Assembly (NCBI GenBank): GCA_964536205.1
Contig: CAZHVT010000004.1
Coordinates: forward strand, 17,960 to 81,959
Source: an uncultured Gammaproteobacteria bacterium
GTDB lineage: Bacteria > Patescibacteriota > Patescibacteriia > Magasanikbacterales > GCA-002688135
DNA length: 64,000 nucleotides
Direction of reading: 5' to 3'
The position numbers and the translations under genes are program-made. A model generated the notes under the pieces. The model worked only from the letters and a program-made list of their open reading frames with translations. It had not been told where the DNA came from and ran no database searches. Each line of letters begins with the position of its first letter. Positions within the stretch are counted from its first letter, which is position 1. This document shows positions 1 to 64,000 of this stretch, one piece after another.

Positions 1-13
1 AGAACTCGATCAG

Positions 14-283
14 TTGTTTGAGCAACTCGATAAGCCGAGCGAGGCACTTTATCTTTCGACGTCACCAAATCTAGCGGAATTCAAACGTCGGATGCGAAGA
101 ACACTCGCACCAAAAACAGTAACCGGACAAACCAAGCGAATGTTCAAGCAGGCGTCAATGATGTTTCGGCAGATGCGCAGCGAAAGAGGTGAGCCTACGG
201 TCTCGTATGCTGATCATTACAGACAAGTCAGAAAAAACAGACCAATCTGGAAAAGGGTTTTTGGCCTTTTCCGATTGTTGTAG
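14..283 (+). CDS. hypothetical protein; reading frame is open to the left window edge, so this is probably a C-terminal fragment
   Basis: 89-aa ORF in the track with no stop codon upstream to position 2. No recognisable motif. Confidence 0.25.
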   Translation: MFEQLDKPSEALYLSTSPNLAEFKRRMRRTLAPKTVTGQTKRMFKQASMMFRQMRSERGEPTVSYADHYRQVRKNRPIWKRVFGLFRLL

Positions 284-292
284 GAGATAGTC

Positions 293-1285
293 ATGGATAG
301 TTTGTTTTCGTGGTTCAGGAGGGCAACAACCTCGTCTCATGGATTAGGGCCAATTCTTGATCCAATTCTAGAATTTCTTGAGCGACACTTCATGAAAGTC
401 GCATTCTCGCTTTCAATGTTTATCTTTGTGCCGGTCATCGCATGGATCCTGTTTTGGGCATCTGCTGGTGAAAAGCATCATGAGGTAATGTTGGTAAATG
501 GTGTCGCATACTCGCAAGAGCAAATCGATCACCAAATCAAAAGCGGTGCGATCAAAAAAAGCGATGTTGTGGTAACGGTTGAGAAAGAACCTCGTGTCGT
601 GTATGGGGCAGATAAAGGAAAGGTTAAGGTCGCGAAAGCGCTTTTGTTGTTTTCTTGGTTCTATTCCGTCGTAATGCTGATGGTTGCGTGGGGACTGTTG
701 TTTCTGGTTTCGCGCGTTATCGAAAAAGCCGCAAATTACGGAAAAGAGCGTGTATCACCTGTAACGGTGAGAGTGATGTTGCAAAAAGTGGCAAACGTGA
801 TTGCGTGGATATGTGTGGTCAATTTGCTGCTGGCCATCATGCCATTTGAGGATTACAATCCTCACCTCCTTCTGTTTTTCGTTGGCTTCTTCATTATGGC
901 AGCTCTCATGCGCGTGGGATGGATCATGGATCCACCAAAGGCCTTGCAGAGAATCGTCAGTTGGAGTCTTGTCCTGGCTGTTGGGGTTATCGTGTTTGTG
1001 GTTGGTATGAGTCCTGTCATGCCGAACACCAGCGCACAATACAACGGCAGCAGCGCAGATGGCGTCAGCGCGAGAGGTGCATGGGACAATTTCTGGCAGG
1101 ACATGGGAATCGCTGGAAAAAGGACACTGCATGATGTAGGAGGATGGGTTGTAGGTGATGATGATAAGCATCTGCGCAACAAGGCAGGTCGTCCACTTGT
1201 CAATTATGGCACGGACAAAACATCTTCTCGCAGCAGTAAAGAAACAAGCGATAAGGAGTTGCGGCAATTGCTGCAAGATCTTTAG
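293..1285 (+). CDS. hypothetical integral membrane protein
   Basis: 330-aa ORF with several hydrophobic segments ([14 protein letters not shown]; [22 protein letters not shown]; [13 protein letters not shown]). Followed by a hairpin plus T-run. Confidence 0.5.
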
Positions 1286-1291
1286 TATAGT

Positions 1292-1327
1292 ACCCCGAAA
1301 TCTACGGATTGAGGGGTTTTTGTTTTG
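1292..1327 (+). terminator. rho-independent terminator-like hairpin plus T-run
   Basis: ACCCCgaaatc-tacg-gattgaGGGGT followed by TTTTTGTTTT. Confidence 0.5.
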
Positions 1328-1350
1328 TCCACAATCCTCATTTCGCCTAC

Positions 1351-1379
1351 TTGACATGAAAATCAACCCCAGTTATAAT
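1351..1379 (+). promoter_or_regulatory. consensus sigma70-type promoter of the str operon
   Basis: TTGACA at 1351-1356, a 17-nt spacer, TATAAT at 1374-1379, located 67 nt upstream of rpsL. Confidence 0.6.
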
Positions 1380-1445
1380 AGCGACACTTACATTATGAAT
1401 CTCGAGGCTCTTATTTTTTTTGAAATGAGCTTCTCACGCAAGAGC

Positions 1446-1859
1446 ATGCCTACAGCAAACCAATTGGTTCGAAAACCAAGAAAACTCAAGAAATCAAAAA
1501 CAAAATCTCCGGCTATGGGTCGGGGGCTTGATACGTTGCACAGAAAAGTTACTAAAAATAACTCACCATTCAAACGTGGTGTATGTGTAAAAGTCACAAC
1601 TAAAACACCAAAGAAACCAAACTCGGCGCTTCGAAAGGTTGCGCGTGTGCGTTTATCAAATGGTGCAGAGGTGTGGGCATATATCGGAGGAGAAGGACAT
1701 AACCTACAAGAGCATTCAATTGTGCTTGTTCGTGGTGGACGTGTCCGTGATTTGCCGGGTGTGCGTTATCATGTTGTTCGTGGTGTCTATGACGCCGGTG
1801 CAGTAGAAGGACGAAATCAGTCACGATCGCTCTACGGATCTAAGAAACCAAAGAAATAG
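1446..1859 (+). CDS. rpsL: 30S ribosomal protein S12
   Basis: Internal Met of the 1155..1859 ORF begins [13 protein letters not shown]...GVRYHVVRG, matching the S12 family over its full length. Confidence 0.95.
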
Positions 1860-1860
1860 T

Positions 1861-2340
1861 ATGCGAGGTAAACCAGCACCAAAACGAGTAATCGATCCAG
1901 ATCCAAAATACAATTCCACAGTGGTGGCGAAATTTATCAATACCATCATGAAAAGTGGTAAAAAAACTACTGCACAAAATGTGGTCTATGGCGCAATGGA
2001 AATTATTGGAACAAAAGAATTTGAAGATAAAAAACTCGTTCCATTGGAAGTTTTCAATAAAGCAATGAAAAATATTGGACCATCTGTGGAAACTCGGTCA
2101 CGCCGTGTGGGTGGTGCAAACTACCAAATTCCACGAACAGTTCGACCAGAAAGACGACAAGCACTTGCATTCCGATGGATGATCGAAGCATCACGCAAGA
2201 AAAAAGGTAAAACAATGGCAGAAAAATTAGCATCAGAATTGATTGCCGCGTCACAAGGTGAAGGCGATGCAGTTAAGAAAAAGGCAGATGTCCAGAAAAT
2301 GGCGGAATCTAACCGTGCATTTGCGCACTTCGCACGCTAA
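1861..2340 (+). CDS. rpsG: 30S ribosomal protein S7
   Basis: 159 aa starting MRGKPAPKRVIDPDPKY with ...NAFAHFAR at the C-terminus. Canonical S7, immediately after rpsL. Confidence 0.95.
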   Translation: MRGKPAPKRVIDPDPKYNSTVVAKFINTIMKSGKKTTAQNVVYGAMEIIGTKEFEDKKLVPLEVFNKAMKNIGPSVETRSRRVGGANYQIPRTVRPERRQALAFRWMIEASRKKKGKTMAEKLASELIAASQGEGDAVKKKADVQKMAESNRAFAHFAR

Positions 2341-2415
2341 TGTATGATTAAGTAGTATTTTTAAGATCCGCCGAAAGGCGGTTTCCTATTTCCAAAAAAT
2401 TATTTATAGAAACAT

Positions 2416-4497
2416 ATGCCCCGTCAATTCCCATTTGAAAAAGTACGAAACATCGGAATCATCGCTCATATCGATGCCGGAAAAACAACGGTAACGGAGC
2501 GCATTTTGTTTTACACAGGAAAGAAGCACAAAATCGGTGAGGTGCATGAAGGGGAGGCGACAATGGATTGGATGGAACAAGAACAAGAGCGAGGAATCAC
2601 AATTACATCTGCTGCAACAACAGCATTCTGGAATGATCATCGCTTAAACATTATTGATACGCCAGGACACATCGACTTTACTGTTGAGGTAAAGCGTTCA
2701 TTGCGAGTTCTTGATGGAGCGGTGGTGATTTTTGATGGTGTTGCCGGAGTAGAGCCACAATCAGAAACAAACTGGCATTACGCTGATGAATTTAGCGTGC
2801 CTCGCATTTGTTTCATTAATAAATTAGACAGAACGGGTGCGGATTTTTATGCAGACGTACAATCAATTCACGATCGTCTCACAAAAAATGCAGTACCGAT
2901 TCAGCTTCCAATCGGCGCAGAAGACGGATTTTTAGGCGTGATTGATTTGATTGAACAAAAATCTCATATCTTCAAAGATGATCTTGGAAAAGATGTTGAA
3001 GTTGGTGATATTCCGGAGGACATGAAAGAAAAAGCAGCAAAATATCGTGCAGAATTGATTGAAAAGATTGTAGAAAATGACGAAGATTTGATGAATGCAT
3101 ATTTGGAAGGAAATGAAATTCCAGTCGCAGATTTGAAACGCGTATTGCGAAAGGCTGTGGTTGCATTTGAGATTGTGCCTGTTTTATGTGGATCTGCATT
3201 GAAAAATAAGGGTGTCCAAATTTTGCTTGATGCGGTAGTAGATTATCTTCCATCACCACTAGATGTGCCCGCAACAAAAGGAAAAGATATTCATGATGAT
3301 GAAAAAGAAATCGAATGTCCTCCAGACGACTCAAAACCGTTTGCAGCACTCGCATTTAAAGTTGCGGTTGACCCATTCGTAGGACGATTAACTTTTTTCC
3401 GCGTCTATTCCGGAACACTCAAACAGGGGACAACAATTTTAAATAATACAACAGGGAAGAAAGAGCGTGTTGGTCGTATCGTTCGTATGCATGCAAATTC
3501 TCGTGAGGATGTGGATGAAGCATACGCAGGAGATATTGCAGCAGCTATCGGATTGAAAAATACATTTACTGGGCACACATTGACTGATGTAGATCATCCA
3601 TTAATGCTCGAGAAATTCACATTCCCAGAGCCAGTGATCTCCATGGCAGTTGAACCAAAAACAAAATCAGATCAAGAAAAAATGGGCGTAGCACTACAGA
3701 AACTCGCTGAAGAAGATCCAACATTCCGCGTCTATACAAATGAAGACACCATGCAAACGATTATTTGTGGGATGGGAGAACTTCATTTGGAAGTGATTGT
3801 TGATCGCATGCGCCGTGAATTTAAAGTTGAGGTTGGTGTTGGTCAGCCAGAAGTTGCATACAAAGAAACCATTACCAAAACAGCAGAAAATGTTGCCATC
3901 AAATACGTTAAGCAAACTGGTGGGCGCGGACAATACGGTCATGTTGTTATCAATATTGAACCACAAGAACGCGGTGTCGGATTTGAATTTATTGATAAAA
4001 TTAAAGGTGGGGTTATTCCAAAAGAATATATTCCAGCAGTTGAAAAGGGAATTAGTGGTGCACTTGATCGTGGAATTTTAGCCGGCTATCCTGTCATTGA
4101 TGTGAAAGCAACATTAGTTGACGGAAGTTATCATGATGTGGATTCATCTGAAGTCGCCTTTAAGATCGCAGGTTCTATGGCGATGCAAGCAGCTGCAAAA
4201 CAAGCAGGCTTGGCACTACTTGAACCAGTCATGAAAGTAGAGGTTTTGACACCAGAGCAATTCATGGGTGATGTGATCGGAAATTTAAACTCAAAACGTG
4301 GAACAGTTGATGAAATGTTAGAGCGAAAAGGTGTTCGAGTAGTTCGTGCACAAGTCCCTCTTTCAGAAATGTTTGGATATGCAACTGAATTGCGAAGTAT
4401 GACACAAGGACGTGCATCATACTCAATGGAGTTTGGTTCATACGAACAAGCACCACAAAATGTCGCAGCAGCAGTGATGGAGGGAAAAGCTAAGTAG
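2416..4497 (+). CDS. fusA: elongation factor G
   Basis: 693 aa. G-domain motifs [17 protein letters not shown] and NKLD, in str-operon order. Confidence 0.97.
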
Positions 4498-4512
4498 ACT
4501 AACAGCGAACAT

Positions 4513-4836
4513 ATGGAATGGCAGAGAATTATAGACCTAGTGAAAAAAACAGGGGAGCGATGTGTCGTAATCGATCCAGATCATGATGAACCTGTGGTCG
4601 TTATGCCGTTATCGGATTATGAATTTTTAGCAGATCGTGATGAAGAAAACGAATTTGATTTTGGACTAGATGACATGCCCAGTGACATCCCATTTGAGCC
4701 AGAAGCAGATTGGATCCCAGATTTTGCACAAGAAGAAGAACCTGTTTTGGAAGTAATTGAAGAACATATTCATGAAGAAACAGAGCCACTTGCTACAGAA
4801 GAATCATGGTATATCGAACCAATTGAGGGCGAATAA
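4513..4836 (+). CDS. hypothetical small acidic protein
   Basis: 107-aa ORF 16 nt after fusA, extremely D/E-rich in its C-terminal half. No recognised domain. Confidence 0.45.
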   Translation: MEWQRIIDLVKKTGERCVVIDPDHDEPVVVMPLSDYEFLADRDEENEFDFGLDDMPSDIPFEPEADWIPDFAQEEEPVLEVIEEHIHEETEPLATEESWYIEPIEGE

Positions 4837-4847
4837 AGGATGTGGAC

Positions 4848-4872
4848 AAAATCGGGATAAATAACCGATTTT
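4848..4872 (+). terminator. terminator-like hairpin
   Basis: AAAATCGG-gataaataa-CCGATTTT. Confidence 0.4.
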
Positions 4873-4886
4873 AACCCCAAAAAGAC

Positions 4887-4915
4887 TTGCCAACATAATA
4901 AGGCTATGTTACAAT
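4887..4915 (+). promoter_or_regulatory. sigma70-type promoter upstream of tuf
   Basis: TTGCCA, 17 nt, TACAAT. A DnaA-box-like TTATCCACT lies just downstream. Confidence 0.45.
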
Positions 4916-4990
4916 TGCGACGTCATTTATCCACTAGAAACCAATTTCGTGGGATGACGTTAAATTTAAACTAAAATAAGATAAATATAT

Positions 4991-6181
4991 ATGGCAGAGC
5001 AATTCGACCGATCAAAGACACACGTCAACGTCGGTACAATCGGTCACGTTGACCACGGTAAAACCACAACAACTGCTGCACTTTTAGCAGTATTACGTTC
5101 TGGAGGAAAAACAGCACAAGACAAATCAATGGCTGAAATTGACGCAGCTCCAGAAGAGCGCGAACGTGGAATTACTATCAACACAGCTCACGTTGAATAT
5201 GAGACAGATGGACGTCATTACGCTCATATCGACTGTCCAGGTCACGCTGACTACATCAAAAACATGATTACAGGTGCTGCTCAAATGGACGGCGCAATTT
5301 TGGTAGTTTCAGCAACGGATGGTCCAATGCCACAAACACGTGAGCACATTTTGCTTGCTCGACAAGTTGGTGTGCCACATATCGTTGTATTTTTGAACAA
5401 AGTAGACCAAGTTGATGATTCAGAATTGCTCGATCTCGTAGAAGAAGAAATTCGTGATTTGTTGAAGAAATACGAATTCCCTGGAGACGAAACTCCTATC
5501 ATCCGAGGATCAGCTTTAAAAGCTCTTGAAAATCCAGAAGATGAAGCTGCAACAAAACCAATTCATGATTTGCTCGCAGCACTTGATTCATACATTCCAG
5601 ATCCAGTTCGTGACACAGACAAGGATTTCTTGATGCCTGTTGAAGATATCTTCTCAATTGAAGGTCGTGGAACAGTTGCAACAGGAAGAATCGAACGTGG
5701 AACAGTCAACATTAACGATGAAGTAGAAATTGTTGGATTCGGAGATGTGCAAAAAACAGTTATCACGGGAATCGAAATGTTTAACAAACAACTCGATAAG
5801 GGAATGGCTGGTGACAATGCTGGATTGCTCATGCGTGGAACTAAGAAAGATGAAATCGAACGTGGAATGGTTTTGGCAAAGGCTGGAACAGTTACTCCAC
5901 ACACAGAATTCGATGTTGAAATCTATGCTCTTACAAAAGAAGAGGGTGGACGACACAAACCATTCATGACTGGATACAAACCACAGTTCTACATCCGAAC
6001 AACTGACGTGACTGGAGAAATCAAGTTGAAAGAAGGTACAGAAATGGTTATGCCTGGGGATACATTCCAAGGTGCAGTAACATTGATTTCACCAATCGCA
6101 TTGGAAGAAAAGCAAAAATTCAGCATCCGTGAAGGTGGAAAAACAGTTGGTGCTGGTATCGTATTGAAGATTAATAAATAA
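4991..6181 (+). CDS. tuf: elongation factor Tu
   Basis: 396 aa with [17 protein letters not shown] and NKVD motifs. Confidence 0.97.
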
Positions 6182-6187
6182 TGAACT

Positions 6188-6207
6188 CCCTGCGAAAGCA
6201 GGGTTTT
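6188..6207 (+). terminator. hairpin with GAAA tetraloop plus TTTT between tuf and rpsJ; possible terminator or attenuator
   Basis: CCCTGC-gaaa-GCAGGG-TTTT. Confidence 0.45.
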
Positions 6208-6217
6208 CTCGTGTCTC

Positions 6218-6562
6218 ATGTCTGCAAAAGAGGATAACAAAAAACCGGAAGGCGAGGTTTCAAATCGCATCCGCATCAAAATCAGAGCATTCGATCACAA
6301 AATTGTTGATGAATCAGTTAAGAATATTGTGGAAACTGCAGAGCGATCAGGCGCTAAGGTCGTAGGGCCAGTGCCGTTGCCAACAGAAAAAAGCAAGATG
6401 ACTGTGAATCGTTCAACATTTGTACACAAAGATGCACGAGAACAGTACGAAGTTCGTACGCACAAGCGATTGATGGATATCATCAATCCAACTCCAAAAA
6501 CAGTAGATAACTTGATGAATTTGAATCTACCGGCAGGAGTAAACATCGAAATTAAAATGTGA
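6218..6562 (+). CDS. rpsJ: 30S ribosomal protein S10
   Basis: [40 protein letters not shown]... with a short N-terminal extension. Ends with a TGA stop. Confidence 0.9.
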
Positions 6563-6745
6563 GATATCGCTACACGATATTTCATCACCCGACAGGGTGA
6601 TCTAATAATTAACAATAAGATGGGCGCCGGATCTCAGCAGATACAGTCTTCTGAGATCCGGAACTCATCCGGAAACTGATCCAAGATAAAGGTATAAGAT
6701 CCAACAGAACCTTCTTAATAAAATAATTGTTTGTAGATACAAATT

Positions 6746-6828
6746 CGTTTTGGCTGCAAAGCGCTCAAAGCTCCTCGACGATACTTCGGTATCGCCTCAT
6801 CGCTTATTCACGCTTTTCGCCGAAAACG
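6746..6828 (+). ncRNA. candidate structured RNA element, copy A, in the rpsJ-rplC spacer
   Basis: About 85-nt hairpin. Outer stem CGTTTTGGCTGCAAAGCG / CGCTTTTCGCCGAAAACG encloses the core CTCAAAGCTCCTCGACGATAC-TTCG-GTATCGCCTCATCGCTTATTCACG. Homologous to 14161-14249. Confidence 0.4.
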
Positions 6829-6987
6829 ATATTCATATCTACTAAACACTATTTTATCAAAAAGATTCATGGAAAACATACCCACATCACGGAATCAGAG
6901 GAGTATAAAGAAGATACATGCGGATTCCCGAATGGAATTCGTACACAATTCGACATATTAAGGCATGCATAGCATGTCATGTTGAGT

Positions 6988-7024
6988 GGTATCCTTTATA
7001 TTCATTAGAGATACCTCTTTTTTT
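6988..7024 (+). terminator. terminator-like hairpin plus T7 run abutting the rplC start codon; candidate attenuator
   Basis: GGTATC-ctttatattcatta-GATACC-TCTTTTTTT, followed directly by ATG at 7025. Confidence 0.4.
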
Positions 7025-7843
7025 ATGAAATGTATCATTGGAAGAAAATTGGAAATGACTCGAATTTTTGACGAGCAGGGGACAGCGACTCCCGTGACTG
7101 TTATTGCTGCACCAAAACAAGTGGTTACGCAGGTTCGTGAACGTGCAATTCAAGTGGGGTGTGAATCTGTAAAAAAGAACGTCAAAAAAGCACAACAAGG
7201 TCATTTGAAAGGATTGCCAATGATGAAAGTCATGCGCGATTTCAAAATTACCGACGATCAATTATTTGAGCGTGGTGATTCTTGGGATGCTGGCGTATTT
7301 GAAAAAGGGGATAAGGTAACCGTAACAGGTCATGCAAAAGGACGTGGATTTCAAGGTGTGGTGAAACGATGGGGATTCCATGGTTCACCAGCATCTCACG
7401 GACACAAAGATCAGTTGCGTATGCCTGGTTCAATTGCATCACGAACACAAGGTCCTGTGGCAAAAGGAAAGAAGATGGGTGGTCACATGGGAACAAATCG
7501 TGTGAGTGTTCATAATATTGCAGTCGTAGATATCAATCCTGAAGCTGGATTATTGTACTTGAAGGGAGCAATTCCTGGAGCACGCGGTTCAGTGGTATTG
7601 GTTAAAGGATTGGGTGAAATGGTTGTCGAGAAAACGAAAAAACAAGAAAGCGAAAAAACAGAAGAAACACCAGCAGAACCAAAAGCTGAGGTTGTTGAGG
7701 AAGTAAAAGAAGCGGTTGTAGAAGAGTCAAAAGCTGAAGAGAAAGTAGAATCATCTGAAGAGAAAAAACCAGAAGCAGTTGAAGAAAAACAAGAAGTTGC
7801 AGAAGAACCAAAAGCCGAGGAGGCGGCAGAAGAGACTAAATAA
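7025..7843 (+). CDS. rplC: 50S ribosomal protein L3 with about 75-aa E/K/A/V-rich C-terminal extension
   Basis: Begins MKCIIGRKLEMTRIFDEQG and contains the L3 core. Low-complexity tail EKTKKQESEKTEE...AEETK. The track ORF starts at 6986 but the internal Met matches the L3 N-terminus. Confidence 0.9.
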   Translation: MKCIIGRKLEMTRIFDEQGTATPVTVIAAPKQVVTQVRERAIQVGCESVKKNVKKAQQGHLKGLPMMKVMRDFKITDDQLFERGDSWDAGVFEKGDKVTVTGHAKGRGFQGVVKRWGFHGSPASHGHKDQLRMPGSIASRTQGPVAKGKKMGGHMGTNRVSVHNIAVVDINPEAGLLYLKGAIPGARGSVVLVKGLGEMVVEKTKKQESEKTEETPAEPKAEVVEEVKEAVVEESKAEEKVESSEEKKPEAVEEKQEVAEEPKAEEAAEETK

Positions 7844-7881
7844 AATCATAGAACGTAGAACATAGAACGTACAACATTAAT

Positions 7882-8511
7882 ATGAAAGCACCTCTGTACA
7901 ACATCAAAGGAGAAAAACAGCGGGAAGTCGAACTTCCAGCAGCTGTCTTTGGTGTAGAAACAGAAGCTTCAATTATTCAAGAAGTAGTAGTAGCTTTTGA
8001 GGCAAATCAACGTCAGCAATTCGCACATACAAAAGATCGTGGAGATGTTTCAGGTGGTGGTAAAAAACCATGGAAGCAAAAAGGAACAGGACGTGCGCGT
8101 CATGGATCTATCCGGTCACCTTTGTGGGTTGGTGGTGGTGTGACATTTGGTCCACGCAATAACAGAAATTTCAAAAAGAAAGTAAACAAAAAAGTTGCAC
8201 GAAAAGCACTCAAAATGGTGTTGTCAGATCGTGCATCACATGGAGTCGTATCTTTGATTGATACCTTTGATTTGAAAGAAGGTAAAACAAAAACATGCGC
8301 ACAGCTCGTGAAAGCGGTTGGTGCTGAAAAAGCAAAACGCGTGTTGTTTGTTACAAATGGTGTCAACAAAGATGTGGTTCGATGTGTAAATAATATCCCT
8401 AACGCAGAAGTTACTTCTGTGGCGGACCTTAATGCATACACTGCGATTAAGCATAAAGCATTGGTCATGGAGGAAGGAACAATCGAAGCATTAACCACAC
8501 GATTGAAATAA
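7882..8511 (+). CDS. rplD: 50S ribosomal protein L4
   Basis: 209 aa, canonical S10-operon position. Confidence 0.95.
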   Translation: MKAPLYNIKGEKQREVELPAAVFGVETEASIIQEVVVAFEANQRQQFAHTKDRGDVSGGGKKPWKQKGTGRARHGSIRSPLWVGGGVTFGPRNNRNFKKKVNKKVARKALKMVLSDRASHGVVSLIDTFDLKEGKTKTCAQLVKAVGAEKAKRVLFVTNGVNKDVVRCVNNIPNAEVTSVADLNAYTAIKHKALVMEEGTIEALTTRLK

Positions 8512-8515
8512 TTGT

Positions 8516-9025
8516 ATGTCATTCTTAGGAAAATGGTTTAAAAAGGATAAGCAAGAACGTCTGGATAAACAGACAGATGTTGATGTTGATGCAGAACAAA
8601 AAATCGAAAAATCGAAAAAACCAGAAATCGATAGAACTGAGATAAAATCTGAAAAGAAAAAGGAAGATGCAAAAAAAGCAGGTACTAAGAAAGATGAGGA
8701 AGAAAAAGTAGATGCGCCAATGATGACACTGAAAACGCCAGACTACATGTCGAATATCATTAAGCGATTGCATGTAACAGAAAAGGCTGCAGATGCTGAA
8801 TCACAATCAGTTTACACATTTGTAGTAGACATGAAGGCAACAAAGAATGAAATTGCTAAAGAGATTAAACGTACATATAACGTGACACCTGAAAAAATTC
8901 GTGTCATGAATATGCGTGGGAAACGAGTACGATGGGGTCGAAATCGTGGGCAGCGTTCAGGTTGGAGAAAAGCTATGGTTGCTTTGAAAAAGGGTGAAAA
9001 GATTAATCTTCACGAAGGAACTTAA
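8516..9025 (+). CDS. rplW: 50S ribosomal protein L23 with about 68-aa K/E-rich N-terminal extension; alternative start at 8720
   Basis: C-terminal 100 aa ([23 protein letters not shown]...) are L23. Upstream part is low-complexity KE-rich. Confidence 0.9.
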
Positions 9026-9030
9026 TTCGT

Positions 9031-9870
9031 ATGGCGATTAAACGATATAAACCAACAACTCCCGGAAGACGCAAATCTAGTGTGAACACCACAAAAGATT
9101 TGACGCAGAAACGACCGGAAAAAAGTTTGCGTGTTATCAAAAAGCGAAAAGCTGGACGATCACGTGGGCGAATTGCGGTACGTCATCGTGGTGGGGGAGC
9201 AAAACGGTTTATTCGAATTATCGATTTCAAACGAACAAAGTTTGATGTACCTGCAACAGTTACTGCGGTAGAATACGATCCAAATCGTGGAGCACGCATC
9301 ATGTTGTTGCTATACAAAGATGGTGAAAAACGATATTCATTGGCGCCACAAAAAATCAAAGAAGGTGATACGGTTATTTCATCTGAAAAAGAAGTTGATT
9401 TGAAACCAGGAAACAGAACAAAGTTGAAAAACATTCCGGTAGGTTTGGATGTGCATGATATCGAATTGCAGCCGGGCGCAGGATCACGCATGGTTCGCGG
9501 CGCTGGAGGTTCAGCTCGATTGCGTGCATTGGAAGGAAAATACGCATTGATCAAATTGCCATCAGGAGAAATTCGAAAGGTATTGGCAGAATGTAGTGCG
9601 ACACTCGGCGCTGTTTCAAATCCAGATCACAACTTGGTTCGATACGGAAAAGCTGGCCGAACACGTCACCGAGGTTTCCGACCAACAGTTCGTGGTAAGG
9701 TTATGAATCCATGTGATCACCCTCACGGTGGTGGTGAAGGTTCTACCTCAATTGGTATGACTCATCCAAAAACACCATGGGGAAAGCACGCATTGGGTGT
9801 CAGAACACGAAAGTCGAAAAAGTTCAGCAACAAATTTATTGTAAAACGTCGTTACCATAAAGGAAGGTAA
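9031..9870 (+). CDS. rplB: 50S ribosomal protein L2
   Basis: 279 aa with the GRNxxGxITxRHRGGG-like motif ([11 protein letters not shown]) and C-terminal HPHGGGEG. Confidence 0.97.
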
Positions 9871-9883
9871 ACAAAGCGATTAG

Positions 9884-9941
9884 CGTCTAGCGTTTAGCGT
9901 TTAGAAAATTTCTAATCGCTAAACGCTGTACGCTATACGCT
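9884..9941. repeat. word-built imperfect palindrome, family 1 (AGCGTTTAGCG words), copy a
   Basis: AGCGATTAGCGTCTAGCGTTTAGCGTTTAGAAA / TTTCTAATCGCTAAACGCTGTACGCTATACGCT. Lies between rplB and rpsS. Confidence 0.7.
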
Positions 9942-9949
9942 CAAATATT

Positions 9950-10234
9950 ATGTCTAGAAGTCTTAAAAAAGGACCATACGTTGACGAGAAACTGATGAAA
10001 AAAATCGGGAAGTTAAAGCAAGGTGATTCTACGGTCGTGAAAACCTGGGCTCGTCATTCAACAATCGCTCCGCAAATGGTGGGATTTACGATTGGTGTAC
10101 ACAATGGAAAGGATCATATTCCTGTGTATGTTGTTGAAAATATGGTTGGACATAAATTAGGTGAATTTGCTCCAACACGTAAATTTGTTCGTCATGGTGG
10201 TAAATTACAAAAGACACAAGAGAAGAAAAAATAG
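9950..10234 (+). CDS. rpsS: 30S ribosomal protein S19
   Basis: 94 aa, [12 protein letters not shown]... Confidence 0.95.
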
Positions 10235-10237
10235 AAT

Positions 10238-10705
10238 ATGGATATTAAAGCACACGCAAAATTTGTTCGAATCTCACCACGCAAAGTTCGCTTGGTAACA
10301 GGTTTAGTGAAAGGCATGACAGTGCCGCATGCGTTGGTGCAATTAAAAATGACAACAAAACGATCAGCTCCAGTAGTCAAAAAGTTGATCGAATCAGCAA
10401 TGGCAAATGCTCGCCATAATTTCAAGGTAGACCCTGAAGCGCTTGTGATTTCAGAAGCGCTGGTGAACCAAGGGCCGACCATGAAAAGATGGCGACCGCG
10501 TGCCATGGGGCGTGCAGCGAAAATTCGCAAACGCACATCACATATCAGCATCACACTTTCAGATATGAAGGGAGATGCAAAACCAGTTGAAAAAACTGAA
10601 GCGGTAAAGGAAGAAAAACCAAAAGTCGAAGCAAAAAAGGATGCAGCAGAAGCTCCAAAGAAACCAGAAAAGAAGCAGGAAGAGGCAAAGGCCGCAAAAA
10701 AATAA
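10238..10705 (+). CDS. rplV: 50S ribosomal protein L22 with K/E/A-rich C-terminal extension
   Basis: N-terminal 110 aa match L22. The tail is EAVKEEKPKVEAKKDAAEAPKKPEKKQEEAKAAKK. Confidence 0.93.
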   Translation: MDIKAHAKFVRISPRKVRLVTGLVKGMTVPHALVQLKMTTKRSAPVVKKLIESAMANARHNFKVDPEALVISEALVNQGPTMKRWRPRAMGRAAKIRKRTSHISITLSDMKGDAKPVEKTEAVKEEKPKVEAKKDAAEAPKKPEKKQEEAKAAKK

Positions 10706-10735
10706 TTCTTGATTCATAATTCATAATTCCTACAC

Positions 10736-11383
10736 ATGGGTCACAAAGTACATCCAAAAATTTTCCGCATGCAGGTCATCTACAAATGGCCATCACGTTG
10801 GTTTGCGAAATTGAATAAAGAAGAGTATCGAAAAAATCTTCGACAAGATATTGAGATGCGCGAATTTATTCGTAAGCAATGTAAAGATGCGGGCGTGGAT
10901 GAAATTAAGGTAGAACGTGACTTATCAGGAGAGGTAACCATCACATTGACAGTCGCAAAGCCAGGGCTTATTATTGGTCGCGGTGGATCGGGTGTTGAGG
11001 ATCTCACAACAAAACTTGAAAAGAAGATTTTGAAGGGAAAGAATAAGATTCGCATGAATGTGGTTGAAATCAAGAAACCAAATCTTTCAGCTCGAGTTGT
11101 TGGAATGAACATGGCTGCAGATCTTGAAAAACGAATGCCATATCGTCGTGTATTGAAACAGGCACTTGATCGAGTTGATAAAGCAGGAGCAAAAGGTGTG
11201 CGCGTTATGGTTGCAGGTCGATTAAATGGTGCAGATATTGCTCGCCGCGAAACATTATCACGTGGAAAAATTCCTTTACAGAATCTTCGTGCAGATATTG
11301 ATTATGCGCGTGTGAATGCTCACACCATTTACGGAGTGATTGGAATTAAGGTATGGATTTATAAAGGTGAGGTGTTCGAATAA
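10736..11383 (+). CDS. rpsC: 30S ribosomal protein S3
   Basis: Begins [11 protein letters not shown] and contains a KH domain. Confidence 0.95.
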
Positions 11384-11388
11384 GTTAT

Positions 11389-11814
11389 ATGTTGATCCCA
11401 AAGAAAGTAAAACACAGAAAGTGGCATAAAGGACGTCGTCGCAACAAAGGTGTTGCACAAACAAAGACGACGGTTGATTTTGGTGCATATGGATTGAAAT
11501 CACAGTCACACGCTTGGGTAACATCCCGACAAATTGAGGCTGCACGTCGTGCAATTACACGTCACATCAAACGTGGTGGAAAGCTCTGGATTCGTATTTT
11601 CCCGGACAAACCAATTACCAAAAAAGGTAATGAAATGCCTATGGGAAAAGGAAAGGGAGCTGTTGATCACTATGTGGCAATTGTAAAACCAGGATGTATT
11701 ATTTTCGAATTGGATGGTGTTGAGAAAGATCTAGCGAGACGAGCATTCGAATTGGCAGCACACAAATTACCAGTCAAAACTTTGTTTGTTGAGAAAAATG
11801 AAATCAGAATTTAA
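11389..11814 (+). CDS. rplP: 50S ribosomal protein L16
   Basis: Begins [21 protein letters not shown]. Confidence 0.95.
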
Positions 11815-11819
11815 GTTAT

Positions 11820-12005
11820 ATGGCTAAGAAAGAAAAATTCTCAGTGCATGACACAAAAGCACTCAAACAAATGTTGAATGATAAACAAGTAGAACTTGCA
11901 GGATTAAGATTTCAAGCATCAAACAAAGCATTGAGACAGGTAAACAAAATTAGTATTGTTCGACGCGACATTGCTCGCATCAGAACAGCACTAGCACAAA
12001 AATAA
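11820..12005 (+). CDS. rpmC: 50S ribosomal protein L29
   Basis: 61 aa, operon position. Confidence 0.88.
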   Translation: MAKKEKFSVHDTKALKQMLNDKQVELAGLRFQASNKALRQVNKISIVRRDIARIRTALAQK

Positions 12006-12010
12006 TTAGT

Positions 12011-12283
12011 ATGGATAAAGGCACAACAACGCAAAAAGATGTCATCAAGCGAGTATTTTCTGGCGTGGTGGTAAAAAAGACAGCCGATAAAACGGTGCGT
12101 GTTAAAGTTGCGCGAACAGTTGTGCACAGTAAATACAAAAAACGATATACAAGACATGAAAATTATCTCGTCCATGATCCAAAAAATCAGTTTGAGGTAG
12201 GTCAAAAAGTTTCGTTTGAACAATGTCGTCCCATTTCAAAAATGAAACGATGGCGAGTATTGTACGAATCAGCAAAGAAATAA
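12011..12283 (+). CDS. rpsQ: 30S ribosomal protein S17
   Basis: 90 aa, S17 family. Confidence 0.9.
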
Positions 12284-12284
12284 T

Positions 12285-12656
12285 ATGTTACAACAAGAGT
12301 CAAAATTGTTATCAGCAGATAATAGTGGCGCAAAGCGGCTCAAGGTTATTCGTGTTCTTGGAGGATATAAAAAACGCTATGCGAGAATCGGCGATATCAT
12401 TACATGTTCAGTAAAAGAAGCAACTCCACGCGGACAAGTAAAAAAGGGTGAGGTGGTACATGTGGTATTGGTACGAAGCAAAAAAGAGACAGTACGTCCT
12501 GATGGAACAGCAGTACGATTTTCAGAAAACGCCGGGGTAATTATCGATAAGAAAAATAAGGAACCGCGAGCAACACGTATTTTCGGTCCAGTCGCTCGTG
12601 AATTACGCGCAATGGGATATAACAAAATTATCTCACTCGCACCTGAAGTACTCTAA
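12285..12656 (+). CDS. rplN: 50S ribosomal protein L14
   Basis: 123 aa, [17 protein letters not shown]... Confidence 0.95.
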
Positions 12657-12657
12657 A

Positions 12658-12727
12658 AGCGATTAGCGATTAGCGTCTAGCGTTTAGAAAAAATTCTAAT
12701 CGCTAGACGCTGTACGCTAAACGCTAC
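12658..12727. repeat. word-built imperfect palindrome, family 1, copy b
   Basis: AGCGATTAGCGATTAGCGTCTAGCGTTTAGAAAAAATTCTAATCGCTAGACGCTGTACGCTAAACGCT, nearly identical to copy a. Lies between rplN and rplX. Confidence 0.7.
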
Positions 12728-12733
12728 AAAATT

Positions 12734-12979
12734 ATGGCTAAACAACACGTAACATCTGGAGATAACGTCAAAGTGCTTGCCGGTAAAGACAAAGGTAAAA
12801 CCGGTAAGATTCTTCAGGTATTTCCAAAAAAGAATCGCGTTGTTGTTGAAGGTGTAAATGTCATGAAAAAACATTTGAAATCACGCGGAAATGAAAAAGG
12901 ACAAGTAATTGAACTATCAGCGCCTATCCATATTTCAAATGTGAAGAAAGTAGCTGAAGAAAAACCAGCTAAGAAATAA
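12734..12979 (+). CDS. rplX: 50S ribosomal protein L24
   Basis: 81 aa, KOW motif. Confidence 0.9.
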
Positions 12980-12980
12980 T

Positions 12981-13532
12981 ATGTCAGCACTCAAAGAATT
13001 GTACAACACAGCAGTACTGCCGAAACTCAAGCAAGAACTTGGGTGTGACAACGTGCATGCATGTCCAAAACTTGAAAAAGTTGTTGTTCATGTAGGCTTT
13101 GGAAAACATGCAAAAGATGGTGAGTATATCAAAAATGTAAAAAAGACATTGCGAAACATTACAGGACAAGAACCTGTAGATGCACCCGCAAAGAAATCAA
13201 TTTCAAACTTTAAGGTTCGTGAAGGAAATATTATTGGCGCAAAAGTTACGCTACGTGGGAAATTGATGTATGACTTCGTGGAACGTATTATCAATGTGAC
13301 ACTGCCGCGAGTTCCGGATTTCCGTGGATTGAAAGTAAAAAATATTGATAGTAATGGAAACATGAATTTCGGATTTAAAGACCAGATCGCATTTCCAGAA
13401 AGTTCGCCAGAAGATATTCATAATCCGCATGGTGTACAAGTTACAGTTGTTACGACAGCAGATAATCACAAAGATGGGTTTATGTTGTTGGACACACTCG
13501 GATTTCCATTTGCAAAGGAAGAAACTAAATAA
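12981..13532 (+). CDS. rplE: 50S ribosomal protein L5
   Basis: 183 aa, L5 family. Confidence 0.95.
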
Positions 13533-13537
13533 CTCAT

Positions 13538-13723
13538 ATGGCTACAAAAGCTCAGATAATCAAATCTCAAAAGAAGCAAAAGTTCTCAACGCGTGGTGTG
13601 AACAGATGTTGGCGTTGTGGACGAAAACGCGGATACATGAGAAAATTTGATCTCTGCAGAATTTGTTTCCGTGAATTAGCTAACGCCGGACAAATTCCGG
13701 GAGTACGTAAATCATCTTGGTAA
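13538..13723 (+). CDS. rpsN: 30S ribosomal protein S14, zinc-binding short form (type Z)
   Basis: 61 aa with CWRCGRKRG...CRICFRE (a CxxC...CxxC zinc motif). Confidence 0.9.
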
Positions 13724-13727
13724 ATAT

Positions 13728-14120
13728 ATGATGACAGATCCAATCGCAGACATGTTGACCAGAATTAGAAACGCATGTATGGTACGCAAACCATCAGTGT
13801 CTTTGCCGTACTCAAAATTGAAATTTGCGATTGCACAGAAAATGGCTGAAGCAGGATATGTGAAAGAGGTTGTAAAGGAAGATGGTGCTGGAAAACCAAC
13901 CATGACCATTTCACTCAAATACAAAGGCAAGCTTCCACATATTACAGAAATCACACGTGTAAGTAAGCCCGGATTGCGTATTTACGTGAAATCAGACGCA
14001 ATTCCTAAAGTGAAAGGTGGATACGGAACAGCATTTTTATCAACATCACAAGGTTTAATGACAGACGAGCAGGCGCGCGAAAAGGGCGTCGGAGGAGAGC
14101 TTGTATGCACACTATATTAA
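13728..14120 (+). CDS. rpsH: 30S ribosomal protein S8
   Basis: 130 aa, MMTDPIADMLTRIRNA... Confidence 0.95.
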   Translation: MMTDPIADMLTRIRNACMVRKPSVSLPYSKLKFAIAQKMAEAGYVKEVVKEDGAGKPTMTISLKYKGKLPHITEITRVSKPGLRIYVKSDAIPKVKGGYGTAFLSTSQGLMTDEQAREKGVGGELVCTLY

Positions 14121-14160
14121 GGAGGATCATTCAAAATAAGTACTGATTGAATATATGACA

Positions 14161-14249
14161 TCCACTTCTGCTAAAAAGGGTTCAAAGCTCGTCAACGATG
14201 CGTCCGGCATCGCTTCCTCGCTTGTTCACCCTTTTTATCTAGAAGTGGA
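14161..14249 (+). ncRNA. candidate structured RNA element, copy B, in the rpsH-rplF spacer
   Basis: Outer stem TCCACTTCTGCTAAAAAGGG / CCCTTTTTATCTAGAAGTGGA enclosing the core TTCAAAGCTCGTCAACGATGC-GTCCG-GCATCGCTTCCTCGCTTGTTCAC. About 80% identical to the copy A core. Confidence 0.4.
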
Positions 14250-14288
14250 GGCCATCTATCCTAATCAGTATTATTCCGAATAATCCAT

Positions 14289-14834
14289 ATGTCACGTATC
14301 GGACGAAAACCCATTACGATTCCGGAGGGCGTCAAAGTCGCAATTAGCGATGGGTATATTGTGGTTAACGGACCAAAAGGTGAATTGAAACAAACAACAA
14401 ATCCTGCGGTAAATATTGATATTAAAGATAATGTAATTGGAGTAACAGTGAATCAACCTGAAGATAAGAAGGAGCGAGCATTGTGGGGGTTGTATGGATC
14501 ACTTGTCGCCAACATGATTACAGGAGTCACAGAGGGTTACGAAAAACAGTTGGAAGTTCGTGGTGTTGGATTTAAAAGTAAAGTAGATGGAAAGAAATTG
14601 GTTTTGGATGTCGGATATTCTCATCAAGTAAATTACGAGATTCCAGAAGGCATTGAAATCAAGGCAGAAAAAAACATTTTAACAATTACAGGAATTGATA
14701 AACAACAAGTTGGATTTGTCGCAAGTCGTATTCGGTCAGTTCGAAAACCTGAACCATATAAGGGGAAAGGAATTCGATATGTCGACGAACAAGTCCAAAT
14801 GAAAGCTGGTAAAGCAGCAAAGGCTGCAGGATAA
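14289..14834 (+). CDS. rplF: 50S ribosomal protein L6
   Basis: 181 aa, MSRIGRKPITIPEGVKV... Confidence 0.95.
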   Translation: MSRIGRKPITIPEGVKVAISDGYIVVNGPKGELKQTTNPAVNIDIKDNVIGVTVNQPEDKKERALWGLYGSLVANMITGVTEGYEKQLEVRGVGFKSKVDGKKLVLDVGYSHQVNYEIPEGIEIKAEKNILTITGIDKQQVGFVASRIRSVRKPEPYKGKGIRYVDEQVQMKAGKAAKAAG

Positions 14835-14837
14835 CAT

Positions 14838-15215
14838 ATGAAAACAGCACACAAAACATCAAATAAAGTTGTTGCGAAAAAAAGACGTCAAAAGCGCGTA
14901 CGCGCACAGATTTCTGGTACCGCAACTCGACCGCGTTTGGCTGTTTTCAGATCAAACACTGCAATACGCGCACAACTTATCGATGACGTAAAAGGCACAA
15001 CATTAGTTTCTGTTGATTCAAAAAAAATGGATGAAAAAGACGCAGGCGAGAGAAAAGCAAAAGTCGCACGAGCATTTAATGTGGGACGTGAAGTTGCAAA
15101 ACAAGCTCAAGCAAAAAAAATAGATACAATTGTATTTGATCGTGCAGGATATGCATATCATGGCCAAGTCAAAGCGGTCGCCGATGGCGCACGCGAAGGC
15201 GGCCTTCAATTTTAG
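14838..15215 (+). CDS. rplR: 50S ribosomal protein L18
   Basis: 125 aa, RPRLAVFRSN motif region. Confidence 0.9.
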   Translation: MKTAHKTSNKVVAKKRRQKRVRAQISGTATRPRLAVFRSNTAIRAQLIDDVKGTTLVSVDSKKMDEKDAGERKAKVARAFNVGREVAKQAQAKKIDTIVFDRAGYAYHGQVKAVADGAREGGLQF

Positions 15216-15223
15216 GAACTTAT

Positions 15224-15760
15224 ATGCCAGAAGCAGCAACAGTACAAAAAAAGCAGCAAGGAAATCGAGGAAGAAATCAACGTCCTCGTGGTAACAGACG
15301 ACCACGTCGTGAAGAGCGTGAATTCGAACAACGCGTAGTAGATCTTGCGCGTGTCACGCGTGTGACATCTGGTGGAAAACGAATGAGCTTTCGTGCGACT
15401 GTTGTGGTTGGTGATAAAAAAGGAAGAGTAGGTTACGGAATCGCAAAAGGAAAAGATGTGCAAGCAGCAATTCAAAAAGCTGTAGCAAAAGGTGAAAAAT
15501 CCGTCATTCGTGTTCCCATGAAAAAGAATACGATCCCGCACGCAATCAACAAAAAATTCAAAGCAGCAAAAGTTTTATTGAAACCAGCTCCAGATGGTAC
15601 AGGAGTTATTGCAGGTGGTGCGGTTCGTATCGTATTAGAATTATCAGGAATTAAAGATATTGTTGGAAAGATGCTTGGATCAACAAGTAAACACAACAAT
15701 GTACATGCAACCATCGAAGCACTAAAAGACTTGCAGTTGGCTGCAGCAAAAAAAGCATAA
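15224..15760 (+). CDS. rpsE: 30S ribosomal protein S5 with RG-rich N-terminal extension
   Basis: 178 aa. The S5 dsRBD plus C-terminal domain follow a QQGNRGRNQRPRGNRRPRREE head. Confidence 0.95.
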   Translation: MPEAATVQKKQQGNRGRNQRPRGNRRPRREEREFEQRVVDLARVTRVTSGGKRMSFRATVVVGDKKGRVGYGIAKGKDVQAAIQKAVAKGEKSVIRVPMKKNTIPHAINKKFKAAKVLLKPAPDGTGVIAGGAVRIVLELSGIKDIVGKMLGSTSKHNNVHATIEALKDLQLAAAKKA

Positions 15761-15764
15761 ATAT

Positions 15765-16190
15765 ATGTCGTTATCTCTCAACACCCTCACCAAAAAAGGT
15801 AAGAATGCAAAACCTCGTCGTGGACGCGGTAATGCTTCTGGTGCAGGAACATATTCAGGAAGGGGAATGAAAGGGCAAAAATCTCGCTCAGGTTCTTCTG
15901 GTTTGAAAGAAATGGCATTGCGGCGCGTAGTCCAGCGAATTCCAAAAAAACGTGGATTTAAGCCAGTTCGAACAAAACCAGAAGGTGTAACATTGGCAAC
16001 TATCGAGAAACATTTTGAAGAAAATGCTATAATCACTCCTAAGGTTCTACGAAAAGCTGGATACATCAAGACTCCGCAAGTACGCATCATAAACACAGGT
16101 ACACTCAAAAAGAAATTTTCATTTAAATCATGCAATGTAACTGAAGGCGCACGCGCAGCTATTGAAGCGGCTGGTGGAACTATTGCATAG
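15765..16190 (+). CDS. rplO: 50S ribosomal protein L15. Follows rpsE directly, so no L30 gene
   Basis: 141 aa with a G/R-rich N-terminus typical of L15. Only 4 nt separate rpsE and rplO. Confidence 0.9.
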   Translation: MSLSLNTLTKKGKNAKPRRGRGNASGAGTYSGRGMKGQKSRSGSSGLKEMALRRVVQRIPKKRGFKPVRTKPEGVTLATIEKHFEENAIITPKVLRKAGYIKTPQVRIINTGTLKKKFSFKSCNVTEGARAAIEAAGGTIA

Positions 16191-16306
16191 AAGATGCGTA
16201 AATCGTAAATCGTAAAGCGTAATGAGGGAAAAGGTATCGCTGCACGCGATCTATTAATATGTCGCCCTTGGCGACTCCGCTACCCGCATTACGAGTTACT
16301 AATAGT

Positions 16307-17581
16307 ATGATCGAGCAACTAAAGAAAATCTGGAAGATCAAAGAATTGCGTAACAGCATTCTTTTTGTCATTGGTACACTTATAATTTTCCGCATTGTTG
16401 CACATATTCCATTACCGGGAGTAGACGTAGCAAGTTTGCGTCAATTCTTCAGCAACAATCAATTACTCGGATTGTTGAATATTTTCTCCGGTGGAACACT
16501 TCAGAATTTCTCCGTTATTGTGATGGGTGTTGGTCCATTTATTACCGCATCCATTATTCTGCAATTGCTGACAATGGTAATTCCAAAACTAGAAGAACTT
16601 TCAAAAGAAGGAGAATACGGACAAAAGAAAATCAACCAATATACACGATTGCTCACCGTCCCACTTTCATTTCTACAAGGATACGGAACAATCCAACTCA
16701 TCAATCAGTCAGCACACAACATCTTCCCAGACCTCACAGGATTCATGATGTTAAAAACACTTCTGACAGTTACAGCTGGAACAATATTCCTCATGTGGCT
16801 CGGTGAGTTAATTTCAGAAAAAAACATCGGAAACGGAATCTCATTCCTCATCTTCGCAGGTATTATTGCTGGATTGCCACAATTCGTACAACAAGCTGCC
16901 GTAACATTTACTGAGGCAGACTTCATCACATACTTACTCTACGCAATCCTAACTGTCGGAACGGTCGCTGGTGTGGTCTACATTACGGAAGCGCAGCGAA
17001 ACATTCCTGTGGTGTATGCACGTCATGTACGTGGTTCACGAATGGGCGGAGGATCACGATCATTTCTGCCATTGCGTTTAAATATGGGTGGAATGATCCC
17101 CATCATTTTCGCAATTTCTGTTGTGCTATTCCCATCACTAATCGCACAATTTTTCATCAATGCACAAACCCCTTGGGTCGCAAACTTCGCGGCCAACACT
17201 ATCGCATTCTTTGAAAACCAATTCTACTACGGATTATTCTATTTTGCGCTCGTGATGATTTTCACATTCTTCTACGCATCTGTCATTTTCCATCCAGAAA
17301 AAATCGCAGAGAATTTACAAAAACAAGGGGGATTCATTCCAGGTATTCGACCAGGAAAACACACACAAGAATACATCAACACCATCAAAAACCGCATCCT
17401 ACTTTTCGGAGCACTTTTCTTGTCAGTGATCGCAGTTTTCCCATTAGTACTCCAAGCATTCACAAACACAACAGTCCTCACGATCGGTGGTGTAAGTATT
17501 CTGATCGTCGTGGCTGTTGTCATCGACATCATCAAAAAAATCGAAGCTCAAATACAAATGAGAGCATACGATCAAGTCTAA
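16307..17581 (+). CDS. secY: preprotein translocase subunit SecY; alternative upstream start at 16259
   Basis: 10-TM protein. MIEQLKKIWKIKELRNSILFVIGTL matches the SecY N-terminus. Confidence 0.93.
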   Translation: MIEQLKKIWKIKELRNSILFVIGTLIIFRIVAHIPLPGVDVASLRQFFSNNQLLGLLNIFSGGTLQNFSVIVMGVGPFITASIILQLLTMVIPKLEELSKEGEYGQKKINQYTRLLTVPLSFLQGYGTIQLINQSAHNIFPDLTGFMMLKTLLTVTAGTIFLMWLGELISEKNIGNGISFLIFAGIIAGLPQFVQQAAVTFTEADFITYLLYAILTVGTVAGVVYITEAQRNIPVVYARHVRGSRMGGGSRSFLPLRLNMGGMIPIIFAISVVLFPSLIAQFFINAQTPWVANFAANTIAFFENQFYYGLFYFALVMIFTFFYASVIFHPEKIAENLQKQGGFIPGIRPGKHTQEYINTIKNRILLFGALFLSVIAVFPLVLQAFTNTTVLTIGGVSILIVVAVVIDIIKKIEAQIQMRAYDQV

Positions 17582-17636
17582 GCTGTCATCCTGTAGTCGT
17601 ACGGGATCCATGCCACTAATCGAGAGAAATGAAGTC

Positions 17637-17659
17637 AAATCCCTATACATGGGATTTTT
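17637..17659 (+). terminator. rho-independent terminator after secY
   Basis: AAATCCC-tatacat-GGGATTTTT. Confidence 0.55.
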
Positions 17660-17732
17660 ACTTTACCATAGACAAACCCACAAAAATCAACTAAAGTAAT
17701 CAGAGTTCATTGAAACAAAAGAGGTGCAACAT

Positions 17733-18395
17733 ATGAAAGGACAAGCTATGGAACATGATGAAGGTACGCAAGAAGCTGATGAAGAAGTCAAAGGCTTTGA
17801 TTTCTTGAGCGACATGATCGGACAAGAAGTAATGGAAACCGCGCTAAGAAATGGCCTATCCTTAAGTGATTTTCGTAAACTAGGTGAAGATGCGCTGATG
17901 CAACAAATTGCCCCAACAATCAAAGCATACACAACAGGAGCTGGCGATGCTGATATGGAGAATCAAGTAAAAGCAGAGATAGAAAAAAACATCATCGATT
18001 GCGATGCGAGTCCATTCATTCACGACGGGTGGTCCGTCTATCCTGGAAATCACATCAAGGGTGGTCAACTCGAGTGGGATCCGGGGAAAATCGAGCTCTG
18101 GCTCTCGCAAGAACAGAAAAACAGTTCGATTCCAGGACACGAGCTGCGCAAGCAGCTAGTAGAACAGAAACCACTGAATGCCAACGTGCTGGACTACCTG
18201 CTAGCCAACCCTCACCTCATTCCCGAGAAGTGGAAGGGTCAGTACGTCTTCTTCTGGGGAACCATTTACCGCGGCCGGCGCGGCAACCTGCTTGTCCGTT
18301 GTCTTTGCTGGAGTAGTGATGCCTGGCACGGGCACTATCACTGGCTGGGCAATCGCTGGACCGACGGCCATCCGGCGTTGGTGCTCGCACCGTAA
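17733..18395 (+). CDS. hypothetical protein; the 3' half is GC-rich, unlike flanking DNA
   Basis: RBS AAGAGG sits 8 nt before ATG 17733. Inserted between secY and adk. Composition shifts at about 18040. Confidence 0.45.
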   Translation: MKGQAMEHDEGTQEADEEVKGFDFLSDMIGQEVMETALRNGLSLSDFRKLGEDALMQQIAPTIKAYTTGAGDADMENQVKAEIEKNIIDCDASPFIHDGWSVYPGNHIKGGQLEWDPGKIELWLSQEQKNSSIPGHELRKQLVEQKPLNANVLDYLLANPHLIPEKWKGQYVFFWGTIYRGRRGNLLVRCLCWSSDAWHGHYHWLGNRWTDGHPALVLAP

Positions 18396-18470
18396 CTAGC
18401 CCTTTGGGCTCACATACTTAGTACTACTAGTCCTCGACCCTTAGTTCTTTGTCCTTAATATTTTAATCCA

Positions 18471-18512
18471 CAGACCTACAATGGTGCAACGCACTGGTGT
18501 AGGTCTTTTTTA
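18471..18512 (+). terminator. terminator hairpin plus T-run
   Basis: AGACCTACA-(17-nt loop)-TGTAGGTCT-TTTTT. Confidence 0.5.
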
Positions 18513-18513
18513 T

Positions 18514-18542
18514 TTGTCATCAAAGCAAAATTTCCTTATAAT
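18514..18542 (+). promoter_or_regulatory. sigma70-type promoter for adk-map
   Basis: TTGTCA, 17 nt, TATAAT. Confidence 0.5.
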
Positions 18543-18575
18543 ACAGCTGTATTTACATAATCAAAAAAACCTCAT

Positions 18576-19253
18576 ATGGCACCCAGCCAAGAACTTGAGG
18601 GTGGTCCGCCGATTATCATCGTGTTGGGTCCGCCAGGTTCCGGAAAAGGAACACAAGCGCAGCGCTTGAAAGATCGCTGTAATATGTCACATTTATCACC
18701 AGGAGCACTCCTGCGAGAGCTCAAGAAAAAAGATCCAAAAAAACTTCCGCCAAAAACACGGCGTGAATTAAAGAAGATGGAAAGAGGTGATATGGTAGGG
18801 CATTGGTTGGTGTATGATCTCATGTTTCCCAAAATCAAAAAAGCATTAAAAAAAGGAAACGGAGTTATTATTGATGGAGCCATTCGTACAGTAGAACAGG
18901 TTGAAGGTTATACAGAATTTTTTGAAAAAAATGACTTGATGAATCGAGTGATCGTAGTATACGTGCATGTTGCAAAAGTTGAGGCCGTAAAACGATTGAA
19001 AGCGCGAAGAATTAAAGTAAATGGAAAATGGACAAAGCGCGATGATGATGTCAACAAAAAAGCAATGGAACATCGATTCGCTGTACAAGGAAACGCAGCA
19101 CAGCGACCAGTATTAGCTGCACTAAAAAAACATGTGTTAGTTGAAAAAGTTGATGGACACGGAACCATCAATCAAATCGAAAAACGCATCGCAAATCAAT
19201 TAGTAAAAAAAGGAGCTCTCAAGAAAAAAAGTGGGAAGTACATCTGTATATGA
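18576..19253 (+). CDS. adk: adenylate kinase
   Basis: P-loop IIVLGPPGSGKGTQAQRL, 225 aa. Confidence 0.88.
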   Translation: MAPSQELEGGPPIIIVLGPPGSGKGTQAQRLKDRCNMSHLSPGALLRELKKKDPKKLPPKTRRELKKMERGDMVGHWLVYDLMFPKIKKALKKGNGVIIDGAIRTVEQVEGYTEFFEKNDLMNRVIVVYVHVAKVEAVKRLKARRIKVNGKWTKRDDDVNKKAMEHRFAVQGNAAQRPVLAALKKHVLVEKVDGHGTINQIEKRIANQLVKKGALKKKSGKYICI

Positions 19254-20026
19254 GCCTCATTAAATCGAAAGAAGATATTGACTTGATAAGAGAAGGAGGG
19301 CATAAACTTTCACGTATTGTGGAAGATCTTGTGAAACTCGTAAAACCTGGGGCGAAAACAGATGATATAGATAAAGCTGCGGAAGATGCAATTGTTGCAC
19401 TAGGCGCACGCCCAGCATTTTTGAACTATGCGCCAGGTGGGCACAATCCATTCAATTCAACAATCTGTGCATGTATTAATGAAGAAGTTGTACATGGCCC
19501 AGCTCATCCAGGGCGTGAATTAAAGGAAGGAGATATTTTTTCGATAGATATTGGAATGGAATATAAGGGGCGATATACTGACATGGCGGTGACTGTTCCG
19601 GTTGGAAAAATTTCAGACGAAGCAGAAAAAATAATTGATGTCGCAAAGCGATCTTTTTTTGCAGGGTTAGAAGGGATTAAATCTGGCGCATCTTTAAATG
19701 TAATTGGAAAAGCTGTACAAAAGCTTGTTGAGGGAGAGGGGTATCATATTGTTCGCGCATTGGTAGGGCATGGTGTGGGCCATGCAGTTCATGAAGATCC
19801 ACAAGTTCCAAATTTTGATGATCCGCGCGCAGAAAAAATCATCTTGGAAGAAGGAATGGTGTTGGCGATCGAACCTATGGTCACAACACATTCATATGAA
19901 GTAGAAACTGCGCCCGATGGTTGGACAGTTATTCCAAAAGATGGAGGATTGTCAGCACATTGGGAGCATACGATAGTAGTGACAAAAGATGGACACGAAA
20001 TACTGACACAATATGTCGAAGCTTGA
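19250..20026 (+). CDS. map: methionine aminopeptidase type I
   Basis: 258 aa with metal-ligand motifs (DIGMEYKGRYTDM, HGVGHAVHE). Overlaps the adk stop by 4 nt. Confidence 0.93.
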   Translation: MSLIKSKEDIDLIREGGHKLSRIVEDLVKLVKPGAKTDDIDKAAEDAIVALGARPAFLNYAPGGHNPFNSTICACINEEVVHGPAHPGRELKEGDIFSIDIGMEYKGRYTDMAVTVPVGKISDEAEKIIDVAKRSFFAGLEGIKSGASLNVIGKAVQKLVEGEGYHIVRALVGHGVGHAVHEDPQVPNFDDPRAEKIILEEGMVLAIEPMVTTHSYEVETAPDGWTVIPKDGGLSAHWEHTIVVTKDGHEILTQYVEA

Positions 20027-20402
20027 AGGTTTAAAAATGCTCGGGATCGATTATGGTGAAACCCATATCGGTTTTGCGTTTAAACCAGAAGGATCAAAGC
20101 TTGCTGTCCCACATCAAATTTTCGACAGAAAACCTGGAGATCGAGAAGTATTGATTGAGGAAGTAAAAGATATTATTGAAGAGTTAGAAGTAGAGATGGT
20201 GATCGTAGGCTTGCCTCTCACGCTCCAAGGAAAGCCAGACAAGATGTGCGATCGCGTAGCATTATTCATTCATGATCTGCGCAAAAATATCTCGATAAGG
20301 GTCGATCAAGAAGATGAACGCATGACAACGCGTATGGCTGGCAAGCATGCTCACGATCTCTCTGCTGCAATCATTTTACAAACGTATATAGATACTAACT
20401 AA
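20013..20402 (+). CDS. ruvX: YqgF/RuvX-like Holliday-junction resolvase-like nuclease
   Basis: MLGIDYGETHIGFAF... matches the YqgF N-terminal motif. Confidence 0.8.
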   Translation: MSKLEGLKMLGIDYGETHIGFAFKPEGSKLAVPHQIFDRKPGDREVLIEEVKDIIEELEVEMVIVGLPLTLQGKPDKMCDRVALFIHDLRKNISIRVDQEDERMTTRMAGKHAHDLSAAIILQTYIDTN

Positions 20403-20406
20403 GTGT

Positions 20407-20961
20407 GTGAGTTACAACACAAAAGCTGTAATACTTTCACGTCGTCCTTATCTTGAGGACGATTGTTTAGTTACGATGTTTACACAGCGATATGGAAAGA
20501 TACAGGCGCGAGCGATTTCAGCACTCAAGCCAAAAAGTAAATTACGCGGGCACTTAGAGCAGGGTAGATTGGTTGATGTCATGCTCACACAAATAGACAG
20601 ACAGGGAAAACTCGCACAAATCATCACATTAAAAAATTATGCCTCGTCTGATCCAATACGATTTACAGCACTAACCGCGATATTAGAATTGACGGACTTG
20701 ATGTCACAACCTACTCCAGATATAGATTTGTGGAGAAGCGTACAATCAGCGTTGAGTGGAGTGCGAGATATCTCATCTCTAGATCAGTTAATAAACACAT
20801 TATCAGCAGGGATGATGGGGATTCTTAAAAGCGGCGGAATTGGAATGGAATCTGCATCAAATCTCGGCCAAATTCACGCACATATTCAATGGAATCTCGG
20901 TAAAAAAATCAATAGTCTAAGCAAGATTGGGGCACTTGAACTCAAACAAACAATTAGTTAA
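20407..20961 (+). CDS. recO: RecO-like DNA repair protein (short), GTG start
   Basis: N-terminus AVILSRRPYLEDDCLVTMFTQRYGKIQARA resembles the RecO OB-fold N-terminal domain. Confidence 0.55.
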   Translation: MSYNTKAVILSRRPYLEDDCLVTMFTQRYGKIQARAISALKPKSKLRGHLEQGRLVDVMLTQIDRQGKLAQIITLKNYASSDPIRFTALTAILELTDLMSQPTPDIDLWRSVQSALSGVRDISSLDQLINTLSAGMMGILKSGGIGMESASNLGQIHAHIQWNLGKKINSLSKIGALELKQTIS

Positions 20962-20970
20962 GATGCGTCT

Positions 20971-22257
20971 ATGATACACATAAAAGATATCGCTAAACAC
21001 GAGGGAAAAGAGGTAGAAATCAATGGTTGGGCCTACAATATGAGATCAAGCGGCAAGCTTGGCTTTATTCAGTTACGAGACGGATCAGGGATAATTCAGG
21101 CTGTGGTATCAAAGTCTGATGTTTCAGAAGATGCATGGCGAGCTGTGCAAGATATGACAATAGAATCATCTGTGAAGGTGAGAGGATTAGTAAAGAAGGA
21201 TGATCGATCAGCTTCAGGATTTGAGCTTCAGGCAATCGACGTATCTCTCATTCACAAAGCTCCGGAATATCCAATTGGAAAAAAAGAGCATGGCCCGGAT
21301 TTTTTATTGAACAATAGGCATCTTTGGTTACGCTCAAAACGACAATGGGCAATCCAGCGAATAAGATGGGGAATCACAAAAGCAATCTATGATTTTCTCG
21401 AACAAGATGGATGTGTAAAATTTGATTCACCAATACTCACACCAAATGCATGCGAAGGAACAACGACACTTTTTGAAATTGATTATTTTGATGAAACTGC
21501 ATATCTATCACAATCGGGACAGTTATATCTGGAAGCCGGTGCATATTCACTCGGAAGAGTATTTGATTTCGGCCCAGTTTTCCGTGCAGAGAAATCCAAA
21601 ACACGAAGACACCTTATGGAGTTTTGGATGCTCGATGTAGAACTCGCATTTGTGAATTGGCAGGGTAATATGGATCATCAAGAAGCGTTGATCAAATTTG
21701 TTGTTCAATCCATACTAGAAAAATATAGTAATGAATTGAAGATTTTAGAACGAGATACAACGCTATTAGAAGGTATGAATAAGCCATTTCCGCGTCTCAC
21801 TCATGCAGACGCTGTTGCAAAGTTGAAAGAGTTAGGTTCTGATATTGGTGAGCGTGATGATCTTGGAGGAGATGATGAAACAATACTCACACAACAGTAC
21901 AATACACCTATTTTCATTGAAAAATATCCTGCAGAAGTAAAAGCATTTTACATGAAACGAGATCCAGAAGATGATTCTCTCGCTCTATGTTCTGATATGC
22001 TCGCGCCAGAAGGATATGGAGAAGTGATTGGAGGAGCGCAGCGTGAAGAAGATCACGATACACTACTCAAAAGAATTAATGAACACAAATTGAGTCCAGA
22101 AACATTTCAGTGGTATCTCGATCTAAGAAAGTATGGAGCAATAGAAACTTCAGGATATGGATTAGGATTGGAAAGGCTTGTTTCATGGATATGCGGATTA
22201 AAGCATGTCAGAGAGACAATCCCATTTCCACGAATGCTCAATCGACTGTATCCGTAA
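20971..22257 (+). CDS. asnS: asparaginyl-tRNA synthetase (class IIb)
   Basis: 428 aa with an anticodon-binding OB fold. FRAEKSKTRRHLMEFWMLDVELAF is the AsnRS-type motif 2. Confidence 0.85.
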   Translation: MIHIKDIAKHEGKEVEINGWAYNMRSSGKLGFIQLRDGSGIIQAVVSKSDVSEDAWRAVQDMTIESSVKVRGLVKKDDRSASGFELQAIDVSLIHKAPEYPIGKKEHGPDFLLNNRHLWLRSKRQWAIQRIRWGITKAIYDFLEQDGCVKFDSPILTPNACEGTTTLFEIDYFDETAYLSQSGQLYLEAGAYSLGRVFDFGPVFRAEKSKTRRHLMEFWMLDVELAFVNWQGNMDHQEALIKFVVQSILEKYSNELKILERDTTLLEGMNKPFPRLTHADAVAKLKELGSDIGERDDLGGDDETILTQQYNTPIFIEKYPAEVKAFYMKRDPEDDSLALCSDMLAPEGYGEVIGGAQREEDHDTLLKRINEHKLSPETFQWYLDLRKYGAIETSGYGLGLERLVSWICGLKHVRETIPFPRMLNRLYP

Positions 22258-22408
22258 CAAGTAAACAACAAGTACCAAATAACAAAAAACAAACAAATCG
22301 GAAAATTCAAATCTCAAATTCCAAAAAAGCACGATCATGACGTTTGAAATTTGGTGCCTGAGAATTGTAATTTCCCGCAGGGCTATGTACATAGAACCAA
22401 ATGTAAAA

Positions 22409-23494
22409 ATGCTGAAAAAAACCTTCTTGGGATCTACTATGTTCCTCATCATTGTGTTTTTACTATTTTTTATAGTGATGTGGGGGAAAGAAGCAGCGAT
22501 AGAAGAGCCGAAGGTTATTGGTTTATCGGGAGAATTAATAAAAGAAGATGGTGTATTTTGGGTCGATAAGCAGGTGATATTTTCTGAGAAAAATTTGGAT
22601 GGTTTGGTGGGTGAAACAGTTGCGGTTGTCGGAACGCTAGATGACGAGGGATTATTGATGATTGATCAATTATTAACATCACCAAAAGAAGAACCAAAAA
22701 AAATACCTGAAAGTGAAACATATCGAGCTACGGCAAAATCGAATCTAGCATTTTCTGTGAATGTTCCAAATAGTTGGCAGGTGCGAGATAAATCGACAGA
22801 TGCAAATGGATGGCTCGTACTTACAAAAGGAAAAAAGAAAATCGAACTTAATAGATTTCCGGATGCAGAAGATATAGGTGTGCAATTCGAACCAGTTCCG
22901 GTAAGTGAAAAACCAATTCTCATAAATGGCTTCCCGTATCTTGAGCAAAGAGCAATAGCACAAACAACAAAACGAATGATGGATTACATAACTCCATCAG
23001 AAGAGTGTTTGAAAGATGATGCATGTCCGCGATTCATGGCATCATCAAACGAATCCGATCCAGAAACAACTGTAGTTATACAGAATGTGATGAGTGATTT
23101 AGTATTTCTACCAGAACCACAAGGATGGAAAATATTACGACACTCATTAAAAAATTCGGATTGGAATATGTATTTGTACTACCCACCCGAGTTTGAGCTT
23201 GTACCATCGGAGAAAGGATATGTATTGATGAGTCCAGCGGAAAACATTGATATTCATATTGCAGATGAAATTCCAGGACATCATATTACTGGCGTGGGAG
23301 AGAAAGAAACTGAAATCATCAAGCTTCCAACAAGAGATGAAAAGTTGTATCACACAGAAAGTCCTAAGGACGGTAAGCCATTTGACGCAATGTTATTGAG
23401 AAATCCAGATGACACGCAACACATCCTCATCACCGGTTTGGGTCATGGATTCAACGCAGCAATCCGAACAATAGTATTTGAGGAAAAACAGTAG
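22409..23494 (+). CDS. hypothetical secreted or membrane-anchored protein
   Basis: The internal Met gives an N-terminal TM/signal segment (MLKKTFLGSTMFLIIVFLLFFIVMW). No recognised domain. Confidence 0.45.
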   Translation: MLKKTFLGSTMFLIIVFLLFFIVMWGKEAAIEEPKVIGLSGELIKEDGVFWVDKQVIFSEKNLDGLVGETVAVVGTLDDEGLLMIDQLLTSPKEEPKKIPESETYRATAKSNLAFSVNVPNSWQVRDKSTDANGWLVLTKGKKKIELNRFPDAEDIGVQFEPVPVSEKPILINGFPYLEQRAIAQTTKRMMDYITPSEECLKDDACPRFMASSNESDPETTVVIQNVMSDLVFLPEPQGWKILRHSLKNSDWNMYLYYPPEFELVPSEKGYVLMSPAENIDIHIADEIPGHHITGVGEKETEIIKLPTRDEKLYHTESPKDGKPFDAMLLRNPDDTQHILITGLGHGFNAAIRTIVFEEKQ

Positions 23495-23543
23495 ACGTGA
23501 TTTTGAATTTCGAGTATACTAAGACAGTAATTTAAGGAATTTT

Positions 23544-24983
23544 ATGAAAAGAACTCTAATAAAAGAGACGCACAACAACGTCGACAATGAAGTAAGGTTG
23601 ATAGGTTGGGTCGATACGCGGCGTGACATGGGGAAGATGGTATTCATCGAACTCAAGGATCGCACGGGCGTGATTCAATGCACATTACTTCCTGATGCAT
23701 CTGATGAGGCAAAGGCTATCGCAGCTGAAATCCGACCACAATTTGTGGTATCGATTACAGGAAAAGTTGTGAAACGCCCTGAAAAAATGGTGAAGGCTGA
23801 TAAACCATTTGGCGATGTGGAGTTGGTTGTAAGCGCATTGGAAATAATCAACTCATCGGAAACTCCTCCGTTTCCATTAGAAACAGATGGCACAGAAATA
23901 AAAGAAGAATTGCGATTAGAATATCGCTATTTAGACATGCGCCGAAATCGTGTACGCCGCAACATGGTGGTACGATCACAAGTATTCTCAATGATTCGGG
24001 ATATCATGCGCGATTTAGAATTCCTTGAAATTGACACGCCAGTTCTCACAAAAGGCACACCAGAAGGAGCTCGCGAATATCTCGTACCTGCGAGAAATAA
24101 ACCAGGAGAATTTTACGTATTGCCACAATCTCCACAACAATTCAAGCAGTTGTTGATGGTTGGTGGGTTAGAAAGGTATTTTCAAATCGCACGATGTTTC
24201 CGCGATGAAGATGTACGTGCAGATCGTCATCAAGAATTCATTCAACTTGATATTGAAATGAGTTTTGTGAAACAAGAAGAAGTGATGGAGACAGCGGAAA
24301 AGATTTTTGTAACACTCATAGAACAAATTCAAAACTACAAAGTGACAGATAAAGATTGGCCAGAATGGGCAGAGTTTGTAAAAAATTGCCCGCGATTACA
24401 ATCAAAAGAATTTCCCATCATGACCTATGCCGAAGCGATGGAAAAATTCGGTACAGACAAACCTGACATCAGAAATAATAAAGATGATCCGTCAGAACTC
24501 GCATTTCTGTGGGTAGTAGACTTCCCATTATTTGAAGATGCTGGAGATGGAAAACTCGCATCATCTCATCATCCGTTCACCATGCCGCATCCAGATGACA
24601 TGGATAAGCTCGAATCAGATCCATTATCAGTGCGTTCATATGCATATGATTTAGTATTGAATGGATACGAAGTTGGGGGAGGAAGTATTCGTATTCATGA
24701 TCCAGAATTGCAAAAGAAAATTTTCACCATGCTGGGTGTTGATGAAAAACAACAGGAAATCAAATTCGGACATTTGTTACGCGCATTTGAATACGGCGTA
24801 CCACCACACGGCGGAATTGCTCCAGGACTCGGACGGTTATTGATGGTATTACTCAACGAACCAAGCATTCGCGAAGTTATTCCATTCCCAAAAACTGGAG
24901 ATGGAAATGACCTATTGATGGGTGCACCAAGTCCAGTTCCAGAACATCGTCTCGATGAAGCACACATCAAAATCCAAAAATAA
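23544..24983 (+). CDS. aspS: aspartyl-tRNA synthetase with a reduced insertion domain
   Basis: LEYRYLDMRRN, QSPQQFKQLLMVGGLERYFQIARCFRDEDVRADRHQEFIQLDIEMSF (motif 2) and GGSIRIHD (motif 3). Confidence 0.88.
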   Translation: MKRTLIKETHNNVDNEVRLIGWVDTRRDMGKMVFIELKDRTGVIQCTLLPDASDEAKAIAAEIRPQFVVSITGKVVKRPEKMVKADKPFGDVELVVSALEIINSSETPPFPLETDGTEIKEELRLEYRYLDMRRNRVRRNMVVRSQVFSMIRDIMRDLEFLEIDTPVLTKGTPEGAREYLVPARNKPGEFYVLPQSPQQFKQLLMVGGLERYFQIARCFRDEDVRADRHQEFIQLDIEMSFVKQEEVMETAEKIFVTLIEQIQNYKVTDKDWPEWAEFVKNCPRLQSKEFPIMTYAEAMEKFGTDKPDIRNNKDDPSELAFLWVVDFPLFEDAGDGKLASSHHPFTMPHPDDMDKLESDPLSVRSYAYDLVLNGYEVGGGSIRIHDPELQKKIFTMLGVDEKQQEIKFGHLLRAFEYGVPPHGGIAPGLGRLLMVLLNEPSIREVIPFPKTGDGNDLLMGAPSPVPEHRLDEAHIKIQK

Positions 24984-24988
24984 TCTAT

Positions 24989-25567
24989 ATGAGGGAGGAG
25001 TTATTTCCGCATGACAAAATCATGGCGGTTACATTTTTACCGTTGATACCACGATGGGTTACGCCAAATGCAATTACGATTGCCAGATTCGTACTCACAC
25101 CGCTGGTTGTATTTTTGATTCTGATAGAAAATTATAATATCGGAATTCCGTTATTTATCGCAACAGCATTCACAGATGTGTTGGATGGATCACTCGCACG
25201 AGTTCGAAAAAAAGTAACAGAGTGGGGAACCTTGTATGATCCAGTCGCAGACAAGCTATTAATCGGATCATCTTTGGCAGTATTGGTCGTGCGTTACATC
25301 CATCCAATTATCGCAGTTATCATTATCTTGATGGAAGTGATTTTTTTGACAGGAGGATACAGAAAAAAATGTCGAGGGAAAATTGCATGTCCTTCGTGGT
25401 ATGGCAAATTCAAAATGATGTTTCAAACACTCGGCGTCACACTTATTTTGGTAGCAGTCGCATACGACATATCAATACTCGTATATGCATCCACTATTTC
25501 ATTTCTCATCTCAATCACACTCGGAATCATCAATCTAATAAAGTATGGCGTCAACATCACCAACTGA
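24989..25567 (+). CDS. CDP-alcohol phosphatidyltransferase family protein
   Basis: Contains the D-x2-DG-x2-AR...G-x3-D-x3-D signature (DVLDGSLARVRKKVTEWGTLYDPVADK). Confidence 0.7.
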   Translation: MREELFPHDKIMAVTFLPLIPRWVTPNAITIARFVLTPLVVFLILIENYNIGIPLFIATAFTDVLDGSLARVRKKVTEWGTLYDPVADKLLIGSSLAVLVVRYIHPIIAVIIILMEVIFLTGGYRKKCRGKIACPSWYGKFKMMFQTLGVTLILVAVAYDISILVYASTISFLISITLGIINLIKYGVNITN

Positions 25568-26270
25568 AACATCAACAGAATACAGCGTGAAGACAGAGCA
25601 ATTCGAAGGTCCATTTGGTGTGTTGTTGGAGTTAATTGAAGCGCAAAAATTAGACATCACAGAGATTTCATTAAGTACGGTGGCAGAACAATTTTTGGAA
25701 TATATCGATACGCATCATGAATTGCCAGCACAAGAATTAGCAGATTTCTTGTTAGTTGCATCGCGATTACTGTACATCAAATCAAAGGCACTACTCCCTC
25801 GTTTGGGACCCGAAGAAGAGGATGATGGATTATCGCTCGAATCGCAGTTAAGGATGTATAAGGCATATATCGATGCAGCAAAAGTAATCGAGGGAAGGGT
25901 GGCAAGTTCACAAACATCATTTTTTGGAAAAATAAAAGGACCACAGCTCGCAACAGGATTTTATCCACCTCAATCACTAAAAGCAGAAGATCTGGAAGAT
26001 GCGATGCTAAATATACTTAAGAGGTTAGAGCCGCTATTGTCTTTACCAAAAGTTCAGGTTGAGCGCGTAGTTTCCATCAATGAAAAGATTTCGCATATTA
26101 AAGAGCGATTAACAAAACAAGCCACCATGACGTTTCGCGAGGCACTGGATCAGGGAACGCGGGTGGATGCGATAGTGAGTTTTTTGGCTTTGCTGGAGCT
26201 CGTGAAAAATCGATCAATCGATGTAAAACAAACAAATCTATTTGAGGACATGATAATCGAAAAGGTATGA
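25545..26270 (+). CDS. scpA: segregation and condensation protein A
   Basis: GPFGVLLELIEAQKLDITEISLSTVAEQFLEYI. Confidence 0.8.
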   Translation: MASTSPTETSTEYSVKTEQFEGPFGVLLELIEAQKLDITEISLSTVAEQFLEYIDTHHELPAQELADFLLVASRLLYIKSKALLPRLGPEEEDDGLSLESQLRMYKAYIDAAKVIEGRVASSQTSFFGKIKGPQLATGFYPPQSLKAEDLEDAMLNILKRLEPLLSLPKVQVERVVSINEKISHIKERLTKQATMTFREALDQGTRVDAIVSFLALLELVKNRSIDVKQTNLFEDMIIEKV

Positions 26271-26821
26271 ACACGAATGAATCTACAATAGAAGCGTTAT
26301 TATTTGTGGCAGGATCAGAAATGAGCGCAAAAAAAATAGCTGACACAACCAACCTGAAAATTGAGGAAGTTGAGCAGCACCTCAAAACAATTGAGGAAAA
26401 ATACCACGACAAAAGTGGGGTTGTATTAATGCGATCAGGATCAAAAGTACGATTAGCGACAAATCCACATATCGCACCAACAATCGCAGAATATTTAAAC
26501 AGCGAAGTTACAGGGGATCTCACGCGACCACAACTAGAAACCCTCACTATCATCGCGTATCGCGGTCCCATCATCAAACCAGAAATCGAAATGATTCGAG
26601 GTGTAAATTGCACAATCATTTTGAGAAATTTATTGATGCGAGGATTTGTGGAAGAATCAGCTGGAGCCATCGAGCCAAAATATTCAGTCACATTAGATTT
26701 TCTCCGATATCTCGGTGTGCAAGATGCAAGTCAGTTACCAAATCACGAAAAGCTCGCATCAGATGATTTGATTGAGAGATTACAAGAGGTTGTCGATCAG
26801 CAAACTAAAGAACACACATGA
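26267..26821 (+). CDS. scpB: segregation and condensation protein B
   Basis: Winged-helix repeats: EALLFVAGSEMSAKKIA... and TRPQLETLTIIAYRGPIIKPEIEMIRGV. Confidence 0.8.
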   Translation: MNTNESTIEALLFVAGSEMSAKKIADTTNLKIEEVEQHLKTIEEKYHDKSGVVLMRSGSKVRLATNPHIAPTIAEYLNSEVTGDLTRPQLETLTIIAYRGPIIKPEIEMIRGVNCTIILRNLLMRGFVEESAGAIEPKYSVTLDFLRYLGVQDASQLPNHEKLASDDLIERLQEVVDQQTKEHT

Positions 26822-27759
26822 TTCAGATAGTACTCTCACTCATCAGCGCATTGGGCGTTTCAGTTGGAATTGTAGACGAACCGCGCAGTACTCCATCATT
26901 CAGTGTCACACCTGTGGCATTAGCTGCTGATACTCAAACAATTTCTCGTGCACGCGGAATGCCGCGATTAGGCGATAGAGAAGTTGTACAAAAAAGAATT
27001 GATAAAGCTTCTCCAGAAAAATTAAATGGGCGGGCAGCTCTTGTGGTAGATAACACATCAGAAGCAATTTTATACGAATATCAGGCAGATACAGTCGTGC
27101 CATATGCAAGCATTACAAAGCTCGCAACAGCGCTCACATTTGTAGGAACAGAAACAAATCTTGATACAGAAATTGAAATTATTGAAGAAGATGTTATTGA
27201 GGAATTTTCAGCACTCGCGGTTGGAGATGTGGTGACGCATAGAGATTTGTTAGGTTTGGCGTTGGTAGGATCATCAAATTCAGCTGCGCATACGCTCATA
27301 CGAGCATCTGGATTTACAAGAGAATATTATATTGGTCGAATGAATCAGGTCGGACAGGAATTAGGGTTAACAAACTCACGATTTGTCGGACCATCAGGGT
27401 TAGACCCAAAAAATGTTGGGACAGCGCGCGATGCATATAGGTTGTTAAAAGCTGCACTCGCACATCCAGATTTAGCAGAAGTGATGGGAGATTCAGAATA
27501 TGTATTTTCAAACGGAGAGAAAAACAAAAAAGTATTTTCAACAAACGCTTTTAAGATTGGGGTTCTGCCATTTGATGGAGACACAATCATTGGCGCAAAA
27601 ACAGGACACATTCCAGAAGCAGGATTTCATTTTGCTATGGAGGCGCGAGATATAAACGGCGCAATTCGACAGGTGATTGTGATGGGAGCGCCGGGTCATT
27701 TAGATCGATTCACTGAAGCAGAGCGTTTATTACTTTGGGCTCAAGAATCATCAGAATAA
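26818..27759 (+). CDS. D-alanyl-D-alanine carboxypeptidase-like (S11 peptidase, PBP5/6 family)
   Basis: SITK (SxxK) active-site motif, SxN-like and KTG (GAKTGHI) motifs. Confidence 0.75.
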   Translation: MIQIVLSLISALGVSVGIVDEPRSTPSFSVTPVALAADTQTISRARGMPRLGDREVVQKRIDKASPEKLNGRAALVVDNTSEAILYEYQADTVVPYASITKLATALTFVGTETNLDTEIEIIEEDVIEEFSALAVGDVVTHRDLLGLALVGSSNSAAHTLIRASGFTREYYIGRMNQVGQELGLTNSRFVGPSGLDPKNVGTARDAYRLLKAALAHPDLAEVMGDSEYVFSNGEKNKKVFSTNAFKIGVLPFDGDTIIGAKTGHIPEAGFHFAMEARDINGAIRQVIVMGAPGHLDRFTEAERLLLWAQESSE

Positions 27760-27760
27760 T

Positions 27761-28246
27761 ATGTCATTTTGGATTTCACTCGCACCGCAAATAAAAATCT
27801 TTTTACTCGCAATGCTCCCCATCATTGAGGTTCGTGGTGCTATTCCGCTTGGACTCACGGTATACGATCAGTCAATTATTACTACATTCATATTTGGAGC
27901 TGCAGGAAATTTCATCGCAGCCGCAATCGTATTTTTAGGATTACACATGTTCGGCGACAAAGTCATCGAAAAGATTCCTAAGATCGGACCGATGCTAGAA
28001 AAATATCTCGCCAGGGCCCGTAGAATTTTTAAGGGAAAGTACGAGCACTGGGGAGTACTCGGACTAATTTTATTTGTAGGAATTCCATTACCGATGACAG
28101 GGGGGTGGACGGGAGCTGCGGCAGCGTATGTATTCGGATTCCCAAAAAAGAAATCACTCGCCGCGCTCGCTGCGGGTGTACTTCTTGCATCCACGGTAAT
28201 GACGCTTCTCACGACAGGAATTGAATGGATAATAAGGTTGTTTTAG
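27761..28246 (+). CDS. small polytopic membrane protein (COG2426-like)
   Basis: 161 aa with 4 predicted TM helices. Confidence 0.45.
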   Translation: MSFWISLAPQIKIFLLAMLPIIEVRGAIPLGLTVYDQSIITTFIFGAAGNFIAAAIVFLGLHMFGDKVIEKIPKIGPMLEKYLARARRIFKGKYEHWGVLGLILFVGIPLPMTGGWTGAAAAYVFGFPKKKSLAALAAGVLLASTVMTLLTTGIEWIIRLF

Positions 28247-28265
28247 CAGGTAGCAGGTAGTAGTT

Positions 28266-28292
28266 TAAAAAACGGCGTAAGCCGTTTTTTTT
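28266..28292. terminator. bidirectional rho-independent terminator
   Basis: AAAAAACGGC-gtaa-GCCGTTTTTTTT between convergent genes. Confidence 0.6.
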
Positions 28293-28321
28293 GTAGAACG
28301 TATGGCGTACATCGTACAACA

Positions 28322-28786
28322 TTAAATAATCACCTTAACTAAGATCGCCAACAAAAACGCCTGCATCACAAAGCCATGTTTCAAAGACATGTCTTTTTTT
28401 CTGTCAACAAAATAATTATGAAACCAGAAATGCACACGATGAAATGCTTCCAGCCACGGATGTTTATATAACTCACACAATCCAACCAACAAATCGGGGA
28501 GTACAGAACCAACTAATCCCCACGCAACAATAGTAGCATTTACATTTGGAACATAAGCAAAAACCCAAGCGACGAGCATAACAGCAGCAAGTGCATCAAA
28601 ACTTACCTTAGCAAGGGCCTGTTTCATCTTCTTGCCACTTTTATATTCCTTATACAAATGAGCATCGCCATGAGGAATCATGTCGATCAAAAGATGCGAA
28701 ATAAAGCCCAAAACAAAGGCCCAGAAAGCCGTAGGGCTATTTTGAGCTACAACTGCTCCAACTGCGACATGAGTGGCGATTAGCAT
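28322..28786 (-). CDS. membrane-bound metal-dependent hydrolase-like protein (YdjM/DUF457-like)
   Basis: 154 aa with TM segments and HLLIDMIPHGDAH. Confidence 0.45.
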   Translation of the reverse strand: MLIATHVAVGAVVAQNSPTAFWAFVLGFISHLLIDMIPHGDAHLYKEYKSGKKMKQALAKVSFDALAAVMLVAWVFAYVPNVNATIVAWGLVGSVLPDLLVGLCELYKHPWLEAFHRVHFWFHNYFVDRKKDMSLKHGFVMQAFLLAILVKVII

Positions 28787-28961
28787 AAAAGACTAATTTT
28801 ATTGGAATATAGTATAGCAGATTTCCTACAAAAAGTCATTTGTGGATTATGAACGCTAAAAAAGCACATTTTGTTGCATATATTATTACAAAATTAGTAT
28901 CAAATATAATACTAAATTTAGCAAAATAACCAAAAAAAGAAAAGAAAGGGTAAGACTACCA

Positions 28962-28990
28962 TTGACAAAATAACAAAAACATGATAGTAT
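28962..28990 (+). promoter_or_regulatory. strong sigma70-type promoter reading into the GC-rich island
   Basis: TTGACA, 17 nt, TAGTAT, about 60 nt upstream of the first island ORF. Confidence 0.5.
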
Positions 28991-29049
28991 ATGCGCGTAT
29001 TACATGAAGTAGTACGAGAACATTACAAGACGTAGGTTTTGGAGATGAC

Positions 29050-29265
29050 ATGCGGCGAATGTTGCGAAAAATAAAGCGCGTTATCCAGCACTGGCTGGAC
29101 GAGCAACGTGAGGCAATTTTCTTTTTCCGATACCTGTGGGTACGGACGAAAGTGGATTGCAGAATGGGTCTGATCGAGGAGTTTCTCTTCGACCCAAGCG
29201 CGTTGAAACAGCGCTACTTCGAAGAACGAAAGTTCGAGCAATCGCTGGCAGGTCGCTGGCGTTAG
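29050..29265 (+). CDS. hypothetical protein (island gene 1)
   Basis: 71 aa with a GGAG RBS. First ORF after the composition jump. Confidence 0.35.
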   Translation: MRRMLRKIKRVIQHWLDEQREAIFFFRYLWVRTKVDCRMGLIEEFLFDPSALKQRYFEERKFEQSLAGRWR

Positions 29266-29316
29266 CTTTCATATTGAGCCTGTTCCCGGGCTAAAAGAAA
29301 GGGGAGTGGAGCGAGC

Positions 29317-29628
29317 ATGAGTAAGAATTCCGTAGTCGTAGGTGATGGCATCACAGTGACGCGCGCGCAGTTGAAGCGCGCGCAGAAGCAGTATGCCAGA
29401 CGCAAAGGTGGCTTGCCGGGTTTCTGGCAGACAGCACTGGACCTCATGGGTCCGGAGCCGGAGCGGGTCAAGAAGACTCGTTCTGCCAAGCCGCGTCGGA
29501 AGCCGGTTGATACTGGTTTCTCGGAGGGTTACCTCGCTCAGCACAAGGCCGAGATCGGCCTGTCGAGTAAGGATCGGCGCCGCGAGCGTCGGGCCGCATC
29601 GAAGCGGTCTCGTCATCGTGACGAATAA
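29317..29628 (+). CDS. hypothetical highly basic protein (island gene 2)
   Basis: 103 aa. RBS GGGGAGTGGAG. K/R-rich C-terminal half (KKTRSAKPRRKP...RRRERRAASKRSRHRDE). Confidence 0.45.
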   Translation: MSKNSVVVGDGITVTRAQLKRAQKQYARRKGGLPGFWQTALDLMGPEPERVKKTRSAKPRRKPVDTGFSEGYLAQHKAEIGLSSKDRRRERRAASKRSRHRDE

Positions 29629-29800
29629 TCCTCGGCTTCGGCCAACCCCGAATCTACAAACTCTGGACTGTTGTGAAACAGACCACATAACCCGCGAGCA
29701 AGACCAAGGTCAAGTTCGCGGATCTAACTCGGTTGCTCAACAAAGTGTTGAGAGACCGTGAGGATCATTAACCCCATCCCTGGGGCAAAAGAATAAGGGC

Positions 29801-29869
29801 ATGGAGATGCAAATGTTGACGTTTGGCATTATCCAGCTGGCCGTTTTGGTCGGCGCCGTCATCCTGTAA
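29801..29869 (+). CDS. candidate 22-aa hydrophobic peptide (MEMQMLTFGIIQLAVLVGAVIL)
   Basis: Follows leader copy L1 (29757 CGTGAGGAT...AAAAGAATAAGGGC). Followed by hairpin 29893-29922. Confidence 0.3.
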   Translation: MEMQMLTFGIIQLAVLVGAVIL

Positions 29870-30002
29870 GGGTGGCTGGCGGGGGTGTCGCGGTTTACGA
29901 ACCTAGCGACACCTCTCCAACTTGAAAGCTTAATCATTCGATTCAGCTTTCGTGAGGAGACACACTCAAAGACCTTTGAAAAACACATAGTCAGGAGAGG
30001 TA

Positions 30003-30257
30003 ATGAACCCGGAATTGATGAATTTGTTGGTCGTACTGACCATGTGCTGGTTCTGCCTCGGCGCGATTGCTCACATGGTGGGTGGTCAAAAGTGGGCGAA
30101 CAAAGTCTGGAGATGGCCGTTCAAGATGATCGGAAAAGCCATCCGTTGGGTGTTGGTCCAGATTCGAGCTTTCATTCGTGAGGCTCTGGTCGGACTCTGG
30201 AATGCACTGCGAGGACGCAGAGGTAACCAAAACAACAACCGCGGCAACAACCCATGA
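30003..30257 (+). CDS. hypothetical 84-aa membrane protein: one TM helix, then an amphipathic basic helix and an RG/N-rich tail
   Basis: RBS AGGAGAGG. Leader CGTGAGGAG at 29951. Paired hairpins downstream at 30283-30355. Confidence 0.45.
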   Translation: MNPELMNLLVVLTMCWFCLGAIAHMVGGQKWANKVWRWPFKMIGKAIRWVLVQIRAFIREALVGLWNALRGRRGNQNNNRGNNP

Positions 30258-30383
30258 CTCAACCCTAACCCGCGAGCAGCATATGCGTCGCGGCAAGCCC
30301 TGTACCCAACGTGGTACAGGGATCCAAATCGATTTCGCAGTCCTGAATTGCGAAGTCACGAGGATTCATTCACAGGAGGAGAG

Positions 30384-30572
30384 ATGGAGAGTTTTCTGGG
30401 CAATGTCTGGGCGCTAGTCTGCCTTTGGGCTGGTCTGTGCATCTTCTATGCCATGATCAGCGCAGTCGTGATGTTCAAATACTCGGCGTGGGACATGTTC
30501 TTGCTGCCATTCAAGGCGATCATCATGCTGTGCAAAGGTCTCGGGAAACTCGTTCCCAGGACGTTCACCTAA
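30384..30572 (+). CDS. hypothetical 62-aa two-TM peptide
   Basis: RBS AGGAGGAGAG sits directly before ATG 30384. The upstream in-frame Met in the track lacks an RBS. Confidence 0.45.
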   Translation: MESFLGNVWALVCLWAGLCIFYAMISAVVMFKYSAWDMFLLPFKAIIMLCKGLGKLVPRTFT

Positions 30573-30617
30573 GAAGGGTGAGATCAAGAGTCAGGTGAAA
30601 ACACAATAAAAGGAGAA

Positions 30618-30683
30618 ATGATGGGAATCGAACTCATTCTGGGTCAGGCGCTTGTCTGCATCATGTACGCAGCTTTCCGCTAG
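30618..30683 (+). CDS. candidate 21-aa hydrophobic peptide (MMGIELILGQALVCIMYAAFR)
   Basis: RBS AAAAGGAGAA. Followed immediately by paired-hairpin module T1. Confidence 0.3.
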   Translation: MMGIELILGQALVCIMYAAFR

Positions 30684-30697
30684 GAGAGGTGTGTATC

Positions 30698-30750
30698 CGA
30701 GGATCTACGGATCCTCACAACGCAGCCGCGAACCAACATGGTTCGCGGCT
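30698..30750 (+). repeat. paired-hairpin module T1 (GAGGATC-tacg-GATCCTC, then CCGCGAACC-aacat-GGTTCGCGG)
   Basis: Two adjacent perfect stems. About 85% identical to T2 at 30966-31014. Confidence 0.6.
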
Positions 30751-30846
30751 CCAACTCGATCTCTGAGCACAGTATTCGTTCAGACTCGTGAGGAGATCTA
30801 CTGGTTACACCTAACCCCGGGTGGAAAGAAATGGGGAGGAGAGAGA

Positions 30847-30948
30847 ATGGACTGGCCAGGGATTCATCGAGACATGACGATTACAGCGATTTCGCTGGTA
30901 ACAATCATCTTTCTGTTCTGGGCATGCAGCGGCTCAAGCCTCTGCTAG
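30847..30948 (+). CDS. candidate 33-aa hydrophobic peptide (MDWPGIHRDMTITAISLVTIIFLFWACSGSSLC)
   Basis: Leader L2 (30787 CGTGAGGAG...ACCCCGGGTGGAAAGAAATGGGG), RBS GGAGGAGAGAG, followed by module T2. Confidence 0.35.
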   Translation: MDWPGIHRDMTITAISLVTIIFLFWACSGSSLC

Positions 30949-30965
30949 AAATTAACAACACATAT

Positions 30966-31014
30966 CGAGGGTCTACGGATCCTCGCGCAGTCCCGAACCA
31001 ACGCGGTTCGGGGC
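30966..31014 (+). repeat. paired-hairpin module T2
   Basis: GAGGGTC-tacg-GATCCTC, then CCCGAACC-aacgc-GGTTCGGGG. Confidence 0.6.
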
Positions 31015-31109
31015 TCCAAATCGGAAAGATTAATGAAAATTAAGCATCCGTGAGGAGTTACAAATAAAAGCCCTGACCCGGGGTAAAAGAAATGGGTTTT
31101 AGGAGGCAC

Positions 31110-31490
31110 ATGATCTTTTGGATCAGTCGTCACGAGCTGTCCCCGGCGCAGACCAAGGCTATCTTGGATCTGCACGGAGACGTTGAGGTAAAGCGACAGG
31201 AAGTCGTTTTCGATGAGGTGGGTGGTTTGAAATCGCTCATCGAGTCGGTAGATGAAGGAGACTTCGTCTACGCCGTGGCCGGTGCGCCGCACTACTTGGC
31301 AGCCGCTTTGAGTGGTTGTGAGTTCGGTGTTTTTCTCAATCACCCGGGTCGGCGTGCCAATGGCACGTTCGGTCTTCATTGCGTATTTCACGTGGTCGGT
31401 GGAGAGCTGGTAAAGGTCTGGGAAAACCCAGATCCGAACAGCGATGAGGGAGAGCGTCTCGATGTCACAGTCGAGCGTCCCATTCTTTAA
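31110..31490 (+). CDS. hypothetical 126-aa soluble protein (last island gene)
   Basis: Leader L3 (31049 CGTGAGGAG...GACCCGGGGTAAAAGAAATGGG), RBS AGGAGG. The ATG inside AAAGAAATGGG (31092) is in frame and is an alternative start. Confidence 0.45.
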   Translation: MIFWISRHELSPAQTKAILDLHGDVEVKRQEVVFDEVGGLKSLIESVDEGDFVYAVAGAPHYLAAALSGCEFGVFLNHPGRRANGTFGLHCVFHVVGGELVKVWENPDPNSDEGERLDVTVERPIL

Positions 31491-31568
31491 ACCAGAGGGC
31501 GTGCTATGGCACGTCACTCCAACTAAAATTTCAATGTATTGAAGTTTTTGAGGAGAAATGGGAAGAGC

Positions 31569-31596
31569 AAAAAACCGGCATTGTGCCGGTTTTTTG
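31569..31596. terminator. bidirectional terminator between the island and tRNA
   Basis: AAAAACCGGCA-ttgt-GCCGGTTTTTT. Confidence 0.6.
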
Positions 31597-31616
31597 TTTG
31601 CAGAAAAGCTTCTGAC

Positions 31617-31690
31617 TACCAGGGGGGAGAATTGAACTCCCGACCTCAGGCTTATGAGTCCTGCGCTCTAACCTTCTGAGCTACCCTGGT
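31617..31690 (-). tRNA. tRNA with anticodon CAU (elongator Met or Ile2-type)
   Basis: Minus-strand cloverleaf ACCAGGG-TA-GCTCAGAAGGTTAGAGC-G-CAGGA-CTCATAA-GCCTG-AGGTC-GGGAG-TTCAATT-CTCCC-CCCTGGT-A. CCA not encoded. Confidence 0.75.
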
Positions 31691-31746
31691 AGTCAATAGC
31701 TTTATGATTGCTAACGGCGATAGTATAAGAGAAATTGAAATGATCG

Positions 31747-32697
31747 TCAATGTAATGTCATGAGGACAATTTCAGGAGGATTAAACAGGCGTGCGCGAGG
31801 TCCAGATTCTCCTAAACCAGCCGTTACATACAATGTTGTCTCTCCAAATTTAGATGCACCTTTAAATGTATCTCTTGGTAGCTGTGTAGGGCCTGGTTTA
31901 GCAAGTGGACCAATTCCAGGCAAGCGAATCTGCCCGCCGTGCGTATGTCCAGAAACTACCATATCAACTTTGTCTTGCGCATCCAAAATTAAATCCGGAT
32001 TATGACTGATTACAATTGTACGTGCAGATCGATCAGGCAACTCTATCGAATCAAAATCATCAGCCTCACTCCAGATATCTTGTGCACCAACAATATACAA
32101 AGGATCCTCATCAAAAAACTTTGCAACAGCGTCCTCTAATCCTAGTATTCCTAAATCTTGCAAAACCGTTCGCACGTCGTCTGCCTCTTCATAATCCGGA
32201 ATATGTTTTCCGGGAATACCAACTCGAAAAGCATGATTTCCCAAAACAGCAACGGTCGGCGCAATCAAAGGCAATTCACCATACGGCTCAAAATGATAAC
32301 GCGCTTCATTCGCATGATCTCCCAAGAAATAATCACCAGCCATTAAAATTAAATCTGGCTCAATCTCTGCAATCTTGTTCACGACACGAGTAGAAAAATC
32401 TCTTTTCTTGTATGGACCAACATGAATATCAGAAATCAACACAACTTTCTTTGGGGACTTCAGAGCCTTTTCAGCAGGGAAGGAATAATCATATTCACGC
32501 ACAACCAACATCCGAGATTCAATAAAACTACCATAAATTAAAATCAATCCTGGAATCAACACAATCACAGCGAGCAGCCAGCACGGATACGGTTTTTTCG
32601 ACTTACAAGAATGATGATGCAAAAAATATCCTGTCAGCCAAAAGGACAGGACAATACCTCCGAGAATAAAAAAGTCGAAAAAGAGTACTTGAAACAT
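31747..32697 (-). CDS. membrane-anchored calcineurin-like metallophosphoesterase
   Basis: N-terminal TM helices, then the motifs LISDIHVG, MAGDYF, GNHA and GHTHGGQ. Confidence 0.8.
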   Translation of the reverse strand: MFQVLFFDFFILGGIVLSFWLTGYFLHHHSCKSKKPYPCWLLAVIVLIPGLILIYGSFIESRMLVVREYDYSFPAEKALKSPKKVVLISDIHVGPYKKRDFSTRVVNKIAEIEPDLILMAGDYFLGDHANEARYHFEPYGELPLIAPTVAVLGNHAFRVGIPGKHIPDYEEADDVRTVLQDLGILGLEDAVAKFFDEDPLYIVGAQDIWSEADDFDSIELPDRSARTIVISHNPDLILDAQDKVDMVVSGHTHGGQIRLPGIGPLAKPGPTQLPRDTFKGASKFGETTLYVTAGLGESGPRARLFNPPEIVLMTLH

Positions 32698-32734
32698 GAA
32701 GGTATGATAATTGAAATCAGTAAATTGTTCAAAT

Positions 32735-32767
32735 AAAAAACCGAATCATGAGATTCGATTTTTTATT
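32735..32767 (-). terminator. terminator downstream of the tRNA pair
   Basis: AACCGAATC-atga-GATTCGATT, then TTTT. Confidence 0.45.
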
Positions 32768-32838
32768 GCGGGGGTCGGACTCGAACCGGCGACCTGCAGG
32801 TTATGGGCCTGCCGAGCTGCCAACTGCTCTACCCCGCG
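32766..32838 (-). tRNA. tRNA with anticodon CAU and initiator-like features (C1.A72 mismatch, A11:U24)
   Basis: CGCGGGG-TA-GAGC-AGTTGGCA-GCTC-G-GCAGG-CCCATAA-CCTGC-AGGTC-GCCGG-TTCGAGT-CCGAC-CCCCGCA-A. One T-stem mismatch. CCA not encoded. Confidence 0.65.
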
Positions 32839-32902
32839 GAAAAAATCTGAAAACAGAATCTTTCCGCGAAATACAGATCCGTTGATGCTATATACGTAGT
32901 TG

Positions 32903-32989
32903 TGGTACCGGGAGAGAGACTTGAACTCTCACGAGCTTGCGCTCATTGGATTTTGAGTCCAACGCGTCTACCAGTTCCGCCATCCCGGC
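32903..32989 (-). tRNA. tRNA-Leu (anticodon CAA), class II with long variable arm, CCA encoded
   Basis: GCCGGGA-TG-GCGG-AACTGGTAGA-CGCG-TTGGA-CTCAAAA-TCCAA-(long variable arm)-GAGAG-TTCAAGT-CTCTC-TCCCGGT-ACCA. Confidence 0.8.
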
Positions 32990-33178
32990 CTACAGACTTA
33001 CAGTTTGATCAGATGGGCGAGCTATACCTATCTTCCCTCGTTGAATACGACTCATTTCGTCACTCAATCCAGATAGGCATATCTCATCCCATCTGATACA
33101 AGCTGTATCTCGTTTGTGAGCGTCGAAACTATTCCCACCAATCTGTTACGCGCATAAGTATAACTTGAGCGGTAATTA

Positions 33179-33208
33179 TTGTCAATAAAGTTGGGTTTCG
33201 TGTATAAT
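33179..33208 (+). promoter_or_regulatory. sigma70-type promoter for parA
   Basis: TTGTCA, 18 nt, TATAAT, ending 12 nt before the parA start. Confidence 0.45.
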
Positions 33209-33219
33209 GAAGTCAAGGT

Positions 33220-33990
33220 ATGTCACGAATCATTTCTGTCGTCAATCAGAAGGGGGGCGTTGGTAAGACAACAACATCCATTAATGTGGGTGCGTTTTTG
33301 GCAAACATGGGGAAATCTGTGTTATTGGTGGATTTGGATCCGCAGGCTAATGCAAGCGCAGGGCTTGGTATCAATCACAAAGAATTGGAGTTGGGTATTT
33401 ATCATTGTTTGATTGGTGAGGCTCGGATGCCGGAAATTATCAGAAATACATCTATCCAGGGATATCGCGTGGCACCATCTACACCAGATTTGGCAGGAGC
33501 TTCGGTAGAATTAGTAAATGCAGATCGTCGAGAATATCGTCTGGCCGATGCAATTGATGAGGTGAAACATGGATATGATTATATTATTATCGATTGTCCG
33601 CCGTCACTTGGATTGCTTACCATCAACGGCTTGATTGCGTCAGATGAGGTTTTAATTCCAGTACAAGCAGAATATTATGCGTTGGAAGGGTTGGGGCAAC
33701 TCATGAATACCATCAAACTTGTTAAAGAACACATCAAGCCAGAATTAAAGATTTTAGGCACAGCCCTCACTATGTTTGATAAACGAAATAAATTATCCAC
33801 AGAGGTGATGCATGAATTATATAAATTTTTCCCAGACAAAATTTTCAGATCGGTTATTCCAAGAACTGTCCGTCTCGCCGAAGCTCCAAGTTTCGGACAA
33901 TCAATTTTGGAATACGACCCGCGGTCAAAAGCGTCAAACGCATATCAACGCCTAGCAAAAGAAATCGTAGAAACCCAAAGGTGGGAATAA
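33220..33990 (+). CDS. parA: chromosome partitioning ATPase ParA/Soj
   Basis: Deviant Walker A KGGVGKTT. 256 aa. Confidence 0.9.
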   Translation: MSRIISVVNQKGGVGKTTTSINVGAFLANMGKSVLLVDLDPQANASAGLGINHKELELGIYHCLIGEARMPEIIRNTSIQGYRVAPSTPDLAGASVELVNADRREYRLADAIDEVKHGYDYIIIDCPPSLGLLTINGLIASDEVLIPVQAEYYALEGLGQLMNTIKLVKEHIKPELKILGTALTMFDKRNKLSTEVMHELYKFFPDKIFRSVIPRTVRLAEAPSFGQSILEYDPRSKASNAYQRLAKEIVETQRWE

Positions 33991-34139
33991 CCGCAAAGCG
34001 GAATGACCAAAAAACAAATAACAATGTTCAAACAAATCTCAAGCTCCAAAAAACGATATGTGTAATTTGAACATTAGAATTTGAATATTGTTTATTATTT
34101 GGAATTTGGTACTTGTAATTTATTGACAACGTCAATTAT

Positions 34140-35009
34140 ATGGCATTAGGAAAAGGATTGAACGCACTTATTGGATCAAAGACATCCGGAAGCAAAAAGG
34201 CTTCAAAAAAACCGACGACCAAGGTTGAAGAAAAACAGTCGGTACAAGAGGGGAGTCTTATGATTCCTGTCTCGCAGATTCATGCAAACCCAGATCAGCC
34301 GCGTAAACAGTTCGGCATAGATGAATTACAAGATTTAGTACAATCAATTGAAAAGCATGGAATTTTGCAACCGCTTGTTGTGAAAGAGGAAGAGGATGGG
34401 ATGTATCAAATTATCGCAGGAGAGAGACGTTTTCGTGCATCACAGATGATCGGTATGACACGAGTGCCATGTACAGTAAAACCGGTTGATAAAAAACAGG
34501 AGCTAGAAATTTCTCTCGTTGAGAACATTCAGAGAAAAAATTTGAATCCACTTGAAGAAGCTTTTGCATATCAACGATTAACAGACGAATTTGGAATGAC
34601 GCAGGCAGAGGTTGGATCGCAGGTTGGTAAAAGTAGATCGTATGTTGCAAATACAATTCGATTGTTAGATTTGCCACAGGATGTTCAAAAAGGATTGAGT
34701 GAAGGAAAAATTTCACATACAAAGGCGCGCGCATTGTTAGGCTTGCCAACTATCAGACAACAACTAAAAGCGTTCTACGATATTGCAGGGGATAAGCAAA
34801 TTTCAACACGCGCAACAGAACAGATGGTACGAAAGCATCGAACAAAACTGGGGCGACGAGATCCATTACTAAACGCACTTGAAGAACGTCTCCGTGAAAA
34901 ATTGGGCACGAAAGTGTATGTGACAAATACAAAAGGAAAGGGAAGTGTGAAGATTGATTTCTTTTCAGATGAGGAGATGAATGGGGTTGTGCAGAAGATT
35001 TTGGGGTAG
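34140..35009 (+). CDS. parB: chromosome partitioning protein ParB/Spo0J
   Basis: ParB box GILQPLVV...IIAGERRFRAS, HTH, C-terminal dimerisation region. Confidence 0.9.
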   Translation: MALGKGLNALIGSKTSGSKKASKKPTTKVEEKQSVQEGSLMIPVSQIHANPDQPRKQFGIDELQDLVQSIEKHGILQPLVVKEEEDGMYQIIAGERRFRASQMIGMTRVPCTVKPVDKKQELEISLVENIQRKNLNPLEEAFAYQRLTDEFGMTQAEVGSQVGKSRSYVANTIRLLDLPQDVQKGLSEGKISHTKARALLGLPTIRQQLKAFYDIAGDKQISTRATEQMVRKHRTKLGRRDPLLNALEERLREKLGTKVYVTNTKGKGSVKIDFFSDEEMNGVVQKILG

Positions 35010-35027
35010 GTTGAGATTGAAATTCAA

Positions 35028-35050
35028 AGAGCGGTTAAGCCGCTTTTTTG
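35028..35050 (+). terminator. terminator after parB
   Basis: AGCGG-ttaa-GCCGCT-TTTTTG. Confidence 0.5.
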
Positions 35051-35193
35051 GTTTGCGATGTGCCTCGCCTCTTCAGCCAGGTACATGCGTAGTTTCTAAA
35101 AAAGCGTGTAGCACGTCATTCAAGCTTTCTACATAAGCCTGCTGGGCTTTGATGCATTGTAAACGATCACGAAATCGAAGATTTCTGTCGTTA

Positions 35194-35249
35194 ACAAAAA
35201 AAGACTTCGATATATTCCTCAACCGTAGTTGATAAAAATATCGAAGTCT
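35194..35249 (-). terminator. terminator for the GC-rich minus-strand gene
   Basis: AGACTTCGATAT...ATATCGAAGTCT 12-bp stem, followed on the minus strand by T7. Confidence 0.5.
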
Positions 35250-35260
35250 GGGGGGGTGGA

Positions 35261-36883
35261 CTAGCGACTACCCAATCCGGAAAGGAATGAGCTGTGTGGC
35301 ACAGGGCCATCCGGTCGCGGCGGGTTCATGACATCGTCACAGCGCTTCAGGCTGTGGCGAAACATCTTTGTGGAGCATGCAACACCAGCGCATACGCCAT
35401 CAGCGATGCATTCGGGAGCCATTCGTCGGCTGTCGAATGCGATCAGAACCAGGTCCTTCAGCTCCTCCCACGGAATCGTGGTTGGCTTGATGTTCAATGC
35501 AGAGCGCGTACCGTTGGCAAGCAGTGGTATGCGCGCATCGTAGAACCAGTTTTCAGCACCCGGAATCTGACCTTCAGCAATCAGCTGATGCTTGTTGTAG
35601 CCGTAGAGAGTCGTCGTTCCATGTCGACGTTCAGCCATGCGGATCATCCGCGTAAGCTGATCGAGATAGGTTTTACGATTCGTATCGCTGTTGATCCGGC
35701 CGACGTTGAGCTTCTTGAGAACGCGGAAATTCGTCAAAATCACGACATGACCAGTCTCCGGATTTCGGATGACAATGATCGCAGCTTGATCGAACTTCCT
35801 TGCGCATCGGTCGAGACCGAACGTTGTCGTTTCGAGAAATACGATCTTCATGGTCTTGCGACCTACAGGAATGTCGACGAGTTCTTTGTTCGCGTCATAC
35901 TCAGCGCGGCCAACCGTGAAGAAGTGCTGTTGCTCAACATGCTTCATGATGACGAGCATCTGCATCTGAACAGGTCGATCGGTACGCCACAAATCACTAT
36001 GCTCCGACAGACTGCCAGGTTCGGCAAACATCAGTCGGGGAAACATCGCGAACTCGTAAAGCTCGATCTTGTTCTCTCGGACTCTCTGCTCGAGATGCCG
36101 ACAGTACGTGAGCAGCTGCTCCATGGCCGGATTGCTTTTGCAATCCAACTCTTGCGCCAGCGCATCGGGAGTTGCAGAGTAGAACGTCTGACCTTCCTCT
36201 CCGAACTGCTCCTTCATGAACTGCATCACCACCTCATATACAGAAGTGGGGTGAGCAAGGTCTGCTGGGGCAACATGTGCCGGCCAACGCATGCGTCCGA
36301 TCACGAGCTTCTCGAGGAAGTCATAGATCGGGTCATCAGGCGTATTGATGTTCTGCATCATCCGCACGAGCTGTGAAAGCTCGAGTGGTCCGCAGTACAT
36401 GCGCTTGTGGCGTGCATCTTCTTCGTCGACGTACTCCACAAAATCCTCGAGCTGCGCAGGAAGATTATCGCCAAGCGCATCGGCAATCAGCCGAATGCTA
36501 GAGGTGTTGACCTCACGTCCGAGTTCCGGATCCGGATGCTCGTCGAATCGACCACCACCAGTACCCACGAACAGAATCCCGCAATGTTCCTCGAGCTCAT
36601 CGGCAGTCAAATTGCAGATCCGAATATCATCGAATTTCGGATACACACCCAGGTCATTGCGCCCGGCGTCCGCATCTTTCCAGTCGCAGTAACCCTGCTC
36701 CTCGAGCAGATCTCGAATCTCCGGATTGTCCCAACTCAATGTGCCAGTAGCATCAATGAGATGATGAGGAGTGGTAAGATCCACACCCATGCTTTCGCCA
36801 AAGTGACGAAGCAAGATCAGAGCACAAAGCTCATCCAGATGTGGCTGTCGATGCATCACAATTACTCGTTTATCATTTTTCAA
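35261..36883 (-). CDS. GC-rich 540-aa protein; N-terminal motifs resemble MYG1/UPF0160 metal-dependent hydrolases (tentative)
   Basis: VIVMHRQPHLDELCALILL and ILFVGTGGGRFDEH resemble the H-x-x-H-x-DE...VGG...DHH signature. About 58% GC against an AT-rich genome. Long antisense ORFs are composition artefacts. Confidence 0.4.
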   Translation of the reverse strand: MKNDKRVIVMHRQPHLDELCALILLRHFGESMGVDLTTPHHLIDATGTLSWDNPEIRDLLEEQGYCDWKDADAGRNDLGVYPKFDDIRICNLTADELEEHCGILFVGTGGGRFDEHPDPELGREVNTSSIRLIADALGDNLPAQLEDFVEYVDEEDARHKRMYCGPLELSQLVRMMQNINTPDDPIYDFLEKLVIGRMRWPAHVAPADLAHPTSVYEVVMQFMKEQFGEEGQTFYSATPDALAQELDCKSNPAMEQLLTYCRHLEQRVRENKIELYEFAMFPRLMFAEPGSLSEHSDLWRTDRPVQMQMLVIMKHVEQQHFFTVGRAEYDANKELVDIPVGRKTMKIVFLETTTFGLDRCARKFDQAAIIVIRNPETGHVVILTNFRVLKKLNVGRINSDTNRKTYLDQLTRMIRMAERRHGTTTLYGYNKHQLIAEGQIPGAENWFYDARIPLLANGTRSALNIKPTTIPWEELKDLVLIAFDSRRMAPECIADGVCAGVACSTKMFRHSLKRCDDVMNPPRPDGPVPHSSFLSGLGSR

Positions 36884-36937
36884 TGAAACCTCCTATGAAA
36901 TTTAGTTTACTTTTTGTTTTGATGAAAGATCGTTCGA

Positions 36938-36956
36938 AGATGACACAATGTCATCT
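36938..36956. promoter_or_regulatory. perfect palindrome AGATGACA-caa-TGTCATCT about 55 nt upstream of the 35261..36883 gene; candidate operator
   Basis: 8-bp inverted repeat in the AT-rich upstream region of a GC-rich gene. Confidence 0.35.
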
Positions 36957-37124
36957 CCACACAACTATCCTCAAAAACAAATCTGATATAACATTATTTT
37001 ACACTAAATTAACCAAAAATAATACCACAAAAACAGCCTTTTGTCAACCCCTACGAACATCTTGTTGCTCTACTAAAATAAGTGGTATTTATGGCATTTT
37101 ATGGGTAAGTGAGAGGTATCGAGA

Positions 37125-37210
37125 AAGCGAAGAATCTAAAAAACAAGAAATCAAAAAAGCAGCAGAGCCACTTTCGATTTCTAGCTTTCTAGTTTTCTGG
37201 TTTTTTCGAA
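37125..37210. repeat. word-built imperfect palindrome (AAATC/GATTT, CTAG words) immediately downstream of relA
   Basis: CGAAGAATCTAAAAAACAAGAAATCAAAAAAGC...GATTTCTAGCTTTCTAGTTTTCTGGTTTTTTCG. Confidence 0.55.
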
Positions 37211-38683
37211 CTATTTTTTAGGCAAAACTCCCTTAATCCAATCAGAAATAGACTTCTTCGCATGCGTACGAATGCGAGATTTCGCGATAGATGTTTTCAC
37301 AAAATTGATCCAATCTGCACTTGGACCCTTTCGGTTCTTATCAGTTATTACCTCAACCACATCACCACTTTTCAAAGGTGTATCAAGTCGAGTAAGCTCG
37401 CCATTCACACGAGCTCCAGAACATTTATTTCCAATATCTGTATGAATCGCATATGCAAAATCAACCGGCGTAGCATCTTCCGGCAAATCAATAACATCAC
37501 CTTTAGGAGTAATGACAAAAATACGACTCTGAAAAAAATCCAATTTAATCGATTCTATATCCTTCAGGCCCTTCACCATTTCTTTATGCACACGAGCTAA
37601 CTCATCAATCCAGCGCCTGTGTCGTTCTGGCATTTTTGAAGTTTTCGCATTCTCATTATAATGCCAATGCGCAGCCAAACCATACTCGGCCGCTTCATGC
37701 ATTTCTTCGGTTCGAATCTGAAACTCCACAATTTCACCACCCATCGCAAAAACCGTCGTATGCAATGATTGATATCCATTTGGTTTTGGTTGAGAAATAT
37801 AATCTTTAATTCGTCCCTTCAAAGGTTTCCACAAATTATGCAAAACACCAAGCGTGCTATAACACTGCGCAACATCCGGCACGATCACTCGAATCGCAAT
37901 CAAATCATAAATCTTTGTAATATCTCGATCATATTTTTCCAATTTTCGATGTAACGAATACAAATGTTTCAATCGACCAACCATAGATTTCATCTGAATC
38001 CCAGAACGTTTCAATTCCTTTTGCGCAATTTTCATCACCGTATTGATATACTCATTCTTAGCATCATACCTCTGTTGCACAATTTTCTTCACATAATCAA
38101 AACGTTTCGGATATACATATTGAAATGCTAAATCCTCGATCGTTCCCTTCATTTCACCCATCCCCAAACGTGAGGCAACAGGAGAAAAAATCTCAAGTGA
38201 TTCCAGTGCAATTCGATACTGTTTTTTTGGAGGAAGAGATTCAAGTGTACGGAGATTATCAATACGATCAGCAAACTTCACGATCAAAGATCGAGCGTCT
38301 GCAGCCATAGCAATAAAAAAACGCCGCATATTCTCAACATAGCGAGAAACACCGCGATACTTCACCTTACCGACCTTCGTAACACCCTCAACAATCGAAC
38401 CAACGTCCTCACCAAATTCCTTTGTGATGGTTTCCAAAGTAACATCAGTGTCTTCTGGAACATCATGCAGCATCCCTGCAATCACAATTGGTAATTGCAA
38501 TTCCATTTCAGCTAGAGTAATCGCTGTACGAAGAGGATGATTGACATATGGCTCGCCAGACATGCGCCGCTGTCCTTTATGTGCATCAACTGCAAGCTTG
38601 TAGGCTTTTTCTACCAAATCAAAATCAGCGTCTTTGTGGTACGCTTTGATGGTGCTGATGAGTTGGTCGTATTCGCTAGCCAT
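37211..38683 (-). CDS. (p)ppGpp synthetase/hydrolase RelA/SpoT family (HD, synthetase and TGS domains; no ACT)
   Basis: HD motif MLHDVPEDT, synthetase-domain region, C-terminal TGS-like region. 490 aa. Confidence 0.88.
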   Translation of the reverse strand: MASEYDQLISTIKAYHKDADFDLVEKAYKLAVDAHKGQRRMSGEPYVNHPLRTAITLAEMELQLPIVIAGMLHDVPEDTDVTLETITKEFGEDVGSIVEGVTKVGKVKYRGVSRYVENMRRFFIAMAADARSLIVKFADRIDNLRTLESLPPKKQYRIALESLEIFSPVASRLGMGEMKGTIEDLAFQYVYPKRFDYVKKIVQQRYDAKNEYINTVMKIAQKELKRSGIQMKSMVGRLKHLYSLHRKLEKYDRDITKIYDLIAIRVIVPDVAQCYSTLGVLHNLWKPLKGRIKDYISQPKPNGYQSLHTTVFAMGGEIVEFQIRTEEMHEAAEYGLAAHWHYNENAKTSKMPERHRRWIDELARVHKEMVKGLKDIESIKLDFFQSRIFVITPKGDVIDLPEDATPVDFAYAIHTDIGNKCSGARVNGELTRLDTPLKSGDVVEVITDKNRKGPSADWINFVKTSIAKSRIRTHAKKSISDWIKGVLPKK

Positions 38684-38689
38684 TGTGAG

Positions 38690-38798
38690 GAATTATGAAT
38701 CAAGAATTATGAATAATGGACTAAGAGGGGGTTGGGCGACGCCCAGTAATTATAAATCGTCGCTACGCGACACATTCCCATACCTCATTATTCATACT
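38690..38798. repeat. composite element C1: outer ATTATGAAT-word stem enclosing the conserved core ATAAATCGTCGCTACGCGAC
   Basis: GAATTATGAATCAAGAATTATGAATAATGG...core...CCATACCTCATTATTCATACTTCATGATTC. Between the topA 3' end and the relA start. Confidence 0.6.
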
Positions 38799-40997
38799 TC
38801 ATGATTCTTGTTCCTTTTCTGCAGGAGCTTCGGGTTTCTTAACTCGCGCTAATTGTGTGGCAATCTGCTTCTCATCTTCCTCTGTCTTTTTTCTAGAAAA
38901 ATCACATTCCTTATAATTCGAACACTTCACCTTTGTTTTCCCAGACGCCATCAAAACAGATTTACATGCTTCACAAAATTGATTCTCAAGAGGCATCCCC
39001 CACAGCGCATAATCACATGTTGGATATGTTGAACATCCATAGAATATCTTACCACGCCGAGTCTTTCTCTCAACCAATGGAGCTTTGCATGTAAAACACG
39101 GAACACCAATTTCCTTTGGCACAGCTTTTTCTTTCTTATCTTTTTCAAGCGGCTCTGTATGCTTGCAATCTGGATATCCTGAACACGCATAAAATTTCCC
39201 ATAACGCCCCACACGAATAATCACATCCTTTCCACACTCACTACATTTCTTATCCGTTTTCTCCATCACAATATCTTCTTTTTTCACTTCTTCAGTCTTC
39301 TTCTCAAGATTATCTTTAAATGGTTTATAAAAATCTTTGATGATCGGTTTCCATTTTTTCTCACCATCCGCAATATCATCAAACTGTTCCTCCATATGAG
39401 CCGTAAAATCGTAATCCACAATTTTGGGAAAATGCGCCACAAGCACATCATTCACCACCTCACCAATATCAGTAGGGGAGAATCGACGTCGATCCAAACG
39501 CTCAACATAACCACGCGCTTCAATCGTCGCAATAGTCGGTGCATATGTTGAAGGACGCCCAATGCCATGTTCCTCCAAAATCTTCACCAAACTTGCATCA
39601 TTAAATCGTGGAGGAGGTTCAGTGAAATGTTGTTCTGGAATGATGGATTGTACGGTCAATTCCTCTCCTTCTTTTAATTCAGGAAGCGTACGATCTTTCA
39701 ATTGCTCGGGATACACCGCCAAAAATCCATCAAACACAATCACACTTCCTGTTGTTTTGTAGGTATATGTTTTTTTATCAGAACCATCAATGTTCATCAA
39801 AATGGTTGTTAATCGAGATTGTGCAGGATTCATTTGAGATGCCAACGCTCGACGCCAAATCAAATCATACAATTTCCATTGTTGGTCATTCAAAGAATCT
39901 TTCAACTTGTCTGGAGTTAGCTCAACATGTGTTGGACGAATCGCCTCATGCGCCTCCTGCGCAGATTTTGACTTCGTCTTATATTGATGAGGTTTCTCTG
40001 GAATATATTTGTCAGAAAACGTATGTTTTGCATAATCTCGCGCTGCTGCCAAATACTCTTCTGATAAATTCACAGAATCCGTACGCATATACGTAATCAA
40101 ACCAGTCGTTCCTTCTTCACCGGGAGTTTCAATACCTTCATACAATTGTTGCGCTAAACGCATGATATTTTTCGCCGACCATCCAAATTTTGAATGAGCT
40201 GCTTGTTGCAGAGTAGAAGTGGTAAAAGGCGCATTTGGATTTCGCTTTTTATCCTTCTGTTCAATGCTTTTGATTTTTGCTTTCTTGTCCTTGCATGCAT
40301 CCACAATCGCATGCGCATCCTTTTCATTTCCTATACTCAACTTCTCCAATTTCTCATCATCAATTTTAAATAATGCACCTTCAAGCGGATGATCTTTTGC
40401 ATTATCAGAAAGAAACATCCCATCAATACTCCAATATTCGTCTGGTTTAAATTTACGAATTTCACGCTCGCGCTCAACAATCAAACGAACGGCAACAGAT
40501 TGCACACGACCTGCAGACAATCCCCGCGTAACTTTCTTCCACAGAAAAGGGGATAACTCATATCCAACCAATCGATCCAAAACACGTCGCGCTTGCTGCG
40601 CATCAACACGAGCCAAGTCAATTTTACGAGGATTTTCCAAAGCTTTTAAAATGGCTTTTTTGGTAATTTCATGAAACGCAATACGCTTAACTTTCGCAGG
40701 ATCTAATTTCAAAATGTGAGCTAAGTGCCAAGAAATAGCCTCTCCCTCGCGATCTTCATCAGTAGCAAACAAAATCTCATCCGACTCTTTCGCTAACTTC
40801 CGCAATTTCGCAACCTGCTTTTTCTTATCAGGCATCACGTCATACTCCGGCTCAAAATCACCTTCAGTATCAATCCCCATAGTTTTTTTAGGGAGATCAC
40901 GAAGATGGCCATACGAAGATTCAACAACGTATTCTTTGGGTAAAAATTTCGTGATAGTTTTGGCTTTGGTTGGGGACTCTACGATGACAAGTTTCAT
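38799..40997 (-). CDS. topA: DNA topoisomerase I with C-terminal zinc-ribbon repeats
   Basis: TOPRIM N-terminus, active-site Tyr region, repeated C-x2-C...C-x2-C fingers. 732 aa. Confidence 0.95.
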   Translation of the reverse strand: MKLVIVESPTKAKTITKFLPKEYVVESSYGHLRDLPKKTMGIDTEGDFEPEYDVMPDKKKQVAKLRKLAKESDEILFATDEDREGEAISWHLAHILKLDPAKVKRIAFHEITKKAILKALENPRKIDLARVDAQQARRVLDRLVGYELSPFLWKKVTRGLSAGRVQSVAVRLIVEREREIRKFKPDEYWSIDGMFLSDNAKDHPLEGALFKIDDEKLEKLSIGNEKDAHAIVDACKDKKAKIKSIEQKDKKRNPNAPFTTSTLQQAAHSKFGWSAKNIMRLAQQLYEGIETPGEEGTTGLITYMRTDSVNLSEEYLAAARDYAKHTFSDKYIPEKPHQYKTKSKSAQEAHEAIRPTHVELTPDKLKDSLNDQQWKLYDLIWRRALASQMNPAQSRLTTILMNIDGSDKKTYTYKTTGSVIVFDGFLAVYPEQLKDRTLPELKEGEELTVQSIIPEQHFTEPPPRFNDASLVKILEEHGIGRPSTYAPTIATIEARGYVERLDRRRFSPTDIGEVVNDVLVAHFPKIVDYDFTAHMEEQFDDIADGEKKWKPIIKDFYKPFKDNLEKKTEEVKKEDIVMEKTDKKCSECGKDVIIRVGRYGKFYACSGYPDCKHTEPLEKDKKEKAVPKEIGVPCFTCKAPLVERKTRRGKIFYGCSTYPTCDYALWGMPLENQFCEACKSVLMASGKTKVKCSNYKECDFSRKKTEEDEKQIATQLARVKKPEAPAEKEQES

Positions 40998-41003
40998 AAT
41001 TTT

Positions 41004-41090
41004 TCGTAACGAGTAAAGCGTAATGCGTAAAGAGGGATTTCGCCTTCGGCGATCGCTTTACGCTTTGCGCATTACGCTTTACGAACTACC
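41004..41090. repeat. word-built palindrome, family 2 (CGTAAAGCG words around GGGATTTCGCCTTCGGCGATCGC), copy a
   Basis: Right arm overlaps the last 5 codons of the rimK-like gene. Near-reverse-complement of copy b at 44250-44313. Confidence 0.65.
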
Positions 41091-41947
41091 TGAGCAAGAA
41101 AATCCATGATTTCAGCAGCAACATCGATACCAGTAGCCATCTCAAAATGCTGGAAACCTGGATTGCGATTTACTTCCAAGATCTTCATAACTCCTTCATG
41201 CTCGCGCATATCAACCCCAGCAACAGGAATGTGTAACACAGCCGCAGCAGAAACAGCAATATCTCGCATGTTATCTGTCATGTCAAATGATTCGAATTGT
41301 GAACCTAAGTCTGTATTCGATCGAAACTCTCCATCAACAGGAATTTTTTTCACAGCTCCAAGCGCAACACCATCAACAACAAACACACGAAAATCATGCG
41401 GAGCGTCAAGGTATTCTTGCACAATAAAAGTTCCTACAGGGCCAGAAGCCACAGCACGCCGTACATCATTCATTGTATCACAGCGACGAATGTCAGTCCC
41501 ATGCGATCCGTGAATCGGTTTGATGATGACCGGAAATGTAAATGAGGCTTCCACAGCATCTATGGAAGGTTCATGTGTGAGAAAAGATGTGTGAGGAATA
41601 GGGAGTTGCGCGGATTTCAACTTCATCATTTGATGAAGCTTATTCCACACAAATGGCACATCAATCAAAGCAGGATTTGCAACCGTAATATGTTTGCGCT
41701 CCAAAGCTTGCGCAAGAGAAAGATACGCAGAAATAAACTGCGGATGCATATCACGAAAAAAAGCTACATCAAATGAATCGTGTGAAATCTCATTTCCATC
41801 AACAATTATGTGTTCACCAAGCTCGTCCACAGAAAGAGAAATCGATTCCATATGAACAACGCGAGCTTCATGATCGCGCGCGTTGGCTTCCTCAATGATT
41901 CTTAGATTTCCAGGGCTTTCTGGATTGCCCAATATAAGTAGTTTCAT
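41072..41947 (-). CDS. RimK-like ATP-grasp ligase
   Basis: 291 aa, ATP-grasp fold (FPVIIKPIHGSHGTDIRRC..., EYLDAPHDFRVFVV). Confidence 0.7.
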   Translation of the reverse strand: MKLLILGNPESPGNLRIIEEANARDHEARVVHMESISLSVDELGEHIIVDGNEISHDSFDVAFFRDMHPQFISAYLSLAQALERKHITVANPALIDVPFVWNKLHQMMKLKSAQLPIPHTSFLTHEPSIDAVEASFTFPVIIKPIHGSHGTDIRRCDTMNDVRRAVASGPVGTFIVQEYLDAPHDFRVFVVDGVALGAVKKIPVDGEFRSNTDLGSQFESFDMTDNMRDIAVSAAAVLHIPVAGVDMREHEGVMKILEVNRNPGFQHFEMATGIDVAAEIMDFLAQVVRKA

Positions 41948-41949
41948 AA

Positions 41950-42060
41950 AGCTCGCGACTTAAGAACTTAAGAACCAAAGAACTGAAGAACTCACGCACT
42001 GAAATTGGCAGCTACAAATGAGAGATTGCCGAGTTCATAAGTTCTTACGTTCATCAGTTC
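41950..42060. repeat. word-built imperfect palindrome (AAGAACT/AGTTCAT words) between the rimK-like gene and dprA
   Basis: ACTTAAGAACTTAAGAACCAAAGAACTGAAGAACTCACG...CGAGTTCATAAGTTCTTACGTTCATCAGTTCATAAGT. Confidence 0.55.
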
Positions 42061-43174
42061 ATAAGTGGAATGAGATACGAACGTATCTCATTCCCGATAT
42101 CTGTTTGACGATACGTTTTGTTTCAAGCATTGTCAAGAGTGTCATCACGCGCGCTGCCGGTAAATCCGCCTTCACAATACAATCATCAATATGCAACGCT
42201 TCATGAGATAAAAGACTCAAAATAAGAGCTTCTTCTGGAGATGTTGGTTCATAATCCACGCGAGTTTGCTCATCACTTTCAATCTGAAAAACATTCAAAA
42301 TATCTTCCGAAGATGTCACACAATGCGCACCCATGGCAATTAATGTATTACAACCCTTGGAGGTTTGAGAAAATACAGATCCAGGCGATGCAAACACCTC
42401 ACGATTTTGCTCCAAGGCAACTCGTGCTGTAATCAACGAACCAGATTTTTCTGCAGCCTCAACAACAAATGTCCCGCGCGACAATCCTGAAATAATACGA
42501 TTACGAAGTGGAAAGTGATGTTTGAGTGGGGGAGTGTGTGGGGGGAATTCAGAAATCACTGCTCCGCCAGACTCAATAATTCTCTTTGCTAATTGCGCAT
42601 GTTGTCGAGGATATACATGTGCATCGTCATTTCCCGAACCCAAAACCGCAACTGTATATCCATCAGATTGTAAAGTCTGTTCATGAGCGCGACCATCCAC
42701 ACCCAAAGCCAATCCAGAAATAATAGAACATCCAGACTTCACCAAAGATGGCATAATAGTATCAATAATTTGCTCGCCATAATGCGACATTTTCCGAGAG
42801 CCGACCACTGCAATCGGCATGTCTATACTTGGATTCAAAAACCCACGAACAAACAACACAGCTGGCGGATCAAAAATGTGTGAAAGCAATTCAGGAAAAT
42901 CATCATCAAAAAAACAGACCAACCGAATGTCCTGTTTTGAAAGTAAGCTAGAAAATTTGGAAATATCAAAACGTTTACGATGTTCAATAAACTCATTCAC
43001 CAACCCATCTGTAATGCGTGCATTTTGAAGTTCGGAATGTGACGCTCCCCAAGCACGCTCCATCGAACCAAAATGGTTATGCAGTTGTCGTAATCGAACA
43101 CTGCCGAATTTCGGAAAAGATGTGCATGCTATCCAGTAGTCTTGTTCGGTATGAGGGCTTGACATAAGCTGCAA
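42059..43174 (-). CDS. dprA: DNA processing protein DprA (Smf)
   Basis: Rossmann-like DprA core VVGSRKMSHYG...GLALGVDGRAHE...GSLITAR. Confidence 0.85.
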   Translation of the reverse strand: MQLMSSPHTEQDYWIACTSFPKFGSVRLRQLHNHFGSMERAWGASHSELQNARITDGLVNEFIEHRKRFDISKFSSLLSKQDIRLVCFFDDDFPELLSHIFDPPAVLFVRGFLNPSIDMPIAVVGSRKMSHYGEQIIDTIMPSLVKSGCSIISGLALGVDGRAHEQTLQSDGYTVAVLGSGNDDAHVYPRQHAQLAKRIIESGGAVISEFPPHTPPLKHHFPLRNRIISGLSRGTFVVEAAEKSGSLITARVALEQNREVFASPGSVFSQTSKGCNTLIAMGAHCVTSSEDILNVFQIESDEQTRVDYEPTSPEEALILSLLSHEALHIDDCIVKADLPAARVMTLLTMLETKRIVKQISGMRYVRISFHL

Positions 43175-43212
43175 AAACTGTTAGTATGGCGTCACGTCAA
43201 AAGGAGGCGTTC

Positions 43213-43482
43213 ATGGAAGTCATTTCGATCACTTCACCCCCGATCGATCGTAACAAACAAATTCAATTCTGTCTGAAGTGCAGCATCATCATTCACGAGC
43301 CGATTGATGAATTCAGCGTGTGTAACCACAATTCCAGTATTACCCTGGAGTTGACCGGTTTCGATCACGGAACTGGTGTCGAATGCATGGAGCGCGACTG
43401 CGCTTTCAATGGGATTGGACGATCGCCAAGCGAGCTGTCCAGAATGTTGATTGGACACGCCGAGCGTCACAAAAAGAGTTGA
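43213..43482 (+). CDS. hypothetical Cys-rich small protein
   Basis: RBS AAAGGAGG 5 nt before ATG 43213. Followed by terminator 43488-43517. Slightly GC-richer than flanks. Confidence 0.35.
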   Translation: MEVISITSPPIDRNKQIQFCLKCSIIIHEPIDEFSVCNHNSSITLELTGFDHGTGVECMERDCAFNGIGRSPSELSRMLIGHAERHKKS

Positions 43483-43487
43483 ACGCA

Positions 43488-43517
43488 GCCCTGAACCTAT
43501 GTGGTTCGGGGCTTTTT
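43488..43517 (+). terminator. terminator of the same hairpin family as the island modules
   Basis: GCCCTGAACC-tatgt-GGTTCGGGGC-TTTTT. Compare CCCGAACC-aacgc-GGTTCGGGG at 30992. Confidence 0.55.
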
Positions 43518-43542
43518 AATTCTCTTTAACAAGCCCAAAACC

Positions 43543-43585
43543 TATTATACTACAAGCCCAAGGGGCTTGTAGTATAATAGGATCT
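43543..43585. repeat. perfect 19-bp palindrome CCTATTATACTACAAGCCC / GGGCTTGTAGTATAATAGG. A third (direct) copy at 43705-43725 overlaps the pth stop
   Basis: The two arms are separated by 3 nt. The copy at 43705 (CCTATTATACAACAAGCCC) is inverted relative to the right arm and lies about 120 nt away, a MITE-like geometry. Confidence 0.55.
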
Positions 43586-43709
43586 TTGCCAAAATTTCCA
43601 TATTGAAGCTCAATTCTACAAAAAGTTTTTTGCCTTAGCTACTGCTAGGGCTGCAAAACTTATTTGAAGAATTGATCATTCAATCTGAAAATTTGTGACT
43701 GAAAACCTA

Positions 43710-44240
43710 TTATACAACAAGCCCCTCAACATAATCTTCCACACCGGAAAAAGTTGAAATAAGTTTTTTGTAATCGTCTGGAGAAAAATTCTTTAAAACA
43801 AGATCAATAGAAGATGTATCATCGCCATCCGGACGCACACCAAGCCTAATCCGCTCAAAATCCTGACTACCAACATGCGAAATAATAGATGCAATCCCTT
43901 TGTGCCCTGCAGACCCTCGGTTAGACTGAATTTTCATGCCACCAACCGCAAGATCAGTATCATCATGAATAACAATCAAATCTGTTGGATCCATTTTGTA
44001 CCATTTCAAAAGCGCGAAAACACATTGACCGGACTCATTCATAAAAGAATTCGGCTTTGCGAACAAAAACTTTGTGCCCTCAAATGTACAATCAGCAACA
44101 AAACAATTTGTCTTTTTCATTAAGCTCCATGCTTCACACTCAAAATGTTCTGCTAAATAATCCACAGCCAAGTATCCAGCATTGTGTCGGGTGAGTTTGT
44201 ATTCATCGCCTGGATTACCAAGGCCTATTACAATTTTCAT
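43710..44240 (-). CDS. pth: peptidyl-tRNA hydrolase
   Basis: Internal Met gives MKIVIGLGNPGDEY...H..G. The longer track ORF adds a non-conserved N-terminus. Confidence 0.9.
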   Translation of the reverse strand: MKIVIGLGNPGDEYKLTRHNAGYLAVDYLAEHFECEAWSLMKKTNCFVADCTFEGTKFLFAKPNSFMNESGQCVFALLKWYKMDPTDLIVIHDDTDLAVGGMKIQSNRGSAGHKGIASIISHVGSQDFERIRLGVRPDGDDTSSIDLVLKNFSPDDYKKLISTFSGVEDYVEGLVV

Positions 44241-44249
44241 ATGAATTTT

Positions 44250-44313
44250 GTAATGCGTAAAGCGATCGCCAAAGGCGAAATCCCGCATTACGCTTTACGA
44301 ATTACGCATTACT
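44250..44313. repeat. word-built palindrome, family 2, copy b
   Basis: GTAATGCGTAAAGCGATCGCCAAAGGCGAAATCCCGCATTACGCTTTACGAATTACGCATTAC. Confidence 0.65.
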
Positions 44314-45709
44314 TCTTTATATAAAACACCATCGGCACCCCCTCAAAACCAAACACACGCCGAATCTGTCGCTGCAAATAACGCAAATACGTTTCATGTA
44401 AATCCGTCTTCGCTTTGAGCTTCAGCTCAAACACAGGAGGAGATATCGCAATTTGTTTAATCGAAAATATTTGTGGGTGTCGTACGCCCTTTCCTTTTGT
44501 GGGCAAATGTTTGCGTTTAATCTTTTCAAATGCTTCTTCAAGTTCTACTGGGTCAAGCCATTTTTTTCGTTCATGATCAATTTTCTCAATCATCGGAAAC
44601 AATCGAAGTACATGTCTTCCTGTCAAAGCTGATAGATACACAATCGGTGCAAAACGCACGAACTTAAAAATCCTCGTAATATATTGTAGATAATGTTCAC
44701 GCGCATCATTATACTTCTGCGATTTATCTGTAATCCGCAAAAAGCTAAAATCTTCATGTCCTTCTGACGTAAGATCCCATTTATTTGCCACAATAATAAT
44801 CGGTTTTTTTGAATCCTCAATCAGCCCAGCCAAGTGTTTATCCTGCGATGAAATCGGCTGTGAGCTATCCAACACAAATAAAATAACATCAGCCTCTTTA
44901 ATTTGATTGATAGATTGCGAAACTCCCTTTTGCTCAATTCCTTTTCCAACTCGAGATTTTTTTCGAATCCCAGCTGTATCAATAAACAAGAAATGATGAC
45001 CTTCCCATGAGACAAGCGTATCAAATGTCTCGCGCGTCGTATGTGGAATATCAGAAACAATAACCGCATCCTCTCCAATTAATTCATTGAACAACGAAGA
45101 TTTCCCAACATTTGGTTTTCCAATGAGTGCTATCTTCACCGTATCTTCGGGAAGCTCTTGGGTTGGTGTTTCAGAAACATCAAGCTGATCATATATAAGA
45201 TCCAACAAATCACCGACCCCTTTTCCTGTGGATGCAGAAACAGGTTCTGGATCACCAAATCCCAGTCCACGCCATTTCTGTTGATGCACTTCAGTAATGA
45301 GTTGCATGGTGTCCGCTTTGTTTGCTGCCAAAATCACAGGTTTTTCAGAAGCCTGTAATTTCAACGCCATTCGTTTATCATCATGATCAAGCGGTGCACG
45401 TACATCGATCACAAACACAATCACATCAGCCTGCTCAATTGCGAGATTCACTTGATGAATAACATCTTCAGCAAACGGATCGTCAGCAGGAGCAACCATT
45501 CCGCCTGTATCAATAAATCTGATGGGCTGTCCTCGCCAATATGCGATTGCGCGGTTGCTCGTTCGAGTTGTTCCCTCAATATCAGTCACGATCGCAGAGT
45601 ACTTCCCAGTAATCACATTAAACAACGTAGATTTCCCAACATTAACACGACCTACTAGCGCTACAGTCGGCATTGAATCTTCTTGTTTTGTGGCAGAGGT
45701 TAAGGTCAT
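44309..45709 (-). CDS. der: GTPase Der/EngA (tandem G domains plus KH-like C-terminus)
   Basis: Two P-loops (GRVNVGKSTLFN, GKPNVGKSSLFN) and two DxxG/NKxD sets. Confidence 0.9.
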   Translation of the reverse strand: MTLTSATKQEDSMPTVALVGRVNVGKSTLFNVITGKYSAIVTDIEGTTRTSNRAIAYWRGQPIRFIDTGGMVAPADDPFAEDVIHQVNLAIEQADVIVFVIDVRAPLDHDDKRMALKLQASEKPVILAANKADTMQLITEVHQQKWRGLGFGDPEPVSASTGKGVGDLLDLIYDQLDVSETPTQELPEDTVKIALIGKPNVGKSSLFNELIGEDAVIVSDIPHTTRETFDTLVSWEGHHFLFIDTAGIRKKSRVGKGIEQKGVSQSINQIKEADVILFVLDSSQPISSQDKHLAGLIEDSKKPIIIVANKWDLTSEGHEDFSFLRITDKSQKYNDAREHYLQYITRIFKFVRFAPIVYLSALTGRHVLRLFPMIEKIDHERKKWLDPVELEEAFEKIKRKHLPTKGKGVRHPQIFSIKQIAISPPVFELKLKAKTDLHETYLRYLQRQIRRVFGFEGVPMVFYIKK

Positions 45710-45722
45710 GTTGTTATGGGAT

Positions 45723-45822
45723 TCGTAAAGCGTAAAGCGTAAAATGTGTCGCGCAGTGACGATCTATAAATCGTCGCTTCAGCGACCAATTTCCCGAGTT
45801 ACGAGTTACGCTTTACGAGTTA
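45723..45822. repeat. composite element C2: outer CGTAAAGCG-word stem enclosing the core ATAAATCGTCGCTTCAGCGAC
   Basis: TCGTAAAGCGTAAAGCGTAAAA...core...TTACGAGTTACGCTTTACGAGTTA. Between the LCP gene 3' end and the der start. Core homologous to C1. Confidence 0.6.
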
Positions 45823-47229
45823 CTAATTTCCTAAATGTCTCTTGGCCCACTCATTTCCAATAATAATCACAATATCAGCATCATTGCCAACTGTAAATGC
45901 TGGAGCTTTCTGAACAATATCCGCTGGAACAAAAGGCGCAATACGAGATAATGCAGCATCAGACTTTTCATCAACAGTAACTTGATAAATTAATGTTTCA
46001 TCAAACGTACGATCTGGTGTATTTCCAATATGTTTCACATTAATTCCTTCATCTTCAAGCAACTGACGCATTGCCGCGGCCATTCCAGCCTCCCACGTTC
46101 CATTTAAAATTGTCACACGAGATTCACGAAATTTCGAAACATCAACTGCATATCGACGTGGTGGTGGCGGAGGATCAACATCAAACATATTATTCACAAA
46201 ATGCGCAACTTCTGAATAATCACCAGCTTTAGGCAACAAGAAATATCCATAATCCGTGTTCAGTTCTTGTAAGAGTGAGTCTGCGCCAATCGTTAAAACG
46301 TGCTGCACTACATCATCTGGATCAACATTTTTCCCTTTTTTCGCAAACTCCAAAATCTCAACTAAATTAAAATCTGTATCAACGTGTTTTTTCAACGTGT
46401 TAAAAAGTGAGGTAAGTTTTGAAGGATTGATGAGTGTTGTTGGTTTAAGAATTTTCGCGCGCAATGCAGTCAGAATTTTTTGTTGGCGATGAGCTCGCGC
46501 AAAATCAGAGCCCTCGCCATGACTACCATGACGCGAGCGCGCATACTCAAGTGCACGATTACCATCCATCAATTCCGTCCCAGCTTCAAATACAACGGTT
46601 TTATAACCGAAGTTATCTGTCGGAAACTGATCATCAATAAACGTTTGTTCAATCGTAACTGACAATCCACCCAGCGTATCCACAATATCCTCAAACGCTC
46701 CAAAATCCACACGAACATAATAATGCATTGGTTCATCCAAAACTGTACTAATCACTTTGCTCGCAAATGCACCGCCATCCCCAGGAAATTCTTCCTCTCC
46801 ATACGCATTTGCATGATTAATTTTTTTCACACCATATCCAGGAATCGCAACTGCCATATCGCGGGGAAGCGAAAGCATCGCAACTTTATTATCAGAAGGT
46901 CGATAGCTCGCAACAATAATTGTGTCAGATAATTGAGGGCCGTCATGCCCAGCTCCACCAACTCCCAGGAACAAGATATTAATACGATCCTCATTAAATC
47001 CATCCAGTAAACGATTTTCAGAAAAAACCAATCGCTTAATCCCACGCACAATCGAAGGCTTTTCACCTTCCGGTAGCGAACCTTCTGTAATCTGCATTAA
47101 AGCACTCACAATATTATATACCCAAAAAAGAGCTCCAATCACGAAAATCAAAAAAAATATACGTAGAACATTACGTATGCTGAACCGAGACTTCGGTCGC
47201 AGATCCATATCACTCTTATATTTGCGCAT
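45823..47229 (-). CDS. LytR-CpsA-Psr (LCP) family cell-envelope protein
   Basis: N-terminal TM, then LCP core (ILFLGVGGAGHDGPQLSDTIIVASY...) and a C-terminal LytR_C-like region. Confidence 0.8.
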   Translation of the reverse strand: MRKYKSDMDLRPKSRFSIRNVLRIFFLIFVIGALFWVYNIVSALMQITEGSLPEGEKPSIVRGIKRLVFSENRLLDGFNEDRINILFLGVGGAGHDGPQLSDTIIVASYRPSDNKVAMLSLPRDMAVAIPGYGVKKINHANAYGEEEFPGDGGAFASKVISTVLDEPMHYYVRVDFGAFEDIVDTLGGLSVTIEQTFIDDQFPTDNFGYKTVVFEAGTELMDGNRALEYARSRHGSHGEGSDFARAHRQQKILTALRAKILKPTTLINPSKLTSLFNTLKKHVDTDFNLVEILEFAKKGKNVDPDDVVQHVLTIGADSLLQELNTDYGYFLLPKAGDYSEVAHFVNNMFDVDPPPPPRRYAVDVSKFRESRVTILNGTWEAGMAAAMRQLLEDEGINVKHIGNTPDRTFDETLIYQVTVDEKSDAALSRIAPFVPADIVQKAPAFTVGNDADIVIIIGNEWAKRHLGN

Positions 47230-47345
47230 GAATGTGTATTACGAGCATTAAGTATATGAAAAAAGTCCTACTATGACAAGGTACAAAAAAATGTTACTAT
47301 AAAGAAGATATTGGTTTCGACCTGAATTTTTTTGGTCACACTACT

Positions 47346-50300
47346 ATGATGCGTGCTATTGGCAGAATGACGACTCAATATCTTGTCAGATTTGCTATCG
47401 CGTTGGTGATAAGTGCCTTCGCGTTTCTTCGGGTTGTGATGGCATATGATTTATCGACCGCAAGTTATGACAGTAAAAATGTGTCCGTTCAATCTCAATG
47501 TGCACATCCATATGAATTGGAATTCGACGATGATGGAGATCGAATGTATATCGCATGTCTCACAAATGACATTTTTCAATACACATTGACCACTGCGTGG
47601 GATGTTTCAACAGCTTCATACGCCAGTAAATCATTTGATACATCAGGAGAAGAGAGCGGAACAGTAACACTTGCATTTAACTCTGATGGTACAAAAATGT
47701 ATTCCGGTGGAACAACAAACGACACGGTATTTCAATACTCACTTTCAACAGCATTTGATGTTTCTACAGCGACGTACGATAGTGTGAGTTTCGATGTAGG
47801 AAGTCAAGAAAGTAATTTCTTCAATTTAGAGTTCAGTACTGACGGTACAAAAATGTATGTGATTGGAAATGTCTCTGACAAAATTCATCAGTATACACTT
47901 TCAACTGCATGGGATCTCTCAACAGCAAGCTACGACAGCAAAACACTTAATGTAAACTCACAAGCCATCAATCCACTTGGAATGCAGTTTCACACAAGTG
48001 GTACGTATGTATATGTGATCAATCACTCAACCGACAGGGTCTATCAGTATTCGATGACAACAGCATGGGATGTATCAACAGGAAGTTACGATAATGTCAG
48101 TTTTTATGTAGGAAGTCAGGATGGAAGTGGATACGATCTCGCATTTAAAGACGACGATGGAACGAAGATGTTTGTAACAGGAAACTCGAATGATCGAATT
48201 TATCAATACACTCTCACGAATTTCGACACCACTGATCCGACATTATCATCTTCATCCCCAGCAGATAATGCAACAGACGTCACAACAACGGACAACATCG
48301 TACTGACATTTTCAGAGGCCGTAGATGCAGAATCTGGAGATATTGTGATCTACAAAACATCTGATGATTCAACGGTTGAAACAATGGATGTGGGTGGTGC
48401 TGCTGTGTCTGGTTCAGGCTCAACTGAAATTACAGTAAATCCTACAAGCAACCTTGATGATTCCACAGAATTTTATGTGATTATTGATGCAACAGCGTTT
48501 GATGATGCATCTTCAAACAGTTACGCTGGAATTTCCGCATCAACAACATTGAGTTTCACAACTGCAGATGAAACCAATCCGACGGTTTCAACATATTCTC
48601 CAGCAGATAACGCAACAAGTGTATCGCAAACCGCAAATCTCGTTCTTACATTTTCAGAAGCAGTCGATGTAGAATCCGGAAATATTGTAATTTATAAATC
48701 AAGCGATGATTCAGTCGCAGAAACAATTGCTGTTACAGACTCACAGGTTACCGGAACAGGAACTACAACCATCACTATTAATCCATCAATCACATTTGCA
48801 GGAGACACGGAATATTACGTCCAAATTGCTGCAACAGGATTTGATGATTCCTCAAGCAATAGCTACGCCGGAATTACTGACACAACAACATGGAGCTTCA
48901 CAGTGGAAGATGCAAACGGCCCAACACTTTCAAATGAAGGGCCAGAAGGACAAAAAAATATCGGAACAAAAAGTGCAACGCTTTCAGCCACCACAAACGA
49001 AACATCAAATTGTAGATATTCCACGTCATCAAGTGCTGCATGGGCAGCCATGACAGCTTTTGAAACAACAGGAGGAACAAGTCATGCATCAGCAATTTCA
49101 GGATTAGAAAACGGAACAACATATAATTATTATGTGTTCTGTCAGGATAGCGTTGGAAATCAAAGTTCAAAATCAACTATCACATTTAATATTGCACAGC
49201 GAGAACGTTCAGGTGGAAGCAGTGGTGCTGGAGCAGGAATTTCAAGTGGGAGAAGTGGTGGAGCGGTAGGAAGTTCTACTAAAAGCGCAAAGCGTGTGAG
49301 TGTAAAGGCTGGAAGGAAGGTTGATGTAGGTTCGGTGACACGAGGAAGCACAAGTCTCACATTGCCAAAAAGTTCAACGGTAATGTTCAAAGTAAAAGAA
49401 AAAAAAGTTGACATGAACATCGCAAAAATAGAAGGACGCGGAACAAATCGAACGGTTGAAATGCATCTCCCGTCAGAACAAAAAATGTTGAAACTAAAAT
49501 GGAACGAGATTGCTGCGGTTGATATTGATGGAGATGGAGTCGGGGATCTTGCGGTGAAATTTGCAGCTGGCGTGAAGGATAAAATAGAAGTTACGTTATC
49601 CACAAAAATTCCGCTTGATGCGGTTGTGCAAAATCATCCAATTGAAGTTGAGGAAGAGGTTGAGGAGGTGAAGCTAGAAATTCCGGTGGAGACAGAGAAG
49701 GTTGAGGAAAAAGATGAGGAAGTAGAAGTTGAGAAGGTTAAGGAGGTAGAAGAAGTAGTTGAGGAGGTGATCAAGACTGCGCCAGTTATTGAGCCAGTTC
49801 TACCAGTACCCCCAAGCGATCAAATCGCACCACAAGTTGAAATCTTCGTGAAAGATGCACAATTCCAATTCAAACGAGATGTAGGAGTTGGTACGAGAGG
49901 AGAGGATGTAAAAGAATTACAAAAATTCCTAAATTCAAACGGATTTCCGGTCTCACAATTCGGCGCAGGATCACAAGGAAATGAATCAGAGTATTTCGGA
50001 AACAGAACGCGCGCAGCTCTCATCAAATGGCAAAAAGCTCAAAAATTCATAAAACCAAATGGAGTGATGGGAATTGAAACGCGCGCGGTGATGAATGGAT
50101 CGCAAATAATTATGATTAAAAAAGGTGAGAAAGCGCAAGAAGTTTCAGCTCCTGTTAAAGTTACTCAACCAATAATAGAGAATATTAAAAAAGAACCAGT
50201 CGCCACAAATAATTCGCTACACAGTTTCGCGCGGAATTTGAGAAGAGGGGATAGAGGAGAAGATGTAAAACAATTACAAATATTCCTCAATAATTTCGGA

Positions 50301-50456
50301 TTCCCTGTTGCAGAATCCGGCATCGGATCATCAGGAAATGAAACGTCATACTTTGGATCACGCACGCAATCAGCACTCATCAAATATCAAAAAGCCGTTG
50401 GCGCGCCATCACAAGGATTTTTCGGACCAGCAACGCGCGATTCCATTAACAAATAA
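47346..50456 (+). CDS. large surface protein: signal/TM, 6x about 60-aa blade-like repeats, Ig-like/Fn3-like repeats, E/V-rich spacer, 2x peptidoglycan-binding domains
   Basis: Repeats of the form STASYDSK...DGTKMYV...D.I.QYTLST, then SPADNAT.V....LTFSEAVD.ESG.IVIYK x2, then two RGDRGEDVK.LQ.FLN..GFPV...G.GS.GNE..YFG..T..ALIK.QKA modules. Confidence 0.7.
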   Translation: MMRAIGRMTTQYLVRFAIALVISAFAFLRVVMAYDLSTASYDSKNVSVQSQCAHPYELEFDDDGDRMYIACLTNDIFQYTLTTAWDVSTASYASKSFDTSGEESGTVTLAFNSDGTKMYSGGTTNDTVFQYSLSTAFDVSTATYDSVSFDVGSQESNFFNLEFSTDGTKMYVIGNVSDKIHQYTLSTAWDLSTASYDSKTLNVNSQAINPLGMQFHTSGTYVYVINHSTDRVYQYSMTTAWDVSTGSYDNVSFYVGSQDGSGYDLAFKDDDGTKMFVTGNSNDRIYQYTLTNFDTTDPTLSSSSPADNATDVTTTDNIVLTFSEAVDAESGDIVIYKTSDDSTVETMDVGGAAVSGSGSTEITVNPTSNLDDSTEFYVIIDATAFDDASSNSYAGISASTTLSFTTADETNPTVSTYSPADNATSVSQTANLVLTFSEAVDVESGNIVIYKSSDDSVAETIAVTDSQVTGTGTTTITINPSITFAGDTEYYVQIAATGFDDSSSNSYAGITDTTTWSFTVEDANGPTLSNEGPEGQKNIGTKSATLSATTNETSNCRYSTSSSAAWAAMTAFETTGGTSHASAISGLENGTTYNYYVFCQDSVGNQSSKSTITFNIAQRERSGGSSGAGAGISSGRSGGAVGSSTKSAKRVSVKAGRKVDVGSVTRGSTSLTLPKSSTVMFKVKEKKVDMNIAKIEGRGTNRTVEMHLPSEQKMLKLKWNEIAAVDIDGDGVGDLAVKFAAGVKDKIEVTLSTKIPLDAVVQNHPIEVEEEVEEVKLEIPVETEKVEEKDEEVEVEKVKEVEEVVEEVIKTAPVIEPVLPVPPSDQIAPQVEIFVKDAQFQFKRDVGVGTRGEDVKELQKFLNSNGFPVSQFGAGSQGNESEYFGNRTRAALIKWQKAQKFIKPNGVMGIETRAVMNGSQIIMIKKGEKAQEVSAPVKVTQPIIENIKKEPVATNNSLHSFARNLRRGDRGEDVKQLQIFLNNFGFPVAESGIGSSGNETSYFGSRTQSALIKYQKAVGAPSQGFFGPATRDSINK

Positions 50457-50480
50457 AAACGACCACCGTGGTGGTCGTTC
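50452..50480. terminator. bidirectional terminator (perfect palindrome)
   Basis: AACGACCACCGTGGTGGTCGTT flanked by an A-run and T. Confidence 0.55.
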
Positions 50481-50483
50481 GCG

Positions 50484-51701
50484 TTAGCCCGTCACTGCTT
50501 CGCCGATAGCGAGCGCGGCTTCACGCGCAAGAGCATCAGCTTTGACAGCTGCTGCTTTCTTTTTTTCTTTCTTCCTTGTCTTGCCTTTGACTGCCTGCAT
50601 CTCGAGCTTCTTAAGTCGCTCGTGTGTCGCGTTCCGTTCCTCAATCATTGCATCAAGCGTCGCAAGGTCTTCTGGAGTAGCTTCGCTAGATTTCAGTTCA
50701 TACTGAACATCTCGCAGAACTGCATTGATGACCCGATTATACACACGCAAGCCTTCCCGATGCTTGGTAGAGGTAATCCGTGTCGAAGCTCGACAGATTG
50801 TGAGCGCTTCATCCAAGTAAGCTCGCAGAGAACGCCGTTGAATCTCAATCCGCTTCAGCCGATCAATCTCCACCTTCTGCTCATCAATGACTTTAGCGCC
50901 AGCAGCAACCGAAGCATGAAGATCCTGAATGGTATTTCGAGATTCGCTGATGAACGAACCAACATCTTGCATCGGCAGATCTGCCTTACGTTCAGCCATC
51001 AAATTGAGTGCTTCTTCAACATTCAGCCAAAACAAATCGCCGAGCGTCGTTTTGAGCTGAACACTAATTTGGAACAGCTGAATTGGATTGCCGATCTTAA
51101 CATCAGCAATAGCGTAAAACATCTGTGTTTTAACATGCGGCATGTGGCAACGAGATGTCATGTTGGGACCGCCCAAAGGAACAGCAAGTGTAGCAACAAT
51201 CATATCACGACTTTCCGTGCTAGATTGGATGACTTCACCATTGCGGTGCGAAAAGTGTACGCGTTTGAAATCATGCGTAACGCTGAATGGCTTGAATACA
51301 CCCTTAGAATTAAAGAGTGCACGTCGATTAACGATAAACCAGAGAAAATCTCCGTTGTTCCACCGCTGCACGAGTAGCACAAAACCGATCCTGTTTCTAT
51401 ATTTCTGCGCACGGATGAATCGGAACGGCCAGACATCATCTAGATCAGCGTCGCCGAACAACATAAGTTTGATGAAGTAGATCACCCATCCCACAAACAG
51501 CGAAACAATCAGTCCGCCAAAAGTGTAGATCAGATAATCAGCTTGCGTCAATGATCCATCGAATCGATGTGCAAAGCATAAATATGCCAGCACAGCAAGC
51601 GTGAGCCCAAGTGACATCCCAAGCCAATACTTGAGACGACCATATGGAATAGCGCGAAAATCTGCAATCGCGCTTCTAAAGTCTCCGTTTCTGTGTTCCA
51701 T
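50484..51701 (-). CDS. hypothetical membrane protein with C-terminal coiled-coil, K-rich tail
   Basis: RBS AAGGAGA 5 nt before the internal Met (MEHRNGDF). Two N-terminal TM helices. GC moderately elevated. The antisense track ORF 50622..51377 is likely spurious. Confidence 0.5.
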   Translation of the reverse strand: MEHRNGDFRSAIADFRAIPYGRLKYWLGMSLGLTLAVLAYLCFAHRFDGSLTQADYLIYTFGGLIVSLFVGWVIYFIKLMLFGDADLDDVWPFRFIRAQKYRNRIGFVLLVQRWNNGDFLWFIVNRRALFNSKGVFKPFSVTHDFKRVHFSHRNGEVIQSSTESRDMIVATLAVPLGGPNMTSRCHMPHVKTQMFYAIADVKIGNPIQLFQISVQLKTTLGDLFWLNVEEALNLMAERKADLPMQDVGSFISESRNTIQDLHASVAAGAKVIDEQKVEIDRLKRIEIQRRSLRAYLDEALTICRASTRITSTKHREGLRVYNRVINAVLRDVQYELKSSEATPEDLATLDAMIEERNATHERLKKLEMQAVKGKTRKKEKKKAAAVKADALAREAALAIGEAVTG

Positions 51702-51845
51702 GACGTTCTCCTTAACTGCCTCACAATCCGTCAAGTCATGAGGGAGCGATGATAACGGATCAGTCCAATAAGTTCGCGGCCTCAACGAGTACGTTGAGGC
51801 GGCTCTTCATATCAAACCATCGGTCACATCTGGTTTTAAAAAACA

Positions 51846-51872
51846 TACTATCAAGTCGCTTGATAGTATGCG
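51846..51872. promoter_or_regulatory. perfect 12-bp palindrome CATACTATCAAG-tcg-CTTGATAGTATG in divergent promoter region; candidate operator
   Basis: Lies between divergent genes 50484..51701 (-) and 51926..52525 (+). Confidence 0.4.
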
Positions 51873-51925
51873 TAAACTAACATCAGAATTGAACAATGTC
51901 AAGCATTTCGTTATCATCCATGTAT

Positions 51926-52525
51926 ATGAAATTATTCATCGTGCGTCATGGCAAAACAACACATAATGAATTGGGGATTATTCAGGGTACAGGGGTTGAG
52001 GGTGAGTTGAGTGATTTGGGGATTGAGCAGGCCACAGTTGCGGCGCAGCAATTACAAAACGAAACATTTGATCGAATTATTTCAAGCGATCTCAATCGAT
52101 GCAAACAAACAGCAGATATCATCGGAAAGCATCACACAGATAATCAGATTGAATACACACCAACATTACGAGAACGATGTGCTGGGGTTTTTGATGGTCA
52201 ACATAAAAAGCATTACTACGACGCAATTGAAGTATCGCCATTATCTTGGCAATCATACCGACCAGAAAATGGAGAATCGCAATTAGATCTCATTCAGCGC
52301 GTCGGAGATTTTCACACAAAACTATTCAAAAAACATTACGGCGAAAAAATATTAGCTGTATCACATGGCGCATTTATTTCCGCATGGCTTCTACATGCAC
52401 AAGGAAAAAGCATGAATCGTGAGAACTTTGTGGGTGTTCATCCATTAAACTGCTCAATTTCAAAAATGGAATTCGATGAGCAGGGAAAATTAATAGATAT
52501 CCACATGGGAAAAACAGATCACTAA
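51926..52525 (+). CDS. histidine phosphatase superfamily (phosphoglycerate mutase-like)
   Basis: MKLFIVRHGKTTHN (RHG catalytic motif) and a downstream H (SHGAFI). Confidence 0.8.
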   Translation: MKLFIVRHGKTTHNELGIIQGTGVEGELSDLGIEQATVAAQQLQNETFDRIISSDLNRCKQTADIIGKHHTDNQIEYTPTLRERCAGVFDGQHKKHYYDAIEVSPLSWQSYRPENGESQLDLIQRVGDFHTKLFKKHYGEKILAVSHGAFISAWLLHAQGKSMNRENFVGVHPLNCSISKMEFDEQGKLIDIHMGKTDH

Positions 52526-52552
52526 AAAACCCCGATCGTGTCGGGGTTTTTT
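52524..52552. terminator. bidirectional terminator
   Basis: AAAAAACCCCGA-tcgtg-TCGGGGTTTTTT. Confidence 0.6.
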
Positions 52553-52560
52553 GATTGCCA

Positions 52561-52989
52561 TTAAAATGATGTCGGAGGAGTTGGGGGTGCTGCTGGTGGA
52601 TCTGGAAATTCAGATGCTGGCGGCGGCATGTGTGCAGCTGGCGGCGGAGTTGGGGGTGGTGTTGGTGCAGAAGGTGCAGATGTTGCTCCTGGTGCGCTCC
52701 CAGCTAAAGCTCCTTCTTTCACAGATTTTTTCAATCGTGATCCTGCTTTAAATTTTGGTACAGGAACAGCAGGGATATCAATCGCTTTTGATGGATCTTG
52801 TGGATTAACTCCAACGCGACCCTTGCGCACGCGAGCGCTAAATTCACCAAAACCTGCCAAGGTGACGCTGCCGCCTCCTGCAATAGTTTCAGTAATAATA
52901 TCTGTCATTGCTTCAACCGCAGCTTCAGCCTGCGATTTATTTAAGCCGAGTCGATCGGCCACAGCTTGCGCCAAATCGGATTTGTTCAT
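52561..52989 (-). CDS. hup: HU-family DNA-binding protein with about 50-aa P/A-rich C-terminal extension
   Basis: MNKSDLAQAVADRLGLNKSQAEAAVEAM...GFGEFSARVRKGRVGVNPQ is the HU fold. Tail APGATSAPSAPTPPPTPPPAAHMPPPASEFPDPPAAPPTPPTSF. Confidence 0.85.
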   Translation of the reverse strand: MNKSDLAQAVADRLGLNKSQAEAAVEAMTDIITETIAGGGSVTLAGFGEFSARVRKGRVGVNPQDPSKAIDIPAVPVPKFKAGSRLKKSVKEGALAGSAPGATSAPSAPTPPPTPPPAAHMPPPASEFPDPPAAPPTPPTSF

Positions 52990-53062
52990 AGATGGGAATT
53001 ATGAATTATGAATAATGAATCATGGGGTTCTCATTTAAAGAAATCATCCATAATTCCTTATT
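52990..53062. repeat. word-built imperfect palindrome (ATTATGAAT words) between hup and ymdB
   Basis: GGGAATTATGAATTATGAATAATGAATCATGG...CATCCATAATTCCTTATTCGTGATTCATATTTC. Confidence 0.55.
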
Positions 53063-53068
53063 CGTGAT

Positions 53069-53860
53069 TCATATTTCGGTCACTATATTGAACGGTTCAA
53101 TATGAGAACAATGACCTGTTTTTTCATCGACATCAACAACGATTCCCGAAAGTATCGCTTCTCCAGATTCCGCAAAGTCATGTGAACGTGTGTGATCTGG
53201 ATGAAGAAAATTATTGAGAATCGTATCTTGTTTCACTCCTAAAACGCCATTACGATCACCACACATACCAATATCGGTTATGTAGCCAGTTCCTTGAGGG
53301 AGGATTCTCGCATCATTTGTTTGTACGTGTGTATGCGTTCCCCAAGCCGCGGAAACACGTCCATCCAAATGCCAACCCATCGCAATCCGCTCGCTCGTTG
53401 TTTCTCCATGAAAATCGAGCAGCGCGATTGAGATGTCTTTGTGTTCTGGCATGTTCAAGATTGTATCGATCACAGCAAACGGAGAATCAACCGTTTCCTT
53501 CATAAACATCTCACCCTGTAAGTTTAGCACAATAATAGTTGTACCAGCAACATCGAATGTGCGAAACCCCACACCAGGCGTTCCACCCGGATAATTCGCC
53601 GGACGAATCACATCAGCATCATCCAACAGAGGAATACCAGGAGGTTTTGAGAATGTATGATTACCACCAGTAAAACAATCGATATTCAGAGCGCGCATTT
53701 CATCTAAGGTACGCTGTGTAATCCCTTTTCCATGCGCTAAATTCTCAGCCTGAACAATCGTAAAGTCAGGCTTAAGATCAGCCTGCAATCCCGGCAGCTC
53801 TTTAGTGAGCGCCTTTCTTCCAAGTTTTCCTACAACATCGCCGAAGATTAAAAATCTCAT
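53069..53860 (-). CDS. ymdB: YmdB-like metallophosphoesterase (2',3'-cyclic-nucleotide phosphodiesterase family)
   Basis: Internal Met gives MRFLIFGDVVGKLGR...QAENLAHGKG...GNH. The longer track ORF N-terminus is not conserved. Confidence 0.85.
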   Translation of the reverse strand: MRFLIFGDVVGKLGRKALTKELPGLQADLKPDFTIVQAENLAHGKGITQRTLDEMRALNIDCFTGGNHTFSKPPGIPLLDDADVIRPANYPGGTPGVGFRTFDVAGTTIIVLNLQGEMFMKETVDSPFAVIDTILNMPEHKDISIALLDFHGETTSERIAMGWHLDGRVSAAWGTHTHVQTNDARILPQGTGYITDIGMCGDRNGVLGVKQDTILNNFLHPDHTRSHDFAESGEAILSGIVVDVDEKTGHCSHIEPFNIVTEI

Positions 53861-53861
53861 A

Positions 53862-54803
53862 TTAGTTCTTTTGGAGTAATGCCGCTTTAAATTTCTCTTC
53901 CACATCTGCCAATGTATTGAACGAATCAGAAAGAGAAGGCCAATCTTTGGCGACGGCATACGTATGACACAATCCAAATACAGCAGCTTGTTCACGCTTC
54001 AATGCAGCAAGATCAGAATCCTTCTGATCAAAGAATGAGGCACAGTCAGTAGCTCGTTTCGATGCGAGCGGTAGAGCAAAATACACGAAATGACCAAATT
54101 CAGATGGAGTCAATCCTTTTTTAGCTACTCGTTGAGCTAAAGACGTAATTGCTGCTCCTCCAATAAGCATATGATCGCTGTTCTGCTCTCCTTCAGTATA
54201 CAACGTAATAAAGTATGCTGATGCAGCATCGTACAATTCGGACGCCGAAACAGCTTTGTTGCGTACGGGTTTCGTGATGTATCTATAAAAACCATCTTTG
54301 TATGAAACCTTTGCTGCTTCCCAGGCTTTTTGCAAATCATCTTTTTGGATGAAGACATGTGGAAATTCAGCAGGATCATGAAGAAAGATTCGATCACCAT
54401 CGTAATCATACGCTAGAACATAATGATCGACACCCTTCAGGTACGTCGCATTGGGATTATAATTCAGATAACCCATATCAAGAGGGCCAAGAACTGCAGC
54501 TCCAGAATCGAGCGCCTGCTTCAATTGTTCAAAAGGAAAATCATCAGGAGATTCCGACACATGAACGTCATAGCTAAAGCCAAGTACATCTAATACTTTG
54601 GTGATACCAAGATCCGGTTCAAGTGATTGATTGTTGAAGTACAACAGATTCTTGTCTGTATCCATGGAGGCACCCAATCCAACACCAGAGAGAACTTCAA
54701 TTGTCGCAGGCGAAACATCTTCTCCAATCGAGCGTAAAAGCATCGAAGCAGAATGTGCATAGCAGTATGCTCCGTTTCCGATATAGGGAACGTAGGTTGC
54801 CAT
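53862..54803 (-). CDS. hypothetical protein with an N-terminal conserved Cys (possible papain-like/BtrH-N-like fold, tentative)
   Basis: 313 aa, GNGAYCYAHSASMLL near the N-terminus. Inserted between rny and ymdB. Confidence 0.45.
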   Translation of the reverse strand: MATYVPYIGNGAYCYAHSASMLLRSIGEDVSPATIEVLSGVGLGASMDTDKNLLYFNNQSLEPDLGITKVLDVLGFSYDVHVSESPDDFPFEQLKQALDSGAAVLGPLDMGYLNYNPNATYLKGVDHYVLAYDYDGDRIFLHDPAEFPHVFIQKDDLQKAWEAAKVSYKDGFYRYITKPVRNKAVSASELYDAASAYFITLYTEGEQNSDHMLIGGAAITSLAQRVAKKGLTPSEFGHFVYFALPLASKRATDCASFFDQKDSDLAALKREQAAVFGLCHTYAVAKDWPSLSDSFNTLADVEEKFKAALLQKN

Positions 54804-54807
54804 AGGT

Positions 54808-56346
54808 TTATCGTGCTAATTCGATAACCCGCTGCTCACGAATCACGGTTACGCGAATCTCTCCTGGATATTGCAATTCTTGTTCAATTTTGTGTGCGAT
54901 GTCGCGCGCCAAAGTATGCGCAGCATAATCATCAACCTTAGAAGGATGCACAAACACACGAACCTCACGCCCCGCAGAAATCGCATATGCTTTTTCAACA
55001 CCAGGAAATGATGTCGCCACATTTTCCAAACCTTCCAATCGTTTAATATAGAATTCGTATGTTCCTTTTCGTGCGCCCGGACGTGCACCAGAAAGTGCAT
55101 CGGCTGCCTTACAAATCGCACCTAACAAAGTTTTCGGATTATCCTCATGATGAGCAATCGAACAATACGCAATCTCTTCAGGAACATTAAATTTCTTCAT
55201 CAATGCATATCCCAATTCCGGATGACCACCGTCATTTTCATGATCAATAGACTTTCCAATATCATGGAATAATCCAGCTGTTTTCGCTAAAGTCACATCC
55301 ATTCCTAATTCACCAGCCATCATCCCACATAAATGCGCAACTTCGAGTGAATGCATCATATTATTTTGACCATAAGAAGTTCGGTATTTCAATCGCCCTA
55401 AAATCGATGTCAATTTCGGATCAAACCCCGTCAATCCCATTTCATACAACATTTCCTCACCAGCCTTTTTGATATCAAGCGCCAATTCCTTTTTAGCTAA
55501 CTCAATTGTTTCTTCAATACGCGCTGGTTGAATACGACCATCCTCAAGTAATTTCTCCAACGTAATCCGCGCAATCTGACGACGAATAGGGGAGAATCCA
55601 GAAATCGTAATCGCTCCGGGTGTATCATCAATAATCAACTCACAGCCTGTAACTTTTTCTAGGGTCTTGATATTACGACCTTCCTTACCAATAATTCGAC
55701 CCTTCATATCTTCAGAAGGAAGCTCAACAGTTGTAGTTGTGGTTTCAGCAGAGTGAGACCCTGCGTAACGCTGCATCACAGTCGTCAAAATTTTCTTCGC
55801 CTTTAATTCAAATTCTTCAGTATTACGCTTTTGCAACTTAAACATACGCTGCGCTAAATCGTCAGCATATTGTTTTTCCATTTTTCCGTACATTTGTTCG
55901 AGTGCTTCTTCCTTCGTCAAACCTGCGATAGTTTGTAATTTATCGATCGCTTCCTGACGAACTTGCGCCAAATCATTCTTATGTTTCTCAACGGCATCAA
56001 TTTTCTGTACTAATTTTTGTTTGGTAGCTTCGATTTCCTTTTGATTATTCTCAACAGCAACTTCACGCTTCTCAATGCGTTGAATCATGCTTTTGAACTC
56101 ATTGCGAGATTTTTGCTCTTCACGCTTTGCTTCATCAACGATTTTCATCGCCTTATCTTTTGCAGATAACAATGCTTCTCGCTCTTTTGTTTTAGCATCA
56201 TCGATGATTTTCTTAGCTTTCGCTTCGATAGAATTAAGTTGTCCTTGTGCGATGGTGCGGCGGGCAACATATCCGATGGCAGCACCAATCAGACCTGTTA
56301 CTGCTGCAATCGCAAGTGCAATTGTAGTAGACATAAAAACGCTCAA
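54808..56346 (-). CDS. rny: ribonuclease Y
   Basis: N-terminal TM, coiled coil, KH domain, HD domain (HDIGK...). 512 aa. Confidence 0.9.
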   Translation of the reverse strand: MSVFMSTTIALAIAAVTGLIGAAIGYVARRTIAQGQLNSIEAKAKKIIDDAKTKEREALLSAKDKAMKIVDEAKREEQKSRNEFKSMIQRIEKREVAVENNQKEIEATKQKLVQKIDAVEKHKNDLAQVRQEAIDKLQTIAGLTKEEALEQMYGKMEKQYADDLAQRMFKLQKRNTEEFELKAKKILTTVMQRYAGSHSAETTTTTVELPSEDMKGRIIGKEGRNIKTLEKVTGCELIIDDTPGAITISGFSPIRRQIARITLEKLLEDGRIQPARIEETIELAKKELALDIKKAGEEMLYEMGLTGFDPKLTSILGRLKYRTSYGQNNMMHSLEVAHLCGMMAGELGMDVTLAKTAGLFHDIGKSIDHENDGGHPELGYALMKKFNVPEEIAYCSIAHHEDNPKTLLGAICKAADALSGARPGARKGTYEFYIKRLEGLENVATSFPGVEKAYAISAGREVRVFVHPSKVDDYAAHTLARDIAHKIEQELQYPGEIRVTVIREQRVIELAR

Positions 56347-56632
56347 GATCAGTCGTCAAAATATGACGATTTTTCTAAGAGCGCTTAGTTCTACTCAAAA
56401 ATGAATCTATGCAAAAATCTCTCGTTTAATTACGAGATGTTTTACTAATGAATTATTTCCCCCTGAGACAGCTAAAATGCTTGTAAATAGAGTTAAATTC
56501 ATGCGATTCACTTCAACCAGTGCGACTCTTACAGTTACTGATCAGAATTACTTATTAATGTGCCCAGACCTTAACATATAAAGACGCTTTTGTAAAGAGG
56601 ATAAAACGTGCATAAATAACGTTAAACAGGCA

Positions 56633-56661
56633 TTGACAAAATCTAATTTTACATGTATAGT
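56633..56661 (+). promoter_or_regulatory. sigma70-type promoter
   Basis: TTGACA, 17 nt, TATAGT, in a 380-bp AT-rich divergent region. Confidence 0.45.
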
Positions 56662-56724
56662 TAAGTGTCGTGTCAAAAATTCTTTTGTCACATGTGGTGC
56701 GAAATCATCAAAAAAGGGCTATAA

Positions 56725-57279
56725 ATGATCGACAAAAAAAGGTTGAGTTTGGCCAAGGGTGAGAAGCTGTTGAGCTGGACGAAAAAGAGTTCAAGTGCTT
56801 TCTTCGTCGAAATGTTCGTTCTTAGTGTGGTCACTATCACTGCGGTGTCCGTAGGGATTTGGGCGATCAGTAGTGCGCCTGGTTGGGTCATGGAATCCAA
56901 GGGTAGGATGCTGAGGACCTTTGAGGTCGTATTTATGTGGCTGGTTTGGTGGGTGGCTGTCCTGATATCGCTGTGGTGTATCGCAGAGACAATCATTGAA
57001 TACACATTCTATCACTACGCAGTCACAACTCGTCGTGTGGTCAAATACTGGGGATGGATTGGTCGCTACGAAGAAGAAACGTTCTTGCACAAGGTCGAAT
57101 CAATCGACACAAAGCAGGGGATTATCGCTCGGATATTCGGCTACGGAAGCGTGAAGGTGTGCGGAACGGGTGGAGCAAAATTCTGGGTATGCGACATTCC
57201 AAACCACAGACATCACGCAAAAAAAATGACGGGCGCGATCCGTCACCTGCAAAAAGCAGGAAAAGCCAACAAGGCTTAG
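56725..57279 (+). CDS. membrane protein with bacterial PH (bPH_2/YdbT-like) domain
   Basis: Two TM helices followed by a ...YHYAVTTRRVVKYWGWIGRYEEETFLHKVESIDTKQGIIARIFGYGSVKV pattern. Confidence 0.5.
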   Translation: MIDKKRLSLAKGEKLLSWTKKSSSAFFVEMFVLSVVTITAVSVGIWAISSAPGWVMESKGRMLRTFEVVFMWLVWWVAVLISLWCIAETIIEYTFYHYAVTTRRVVKYWGWIGRYEEETFLHKVESIDTKQGIIARIFGYGSVKVCGTGGAKFWVCDIPNHRHHAKKMTGAIRHLQKAGKANKA

Positions 57280-57285
57280 TTCTCA

Positions 57286-57312
57286 AGGGTCTCTAACGAG
57301 ACCCTTTTATTT
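57286..57312. terminator. bidirectional terminator
   Basis: GGGTCTC-taac-GAGACCC-TTTTATTTT. Confidence 0.6.
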
Positions 57313-57975
57313 TATCGAAAAATTTGTGAGATTATCTGAAGAAAGCTCATCGAGAATGGTTGCATTTTTTAAAGAGTGTGTTCCAATCGCAGTTCGTTCC
57401 AGTTCATCCAGATATGCACCGACACCACATTTCTCTCCGATATCTGCACCAAGTGTGCGGATGTAAGTCCCAGAAGTACAATGCACATCAATAACAGCGA
57501 TGGGCCATTCATACGAAATCAATGCAATAGAGAAAATTTCAATATCAACAGATTCGCGCTCCACAACTTTTCCTTCGCGTGCTAATTCATATAATTTTTT
57601 CCCACCGATTTTTTTTGCGGAGTACATGGGCGGGGTTTGTTTTTGTGGGCCGATGAATTTTTGCAAAACCCCCTCTAGCTCCCCCTTGGGAAGGGGGAGA
57701 ATTTGCTGTGGTGATGGGATGACGATTCCGGTACGATCTTGCGTATCAGAAGTTGCGCCGAAATGGATTGTTGCGCGATATTTCTTATCTAACTTCACAA
57801 ACTCGGAAATCCGCTTTGTTGAAGATCGCCCAATCGCAACAATAAGCAATCCTGTTGCAAACGGATCCAAAGTTCCGGCATGTCCAACCTTTCGCTCGCC
57901 AGTTATTCGCCTCACACGATCAACAACATCATGCGAAGTAATCCCAGCTGGTTTATTGATTAAGACAAAAGCCAT
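57307..57975 (-). CDS. truB: tRNA pseudouridine(55) synthase TruB
   Basis: MAFVLINKPAGITSHDVVDRVRRI...GHAGTLDPFATGLLIV (catalytic Asp motif). Confidence 0.9.
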   Translation of the reverse strand: MAFVLINKPAGITSHDVVDRVRRITGERKVGHAGTLDPFATGLLIVAIGRSSTKRISEFVKLDKKYRATIHFGATSDTQDRTGIVIPSPQQILPLPKGELEGVLQKFIGPQKQTPPMYSAKKIGGKKLYELAREGKVVERESVDIEIFSIALISYEWPIAVIDVHCTSGTYIRTLGADIGEKCGVGAYLDELERTAIGTHSLKNATILDELSSDNLTNFSIK

Positions 57976-58021
57976 AATTGACCTAATTAAAGTATATTGC
58001 TAAACTTTCACCAACTTAGTT

Positions 58022-58057
58022 ATACCAGATACCAGATACTAAATACTAGATACTAAA
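58022..58057. repeat. tandem AGATAC(C/T) word repeats upstream of infB
   Basis: TATACCAGATACCAGATACTAAATACTAGATACTAAAAAA. Confidence 0.4.
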
Positions 58058-58060
58058 AAA

Positions 58061-60061
58061 ATGAACGTCACAGAACTCGCACGACGCCTCCGCGTCAACT
58101 CAAAAACACTCCTACAAACTCTCCCAGAGTTTGGTTTTGATATTGGAGCGCGCGCGATCAAAGTAGATGACAAAATCGCACAACAAATTCAAAGAGCATG
58201 GCCAAAAATTAAACGTGAGCTAGACAGACGAAAAGCAGAAGAAGAAAAAGAACGACGCCTGAAAGATATTGCAGCGCGCCGCGAAGAAGTGGGAACAGTG
58301 GAATTATCAGATGTGTTTACGGTTCGCGAATTTGCAGCAGCACTTAATTTACCTGTGACGACGTTAATGCAAGAATTGATGAAGAATGGAATTTTGGTAG
58401 CGATGAATGAACGAATCGATTTCGACACCGCACAAATCATCGCAGAAGATTTAGGATACGAAGTGATCAAAAAAAATGAAGGAGAAGCTGTCGTTGAAAC
58501 AACATCAGAAGAATCTGAACTAAAAGAAATGCTTGATGCAGATGCAAAAAACGCCACACCACGTCCAGCTGTTATTGTGGTGATGGGACATGTTGATCAT
58601 GGAAAAACGCGATTGCTCGATGCGATTCGCTCAACTAATGTGATCGATACAGAAGCCGGCGGAATCACACAGCATATCGGGGCATATCAAATAGAAAAAC
58701 AAGGAAAGAAAGTGACGTTTATCGATACGCCAGGGCACGAAGCCTTTACTGTCATGCGATCTCGTGGTGCGCGCGTCGCAGACATCGCTATTTTAGTAGT
58801 AGCCGCAGACGACGGAGTCAAGCCACAAACAAAAGAAGCAATCAAAATTATTCATGCCGCAAAACTGCCATACGTCGTCGCACTCAACAAAATGGATAAA
58901 GCAGAAGCAAATCCCGATAAGGTTAAAAAGGAACTATCAGAACATAACGTATTGGTAGAAGAATGGGGAGGCGACGTGCCAATTGTAGAAATCTCTGCAA
59001 AAGAAGGAACGAATATTGATAAAATTTTGGATGTGATTTTGTTAGTCGCGGATGTAAACGCGGATAAAATCACGGCAAATGCAGATCGTGGCGCTATCGG
59101 AACGGTAATTGAATCTCGTGTTGATAAAGGACAGGGTCCGGTTGCGACAGTTCTCGTACAAGCAGGAACATTGAAGAAAAAAGATCCGCTTAATGTAAAC
59201 GGCCGAAATTATGGTCGCGTGCGAGCTTTGAAGAATTATGTAGGAGAGGATTTAAAAGAAGCACTTCCAGGAACACCTGTCAGAATTTTAGGATTTCAAA
59301 GCGCTCCGGAAGTGGGAGACATTTTAGATGTTGATGCTAAAGACGCGGTGAAGCTGAAGAAAACGAAAACATTAAAATCACAAGCAGTTGCATCAGTACT
59401 TACACAAACAACAGAGGACGAAGACGAAGAAGGAAAGGGAAAGAAGATTCTACCAATTGTTGTGAAGGCTGACACACTGGGATCACTTGAAGCTGTCCTT
59501 AACTCACTTGAGAAAATTCAACATGACGAAGTCGGAATTAAAATCGCTTCACAAGGTTTGGGAAATATCACGGATGCAGAAATTCTCAAAGCCGAAGGAA
59601 CAAACACAAGATTTTATGCATTTAATGTGGTGCCAACAGGAACAGCTGCGCATGTCGCTCGTGAAAAGAAATTACCGATTTATGAAACAGCAATCATTTA
59701 CGATTTACTATCAAACGTAACAGCGGAACTTGAAAAATTACTTGAACCAGAAATTATTGAAACACAACACGGAAACGCAACGGTGCTAGAAATTTTCCGA
59801 CAAGATAAAAAAGGACAAATTATTGGGTGTCGTTTGAACGAAGGAAAATTCCGACCGGAAATTAGTATTCGCATTAAACGTGCAGGTGAATTGATGGGAG
59901 AAGGAAAAATCACCATGCTCAAATCTGGAAAATCAGAAACAAAAGAAGTTCCGGGAGGTTCAGAATTTGGAATGAATTTGAAATCGCGTACAACCGTACT
60001 TGTCGATGATGTTTTAGAAGGGTATACTGTTGAGCGAAAGGAGAAAAAACTTAATCTATAG
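58061..60061 (+). CDS. infB: translation initiation factor IF-2
   Basis: G domain ([26 protein letters not shown]) plus C-terminal beta-barrels. 666 aa. Confidence 0.95.
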
Positions 60062-60147
60062 CGATTAGCGTCTAGCGTTTAGCGATTAGTAATTCACTAG
60101 CGAGCTCAGCGAGAAACTAAAAGCTAAACGCTAAAAGCTAAACGCTA
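60061..60147. repeat. word-built palindrome, family 1, copy c
   Basis: GCGATTAGCGTCTAGCGTTTAGCGATTAG...AGCGAGAAACTAAAAGCTAAACGCTAAAAGCTAAACGCT. Confidence 0.65.
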
Positions 60148-60151
60148 CTCT

Positions 60152-60463
60152 ATGTTAGAACTCACAGACGACAATTTCAAAAAAGAGGCACTAGAAAGCG
60201 ACGTGCCAGTACTGGTAGATTTCTGGGCACCATGGTGTGGCCCATGCCAAAGAATGTTGCCAGTTATGGATGAGCTCGCAAAAGAGATGGAAGGTAAGCC
60301 AGTAAAAGTAGCCAAAATGAATGTAGATGAAAATCAAACAACGCCAGCAGAATACGGCATCCTCTCAATTCCAACCTTGATAGTATTCAAAGATGGAAAA
60401 GCCGCAGAAACACTCCAGGGCGCACAATCAATAGAACAACTCAAGACAGCGCTTGGGGTTTAG
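60152..60463 (+). CDS. trxA: thioredoxin
   Basis: WCGPC active site. 103 aa. Confidence 0.9.
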   Translation: MLELTDDNFKKEALESDVPVLVDFWAPWCGPCQRMLPVMDELAKEMEGKPVKVAKMNVDENQTTPAEYGILSIPTLIVFKDGKAAETLQGAQSIEQLKTALGV

Positions 60464-60582
60464 AAATCGAGAAATCGAAAAAACGAGAAAACCAGAAATC
60501 GAAAAATCGAAAAATCGAAAAAAATCCCGCAAGGGATTTTTAGCTTTCTCGTTTTCTCGTTTTCTCGATTTCTGGTTTCCTC
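60464..60582. repeat. very long word-built imperfect palindrome (AATCGAAA / TTTCTCG words) with GCAA tetraloop centre; convergent-gene terminator
   Basis: Arms of about 55 nt around AAATCCC-gcaa-GGGATTT, between trxA (+) and the antiporter gene (-). Confidence 0.65.
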
Positions 60583-60586
60583 GAAA

Positions 60587-61579
60587 TCATCCTCGCATCG
60601 AAACAAAAATGATATAGGCAAGATACAATACAAGAAGTTGTAATCCCTTTGTGGTGCCAAGCTTGAATCTTTTGCCATAAAACATCGCAACAAAAATCAA
60701 GATGCTAGCAAAAATCGCAAGGGCAAGGTCAGTTTGCAGGGTATGAGAAAATGCAAGTGGGGTGATAGTAGCTGTTGTTCCCAAAACAAAAAATACATTA
60801 AACAAATTCGATCCGATAACATTACCAACAGCCACATCAACCTTTCCTTTCTTGGCAGCAACAATCGACGTGACCAATTCAGGGAGCGATGTTCCGAGTG
60901 CTACGATGGTTACAGCGATAAACGCTTCTGAAAATCCGAGTTGTCCGGCGAGAAGGGTAGCGCTATCCACAGATAATTTTCCACCAATAATCAAACCGGC
61001 CAAACCTATCAATATCCACATGATTGAAGAGCCTAGTGGTTTTTTTACAACATGATCCGCACCATCTTCAGAAGTACCCAATCCAAATGTGTAATATAAA
61101 AAGATAATAAAAAAGCCGAGTAGTGCAATACCTTCAGATCGTCGAATCACACCTTCAGTGCCTCCGTCGATAAGCATATCATTGGCAAACACGCCCAACA
61201 AAATCATGGACAACAGCATGAAGGGGAGCTCTTTCCAAACCGTTCCATGTCGAATAGAGAGCGGCTTTGTTGCCACAATCGCTGTAACACCCAAAATCAA
61301 CAAAATATTTGAAAGGTTACTACCAATAACATTACCAATCGCAATATCTGCAGTTCCAGATAGCGCAGCAACCACACTCACTAACAACTCCGGTGCAGAC
61401 GTACCAAACGAAACAATCGTCAGTCCAATCACAAAATCAGACATTCCCCAGCGCGCAGCAAGAGAAGATGCACCATCAATAAGCCACTCCGCACCTTTAA
61501 TGAGTGCACCAAAACCGATAACAATCAGCAAAAGATAATACAATGAAAGCATAGAAAAAAAGTATAGCAGAAAATCCAA
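60587..61579 (-). CDS. Ca2+/cation antiporter (CaCA family, YrbG-like)
   Basis: Two alpha-repeat regions (GNVIGSNLSNILLILG and GNVIGSNLFNVFFVLG). About 10 TM. Confidence 0.85.
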   Translation of the reverse strand: MDFLLYFFSMLSLYYLLLIVIGFGALIKGAEWLIDGASSLAARWGMSDFVIGLTIVSFGTSAPELLVSVVAALSGTADIAIGNVIGSNLSNILLILGVTAIVATKPLSIRHGTVWKELPFMLLSMILLGVFANDMLIDGGTEGVIRRSEGIALLGFFIIFLYYTFGLGTSEDGADHVVKKPLGSSIMWILIGLAGLIIGGKLSVDSATLLAGQLGFSEAFIAVTIVALGTSLPELVTSIVAAKKGKVDVAVGNVIGSNLFNVFFVLGTTATITPLAFSHTLQTDLALAIFASILIFVAMFYGKRFKLGTTKGLQLLVLYLAYIIFVSMRG

Positions 61580-61618
61580 CTTGATTAAACATGCGCGTCT
61601 CGATACTATTGTGTACTT

Positions 61619-61662
61619 AAGCGAGAAACTAATCGCTAATCGCTAATCGCTAAACGCTCGCT
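61619..61662. repeat. partial copy of the family 1 word element
   Basis: AGCGAGAAACTAATCGCTAATCGCTAATCGCTAAACGCTCGCT. Shares AGCGAGAAACTA with copy c. Confidence 0.5.
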
Positions 61663-61809
61663 ATGACACACATACAAAAACGTCGCCTACTGATTGCTGT
61701 TCTGGCAACAGTCGGGTCACTTCTCGCAATCACGATTTATGTGGACGGCGGCATATCACAAAAAGATATTGTACAAGCAGATCAACAAGAAGTTATACAA
61801 AACCCATAG
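61663..61809 (+). CDS. candidate 48-aa single-TM protein
   Basis: ORF MTHIQKRRLLIAVLATVGSLLAITIYVDGG..., absent from the track (under 60 aa). Ends 1 nt before leuS. Confidence 0.25.
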   Translation: MTHIQKRRLLIAVLATVGSLLAITIYVDGGISQKDIVQADQQEVIQNP

Positions 61810-61810
61810 T

Positions 61811-64000
61811 ATGAAAGATTACAATCCAAAAGAAATCGAACCAAAGTGGCAAAAGCAATGGGAGGATGAAAAATTACACAGAGCGAAAACCGGCGATACA
61901 GCCGAGAAATTTTACTCACTCGAAACCTTTCCATATCCATCCGCAGTAGGTTTGCATGTCGGACATCCAGAAGGATACACAGCCGAAGATATCAATGCGC
62001 GCTATCAAAGAATGAACGGAAAAAATGTGTTGTACACGATGGGATGGGATGCGTTTGGATTGCCGACTGAAAACTACGCGATAAAAGTTGGAAAAAATCC
62101 TAAGGAAGTTGCGCTCGATAATATTGCAAATTTCAAGCGCCAATTGCAGATGTTTGGTTTTTCTTATGATTGGGATCGCGAACTAAACACTTCAGACCCT
62201 TCATATTACAAATGGACTCAATGGTTATTTTTGCAGTTGTATAAAAAAGATTTAGCATATCGAAAGCATGCGCCCGTGAACTGGTGTGAAAGTTGTAAGA
62301 CAGTTTTGGCGCGCGAGCAGGTAATCGAGGGGGCATGTGAGCGATGCAAAAATAATGTTGAACAAAAACCAATGGAGCAGTGGTTTTTCAAGATTACAAA
62401 TTATGCAGATGAATTGTTGGATGGAATTGAGGGATTGGATTGGATTGATGCAACAAAGGAAGGTCAGAGGAATTGGATAGGAAAGTCAATTGGCGCCGCA
62501 ATTGACTTTAGTGTCAAATGTCAAAATCCAAATGTCAAATGTCCGGTGATCGAAGTTTTTACGACAAGACCAGATACACTATTTGGAGCGACATATATGG
62601 TTTTGGCGCCTGAACATGAATTAGTCGATCAGTTGAAAGATCAAATTTCAAATTGGGATGAGATCGAAAAATATAGAAACGAAGCATCAAACAAAACAGA
62701 AATGGAACGCGTGCATTTGGATAAAGAAAAAACAGGAGTCGAATTAAAGGGTGTGGTGGCAATCAATCCAGCAAATCAAAAAGAAATTCCAGTATGGATT
62801 GCAGATTATGTCATGGCTTCATACGGAACAGGCGCAATCATGGCAGTCCCAGCGCACGATGAACGCGATTATGCATTTGCGAAAAAATTCGATCTGAACA
62901 TTGTGGAAGTTATCAGTTCAGATCAGGGCATTACAGAAAAGGCTTTTGTTGGTGATGGAACATTAATCAATTCAGATTTTTTAAATGACGAAGATGTAGA
63001 AGATGCAAAGAAGAAAATTATTGAATGGTTGGGGAAAGAAAAGATCGGAAAAGCTGCAGTAACATATCGTCTGCGTGATTGGCTTGTTTCGCGACAGCGA
63101 TATTGGGGAGCCCCAATTCCAATTATTTGGTGTGAGAAATGTGGAGATGTTCCTGTCCCAGAAAAAGATTTGCCAGTGTTACTTCCAGATGATGTAGATT
63201 TTAATCCAACAGGCGAGCCGCCACTAGCATCCTCAAAAGAATTTCAAAATGTTGAGTGTCCGGAATGTGGTGGATCTGCACGACGCGATTATGAAACAAT
63301 GGATACATTCGTAGATTCAAGTTGGTATTTTTTACGATACTGTTCACCGCATGAGGAATCTGCGCCATTTAACAAAAAGGATGTCGAATATTGGATGCCC
63401 ACAGATTTGTATGTGATCGGAGCAGAACATATCGCACTACATTTATTGTATGCTCGATTTTTTTGCAAAGCTTTTGCTGATTTGGGATTGATTGATATTC
63501 GCGAGCCATTCCAAAAAATCCGACATCAAGGAATGATCATGGGAGAAGATAATCAAAAAATGTCTAAGTCTCGCGGAAATGTTGTCAATCCAGATGAAGT
63601 GATTGAAAAATATGGAGCTGATACTATGCGCATGTATGAAATGTTCATGGGGCCTTTGGCTGATTCAAAGCCGTGGTCAACAGACTCAATGAAAGGCATC
63701 AGCAGATTTTTAGAGAAGATGTGGAAATTGCAAAAGAAAGTTACAGAGCAAAAAAACGATGAATATCAAAAAGTCCTCCATCAAACCATCAAAAAAGTAA
63801 CAGAAGATATTGAATTAATGCACTACAACACAGCCATCGCTCAAATGATGATTTTGAGTAATGTGTTACACAAAGTTGAAAACATCGCGAAAGAAGATTG
63901 GGAAATGATTTTAAAAATCCTACATCCATTCGCTCCACATATCACAGAGGAATTATGGCATGTTGATCATGACACATTCATCATGACAGAATCCTGGCCT
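61811..64000 (+). CDS. leuS: leucyl-tRNA synthetase (N-terminal 730 aa; continues past the window end)
   Basis: Uninterrupted frame from ATG 61811 to the window end. HVGH (HIGH-class motif), editing domain, QKMSKSRGN (KMSKS). Not in the ORF track because it has no stop. Confidence 0.95.
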   Translation, partial: MKDYNPKEIEPKWQKQWEDEKLHRAKTGDTAEKFYSLETFPYPSAVGLHVGHPEGYTAEDINARYQRMNGKNVLYTMGWDAFGLPTENYAIKVGKNPKEVALDNIANFKRQLQMFGFSYDWDRELNTSDPSYYKWTQWLFLQLYKKDLAYRKHAPVNWCESCKTVLAREQVIEGACERCKNNVEQKPMEQWFFKITNYADELLDGIEGLDWIDATKEGQRNWIGKSIGAAIDFSVKCQNPNVKCPVIEVFTTRPDTLFGATYMVLAPEHELVDQLKDQISNWDEIEKYRNEASNKTEMERVHLDKEKTGVELKGVVAINPANQKEIPVWIADYVMASYGTGAIMAVPAHDERDYAFAKKFDLNIVEVISSDQGITEKAFVGDGTLINSDFLNDEDVEDAKKKIIEWLGKEKIGKAAVTYRLRDWLVSRQRYWGAPIPIIWCEKCGDVPVPEKDLPVLLPDDVDFNPTGEPPLASSKEFQNVECPECGGSARRDYETMDTFVDSSWYFLRYCSPHEESAPFNKKDVEYWMPTDLYVIGAEHIALHLLYARFFCKAFADLGLIDIREPFQKIRHQGMIMGEDNQKMSKSRGNVVNPDEVIEKYGADTMRMYEMFMGPLADSKPWSTDSMKGISRFLEKMWKLQKKVTEQKNDEYQKVLHQTIKKVTEDIELMHYNTAIAQMMILSNVLHKVENIAKEDWEMILKILHPFAPHITEELWHVDHDTFIMTESWP

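Follow-up and report, generated by a model that had tools for sequence, protein, structure and literature searches.

The locus described here poses a question in two parts: whether a ribosomal-protein operon in which the genes for S5 and L15 stand directly next to each other belongs to a bacterium without ribosomal protein L30, and whether that absence, taken together with the terminal extensions carried by several of the encoded proteins, is enough to place the bacterium within the Candidate Phyla Radiation (CPR / Patescibacteria). By ‘the window’ we mean the whole 64-kb stretch of DNA that was analysed. Its str-S10-spc block runs in the order rpsL-rpsG-fusA-tuf-rpsJ ... rplR-rpsE-rplO-secY-adk-map, and at the S5–L15 junction and to either side of it we find:

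14838..15215, forward strand: rplR (L18), 125 aa, upstream of rpsE; Pfam PF00861, E 9e-39
15224..15760, forward strand: rpsE (S5), 178 aa; Pfam S5 N- and C-domains at residues 34-98 and 111-171, E 1e-22 and 7e-25
15224-15307, forward strand: N-terminal extension of S5, residues 1-28, R/Q/P/G/N-rich
15761..15764, forward strand: rpsE-rplO spacer, 4 nt (ATAT) after the TAA stop and before the rplO ATG; the usual site of rpmD (L30) in most bacteria
15765..16190, forward strand: rplO (L15), 141 aa, full length; Pfam PF00828, E 4e-12; aligns to E. coli L15 residues 1-142
16259..17581, forward strand: secY, 440 aa in the ORF list, downstream of rplO; Pfam PF00344, E 6e-100 (public gene calls place the start 16 codons further downstream, giving 424 aa)

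The original prediction held that rpsE ends at 15760 and rplO begins at 15765, with rpmD missing between them; the open reading frames, the sequence itself, the Pfam matches and dedicated L30 searches all bear this out. Searches by HMM and tblastn, in six frames across the whole 64-kb window, found no L30 (best E-values of 0.38 and 3.5). Nor did we find any remnant of L30, whether within the spacer or as a fusion with S5 or L15; the best tblastn match, at a non-significant E of 0.38, falls in the basic part of L15. The probe finds L30 in Armatimonadota loci at E 1e-13 to 1e-22, and we thus consider it sensitive enough; it was also validated on E. coli. Five public contigs that were assembled independently (JGI, ENA, Logan) show the identical junction, which is therefore not an artefact of assembly. 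Across all 62 CPR-type loci that hold both genes the S5–L15 gap ranges from -17 to +38 nt; the E. coli rpsE-rplO spacer is 186 nt long and contains rpmD.

Might rpmD instead have moved elsewhere in the genome, or diverged past recognition? Our search covered 64 kb, the gene order of this clade is rearranged at other points (the alpha operon, for instance, is detached), and the L30 probe derives from three sequences outside the CPR; each of these leaves some room for such an explanation. Against it, we see no L30 match in ~1.2 Mb of fetched CPR loci, whereas eight of nine Armatimonadota loci are positive, and published surveys (Brown et al. 2015, summarised and carried further in Tsurumaki et al. 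2022, bioRxiv 10.1101/2022.01.07.475337) describe 69 complete CPR genomes, plus the drafts examined, as having no L30. We consider a relocated or unrecognisable rpmD highly improbable. Both the window and every CPR relative that we sampled lack L30 at its canonical locus; for the genome as a whole, of which 64 kb are covered here, we infer the same from the literature and from phylogenetic bracketing. We propose that uL30 had already disappeared in the ancestor shared by all CPR, which is why the window has no rpmD; the ribosome would then be assembled without it. rpsE and rplO abut (4 nt), and the 20 nt that precede rplO contain no Shine-Dalgarno-like motif, so that translation of rplO most likely depends on coupling or re-initiation on a single polycistronic mRNA.

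The extensions, together with S12 and S14, are located as follows:

1446..1859, forward strand: rpsL (S12), 137 aa with the ATG at 1446 as start; Pfam PF00164; internal insertion present (16 aa)
7025..7843, forward strand: rplC (L3), 272 aa with the ATG at 7025 as start; Pfam PF00297; C-terminal tail of ~73 aa (7622-7840), E/K/V-rich, +73 aa relative to E. coli
8516..9025, forward strand: rplW (L23), 169 aa; N-terminal extension of ~80 aa (8516-8755), K/D/E-rich; Pfam domain from residue 80
10238..10705, forward strand: rplV (L22), 155 aa; C-terminal tail of ~46 aa (10565-10702), K/A/E-rich; Pfam domain up to residue 107; C-terminus 45 aa longer than in E. coli
13538..13723, forward strand: rpsN (S14), 61 aa, short zinc-ribbon form; Pfam PF00253, E 7e-25; 40 aa shorter than E. 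coli S14
52561..52989, reverse strand: hup (HU), 142 aa; HU domain from residue 1 to ~91; tail of ~50 aa (52564-52716), P/A/T/S-rich

Lengths for the ribosomal proteins were measured relative to the E. coli homologues, those at the N-terminus depending on the start codon chosen: S5 is extended by 23 aa (R/Q/P/G-rich), L23 by 71 aa and S10 by 12 aa. From this comparison, and from the positions at which the recognised domains end, we see that the additions predicted for L3, L22 and HU (C-terminal, that of HU being P/A-rich) and for L23 and S5 (N-terminal) are real. The predicted short form of S14 is equally clear: its cysteines, C24-x2-C27 ... C40-x2-C43, make up the two CxxC pairs of the short zinc-binding (C+) form, a type that is common outside the CPR. 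HU was identified by tblastn with the B. subtilis and E. coli proteins (E 4e-18, residues 1-90), and by a precomputed PF00216 match on an identical database protein (P0001).

These additions had also been read, collectively, as a signature of the CPR, and here the evidence divides. The additions on L3, L22, L23, S5 and HU are not one signature, having been gained at different depths of the tree, so that only two of them, the S5 N-extension and the L22 C-tail, are usable as markers for the CPR at large. R/G-rich N-extensions of S5 comparable to that of the window, 9-84 aa in length, occur in nearly all CPR loci. For L22, the Parcubacteria-like and Saccharimonadia loci mostly carry a tail of 13-56 aa, and a few one of 0-7 aa; at the Armatimonadota loci it measures 4-7 aa once an outlier, the mis-called ORF of L044, is set aside, and in E. 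coli 1 aa. The L23 extension is clade-specific: upstream of the domain the frame is open for 23-98 aa in 21 of the 24 loci measured in the window’s clade (in 20 of these for 46-98 aa), with L024 (5 aa), L038 (3 aa) and L034 (23 aa) as exceptions, and in our sample it is limited to the Uhrbacteria-like clade, the Saccharimonadia having 4-14 aa and no N-extension. The remaining two are confined to near relatives. Among the sampled loci the L3 C-tail is seen only in the window, L006, L010, L011 and L024, and the HU tail is kept in homologues of 51-81% identity (over the full alignment) and missing in more distant ones of 92-96 aa, aligning only loosely even among near relatives. Actinobacterial HU tails are K/A-rich; that of the window, in contrast, is not basic. 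The K/E-, K/A-, R/G- and P/A-rich tails are lineage-specific segments of biased composition, and probably disordered.

Could the tight junction or the extensions themselves be products of misassembly, frameshift or a wrongly chosen start codon? The junction recurs not only in the five assemblies but also in a different species; the C-terminal tails run in frame to the stop and are independent of any choice of start; the region upstream of L23 is open in the same 21 of 24 loci; and in the close relative L006, introduced below, the inserted palindromic element lies upstream of the ATG of the extended ORF, outside the extension. We give an origin in artefact next to no credence, and treat both the junction and the extensions as genuine.

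To which organism, then, does the window belong? Among GTDB-representative genomes the closest SecY, at 98% identity, is that of ‘Parcubacteria group bacterium ARS125’ (contig NZCD01000036.1; our L006), followed at 51-61% by Uhrbacteria- and Patescibacteria-titled MAGs; identity to Saccharimonadales is 39-43%. The window and ARS125 have the same gene order from rplC to scpB, the same 4-nt S5–L15 spacer and the same L3, L22 and L23 tails, with 97% identity in S5 and 92% in L15. Their DNA is only 82.8% identical over 19.5 kb, so ARS125 is a different species; our source organism would belong to the same genus-level lineage. A neighbour-joining (distance) tree of 17 concatenated proteins (2,893 columns, 66 taxa), the kind of ribosomal-protein phylogeny that the original prediction had proposed as a check, places the window inside a 28-taxon clade (bootstrap 100) containing all Uhrbacteria-, Parcubacteria- and Patescibacteria-titled MAGs, labels taken from GenBank record titles of which many are visibly wrong (‘uncultured Gammaproteobacteria’, for example, on MAGs that cluster with Uhrbacteria). 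Its sister group is the Saccharimonadia, and the CPR clade as a whole is split from the Armatimonadota and E. coli with a bootstrap of 99; sampling for this tree is biased, the loci having been recruited by SecY peptide patterns and the outgroups being these two non-CPR groups.

Gene order points the same way. Detachment of the infA-rpmJ-rpsM block from secY-adk-map is a derived arrangement common to the window and its clade: in the window and L006, and likewise in 17 of 18 Uhrbacteria-like loci, the stretch downstream of secY lacks infA, rpmJ and rpsM. Downstream of secY, infA and rpsM are present in 22/22 Saccharimonadia loci and rpmJ in 19/22, and all three in 6/6 Armatimonadota loci. As a separate observation, we encountered a clade of Armatimonadota with an spc cluster lacking rpsE, a gene that has presumably been relocated in those genomes. 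The genetic code of the window is standard: code 25 (UGA = Gly, as in Gracilibacteria/Absconditabacteria) was considered and rejected, TGA ending 11 of 62 genes and conserved genes being uninterrupted. An apparently split or truncated leuS at the end of the window was likewise dismissed, the ORF being intact from ~61.8 kb and running off the window. All annotated genes in these 64 kb around the ribosomal operon serve translation, replication, segregation, the envelope or stress response, and the content of the window is confined to housekeeping and information processing. Within the CPR, L1 has been lost by some Parcubacteria, and L9 by Microgenomates, Saccharibacteria and others. Neither L1 nor L9 was found in the window, both genes normally sitting elsewhere; a search for rplA (L1) over a further 4 kb upstream, to the end of the longest extending contig, met with unknown ORFs only. 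Insertions or introns in rRNA genes and reduced rRNA helices are further CPR traits; the window contains no rRNA, Rfam at the gathering threshold returning three tRNAs only.

L30 is among the ribosomal proteins most frequently lost outside the CPR; it is missing in Mycoplasma and other Mollicutes, Blattabacterium, Neorickettsia, Portiera, Riesia, Blochmannia, Halanaerobiales and some Alphaproteobacteria (Galperin et al., bioRxiv 10.1101/2021.01.31.429008). This invites the alternative that the window derives from a non-CPR bacterium with a reduced genome (one of the Mollicutes, an insect or protist endosymbiont, or a member of the Halanaerobiales) that lost rpmD independently. Yet not one Mollicutes, proteobacterial or clostridial genome appears among the best 80 SecY loci, the nearest genomes both by SecY and in the 17-protein tree being the Parcubacteria-, Uhrbacteria- and Patescibacteria-titled MAGs of the fully supported clade, and the window carries the derived gene order of that clade as well as its L23, L22 and S5 extensions. 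An independent loss outside the CPR is, in our estimation, very improbable indeed. The host proposed in the original prediction is thus supported by SecY matches, the 17-protein tree and derived gene order, all of them independent of the features on which that proposal had been based. Its use of L30 absence as a CPR trait holds for all sampled CPR loci and for the literature, but not as a diagnostic on its own: the absence is necessary for assignment to the CPR and not sufficient, because Mollicutes, endosymbionts, Halanaerobiales and some Alphaproteobacteria also do without L30. With high confidence, we assign the window to the chromosome, L30-less in this part, of a marine bacterium that belongs to the Parcubacteria group (CPR/Patescibacteria) and is akin to Uhrbacteria; its class would probably be the ABY1/Uhrbacteria-like group.

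A separate feature of the window concerns its spacers. Stop-bearing heptamer arrays and hairpin elements fill the intergenic spacers, also inside the ribosomal operon (7844-7881, 9871-9949, 10706-10735, 12657-12733 and 16191-16258), and a lineage-specific 165-nt long-hairpin element is present too. We count 18 period-7 arrays of 3.7-4.9 copies (0.1 expected from shuffles); including those of period 8, 22 of 23 arrays are intergenic, at a distance of 0-7 nt from the preceding stop or of 3-8 nt from the following start. The unit varies from spacer to spacer (TAGAACG, TAGCGTT, ATAATTC, CGTAAAT, ATACTAG and others), and many arrays occur as inverted pairs, which fold into hairpins of -35 to -50 kcal/mol. 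SD-like motifs occur at ~9 of 62 genes. ARS125 has a heptamer-armed palindromic element of 60-85 nt in at least 11 ribosomal-protein junctions, at which the window’s spacers measure 1-5 nt. A comparison of hairpin stability in sense and antisense RNA (G-U asymmetry) found the sense form no more stable, and so gives no evidence for a strand-specific RNA function of the heptamer-armed hairpins. Rfam in E-value mode over 4400-18700 returned only chance miRNA-like matches on palindromes, and a covariance model of the core of the 165-nt element, run over 1.33 Mb (window plus loci), recovered only its five training copies.

It is conceivable, if on balance doubtful, that what is unusual here is less the loss of L30 than the spacers around its site, and that the arrays and hairpins, together with the 165-nt element, are elements of a new class, either self-propagating or recruited for some function. 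They might allow (re)initiation independent of SD sites, terminate translation in all frames or insulate neighbouring cistrons, or act in mRNA processing or stability. Were this so, the S5–L15 junction would be one still in a ‘tight-coupled’ state. The closest published parallel is the intergenic TAACTGA heptamer found as direct repeats in marine Beggiatoaceae, cyanobacteria and Bacteroidetes (MacGregor 2015, PMC4679880). Like the window’s arrays, these are stop-containing heptamers in 2-6 tandem copies, mostly a few nucleotides before starts, and they too occur inside ribosomal-protein operons, in genomes or regions with few SD sites. Theirs is a single conserved heptamer, whereas the units here are diverse and none is TAACTGA; the window’s arrays are thus an analogue of those repeats and not a member.

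The L30 finding itself matters little beyond labelling the contig, correctly, as CPR/Patescibacteria. An absent uL30, enlarged L22 and L23 and a short S14 are textbook features of this group, and a congeneric MAG is already so labelled in GenBank. What is useful are two corrections, namely that loss of L30 alone is not diagnostic and that the extensions were gained at different phylogenetic depths. More likely to repay further work are the abundant, fast-turning-over heptamer arrays and hairpins, lying in an essential and highly expressed operon of an SD-poor genome, and also the Armatimonadota clade with the rpsE-less spc cluster.

Set beside known systems, the window resembles the L30-less lineages outside the CPR in having an spc cluster that is complete but for rpmD; those lineages are phylogenetically unrelated to it, and their losses independent. 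The resemblance to the CPR is of another order. In the account of Brown et al. 2015, summarised and carried further by Tsurumaki et al. 2022 (bioRxiv 10.1101/2022.01.07.475337), CPR genomes have S5 and L15 adjacent, larger L22 and L23 and a small S14; Tsurumaki et al. describe an L23 enlarged at its N-terminus in some CPR and an internal insertion in S12 in almost all of them, and on S14 note only its small form. The acidic 73-aa C-tail of the window’s L3 lies outside this published list, in which L3 tends to be smaller, and its S19 (94 aa, against 92 in E. coli) is without the A/K-rich C-terminal region reported for the CPR. Nothing essential is different, the window matching the published complement in its missing L30, adjacent S5 and L15, large L22, N-terminal addition to L23, small S14 and S12 insertion. 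An L30-less, tail-bearing operon of this kind is already known for the CPR, and, the absence of L30 being the known and expected state there, the finding is correct but ordinary.

The genes for S5 and L15 abut in the window, the stop codon of rpsE and the start codon of rplO being separated by 4 nt, which leaves room for no gene between them:

14838-15215, + strand, rplR (L18), from the ORF table and sequence; Pfam L18, E 9e-39
15224-15760, + strand, rpsE (S5); Pfam S5 N- and C-domains, E 1e-22 and 7e-25
15765-16190, + strand, rplO (L15); Pfam PF00828, E 4e-12
from 16259, + strand, secY; Pfam SecY, E 6e-100

The block from rpsL to map is unbroken and co-oriented, with very short spacers. Searching every open stretch of the 64-kb window in six frames for L30, the product of rpmD, gave best E-values of 3.5 with an HMM (trained on L30 of E. 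coli, B. subtilis and T. thermophilus, the first of these being confirmed against NC_000913) and 0.38 with tblastn; the original observation of ‘no L30 gene between rpsE and rplO’ therefore stands. We consider the probe adequate because it detects L30 directly upstream of L15 in eight of nine Armatimonadota loci (E 1e-13 to 1e-22); in the ninth the L30 ORF is N-masked in part. That the junction is an artefact carries a negligible probability: with L15 100% identical, it is also found on five independently assembled public contigs (JGI, ENA, Logan), which excludes local mis-assembly.

The L30-less junction is the state of the whole radiation to which the window belongs, the Candidate Phyla Radiation (CPR, or Patescibacteria). 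Of the Parcubacteria-like and Saccharimonadia loci, 62 have both genes; in each of these the S5 stop lies -17 to +38 nt from the L15 start and no L30 match is found, as compared to an interval of 186 nt containing rpmD in E. coli. Relocation of rpmD elsewhere, or its divergence, is improbable; the gene is absent from the canonical locus in the window and in all sampled relatives. A single loss of uL30 at the base of the radiation would account for this distribution, with the 50S subunit presumably assembling without a protein described as late-assembling, surface-located and dispensable (Galperin et al., bioRxiv 10.1101/2021.01.31.429008). Upstream of the rplO ATG we see only AAAAAAGCATAAATAT and no SD-like motif; rplO is probably translated by termination-reinitiation coupled to rpsE.

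The gene order S8-L6-L18-L30-L15-SecY, in which fewer than 120 nt separate L18 from L30, is common to all nine Armatimonadota-titled loci (L039-L044, L046, L047 and L049; at about 7400-10000, or 2200-4500 for L047). Using the window and E. coli S5 proteins as queries, no S5 gene was found within 10 kb on either side in any of them; rpsE therefore seems to have gone from the spc cluster in this clade.

Since the window holds no rRNA gene, and only three tRNAs, relatives’ loci, including 10-kb flanks, were collected with SecY from a single genome for each GTDB species. The top match (98% identity) is contig NZCD01000036.1 from ‘Parcubacteria group bacterium isolate ARS125’ (hereafter L006), followed at 51-61% by MAGs titled Candidatus Uhrbacteria, Parcubacteria group or Patescibacteria group, with a set of Armatimonadota at 42-47% and Saccharimonadales at 39-43%. 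A concatenated ribosomal-protein phylogeny had been proposed as a check on the host’s identity. Our neighbour-joining tree (100 bootstraps; 2,893 trimmed columns from 17 proteins: L3, L4, L2, S19, L22, S3, L16, S17, L14, L24, L5, S8, L6, L18, S5, L15 and SecY) of the fetched loci, the window and E. coli pairs the window with L006 (bootstrap 100), inside a 28-taxon clade (bootstrap 100) with every MAG of the 51-61% identity range whose title names Uhrbacteria, Parcubacteria or Patescibacteria; this clade and Saccharimonadia form a CPR group apart from Armatimonadota and E. coli (bootstrap 99). Judged by DNA identity (82.8% over 19.5 kb), the window and L006 are congeneric and of different species.

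Gene order provides independent support for this placement. The usual infA-rpmJ-rpsM-rpsK-rpsD-rpoA-rplQ block does not stand behind secY-adk-map in the window; infA-rpmJ-rpsM is likewise not found there in L006 or in 17 of the 18 Uhrbacteria-like loci that extend far enough downstream, whereas infA and rpsM lie downstream of secY in 22/22 Saccharimonadia (rpmJ in 19/22) and all three in 6/6 Armatimonadota. Downstream of map (20013-28246) are instead ruvX, recO, two class II aminoacyl-tRNA synthetase genes, scpA, scpB and others. A non-CPR lineage, for which known losses of L30 outside the radiation might speak, is very improbable in the light of the SecY neighbours, the tree and the shared gene order, which together bear out the Patescibacteria-like host first proposed. 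A UGA-recoding CPR lineage is excluded, TGA ending 11/62 genes in accordance with the standard genetic code.

Some database titles look wrong. The title ‘uncultured Gammaproteobacteria bacterium’ is borne by many ‘binchicken’ TPA MAGs, including many in the 51-61% SecY range, that group firmly with Uhrbacteria/Parcubacteria (loci L007-L013, L016, L017, L019, L022, L024, L030, L034, L035, L037 and L067), such that it resembles a mistaken placeholder; in those holding both genes, S5 and L15 abut without L30. Titles like ‘Sulfotelmatobacter’, ‘Nevskiaceae’ and ‘Chlamydiae’ on the Saccharimonadia-like loci L053, L065 and L073 also look mistaken.

Two further regions of the window stand out. Between secY and adk is an ORF (17724-18395, + strand, 220-223 aa) without a Pfam family, also called as a gene in public contigs; its L006 counterpart (11393-12004) aligns at the DNA level in the C-terminal half only. 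The stretch 28300-31550 has a G+C of 0.48 against about 0.41, and carries minus-strand ORFs (28322-28786, 29269-29688, 29991-30359 and 30945-31517) with Pfam matches that are marginal or not significant; it is followed, at 31616-32989, by tRNA-Met, a metallophosphoesterase gene, tRNA-Met and tRNA-Leu.

The K/E-, RG- and P/A-rich protein extensions originally described are real. Aligned to the E. coli orthologues (locus L086), L3 gains 73 aa at its C-terminus (36% E, 17% K), L22 45 aa at its C-terminus (K/A/E), L23 71 aa at its N-terminus (K/D/E), S5 23 aa at its N-terminus (R/Q/P/G) and S10 12 aa at its N-terminus, in agreement with Pfam borders (L22 domain end 107, L23 domain start 80, S5 domain start 34). 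HU (52561-52989, - strand) has a normal domain (PF00216, precomputed on an identical database protein) and behind it a tail of ~50 aa (52561-52719, - strand), whose opening EGALAGGKPGAT motif is conserved while the remainder diverges rapidly among near relatives. The tails of actinobacterial HU are K/A-rich; this one, by contrast, is P/A/T/S-rich and not basic. S14 is indeed the short Zn-ribbon form, with 61 aa and two CxxC pairs. Taken with the gene calls and the L30 search, these measurements make every element of the original observation real.

As a ‘CPR signature’ the extensions fare less well, being nested, lineage-specific acquisitions. The L22 C-tail is K/A/E-rich and 13-56 aa long in most Parcubacteria-like and Saccharimonadia loci (a few have 0-7 aa), as against 4-7 aa in Armatimonadota (except L044, an outlying mis-called ORF) and 1 aa in E. 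coli. The R/G-rich S5 N-extension, whose length hinges on start-codon choice, spans 9-84 aa in CPR loci, with the exceptions of L024 (3 aa) and L028 (gene start cut by the contig). The L23 N-extension is 23-98 aa in 21 of 24 measured loci of the window’s clade (46-98 aa in 20 of these) and merely 4-14 aa in Saccharimonadia; the acidic L3 tail is restricted to the window, L006, L010, L011 and L024; and the HU tail to homologues with 51-81% full-alignment identity, more distant ones being tailless at 92-96 aa. The charged low-complexity tails may well be solvent-exposed and disordered.

Published CPR genomes have S5 and L15 close together, L22 and L23 among their enlarged proteins (L23 with a CPR-specific N-terminal region), a small-type S14 and, almost always, an internal S12 region (Tsurumaki et al., bioRxiv 10.1101/2022.01.07.475337); the window has these features, the S12 insertion included. 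Saying that L30 absence is characteristic of CPR agrees with all 62 CPR-type loci, but L30 has also been lost repeatedly elsewhere, for example in Mollicutes, Blattabacterium, Neorickettsia, Portiera, Riesia, Blochmannia and Halanaerobiales (bioRxiv 10.1101/2022.01.07.475337; Galperin et al., bioRxiv 10.1101/2021.01.31.429008), so that its absence is a necessary, not a sufficient, marker; the phylogeny bears the weight of the taxonomic call. We are confident that the ribosomal operon of the window is an ordinary one for CPR. The feature has been described for the radiation before, and a congeneric genome has been deposited with that label.

The part of the window that current knowledge does not explain is its intergenic heptamer and hairpin elements. 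In L006, at least 11 ribosomal-protein junctions hold a 60-85-nt palindromic element with arms made of heptamers in tandem, (TAGTGAG)n and (CTACCAA/CTACTCA)n. The 12 copies are of one sequence type, and most of them occupy junctions whose counterparts in the window measure 1-5 nt, which implies that the element recently spread, or was lost, within an essential operon. Two window elements share this architecture of inverted heptamer arms, with another unit, TAGCGTT; their folding energies are -39 and -41 kcal/mol (z-scores -8 to -9), within the overall range for the palindromic hairpins (-35 to -42 kcal/mol, z about -8 to -9), which are equally stable on both strands. A second element, of ~165 nt, forms a single long hairpin (-50 to -61 kcal/mol, z -7 to -8.7), sits at different junctions in the two genomes and explains two odd large gaps of the ribosomal cluster:

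9871-9949, palindromic element, L2-S19 (rplB-rpsS)
12657-12733, palindromic element, L14-L24 (rplN-rplX)
L006 1584-1651, 2224-2293, 3147-3216, 3509-3582, 4773-4838, 5455-5523, 5785-5858, 6235-6304, 6560-6627, 7178-7231, 7437-7504 and 14003-14072, palindromic elements
6700-6875, ~165-nt element, S10-L3 (rpsJ-rplC) gap
14121-14288, ~165-nt element, S8-L6 (rpsH-rplF) gap
L006 8466-8635, 14640-14810 and 17274-17443, ~165-nt elements

The apex of the longer element is conserved (CTCAAAGCTC..TC..CGAT...ATC.C.TC.TCGCTT.TTCAC); its stems vary between copies yet still pair, with a pair-keeping double change at 21 of 29 consensus pairs among five sequences only. Nothing in Rfam matches it, and a search of 1.33 Mb of related loci brought up no additional copy.

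More widely, the intergenic spacers carry tandem arrays of heptamers and, in some cases, octamers. Counted with Tandem Repeats Finder at period 7, the window has 18 (~4 copies each) in 64 kb, against an average of 0.1 in its dinucleotide shuffles; L006 has 24 in 21 kb, other Uhrbacteria-like loci 15 in 531 kb, Saccharimonadia 1 in 613 kb and Armatimonadota 1 in 162 kb. Their density per 10 kb, 2.8 in the window and 11 for L006, drops to 0.28 among the remaining Uhrbacteria-like loci and to 0.02 among Saccharimonadia, a strongly lineage-specific distribution:

7849-7875, 9875-9941, 10702-10729, 12658-12726, 16197-16222, 28244-28260, 38690-38718, 41005-41083, 44284-44312, 45724-45823, 52996-53024, 58022-58055, 60059-60147 and 61629-61658, period-7 arrays
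37178-37204, 41958-42066 and 60464-60583, period-8 arrays

Single heptamer arrays stand in the L3-L4, L22-S3 and L15-secY spacers. All but one of the 23 period-7/8 arrays are intergenic, 0-7 nt from stops or 3-8 nt from starts; the unit varies between spacers and nearly always contains TAG or TAA, or the complement. Four copies of ATAATTC, then 6 nt and ATG, recur ahead of rpsC, relA/spoT and hup. An SD-like motif (GGA, GAG or AGG, 4-15 nt upstream) is present at ~9/62 gene starts, most starts being preceded by A/T-rich sequence or a heptamer array. Within reading frames, we see TGTCAAA x4.6 in leuS (62512-62543, + strand; encoding ...VKCQNPNVKCP...) near an inverted repeat (62472-62519), and a period-8 array (8599-8631) in the L23 N-terminal extension. 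In the literature, the closest analogue is the set of TAACTGA heptamer repeats from marine Beggiatoaceae, cyanobacteria and Bacteroidetes (PMC4679880), which likewise lie just upstream of starts and within ribosomal-protein operons, where SD sites are rare.

Follow-up and report, generated by a model that had tools for sequence, protein, structure and literature searches.

The stretch of DNA analysed here (the window, 64,000 nucleotides) contains at positions 29040-31600 a GC-rich island encoding eight small proteins, namely ORFs A to F and two hydrophobic micropeptides, all of them led by SD sequences. The genes are arranged as six modules, and each module is closed by a copy of a structured element, here called M1, which always lies 3' of its gene unit, the last unit included, and never between the promoter and the first gene. 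One plus-strand promoter and one terminator are present, which is consistent with a single transcription unit at 28962-31596. The features of the locus are listed below.

28962..28990, plus strand: sigma-70 promoter of host type, TTGACA-17-TAGTAT with an extended TG upstream, 10/12 consensus matches
29050..29265, plus strand: ORF A, 71 aa, variable module, 36% identity to an ORF of L004
29274..29316, plus strand: leader motif 2, CCCRGG-N-AAAAGAAA-GGGG, preceding the SD of ORF B
29317..29628, plus strand: ORF B, 103 aa, basic, core gene, with a conserved arginine-rich C-terminal tail (RRRERR)
29665..29684, plus strand: accessory hairpin preceding M1 copy 1, with GNRA (GUGA) tetraloop
29691..29768, plus strand: M1 copy 1, covariance model (CM) scores 46.3 bits (R1) and 60.3 bits (R2)
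29801..29869, plus strand: mini1, 22-aa hydrophobic peptide (MEMQMLTFGIIQLAVLVGAVIL), conserved in L008 and L084
29882..29962, plus strand: M1 copy 2, CM 32.3 bits
30003..30257, plus strand: ORF C, 84 aa, core small membrane protein (CWFCLG...WPFKMIG), dN/dS 0.11
30297..30368, plus strand: M1 copy 3, with P2a helix AUCC/GGAU and an extra hairpin before it at 30270-30293
30384..30572, plus strand: ORF D, 62 aa, small membrane protein
30618..30683, plus strand: mini2, 21-aa hydrophobic peptide, with an L008 counterpart at the same position
30698..30716, plus strand: accessory hairpin with UNCG (UACG) tetraloop; second copy at 30966-30984; kept in L008 and L004
30725..30798, plus strand: M1 copy 4, CM 69.7 bits
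30847..30948, plus strand: ORF E, 33 aa, membrane peptide, variable slot
30990..31060, plus strand: M1 copy 5, CM 75.6 bits
31110..31490, plus strand: ORF F, 126 aa, Rossmann-like alpha/beta protein, dN/dS 0.13
31497..31558, plus strand: M1 copy 6, degenerate, between the last gene and the terminator
31568..31596, bidirectional: intrinsic terminator, a perfect 13-bp hairpin with T/A runs on both sides, closing the unit
31616-31691 (31617-31690 by Rfam), minus strand: tRNA-Met(CAU)

The promoter is the sole strong plus-strand promoter match, and it also precedes the island in the relatives L008, L004, L015 and L083; the host-style consensus promoter that a sequence-only reading of this DNA had described as firing into the island is thus a conserved feature. 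The same promoter scan found no antisense promoters inside the island. The bidirectional terminator and the minus-strand tRNA(CAU) reported in that reading at the end of the island are both present, and just before the terminator lies GGGAAGAGCAAAAAACC, which is kept in L004, L008 and L015.

The jump in base composition is real, and its extent is smaller than the 60-65% GC over 2.5 kb that had been read from the sequence: the island has a mean GC content of 52.5%, compared with 41.4% for the window outside its two islands, and a value of 0.60 is reached only in 300-nt windows at about 29400-29700, with the peak near 60% inside ORF B. GC content rises from 0.32-0.41 at 28650-29100 to 0.45-0.60 over 28950-31650 and is back at about 0.44 by 31500-31800, and the island is the stretch of highest GC among all 2561-nt windows of the 64 kb (mean 0.421, sd 0.024). 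The shift is located at synonymous sites: seven host genes in the flanks have GC3 values of 0.27-0.43, and ORFs A, B, C, D and F have 0.59-0.75. As had been noted, every credible gene is short and lies on the plus strand. The contrast drawn between strong island and weak host ribosome-binding sites is borne out: 9/9 genes of the two GC-rich islands have SD matches of 4 nt or longer, for the most part AGGAG or AGGAGG, as against 7/40 host genes, and only two of these 40 have a GGAG/GAGG core. A second island with a like signature lies at 35261-36883.

M1 is 60-80 nt long and is composed of two hairpins, P1 being directly followed by P2, in which a CUCC/GGAG helix of 4-5 bp and a variable upper stem (P2b) enclose a purine-rich internal loop that is conserved (5'-AAM.../...YGA-3'). 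The six copies in the window have consistent MFE folds (z -3.5 to -6.4), and two covariance models, R1 and R2, detect 25 copies on the plus strand, which are spread over six lineages and confined to such islands. With filters off, the six full copies of the window all lie within 29691-31558, and none lies in the remaining 61 kb; other matches in the 64-kb window are palindromic stems of P1 on the reverse strand, two weak matches at chance level and, at 43488, the hairpin of a terminator, which matches P1 only. In an alignment of 16 copies, which was fitted to the M1 model and with which the independent MFE folds agree, 93% of the cells are paired and 19 of the 24 pairs have compensatory changes; none of 500 shuffles attained the observed values, and slid controls were 25-50% paired. 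Since 27 G-U pairs occur versus 7 A-C pairs, M1 folds best as the plus strand. In Rfam only tRNAs pass the gathering threshold, and in 28800-31750 nothing relevant turns up at E<=5; M1 lacks a U-tract and any known RNase signature. M1 is a previously undescribed and well-supported new RNA structure family. Extragenic palindromes of the REP/BIME type were considered and rejected, because the M1 copies are clustered and not dispersed through intergenic regions.

Other RNA features accompany M1. Leader motif 2 recurs at 29768-29800, 30805-30846 and 31068-31109, and its sequence is conserved in an alignment of 13 copies; a hairpin or pseudoknot proposed for it was rejected, as covariation gives no support. 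The GNRA hairpin is kept in L008, L004 (two copies) and L084. Compared with codon-shuffled versions, the coding RNA of ORF B has a more stable fold (z=-3.1), and no conserved consensus structure was found to match the excess folding in the coding RNAs of ORF B and ORF F.

No PHROG, PADLOC or Pfam match was obtained for the window genes, and no function is assignable to any island protein. ORF B falls into 5 clusters among 5.8 billion proteins (dN/dS 0.31); it is seen only in M1-carrying genomes, and every locus extending past the gene has M1. Homologues of ORF C are present in L008, L004 and L015, and ORF D looks like a paralogue of ORF C by a PFK motif that is common to L008 b59 and L015 c55, the link to ORF D having been made by eye. 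The region of ORF A is missing from L008, although L008 is closer to the window than L004, which has it. In the slot of ORF E, L008 carries a predicted lipoprotein of 301 aa instead of the 33-aa peptide, and the similarity between the two loci stops right after GAGGAG and resumes at the next accessory hairpin. L008 has in addition an extra micropeptide, and L004 has several further modules. M1 copies show reassortment of P1 and P2b types, and the modules differ between relatives with breakpoints at M1. This varying modular gene content agrees with the early suggestion of a "different kind of mobile cassette".

Homologous GC-rich islands are found in L008, L004, L015, L083 and L084. In L008, L004 and L015, whose flanks are covered, the site is the same: an island of 50-64% GC comes directly after the same 154-aa gene and promoter. 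The flanks of L008 have 81% nucleotide identity to the window and those of L004 about 70%, and the metallophosphoesterase of L015 has 52% amino acid identity. All sampled members of the clade carry the island. Only the distant L016 is without it, while keeping the ScpB-DacC-161aa...metallophosphoesterase synteny, so at some time the island was acquired or put together. In the comparison of the window with the L008/L009 genome, dS is 0.78-1.36 (about 1) for the island and 0.58-2.7 for the flanks, values that are near saturation, and island dN/dS is 0.10-0.32. Purifying selection is found on the four larger testable genes, which are ORFs B, C and F and the neighboring 540-aa gene.

The sequence-only reading had taken the locus to be horizontally acquired DNA at a tRNA, and a genomic island acquired recently at the 3' end of tRNA-Met, or what is left of an integrative element that entered there, would indeed explain the atypical composition and SD usage, the contact of island and tRNA in the window, L008 and L004, and the absence of the island from the distant syntenic L016. 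Such recent insertion is highly improbable, because relatives share the island, its dS is similar to that of the flanks, and in L015 it adjoins the 154-aa gene and promoter while tRNA-Met lies three host genes away; the promoter and this gene, rather than the tRNA, are the anchor. ORF F and M1 have no matches in viral contigs. Likewise, no recombinase or integrase domain was found by domain search among the unannotated ORFs of the 64-kb window, the remaining genes being judged housekeeping by eye from their translations. In agreement with the first reading, no att duplication was detected either: the repeat of the tRNA 3' end is limited to the 8-mer GACTACCA at 28954-28961 and 31614-31621, and it is a chance match, since it is missing at the equivalent positions in L008 and L004. 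The locus therefore resembles tRNA-linked genomic islands in its atypical composition, accessory genes and adjacent tRNA in three genomes, and differs from them in that an integrase and an att repeat are lacking, the tRNA adjacency is not conserved, and the island is old and vertical. Judged from these sequence comparisons, the island is old and vertically inherited and is not a fresh insertion at the tRNA, whose adjacency is incidental. What stands of the earlier interpretation is the foreign-looking signature, that is, high GC3 and strong SD sites in an SD-poor genome; recent acquisition at the tRNA does not. The same segment at the same place in relatives, with host-like codon usage, had been named as evidence against horizontal acquisition: the place is shared, but the codon usage is non-host. 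A GC-rich, tRNA-adjacent island can thus be an old locus with a maintained odd composition, and this calls for caution in composition-based calls of horizontal transfer.

Taken together, the best explanation overall is probably an old modular operon, transcribed as a single unit and kept at one site, with M1 between its modules. The unit would have been acquired or assembled in the ancestor of a small marine Parcubacteria clade, and since then it would have been inherited at the same site beside the divergent 154-aa gene. M1 would probably serve as punctuation between the cistrons of a polycistronic mRNA, acting as a 3'-end stabilizer and/or as the site of an endonuclease or RNA-binding protein, and the best candidate for a protein binding it is the co-distributed, arginine-rich ORF B. 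The repeated M1 copies could also provide homology for duplication, loss and swapping of modules. The link between ORF B and M1 may reflect shared ancestry only, because their co-occurrence is seen in a handful of related genomes.

This proposal has parallels in known systems. In the early and late operons of phage T7, RNase III sites are intercistronic processing hairpins; M1 is like them in being an irregular hairpin with an internal loop repeated between the short genes of one long transcript, and, by analogy, a cut at an M1 located 3' of each cistron would leave a protective 3' hairpin. Unlike T7 sites, M1 has two hairpins and no sequence similarity to them, and its AAM/YGA loop is without a described counterpart. 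As in the N-boxB/nut system of lambda and in HIV Rev-RRE, a small basic arginine-rich protein is encoded early in the operon, and the structured site repeated downstream with its purine-rich loop may be compared with N/nut, Rev/RRE and the dual-hairpin sites of eut ANTAR regulation. It differs from all three in that no terminators follow the M1 sites and in that the binding is putative only; homology of ORF B to N, Rev or ANTAR proteins was not detected.

A cassette array of the CALIN type, in which M1 would be an attC-like folded single-stranded DNA site and cassettes would be moved by a recombinase encoded elsewhere, would share with the modular operon the co-oriented, promoterless short genes behind one upstream promoter, the structured repeat ending every unit including the last, the lack of a nearby integrase, and the varying content with breakpoints at the repeat and reassorted P1 and P2b types. 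The helix, internal loop and variable stem-loop of P2 also recall the R box, unpaired spacer, and L box plus variable loop of attC, and YCCAAC in M1 is a sequence that we take to resemble the RYYYAAC of the R'' box. This account is nevertheless unlikely. AAC in M1 faces YGA (3' strand YGAGGAG), where GTT would be needed for a complementary R''/R' 7-mer, and unlike CALIN sites M1 is without RYYYAAC/GTTRRRY complementary boxes and has P1 as an extra adjoining hairpin. The P2b stems are mostly regular, without the extrahelical bases of attC; tetraloops of RNA type are present; M1 folds best on the plus strand, whereas attC recombines via the bottom strand; no tyrosine recombinase was found in the 64 kb by the domain search of unannotated ORFs and the inspection of the other genes by eye; and the shared modules have diverged together with the flanks. 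We consider it quite unlikely, too, that the locus is a phage, satellite or toxin module that has been domesticated or is in decay (lysis/holin-like, or tandem peptides of the type I toxin kind). The many hydrophobic peptides of 21-84 aa, the basic protein, the strong SD sites, and the pairing of SD-like GAGGAG with CUCC in M1 suit it, as does an AT-rich phage contig (L088) where similar small membrane genes are spaced by repeated hairpins; on the other hand, the window genes match none of the phage, defense and domain collections named above, antisense promoters and sRNA genes were not found, no viral contigs with ORF F or M1 were seen, the genes are under long-term purifying selection, and M1 follows genes and does not lead them. 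In the toxin version, structured leaders would sequester SD-like GGAG.

Self-cleaving ribozymes occur clustered between small genes of unknown function, and the strongly conserved structure and invariant internal loop of M1 would be expected of a catalytic or ligand-sensing RNA that recurs between genes, be it a riboswitch or a self-cleaving ribozyme of a new kind. M1 has few conserved nucleotides, however, and no Rfam ribozyme or riboswitch matches it at E<=5; the loop of P1 ranges in length from 3 to 17 nt and therefore cannot form a pseudoknot, and downstream of the last copy, which precedes the terminator, there is no gene left to regulate. A catalytic or sensing role is accordingly very doubtful. 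A more far-reaching reading is unlikely as a whole: the island would be the largest cluster of a distinct accessory gene class in SD-poor Parcubacteria, GC3-rich and strongly SD-led, and a self-contained system would control the expression of this class post-transcriptionally. In such a system ORF B would recognize M1 as N does nut or Rev does RRE, and the genes would be translated SD-dependently in a genome whose housekeeping genes skip the SD; or else M1 would be the site of a new, integrase-independent mechanism of cassette shuffling.

Under the favored account of an old modular operon, high GC3 and strong SD sites are probably actively maintained traits of this gene class and not signs of unameliorated foreign DNA. 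Alternatively, the composition may persist because homologous recombination with a GC-rich gene pool now and then replaces the island as a whole, which is conceivable with dS near saturation. The anti-SD motif has been detected in 48% of the 16S genes of Parcubacteria (PMC9297842), and Bacteroidia are SD-poor, yet their rpsU retains a strong SD (PMC7797042, PMC13000453). The window is like such SD-poor lineages with few SD-led genes, the host housekeeping genes being mostly without SD and a small class having strong conserved SD sites; unlike the case of rpsU in Bacteroidia, the SD-led genes here are GC3-rich accessory ORFans and not a ribosomal protein gene. One genome is thus split into AT-rich, SD-less housekeeping genes and GC3-rich, SD-led ORFans including the ORF F family. 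Since published data suggest that many Parcubacteria are without the anti-SD, this split makes the choice of mRNAs for translation directly testable. The new RNA family goes together with a modular small-protein array, and the uncultured bacterial group in which it lies has hardly been studied.

The ORF F family extends to many CPR-like metagenome contigs, where its genes are almost always GC-richer than their genomes. The L004 island has a cassette protein of 136 aa with a match at E of about 1e-8 to models of Csx20, a small CRISPR-associated Rossmann-like protein; its score is below the NCBIfam cut-off. No CRISPR-Cas genes occur near the island. ORF F itself is likewise small and Rossmann-like, sharing the xRH..Q and GAP..L..L motifs, and its match to Csx20 is weak (hhalign E=0.14, one family member E=0.017). 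In unrelated CPR contigs, an M1-like element of 29.9 bits and comparable double hairpins lie 3' of ORF F homologues.

The island is a clade-conserved modular operon of small proteins that carries a new, well-supported family of RNA structure. The GC jump at its edge is real: in 300-nt sliding windows, GC changes from 0.32-0.41 just upstream to 0.45-0.60 over 28950-31650 and to about 0.44 after it, and the mean over 29040-31600 is 52.5%, against 41.4% for the window minus its two GC-rich patches (the island and 35261-36883). The island is the 2.5-kb stretch of highest GC within the 64 kb, and the 60-65% claimed by the sequence-only reading is confined to some hundreds of bases within ORF B. The excess is located at synonymous sites, with GC3 of 0.59-0.75 in ORFs A, B, C, D and F versus 0.27-0.43 in seven neighbouring host genes.

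The signals proposed around the island have been confirmed, namely a near-consensus promoter with an extended -10 (28962-28990), a bidirectional terminator consisting of a perfect 13-bp hairpin (31568-31596) and a minus-strand tRNA-Met(CAU) gene (31616-31691). The contrast in ribosome-binding sites was also correctly described: a Shine-Dalgarno (SD) match of 4-7 nt precedes each of the nine genes in the two GC-rich patches, whereas a match of at least 4 nt is found in 7 of 40 host genes and a GGAG/GAGG core in two of the 40. As had been stated, no recombinase was found in the window, by domain scans of the unannotated ORFs and by eye in the translations of the other genes, and there is no att duplication; the sole att-like repeat is a chance 8-mer not kept in relatives, and the search for a tRNA-derived att repeat gave nothing beyond it. 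The window is chromosomal (S10-spc ribosomal protein cluster, SecY, aminoacyl-tRNA synthetases, ScpAB, ParAB, RelA, TopA, DprA, RNase Y and IF-2), and among named genomes the closest is a marine MAG labelled 'Parcubacteria group bacterium'. Cumulative GC skew flips sign near ParAB and the second GC-rich patch (window about 33000-37000, profile peak at about 35-36 kb), a hint that an origin or terminus of replication lies near both patches.

One promoter and one terminator enclose all island genes, and by these sequence signals the island reads as a single transcription unit. Its plus-strand genes are listed in operon order.

Small-protein genes of the island
ORF A, 71 aa, first in the operon
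ORF B, 103 aa, after ORF A; basic, with a conserved RRRERR tail
mini1, 22 aa, after ORF B; hydrophobic peptide
ORF C, 84 aa, after mini1; membrane protein
ORF D, 62 aa, after ORF C; membrane protein, followed by mini2 (21 aa)
ORF E, 33 aa, after mini2; membrane protein
ORF F, 126 aa, last gene

Searches of Pfam, PHROGs, PADLOC, NCBIfam and PDB sequences gave no assignment for any window gene of the island. A [WF]PFK[ML][IM] motif, recognized by eye, is common to ORF C, ORF D and the small membrane ORFs of two relatives (contigs L008 and L015), and these genes look like paralogues by this shared motif; in BLAST among them, only the two L015 ORFs match one another, weakly. A giant non-coding RNA or rRNA fragment, an idea prompted by the high GC and the absence of long ORFs, was rejected, since there is no Rfam match and the small ORFs show conservation (dN/dS 0.1-0.3).

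Relatives were recovered by exact-protein and homologue look-ups, in which the window's own genome appears as L001 and L002. The reading as a recent insertion at the tRNA proved largely wrong, and the segment departs from every defining feature of a recently acquired genomic island at tRNA-Met: relatives hold a GC-rich segment at one promoter-anchored site. In L008/L014 (81% nucleotide identity to the window in the flanks), L004-L007 (about 70%) and L015 (52% amino acid identity in the metallophosphoesterase), a segment of 50-64% GC lies directly downstream of the divergent 154-aa host gene and a TTGACA-17-TAGTAT promoter, and these lineages share with the window the terminator motif that closes it. 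Short contigs L083 and L084 have a matching operon start in two further lineages. The L015 island measures just 1.1 kb or so, with three genes (ORF B, one for a small membrane protein, and ORF C), and an inositol-phosphate-synthase-like gene and two other host genes stand between it and tRNA-Met, so that the conserved anchor is the promoter, not the tRNA. In L016 (Kuenenbacteria), the ScpB-DacC-161aa...metallophosphoesterase neighbourhood is retained, and a glycosyltransferase gene and another gene, both of host GC, occupy the place where the island and the 154-aa gene would be; the island is thus an acquisition or invention at the level of the clade.

Between the window and the L008/L009 genome, dS is 0.78-1.36 for island genes and 0.58-2.7 for the flanks, and island-gene dN/dS is 0.10-0.32; the matching dS and the low dN/dS indicate that the small ORFs are real genes that have diverged along with the chromosome. 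High GC3 and SD sites are retained in every lineage. Since about one or more substitutions per synonymous site should erase an unselected foreign composition, we infer that the island composition is maintained, be it by selection, biased conversion or repeated homologous replacement. Two local features of relatives were registered: five tandem copies of a unit of about 36 nt (GGATTCCCGCCTGCGCGGGAATGAC...) between the 154-aa gene and the island promoter of L015 (about 7700-7900), and an Avd-like gene of the bAvd/23S_rRNA_IVP family that separates the metallophosphoesterase gene from ParA in L008 (11933-12292) and L009 (2003-2368) and is missing from the window. Avd is an accessory protein of diversity-generating retroelements.

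Six intergenic stretches of the island share one architecture, the M1 element. Its first hairpin, P1, is GC-rich (7-13 bp, loop of 3-17 nt) and is directly followed by a second hairpin with a basal helix of 4-5 bp (CUCC/GGAG, in some copies AUCC/GGAU), an asymmetric internal loop whose 5' strand has an invariant A-A opposite (Y)G-A in the 3' strand, and beyond it a variable stem-loop of 7-11 bp, P2b. A further, accessory hairpin with a GNRA (GUGA) or UNCG (UACG) tetraloop precedes many copies. A covariance model built from seven copies recovers all remaining ones, on the plus strand only.

M1 copies in the window found by the covariance model
29691-29768, plus strand, M1
29882-29962, plus strand, M1
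30297-30368, plus strand, M1
30725-30798, plus strand, M1
30990-31060, plus strand, M1
31497-31558, plus strand, M1

Eight copies were found in L004, six in L008, two each in L015 and L084, and one in L083; with filters off, the other window matches are reverse-strand P1 palindromes, two weak chance-level matches and a terminator hairpin at 43488 (P1 alone). In an alignment of 16 copies fitted to the covariance model, 93% of cells are standard pairs, against 74% after shuffling and 25-50% with partners slid, and compensatory double changes occur in 19 of 24 pairs, values reached by none of 500 shuffles. Single-sequence minimum free energy folds of 14 copies agree with the structure independently of the model (z -3.5 to -6.4). 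G-U pairs (27) exceed A-C mismatches (7), which marks the transcribed strand as the folding strand; M1 forms its structure in the sense-strand RNA. Nothing similar was found in Rfam. A K-turn was rejected on alignment inspection: the 3' strand of the internal loop fits (NUGA then helix), but the 5' strand is without the required 3-nt bulge and GA.

The placement of M1 is modular. Its copies always stand behind a gene unit, even the final one ahead of the terminator, and never between the promoter and the first gene, so that the window array reads [A+B]-M1-[mini1]-M1-[C]-M1-[D+mini2]-M1-[E]-M1-[F]-M1-terminator; L004 and L008 obey the same rule. The window and L004 have ORF A, and L004 has several additional modules; the closer relative L008 has no ORF A and one extra micropeptide after its first M1. 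The slot of the 33-aa ORF E is filled in L008 by a 301-aa predicted lipoprotein; the two sequences cease to be similar immediately behind GAGGAG and become so again from the next accessory hairpin on. Copies differ in which P1 type is combined with which P2b type. One L004 copy (6230-6385) has an AT-rich insertion of about 160 nt in the P1 loop, containing a promoter-like TTGAAC...TATAT. A cassette of the L004 island (6498-6908) encodes a 136-aa protein matching models of the CRISPR-associated Csx20 (E about 1e-8; score under the NCBIfam cut-off), with no CRISPR-Cas genes found near it; it has motifs in common with ORF F, a statistically weak link.

The unit-plus-site layout and the breakpoints make an integron-like cassette array the most interesting rival. 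It is nevertheless unlikely, because M1 has neither complementary R''/R' boxes nor extrahelical bases and folds on the wrong strand, and no recombinase is within reach. The many hydrophobic peptides would fit an origin in phage, lysis or type I toxin genes, which we consider quite unlikely since databases, promoters and viral contigs lend it no support: ORF F was not found in IMG/VR, the M1 pattern had no matches in the viral-origin search, and a 17-mer of the accessory hairpin had six matches, about the number estimated for chance, none of which matches the M1 model. One of the six is the repeated terminator hairpin that splits an array of small membrane-protein genes in an AT-rich phage contig (L088, IMG/VR contig 3300028591_000244); its sequence is identical to the island's GNRA accessory hairpin (GGGACTGTTGTGAAACAGCCC), a likeness read as convergence because no M1 match exists there. 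That M1 is a ribozyme or riboswitch is very improbable, nothing specific being in its favour.

As a punctuated operon, the island would most likely use M1 as a 3'-flanking element acting on the polycistronic mRNA: each cistron group may end in a stable double hairpin after an endonucleolytic cut, or M1 may simply block exonucleases. RNase III hairpins between the cistrons of phage operons would be a parallel. A recognition site would be provided by the invariant purine-rich loop. The arginine-rich tail of ORF B belongs to a type that binds purine-rich internal loops in RNA; because of this tail, its position as the first conserved gene of the operon and its existence only in genomes with M1, ORF B is the most plausible candidate partner, a link resting on co-occurrence within one clade. 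A metagenome scan with ORF B gave no matches. The repeated copies could also promote module turnover through unequal or homologous recombination.

A second conserved sequence, leader motif 2 (CCCRGG-N-AAAAGAAA-GGGG), immediately precedes the SD of four genes (ORF B, mini1, ORF E and ORF F) and recurs in front of ORF F in a distant CPR contig (L070).

Positions of leader motif 2
29274-29316, window
29768-29800, window
30805-30846, window
31068-31109, window
633-674, L070

Its reading as a preQ1-I-like H-type pseudoknot (hairpin plus A-rich tail) was rejected: the sequence is conserved, but pairing is 72.5% versus 71.4% after shuffling, and covariation gives it no support.

A metagenome scan with ORF F gave 35 loci. 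Covariance model R1 of M1 found no convincing element at these loci, and model R2 found one M1-like match, scoring 29.9 bits, in L047, about 20 nt 3' of the homologue. In L063, L066 and L077, ORF F is followed by pairs of adjoining hairpins whose basal helix is of UUCU/AGAA or AUCC/GGAU type; the two adjoining hairpins of L011 have no such helix. Judged from these elements outside the clade, M1 may originally have been an element 3' of ORF F. In L008, a frameshift splits ORF F (10001-10382; tblastn segments of residues 1-80 and 78-126), which makes it either a pseudogene or an assembly error. The coding RNA is more stable than codon-shuffled versions (z -0.9 to -6.3 among homologues); a conserved structure within it was rejected, since RNAalifold found no consensus among 14 homologues (-11.6 kcal/mol; the covariation term is positive).

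As a rule, ORF F homologues are SD-led, and they lie 5-21 GC points above their own contig in 21 of the 22 contigs examined (L047-L081, other CPR metagenome contigs, with background GC of 29% to 54%), the exception being the most distant one (33% identity). The anti-SD motif has been reported in only 48% of Parcubacteria 16S genes (PMC9297842). Together with the GC-rich, SD-led pattern of ORF F, this figure points to the island as the largest cluster of a distinct class of accessory genes in an SD-poor genome, which may be the most far-reaching aspect of the finding. Host housekeeping genes, including the ribosomal protein operon, are mostly without SD and have A-rich leaders such as AAGAAATAAT before ATG, consistent with reports of many Parcubacteria without the anti-SD motif (PMC9297842). 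Scattered among these AT-rich SD-less genes are more function-unknown genes with GC3 of at least 0.5 (window 293-1285, 17733-18395, 43213-43482 and 56725-57279), and three of the four have an SD of AGGAG-, GAGGTG- or AAGGAGG-type. Behind the gene at 43213-43482, the terminator hairpin (43488-43512) resembles P1 of M1.

Follow-up and report, generated by a model that had tools for sequence, protein, structure and literature searches.

A candidate intercistronic RNA element repeated through a probable small-membrane-peptide operon of a marine Parcubacteria chromosome

What is the sequence that recurs ahead of one small gene after another in a GC-rich island of a low-GC marine Parcubacteria chromosome, and do these genes stand as separate units or belong to one transcript? 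A sequence-only reading of the window (the whole 64-kb stretch of DNA that was analysed) had proposed tandem, transcription-unit-like cassettes for hydrophobic peptides, sharing a conserved leader and each closed by a hairpin terminator. The array of small hydrophobic genes with its recurring element was recovered, but its units are not transcription-unit-like, one promoter and one terminator being found for all of them, and the motif turned out to be half of a covarying RNA hairpin. The repeated "leader" is best read as a hitherto undescribed folded RNA element between the genes of one operon.

Boundaries and gene content of the island

The island, about 2.6 kb in length, lies between a YdjM-like gene on one side and tRNA-Met on the other, with a metallophosphoesterase gene also among its neighbours. 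A consensus scan of the island found one σ70 promoter at the left edge, kept in lineages L005, L001 and L073, and one canonical intrinsic terminator at the right edge, kept in L001 and L005. The signals, leader motifs and cistrons are as follows.

28962–28990, + strand: σ70-type promoter, TTGACA-17-TAGTAT with extended -10 TG (10/12 matches plus TG), at the left island edge
29050–29265, + strand: 71-aa basic soluble ORF, cistron 1, with homologues in L001 (84 aa), L073 and L071 and missing in L005
29279–29316, + strand: leader motif copy a, a small hairpin with a C-rich loop, then AAAAGAAAGGGG, then a Shine-Dalgarno (SD) sequence, preceding the 103-aa ORF
29317–29628, + strand: 103-aa ORF, very basic (net charge +16), kept in four lineages
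29772–29800, + strand: leader motif copy b, preceding the 22-aa ORF, near-identical in its L005 orthologue
29801–29869, + strand: 22-aa hydrophobic peptide (MEMQMLTFGIIQLAVLVGAVIL)
30003–30257, + strand: 84-aa membrane protein with one transmembrane (TM) segment, a W..PFK motif, an amphipathic helix and an R/N-rich tail
30384–30572, + strand: 62-aa membrane protein with two hydrophobic segments and the PFK motif in common with the 84-aa ORF
30618–30683, + strand: 21-aa hydrophobic peptide, with no module between it and the 62-aa ORF
30810–30846, + strand: leader motif copy c, preceding the 33-aa ORF
30847–30948, + strand: 33-aa hydrophobic peptide (MDWPGIHRDMTITAISLVTIIFLFWACSGSSLC), whose L001 homologue shares the MDWP start
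31070–31109, + strand: leader motif copy d, preceding the 126-aa ORF and also found ahead of the L001 and L005 orthologues
31110–31490, + strand: 126-aa soluble α/β protein, Rossmann-like (predicted structure with pLDDT 87)
31568–31596, + strand: canonical bidirectional intrinsic terminator, a 13-bp stem plus T tract, closing the island

No σ70-like site was found by the consensus scan on the + strand between 29073 and 31560, the search for antisense promoters that had been proposed for the - strand inside the island found none by the same approach, and the intergenic spacers of the island held neither promoter-like nor canonical terminator-like sites; promoter-like matches within the L001 and L005 arrays were at chance level and lay away from the modules. 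As no internal or antisense promoters were detected, the island is probably a single operon, and co-transcription of its cistrons is suggested by the promoter and terminator scans. The 5' UTR of the primary transcript opens with a hairpin and GAGA/GAGGAG-AUCAUU, resembling the 3' half of the module described below, and the predicted products are two basic soluble proteins, five small membrane peptides or proteins and one small Rossmann-like protein. Integration at tRNA-Met was considered for an imperfect 17-nt direct repeat (28945–28961 and 31605–31621), which encloses the island in the window, is not conserved in L001 or L005 and is therefore probably due to chance; both of these lineages carry extra DNA between the terminator and the tRNA.

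The hydrophobic ORFs of 22, 84, 62, 21 and 33 aa reported earlier exist, each with a hydrophobic TM-like segment by hydropathy and each kept in at least one other lineage, and the soluble 126-aa ORF at 31110 is likewise present. Compared with its L005 orthologue, the 22-aa ORF shows three synonymous changes and one replacement, the positional counterpart of the 21-aa ORF in L005 has 24 aa, and the 62-aa ORF is a distant paralogue of the 84-aa ORF. Weak CARF/Csx20-like similarity was observed for the 126-aa protein, whose family has no member in IMG/VR, and no family match was obtained for the 71-aa ORF. In agreement with the sequence-only reading, homologues of the island proteins are not recognisable in Pfam, PHROGs, PADLOC or NCBIfam, the 33-aa peptide having been outside the scope of one homology search, in which so short a peptide would hardly score.

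The leader motif consists of a CCC-GGG hairpin, then AAAAGAAA(U)GGGG, then the SD, at 29285, 29772, 30810 and 31070; the last three correspond to the leaders in which a hairpin, a AAAAGAAA-type segment and a ribosome-binding site had been noted, and the first is a fourth copy. An H-type pseudoknot is geometrically plausible here, with candidate pairing columns that are invariant and thus place it beyond test by covariation. The ATG inside AAAGAAATGGG, earlier suggested as an upstream ORF or alternative start, is not conserved, as the orthologues read AAAGAAAGGGG or have an out-of-frame ATG, and it is therefore neither of these.

The GC-rich DNA starts just 3' of the promoter, with a change from 26% to 44–58% GC at 29000, and GC3 amounts to 52–78% in the island against about 30% in the host, restricted to the transcribed region. 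High expression was rejected as its meaning, since the genes for EF-Tu, EF-G and ribosomal proteins have only 28–31% GC3, and the sharp, persistent contrast asks what maintains local base composition in this region.

Architecture, covariation and specificity of the RNA module

The recurring motif is the 3' arm of a 41–46-nt hairpin, designated hp2, of the form (C/A)UCC-AA-NN-(8–11-bp stem)-Y-GA-GGA(G/U). It comprises a 4–5-bp outer helix, in which (C/A)UCC pairs with GGA(G/U), an 8–11-bp inner helix of free sequence and a conserved, asymmetric internal loop with AA-NN on the 5' side and Y-GA on the 3' side; some 11 almost invariant nucleotides cluster in this loop, between the covarying helices. 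Read 5' to 3', a module is made up of very stable hairpins (with cUACGg or GNRA tetraloops, and a GC-rich hp1 that carries no U tract) followed directly by hp2, with hardly any single-stranded spacer at the hp1-hp2 junction. Four of the five motif sites reported earlier read CGTGAGGA(G/T) (29757, 29951, 30787 and 31049), the one at 30357 is a variant, CACGAGGAT, and a sixth copy, TTTGAGGAG, ending at 31555, had been overlooked. The copies, together with a GNRA hairpin that precedes the first of them, are listed below with their covariance-model scores in bits and folding z-scores.

29665–29684, + strand: GNRA-tetraloop hairpin GGACUGUU-GUGA-AACAGACC, whose L073 orthologue, CUAUC-GAGA-GAUAG, is fully compensatory
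29692–29767, + strand: module 1, hp1 at 29692–29721 abutting hp2 at 29721–29767 (AUCU...GGAU type); 49.7 bits, z -5.2
29881–29961, + strand: module 2, hp1 plus hp2; 47.5 bits, z -4.3
30270–30367, + strand: module 3, two upstream hairpins plus hp2 (AUCC...GGAU type), holding CACGAGGAT; 45.8 bits, z -5.8
30698–30797, + strand: module 4, cUACGg hairpin at 30698–30716, hp1 at 30724–30750, hp2 at 30748–30797; 39.1 bits, z -4.0
30966–31059, + strand: module 5, cUACGg hairpin at 30966–30985, hp1 at 30989–31015, hp2 at 31013–31059; 41.7 bits, z -3.7
31498–31557, + strand: module 6, the terminal copy, hp1 at 31498–31515, hp2 at 31516–31557; 46.0 bits

The hairpins that had been taken for terminators of the individual units carry no U tracts and do not conform to the consensus for intrinsic terminators. 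The GAGGAG of the module is SD-like, yet it is never placed as a working SD, its distance to the start codon varying from 19 to 53 nt.

The fold is borne out by covariation: standard pairs occupy 88% of the alignment cells against 31–50% (45% as a single figure) when the partners are slid, double-sided changes occur in 55–63 cells against 21–23 in shuffles, the covariation score was reached by none of 500 shuffles, and RNAalifold independently predicted the same fold. The outer helix covaries between CUCC/GGAG and AUCC/GGAU, with CCCC/GGGG in L071, and module 2 differs from its L005 orthologue by three compensatory pair changes. Clear differences were also observed between the strands, with 25 G·U pairs on the top strand and nine A·C (that is, G·U on the bottom strand); a more stable top-strand fold in 16 of 20 modules (summed ΔΔG -95 kcal/mol); spacer z-scores of -3.1 to -5.8 on the + strand, with a weaker - strand value in each of the six spacers; 18 occurrences of CUACGG on the + strand and two on the - strand in 15 kb of island sequence, almost all of them between complementary arms; and GNRA tetraloops confined to the + strand. 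The fold is assigned to the sense RNA on account of this G·U bias, the occurrence of the cUACGg and GNRA loops on the + strand and the stronger + strand folding.

The module is also specific to this type of island. The pattern TCCAA-N18-40-GAGGAK has nine matches in the 64-kb window against 1.43 expected, a number reached by none of 100 shuffles, and five of the nine lie within 1.7 kb of the island; the covariance model gives six island matches of 39–50 bits, all on the + strand, the next best score in the 64 kb being 13.5 bits, and it also finds copies on which it was not trained in L071–L075. A search of the window against Rfam returned only tRNAs at the gathering score and nothing credible between 28900 and 31620 at E values up to 10, while the module pattern yielded nine single matches in 185,579 genomes, in unrelated taxa, at about the chance number and with no arrays. 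A phage or plasmid origin was rejected, as a blastn comparison of the island with 50,697 phage records gave nothing, PHROGs gave no match and IMG/VR contains neither the 126-aa family nor the module pattern; a 17-mer probe from the GNRA hairpin matched six viral contigs, where it belongs to an ordinary U-tract terminator hairpin with no modules nearby.

Several known structures were tried and rejected. A tRNA-like minihelix (hp1 followed by N-CCA) fails because module 1 (W1) has CUA and the related modules of L030 and L047 have no CCA, and a simple K-turn because the non-GA strand carries two or three extra unpaired bases. TIGR-Tas systems, known from phages and CPR bacteria, consist of compact tandem stem-loop units, in which box C (CCA) and box D (UG) enclose two free spacers, and an adjacent Nop-domain Tas protein (PMC12045711). 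The island resembles them in having tandem structured units in a CPR-type genome, with CCA and UG motifs flanking a variable segment; unlike TIGR arrays, its modules lie 200–900 nt apart with ORFs between them, the CCA-UG segment forms a self-complementary hairpin in place of free spacers, and no island protein has a Pfam match to a Nop or Tas protein.

Turnover of cassettes among related lineages

The covariance model also detected module copies in four further Parcubacteria lineages, which share the chromosomal site and differ in gene content; one locus thus carries different arrays in five lineages, and the breakpoints lie at the edges of modules. Between the window and L005, the 33-aa cassette is exchanged for a 301-aa cassette exactly between GAGGAG and the next cUACGg hairpin; the array contents of L001, L071 and L073 differ as well. 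Whole inner hairpins are swapped between orthologous modules, and the inner hairpin of module 6 is the same as in the terminal module of L001. Not all indels end at modules, exceptions being a 19-aa mini-ORF in L005 and the loss of the 71-aa ORF. In the more distant relatives L030 and L047, the two-hairpin layout is retained and the loop sequence is not.

Comparable turnover is described for the PeSL (promoter-early stem-loop) regulatory cassettes in the hyperplastic regions of T4-type phages, cassettes that combine a strong σ70 promoter with a functional terminator (Arbiol et al. 2010, PMC2839356; PMC4122927). In both cases short conserved repeats flank small ORFan genes in a variable region, and indels or replacements end in the repeats. 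Unlike PeSL, the module has neither promoter nor U tract, what is conserved in it is an RNA hairpin that covaries and contains an internal loop, and it resides on a chromosome between housekeeping genes instead of in a phage genome.

Possible functions of the module

We read the modules as intercistronic RNA processing and stability elements that are also breakpoints for cassette turnover, with a probability of about one half. They would act post-transcriptionally, punctuating the polycistronic mRNA as nuclease barriers or as a processing site; the upstream cistron would keep a protected 3' hairpin end, the downstream cistron would begin with a hairpin or the SD-like GAGGAG, and the module edges would be the points of cassette gain, loss and replacement between lineages, a second role that they may take on because they are repeated. 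The window also contains genes for RNase Y and YmdB, at 53069–56346, which makes decay of the RNase Y type a plausible context. Hairpins for processing or stabilisation between cistrons are represented by the RNase III sites of the phage T7 early region, by REP/BIME and by STAB-SD-type 5' stabilisers. Like the T7 sites and the stabilisers, the module is a hairpin that has an asymmetric internal loop, varies little among its sites and lies between successive cistrons, and stable 3'-end hairpins would remain, with an SD-like sequence near the putative new 5' end; it differs in its lower helix of only 4–5 bp and in being confined to one island instead of genome-wide, and both cleavage at the module and stabilisation of the flanking mRNA are predictions made from sequence. 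The outer helix is short for a classical RNase III site, which counts against the processing and stability reading, as does the scant spacer between hp1 and hp2, and the GC-rich codon usage of the whole transcribed region is not accounted for by it. A protein-binding site, a regulatory element or a ribozyme core would explain the conserved nucleotides of the loop just as well, and the replacement of cassettes at module edges together with inner-hairpin swapping could mean a DNA-level role instead.

Among the alternatives, the module may be the binding site of a dedicated RNA-binding regulator, for which the 103-aa basic protein is a candidate; binding would, as with λ N/nut or a coat-protein operator, either control translation or permit processive transcription through hp1 at each cistron. 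Unpaired conserved AA and GA between helices of free sequence are typical of protein-recognised RNA, four lineages have a protein of 103–107 aa with net charge +16, encoded at the 5' end of the array or close to it, and the SD-like GAGGAG outside the working position is in keeping with such control. The regulator is nevertheless unlikely, as neither an RNA-binding domain nor a family match was found for the 103-aa protein, the L071/L072 fragments contain modules and no 103-aa-type protein within the stretch available, and hp1 hairpins without U tracts leave little termination for a regulator to overcome. That hp2 and its internal loop form a small ribozyme of a new kind that cleaves itself, or else the target of an endonuclease dedicated to it, with a cut at every spacer, is suggested by the nearly invariant loop nucleotides between covarying helices, by the tandem copies in a mobile-looking island and by the lack of an Rfam family for hp2; since hp2 is very small, shows no similarity to known ribozyme cores and no predicted tertiary contact, and L030 and L047 keep the two-hairpin layout with the loop sequence lost, this is regarded as decidedly improbable.

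At the DNA level, the modules may be recombination sites folding as single strands in an integron-like array with no neighbouring integrase (CALIN-like), recognised by structure like attC. The island shares with integron and CALIN arrays the small, co-oriented and seemingly promoterless ORFs behind one upstream promoter, repeats conserved in structure and free in sequence with short conserved flanks, and a fixed locus of variable content with breakpoints at module edges in five lineages; CCAAC, present in about half of the copies, resembles the RYYYAAC core. Even so, this origin is quite unlikely: the GTTRRRY core is absent, RYYYAAC/GTTRRRY pairs are wanting in the island, and the alignment, (C/A)UCCAA ... 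YGAGGA(G/U), leaves AA/GA unpaired where attC has AAC/GTT; wobble pairs, folding energies and cUACGg/GNRA tetraloops favour the top strand as RNA, whereas the recombinogenic strand of attC is the bottom one; no IntI or other tyrosine recombinase was found, either beside the array or in the scan of the window's 37 larger ORFs; and the L005 mini-ORF and the 71-aa deletion lie outside module bounds. Scarcely credible are the tandem independent units of the sequence-only reading, toxin-, holin- or bacteriocin-like, each with its own promoter, leader and terminator and possible antisense control. The 21–33-aa peptides are extremely hydrophobic and in the size range of the Ibs, Ldr and TisB toxins, and, as in the type I loci Ldr/Rdl, Ibs/Sib and Zor/Orz, repeated units with very small hydrophobic peptides have long, structured 5' regions. 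Unlike those loci, the island has no promoter-like sites inside it on either strand, although its edge promoter fits the σ70 consensus, and no antisense RNA genes; folding is poorer on the - strand than on the +, the supposed closing hairpins are without U tracts, and the peptides are mostly unrelated, of different families and not mutual paralogues, with soluble proteins interleaved. Further, no leader peptide and no recognisable transporter or modification enzyme were found among the island proteins for a bacteriocin-like reading, and no recognisable lysin for a holin-like one.

A bolder reading, which we hold to be a long shot, is that hp2 might be a new catalytic RNA or dedicated-nuclease signal cutting at every spacer, with the same element defining the ends of exchangeable cassettes; the island would then be a CPR-specific, integrase-free, RNA-punctuated cassette platform, and its GC-richness a selected property of the transcript. 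If the processing and stability reading is right, the module would be a covariation-supported RNA motif new to Rfam in a phylum with almost no known RNA biology, and a reduced genome would equip the individual genes of an operon with RNA ends of their own through a repeated element that stands in for separate promoters and terminators. As a hot spot for the gain and loss of small membrane peptides and CARF/Csx20-like proteins among close relatives, the island may be a locus at which these episymbionts engage in conflict or interaction.

Repeated motifs, reading frames and fold of the module

The CGTGAGGA(G/T) motif was confirmed at 29757, 29951, 30787 and 31049 of the window, within the GC-rich array of small genes on the + strand (the island, about 28962-31596), and a sixth copy was observed ending at 31555; at 30357, where the sequence-only reading had placed a further site, a copy is indeed present, but it reads CACGAGGAT, a variant of CGTGAGGA(G/T). 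The pattern TCCAA-N18-40-GAGGAK has nine matches in the window against 1.43 expected, a count reached by none of 100 shuffles, and the stretch within 1.7 kb of the island accounts for five of them. The five hydrophobic ORFs (22, 84, 62, 21 and 33 aa, the last at 30847-30948) and the 126-aa ORF described earlier also stood, with 1-2 TM-like segments in each of the five peptides, and for every hydrophobic peptide another lineage has a counterpart whose substitutions are of the coding type; the 22-aa ORF, for instance, differs from its orthologue in L005 (the related locus of a named Parcubacteria MAG) by three synonymous changes and one replacement. The second leader motif, a small C-rich-loop hairpin followed by AAAAGAAA(U)GGGG and then the SD, was recovered in four window copies (29285, 29772, 30810 and 31070) and likewise precedes orthologous ORFs in L005 and in L001, a related locus of another Parcubacteria lineage. 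The ATG of this motif, which had been proposed to open an upstream ORF or to serve as an alternative start, is not conserved, and it is therefore neither of the two.

The CGTGAGGA(G/T) motif represents the 3' arm of a hairpin (hp2), the second half of a repeated spacer element, hereafter the module. In an alignment of 20 module copies from three lineages, the outer helix of hp2 pairs (C/A)UCC with GGA(G/U), the internal loop carries an invariant AA on its 5' side and GA on its 3' side, and the inner helix of 8-11 bp is free in sequence. Standard pairs occupy 88% of the hp2 alignment cells against 31-48% when the partners are slid, double-sided changes were observed in 55 cells against 20.6 ± 3.6 in shuffles, and the covariation score is 0.51 against 0.19, with none of 500 shuffles reaching 0.51; the same fold was predicted independently by RNAalifold. 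The outermost pair changes from C-G to A-U in four copies, and the outer helix reads CCCC/GGGG in a copy from the related locus L071 that was not used for training. Directly 5' of hp2 lies hp1, a GC-rich hairpin of 8-12 bp lacking a U tract, which is often preceded by a cUACGg-tetraloop or GNRA-tetraloop hairpin.

Probable operon layout, genomic setting and base composition

The signals and neighbours of the island are as follows.
28322-28786, - strand: YdjM-like gene, 154 aa, left neighbour of the island
28962-28990, + strand: strong σ70 promoter (TTGACA-17-TAGTAT with TG), the sole strong one found for the island by consensus scan
31568-31596: canonical terminator, right edge of the island
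31616-31691, - strand: tRNA-Met, right neighbour, with the metallophosphoesterase gene beyond

The consensus scan detected no promoter within the island, whichever the strand, nor any consensus terminator following a peptide gene; the separate transcription units envisaged from the sequence, each with its own terminator, are thus unsupported, and the antisense search on the - strand of the island was equally negative. Because one promoter and one terminator lie at the edges and none is internal, we infer that the units would be cistrons of one operon. These two edge signals are shared by L005, L001 and L073 (a further related lineage), where they likewise enclose the island. Just past the promoter GC climbs from 26% to 44-58%, to drop at the terminator, and the primary 5' UTR starts with a hairpin followed by GAGA/GAGGAG-AUCAUU, a start that resembles the 3' half of the module and the sequence downstream of several modules. 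In L001 (about 4027-4185), one hp1 of the related array is interrupted by some 150 nt of inserted AT-rich DNA, which carries a promoter-like TTGAAC...TAGTAT, similar to the main promoter of the island and unflagged by the promoter scan.

The island is a compositional one, with 52-53% GC at 29-31 kb against about 41% elsewhere in the window, and the window outside it is core chromosome, including the S12/EF-G/EF-Tu/L3/L4/L2/SecY cluster, ScpAB, ParAB, RelA/SpoT, TopA, DprA, EngA, RNase Y, YmdB, TruB and IF-2. The window ORFs scanned yielded no recombinase, reverse transcriptase, Cas or Nop-domain protein. The closest named relative is the marine "Parcubacteria group bacterium" MAG GCA_002688135.1, whose flanking proteins share 89-98% identity with their window counterparts. 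The island ORFs have a GC3 of 52-78% against 27-43% in host genes; high expression was rejected as the cause, as EF-Tu, EF-G and ribosomal proteins reach only 28-31%, and recent acquisition misfits the conserved promoter, terminator and position. Between lineages, 35-51% of four-fold sites are identical in island ORFs (with at least 17 such sites) against 27-63% in host genes, so that saturation is about equal in both, and GC at the island four-fold sites is mostly high in every lineage. Neither a conserved att repeat nor an integrase turned up. An imperfect 17-nt direct repeat (13/17 identical; 28945-28961 and 31605-31621) brackets the island exactly, its right copy overlapping the 3' end of tRNA-Met, and, as neither L001 nor L005 has conserved this repeat, it may be due to chance.

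Elsewhere in the window, a second GC-rich gene (540 aa, GC3 60%, 35261-36883, - strand) has its own σ70-type promoter (about 37018-37046), 5' hairpin and terminator, and had no match in Pfam, PHROGs, PADLOC or NCBIfam; an ORF of 489-523 aa, cut by the locus end and with no Pfam match, follows ParB at the same place in L073 and in the related locus L006. The maximum of cumulative GC skew falls at about 35-36 kb, where gene orientation flips from the + to the - strand beside parAB, and the site is a possible replication landmark. In the related MAG, tRNA-Met and tRNA-Leu are separated by a gene for a bAvd / 23S-rRNA-IVP-like four-helix bundle (L005 7933-8292; L006 2003-2368), which is absent from the corresponding window spot (32838-32903).

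Distribution among lineages and cassette turnover

A covariance model trained on the 20 module copies gave exactly six matches in the 64 kb of the window, all on the + strand, all in the island and all at 39-50 bits, the next best reaching 13.5 bits; it also matched untrained copies in two more lineages (L071/L072 and L073-L075), and adding three of these to the alignment left the covariation statistics unchanged. The island adjoins the same metallophosphoesterase gene in all five lineages, with tRNA-Met beside it wherever examined (window, L001, L005 and L073), and its gene content varies among the five despite the shared site. Proteins like those of the island are extremely scarce: among 5.8 billion sequences, just one other cluster each was found for the 103-aa and 84-aa proteins, and a search of 1.8 billion representatives with a profile of the 84-/62-aa family gave 12 proteins.

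The module model had no match in 35 loci with more distant homologues of the 126-aa protein, most of which hold that gene in a local GC spike. Three of those loci, on CPR-type contigs, nevertheless possess repeated two-hairpin spacers of their own around small genes, again with sense-strand G·U pairs, and have the 126-aa homologue in such a spike.
L030, 7470-8600
L053, 7170-8480
L047, 2150-2280
One such spacer reads GGC-UUCC-[long hairpin]-GGAA, with a layout like that of the window module and a different sequence. In the groundwater lineages L026, L032, L034 and L035, another conserved 5' leader lies about 130 nt upstream of the 126-aa homologue, in the order GCTACTCATGTCGAGGAGC, hairpin, TTTCACGCTCACGGCCACAAGCCACGAGCA, and a tRNA gene was observed about 500 nt away in L032 and L044. 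The 126-aa gene of L005 (6001-6383) was called as just 83 aa owing to a frameshift caused by an extra C (aatccaccc against aatcaccc in the window), which points to a pseudogene or else to an error of assembly.

Gene order in the window and in L005 is collinear save for three differences: a 19-aa mini-ORF present only in L005, the deletion there of the 71-aa ORF, and one cassette replacement, with a 33-aa cassette in the window and a 301-aa one in L005, whose ends lie exactly 3' of GAGGAG in one module and 5' of the cUACGg hairpin in the following module. The L001 array contains eight modules and several other cassettes, such as one at 4300-4710 encoding a Csx20-like protein (PADLOC E 1e-8; NCBIfam CAS_Csx20 E 8.6e-9, below the cut-off), with no cas genes seen nearby. 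Orthologous modules sometimes differ by stepwise compensatory changes, such as window module 2 and the L005 copy at 4021, and others have a wholly different inner hairpin, which argues for exchange of modules with one another. Some indels occur without module boundaries.

Strand of action and candidate mechanisms

Wobble pairs in the modules favour the + strand (25 G·U against 9 A·C), RNA folding is stabler on the + than on the - strand in 16 of the 20 modules (summed difference 95 kcal/mol), and, relative to shuffles, each of the six window spacers has a far more stable fold on the + strand (z -3.1 to -5.8) and a weaker one on the - strand. In 15 kb of islands, 18 occurrences of CUACGG fall on the + strand and two on the - strand, almost all of them flanked by complementary arms; the rest of the window has seven and six, respectively. 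A GNRA hairpin, GGACUGUU-GUGA-AACAG, is present in the island, with CUAUC-GAGA-GAUAG as its L073 counterpart, and the stability of UNCG and GNRA loops depends on RNA. From the wobble, folding and CUACGG biases and the tetraloops, it was concluded that the module structures act in the sense transcript. A stem-loop identical to the GNRA hairpin of the island, GGGACUGUU-GUGA-AACAGCCC with a U tract, recurs in a terminator-like form in two low-GC viral contigs from IMG/VR (L011 and L013).

The best-supported reading, to which we give a probability of about 0.5, treats the modules as punctuation marks in a polycistronic mRNA. The upstream cistron would have its 3' end shielded by stable hairpins, the following cistron would have its 5' end marked, and perhaps shielded as well, by the internal-loop hairpin with its SD-like GAGGAG, and a nuclease or protein would recognise the conserved hp2 loop. 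Nearby secondary structure guides the RNase Y-type processing of operon transcripts, and the host encodes both RNase Y and YmdB. A dedicated RNA-binding regulator, such as the basic 103-aa protein, may instead use the module as its site, which seems unlikely; that the modules are integron-like DNA sites is a shade less probable still, as core-sequence, integrase and strand tests all failed, and a new ribozyme is more doubtful again. Independent toxin or bacteriocin units, the original proposal, are the least probable, having failed the promoter and antisense tests; the observation behind them is confirmed and extended, with the array partly supported and its unit structure not.

Under mRNA punctuation, the repetition of sequence would bring about cassette turnover at module edges as a side effect, much as with the PeSLs of T4-type phages (PMC2839356). 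The module itself is a new element, not in Rfam, of an already known kind, the repeated intercistronic regulatory element.
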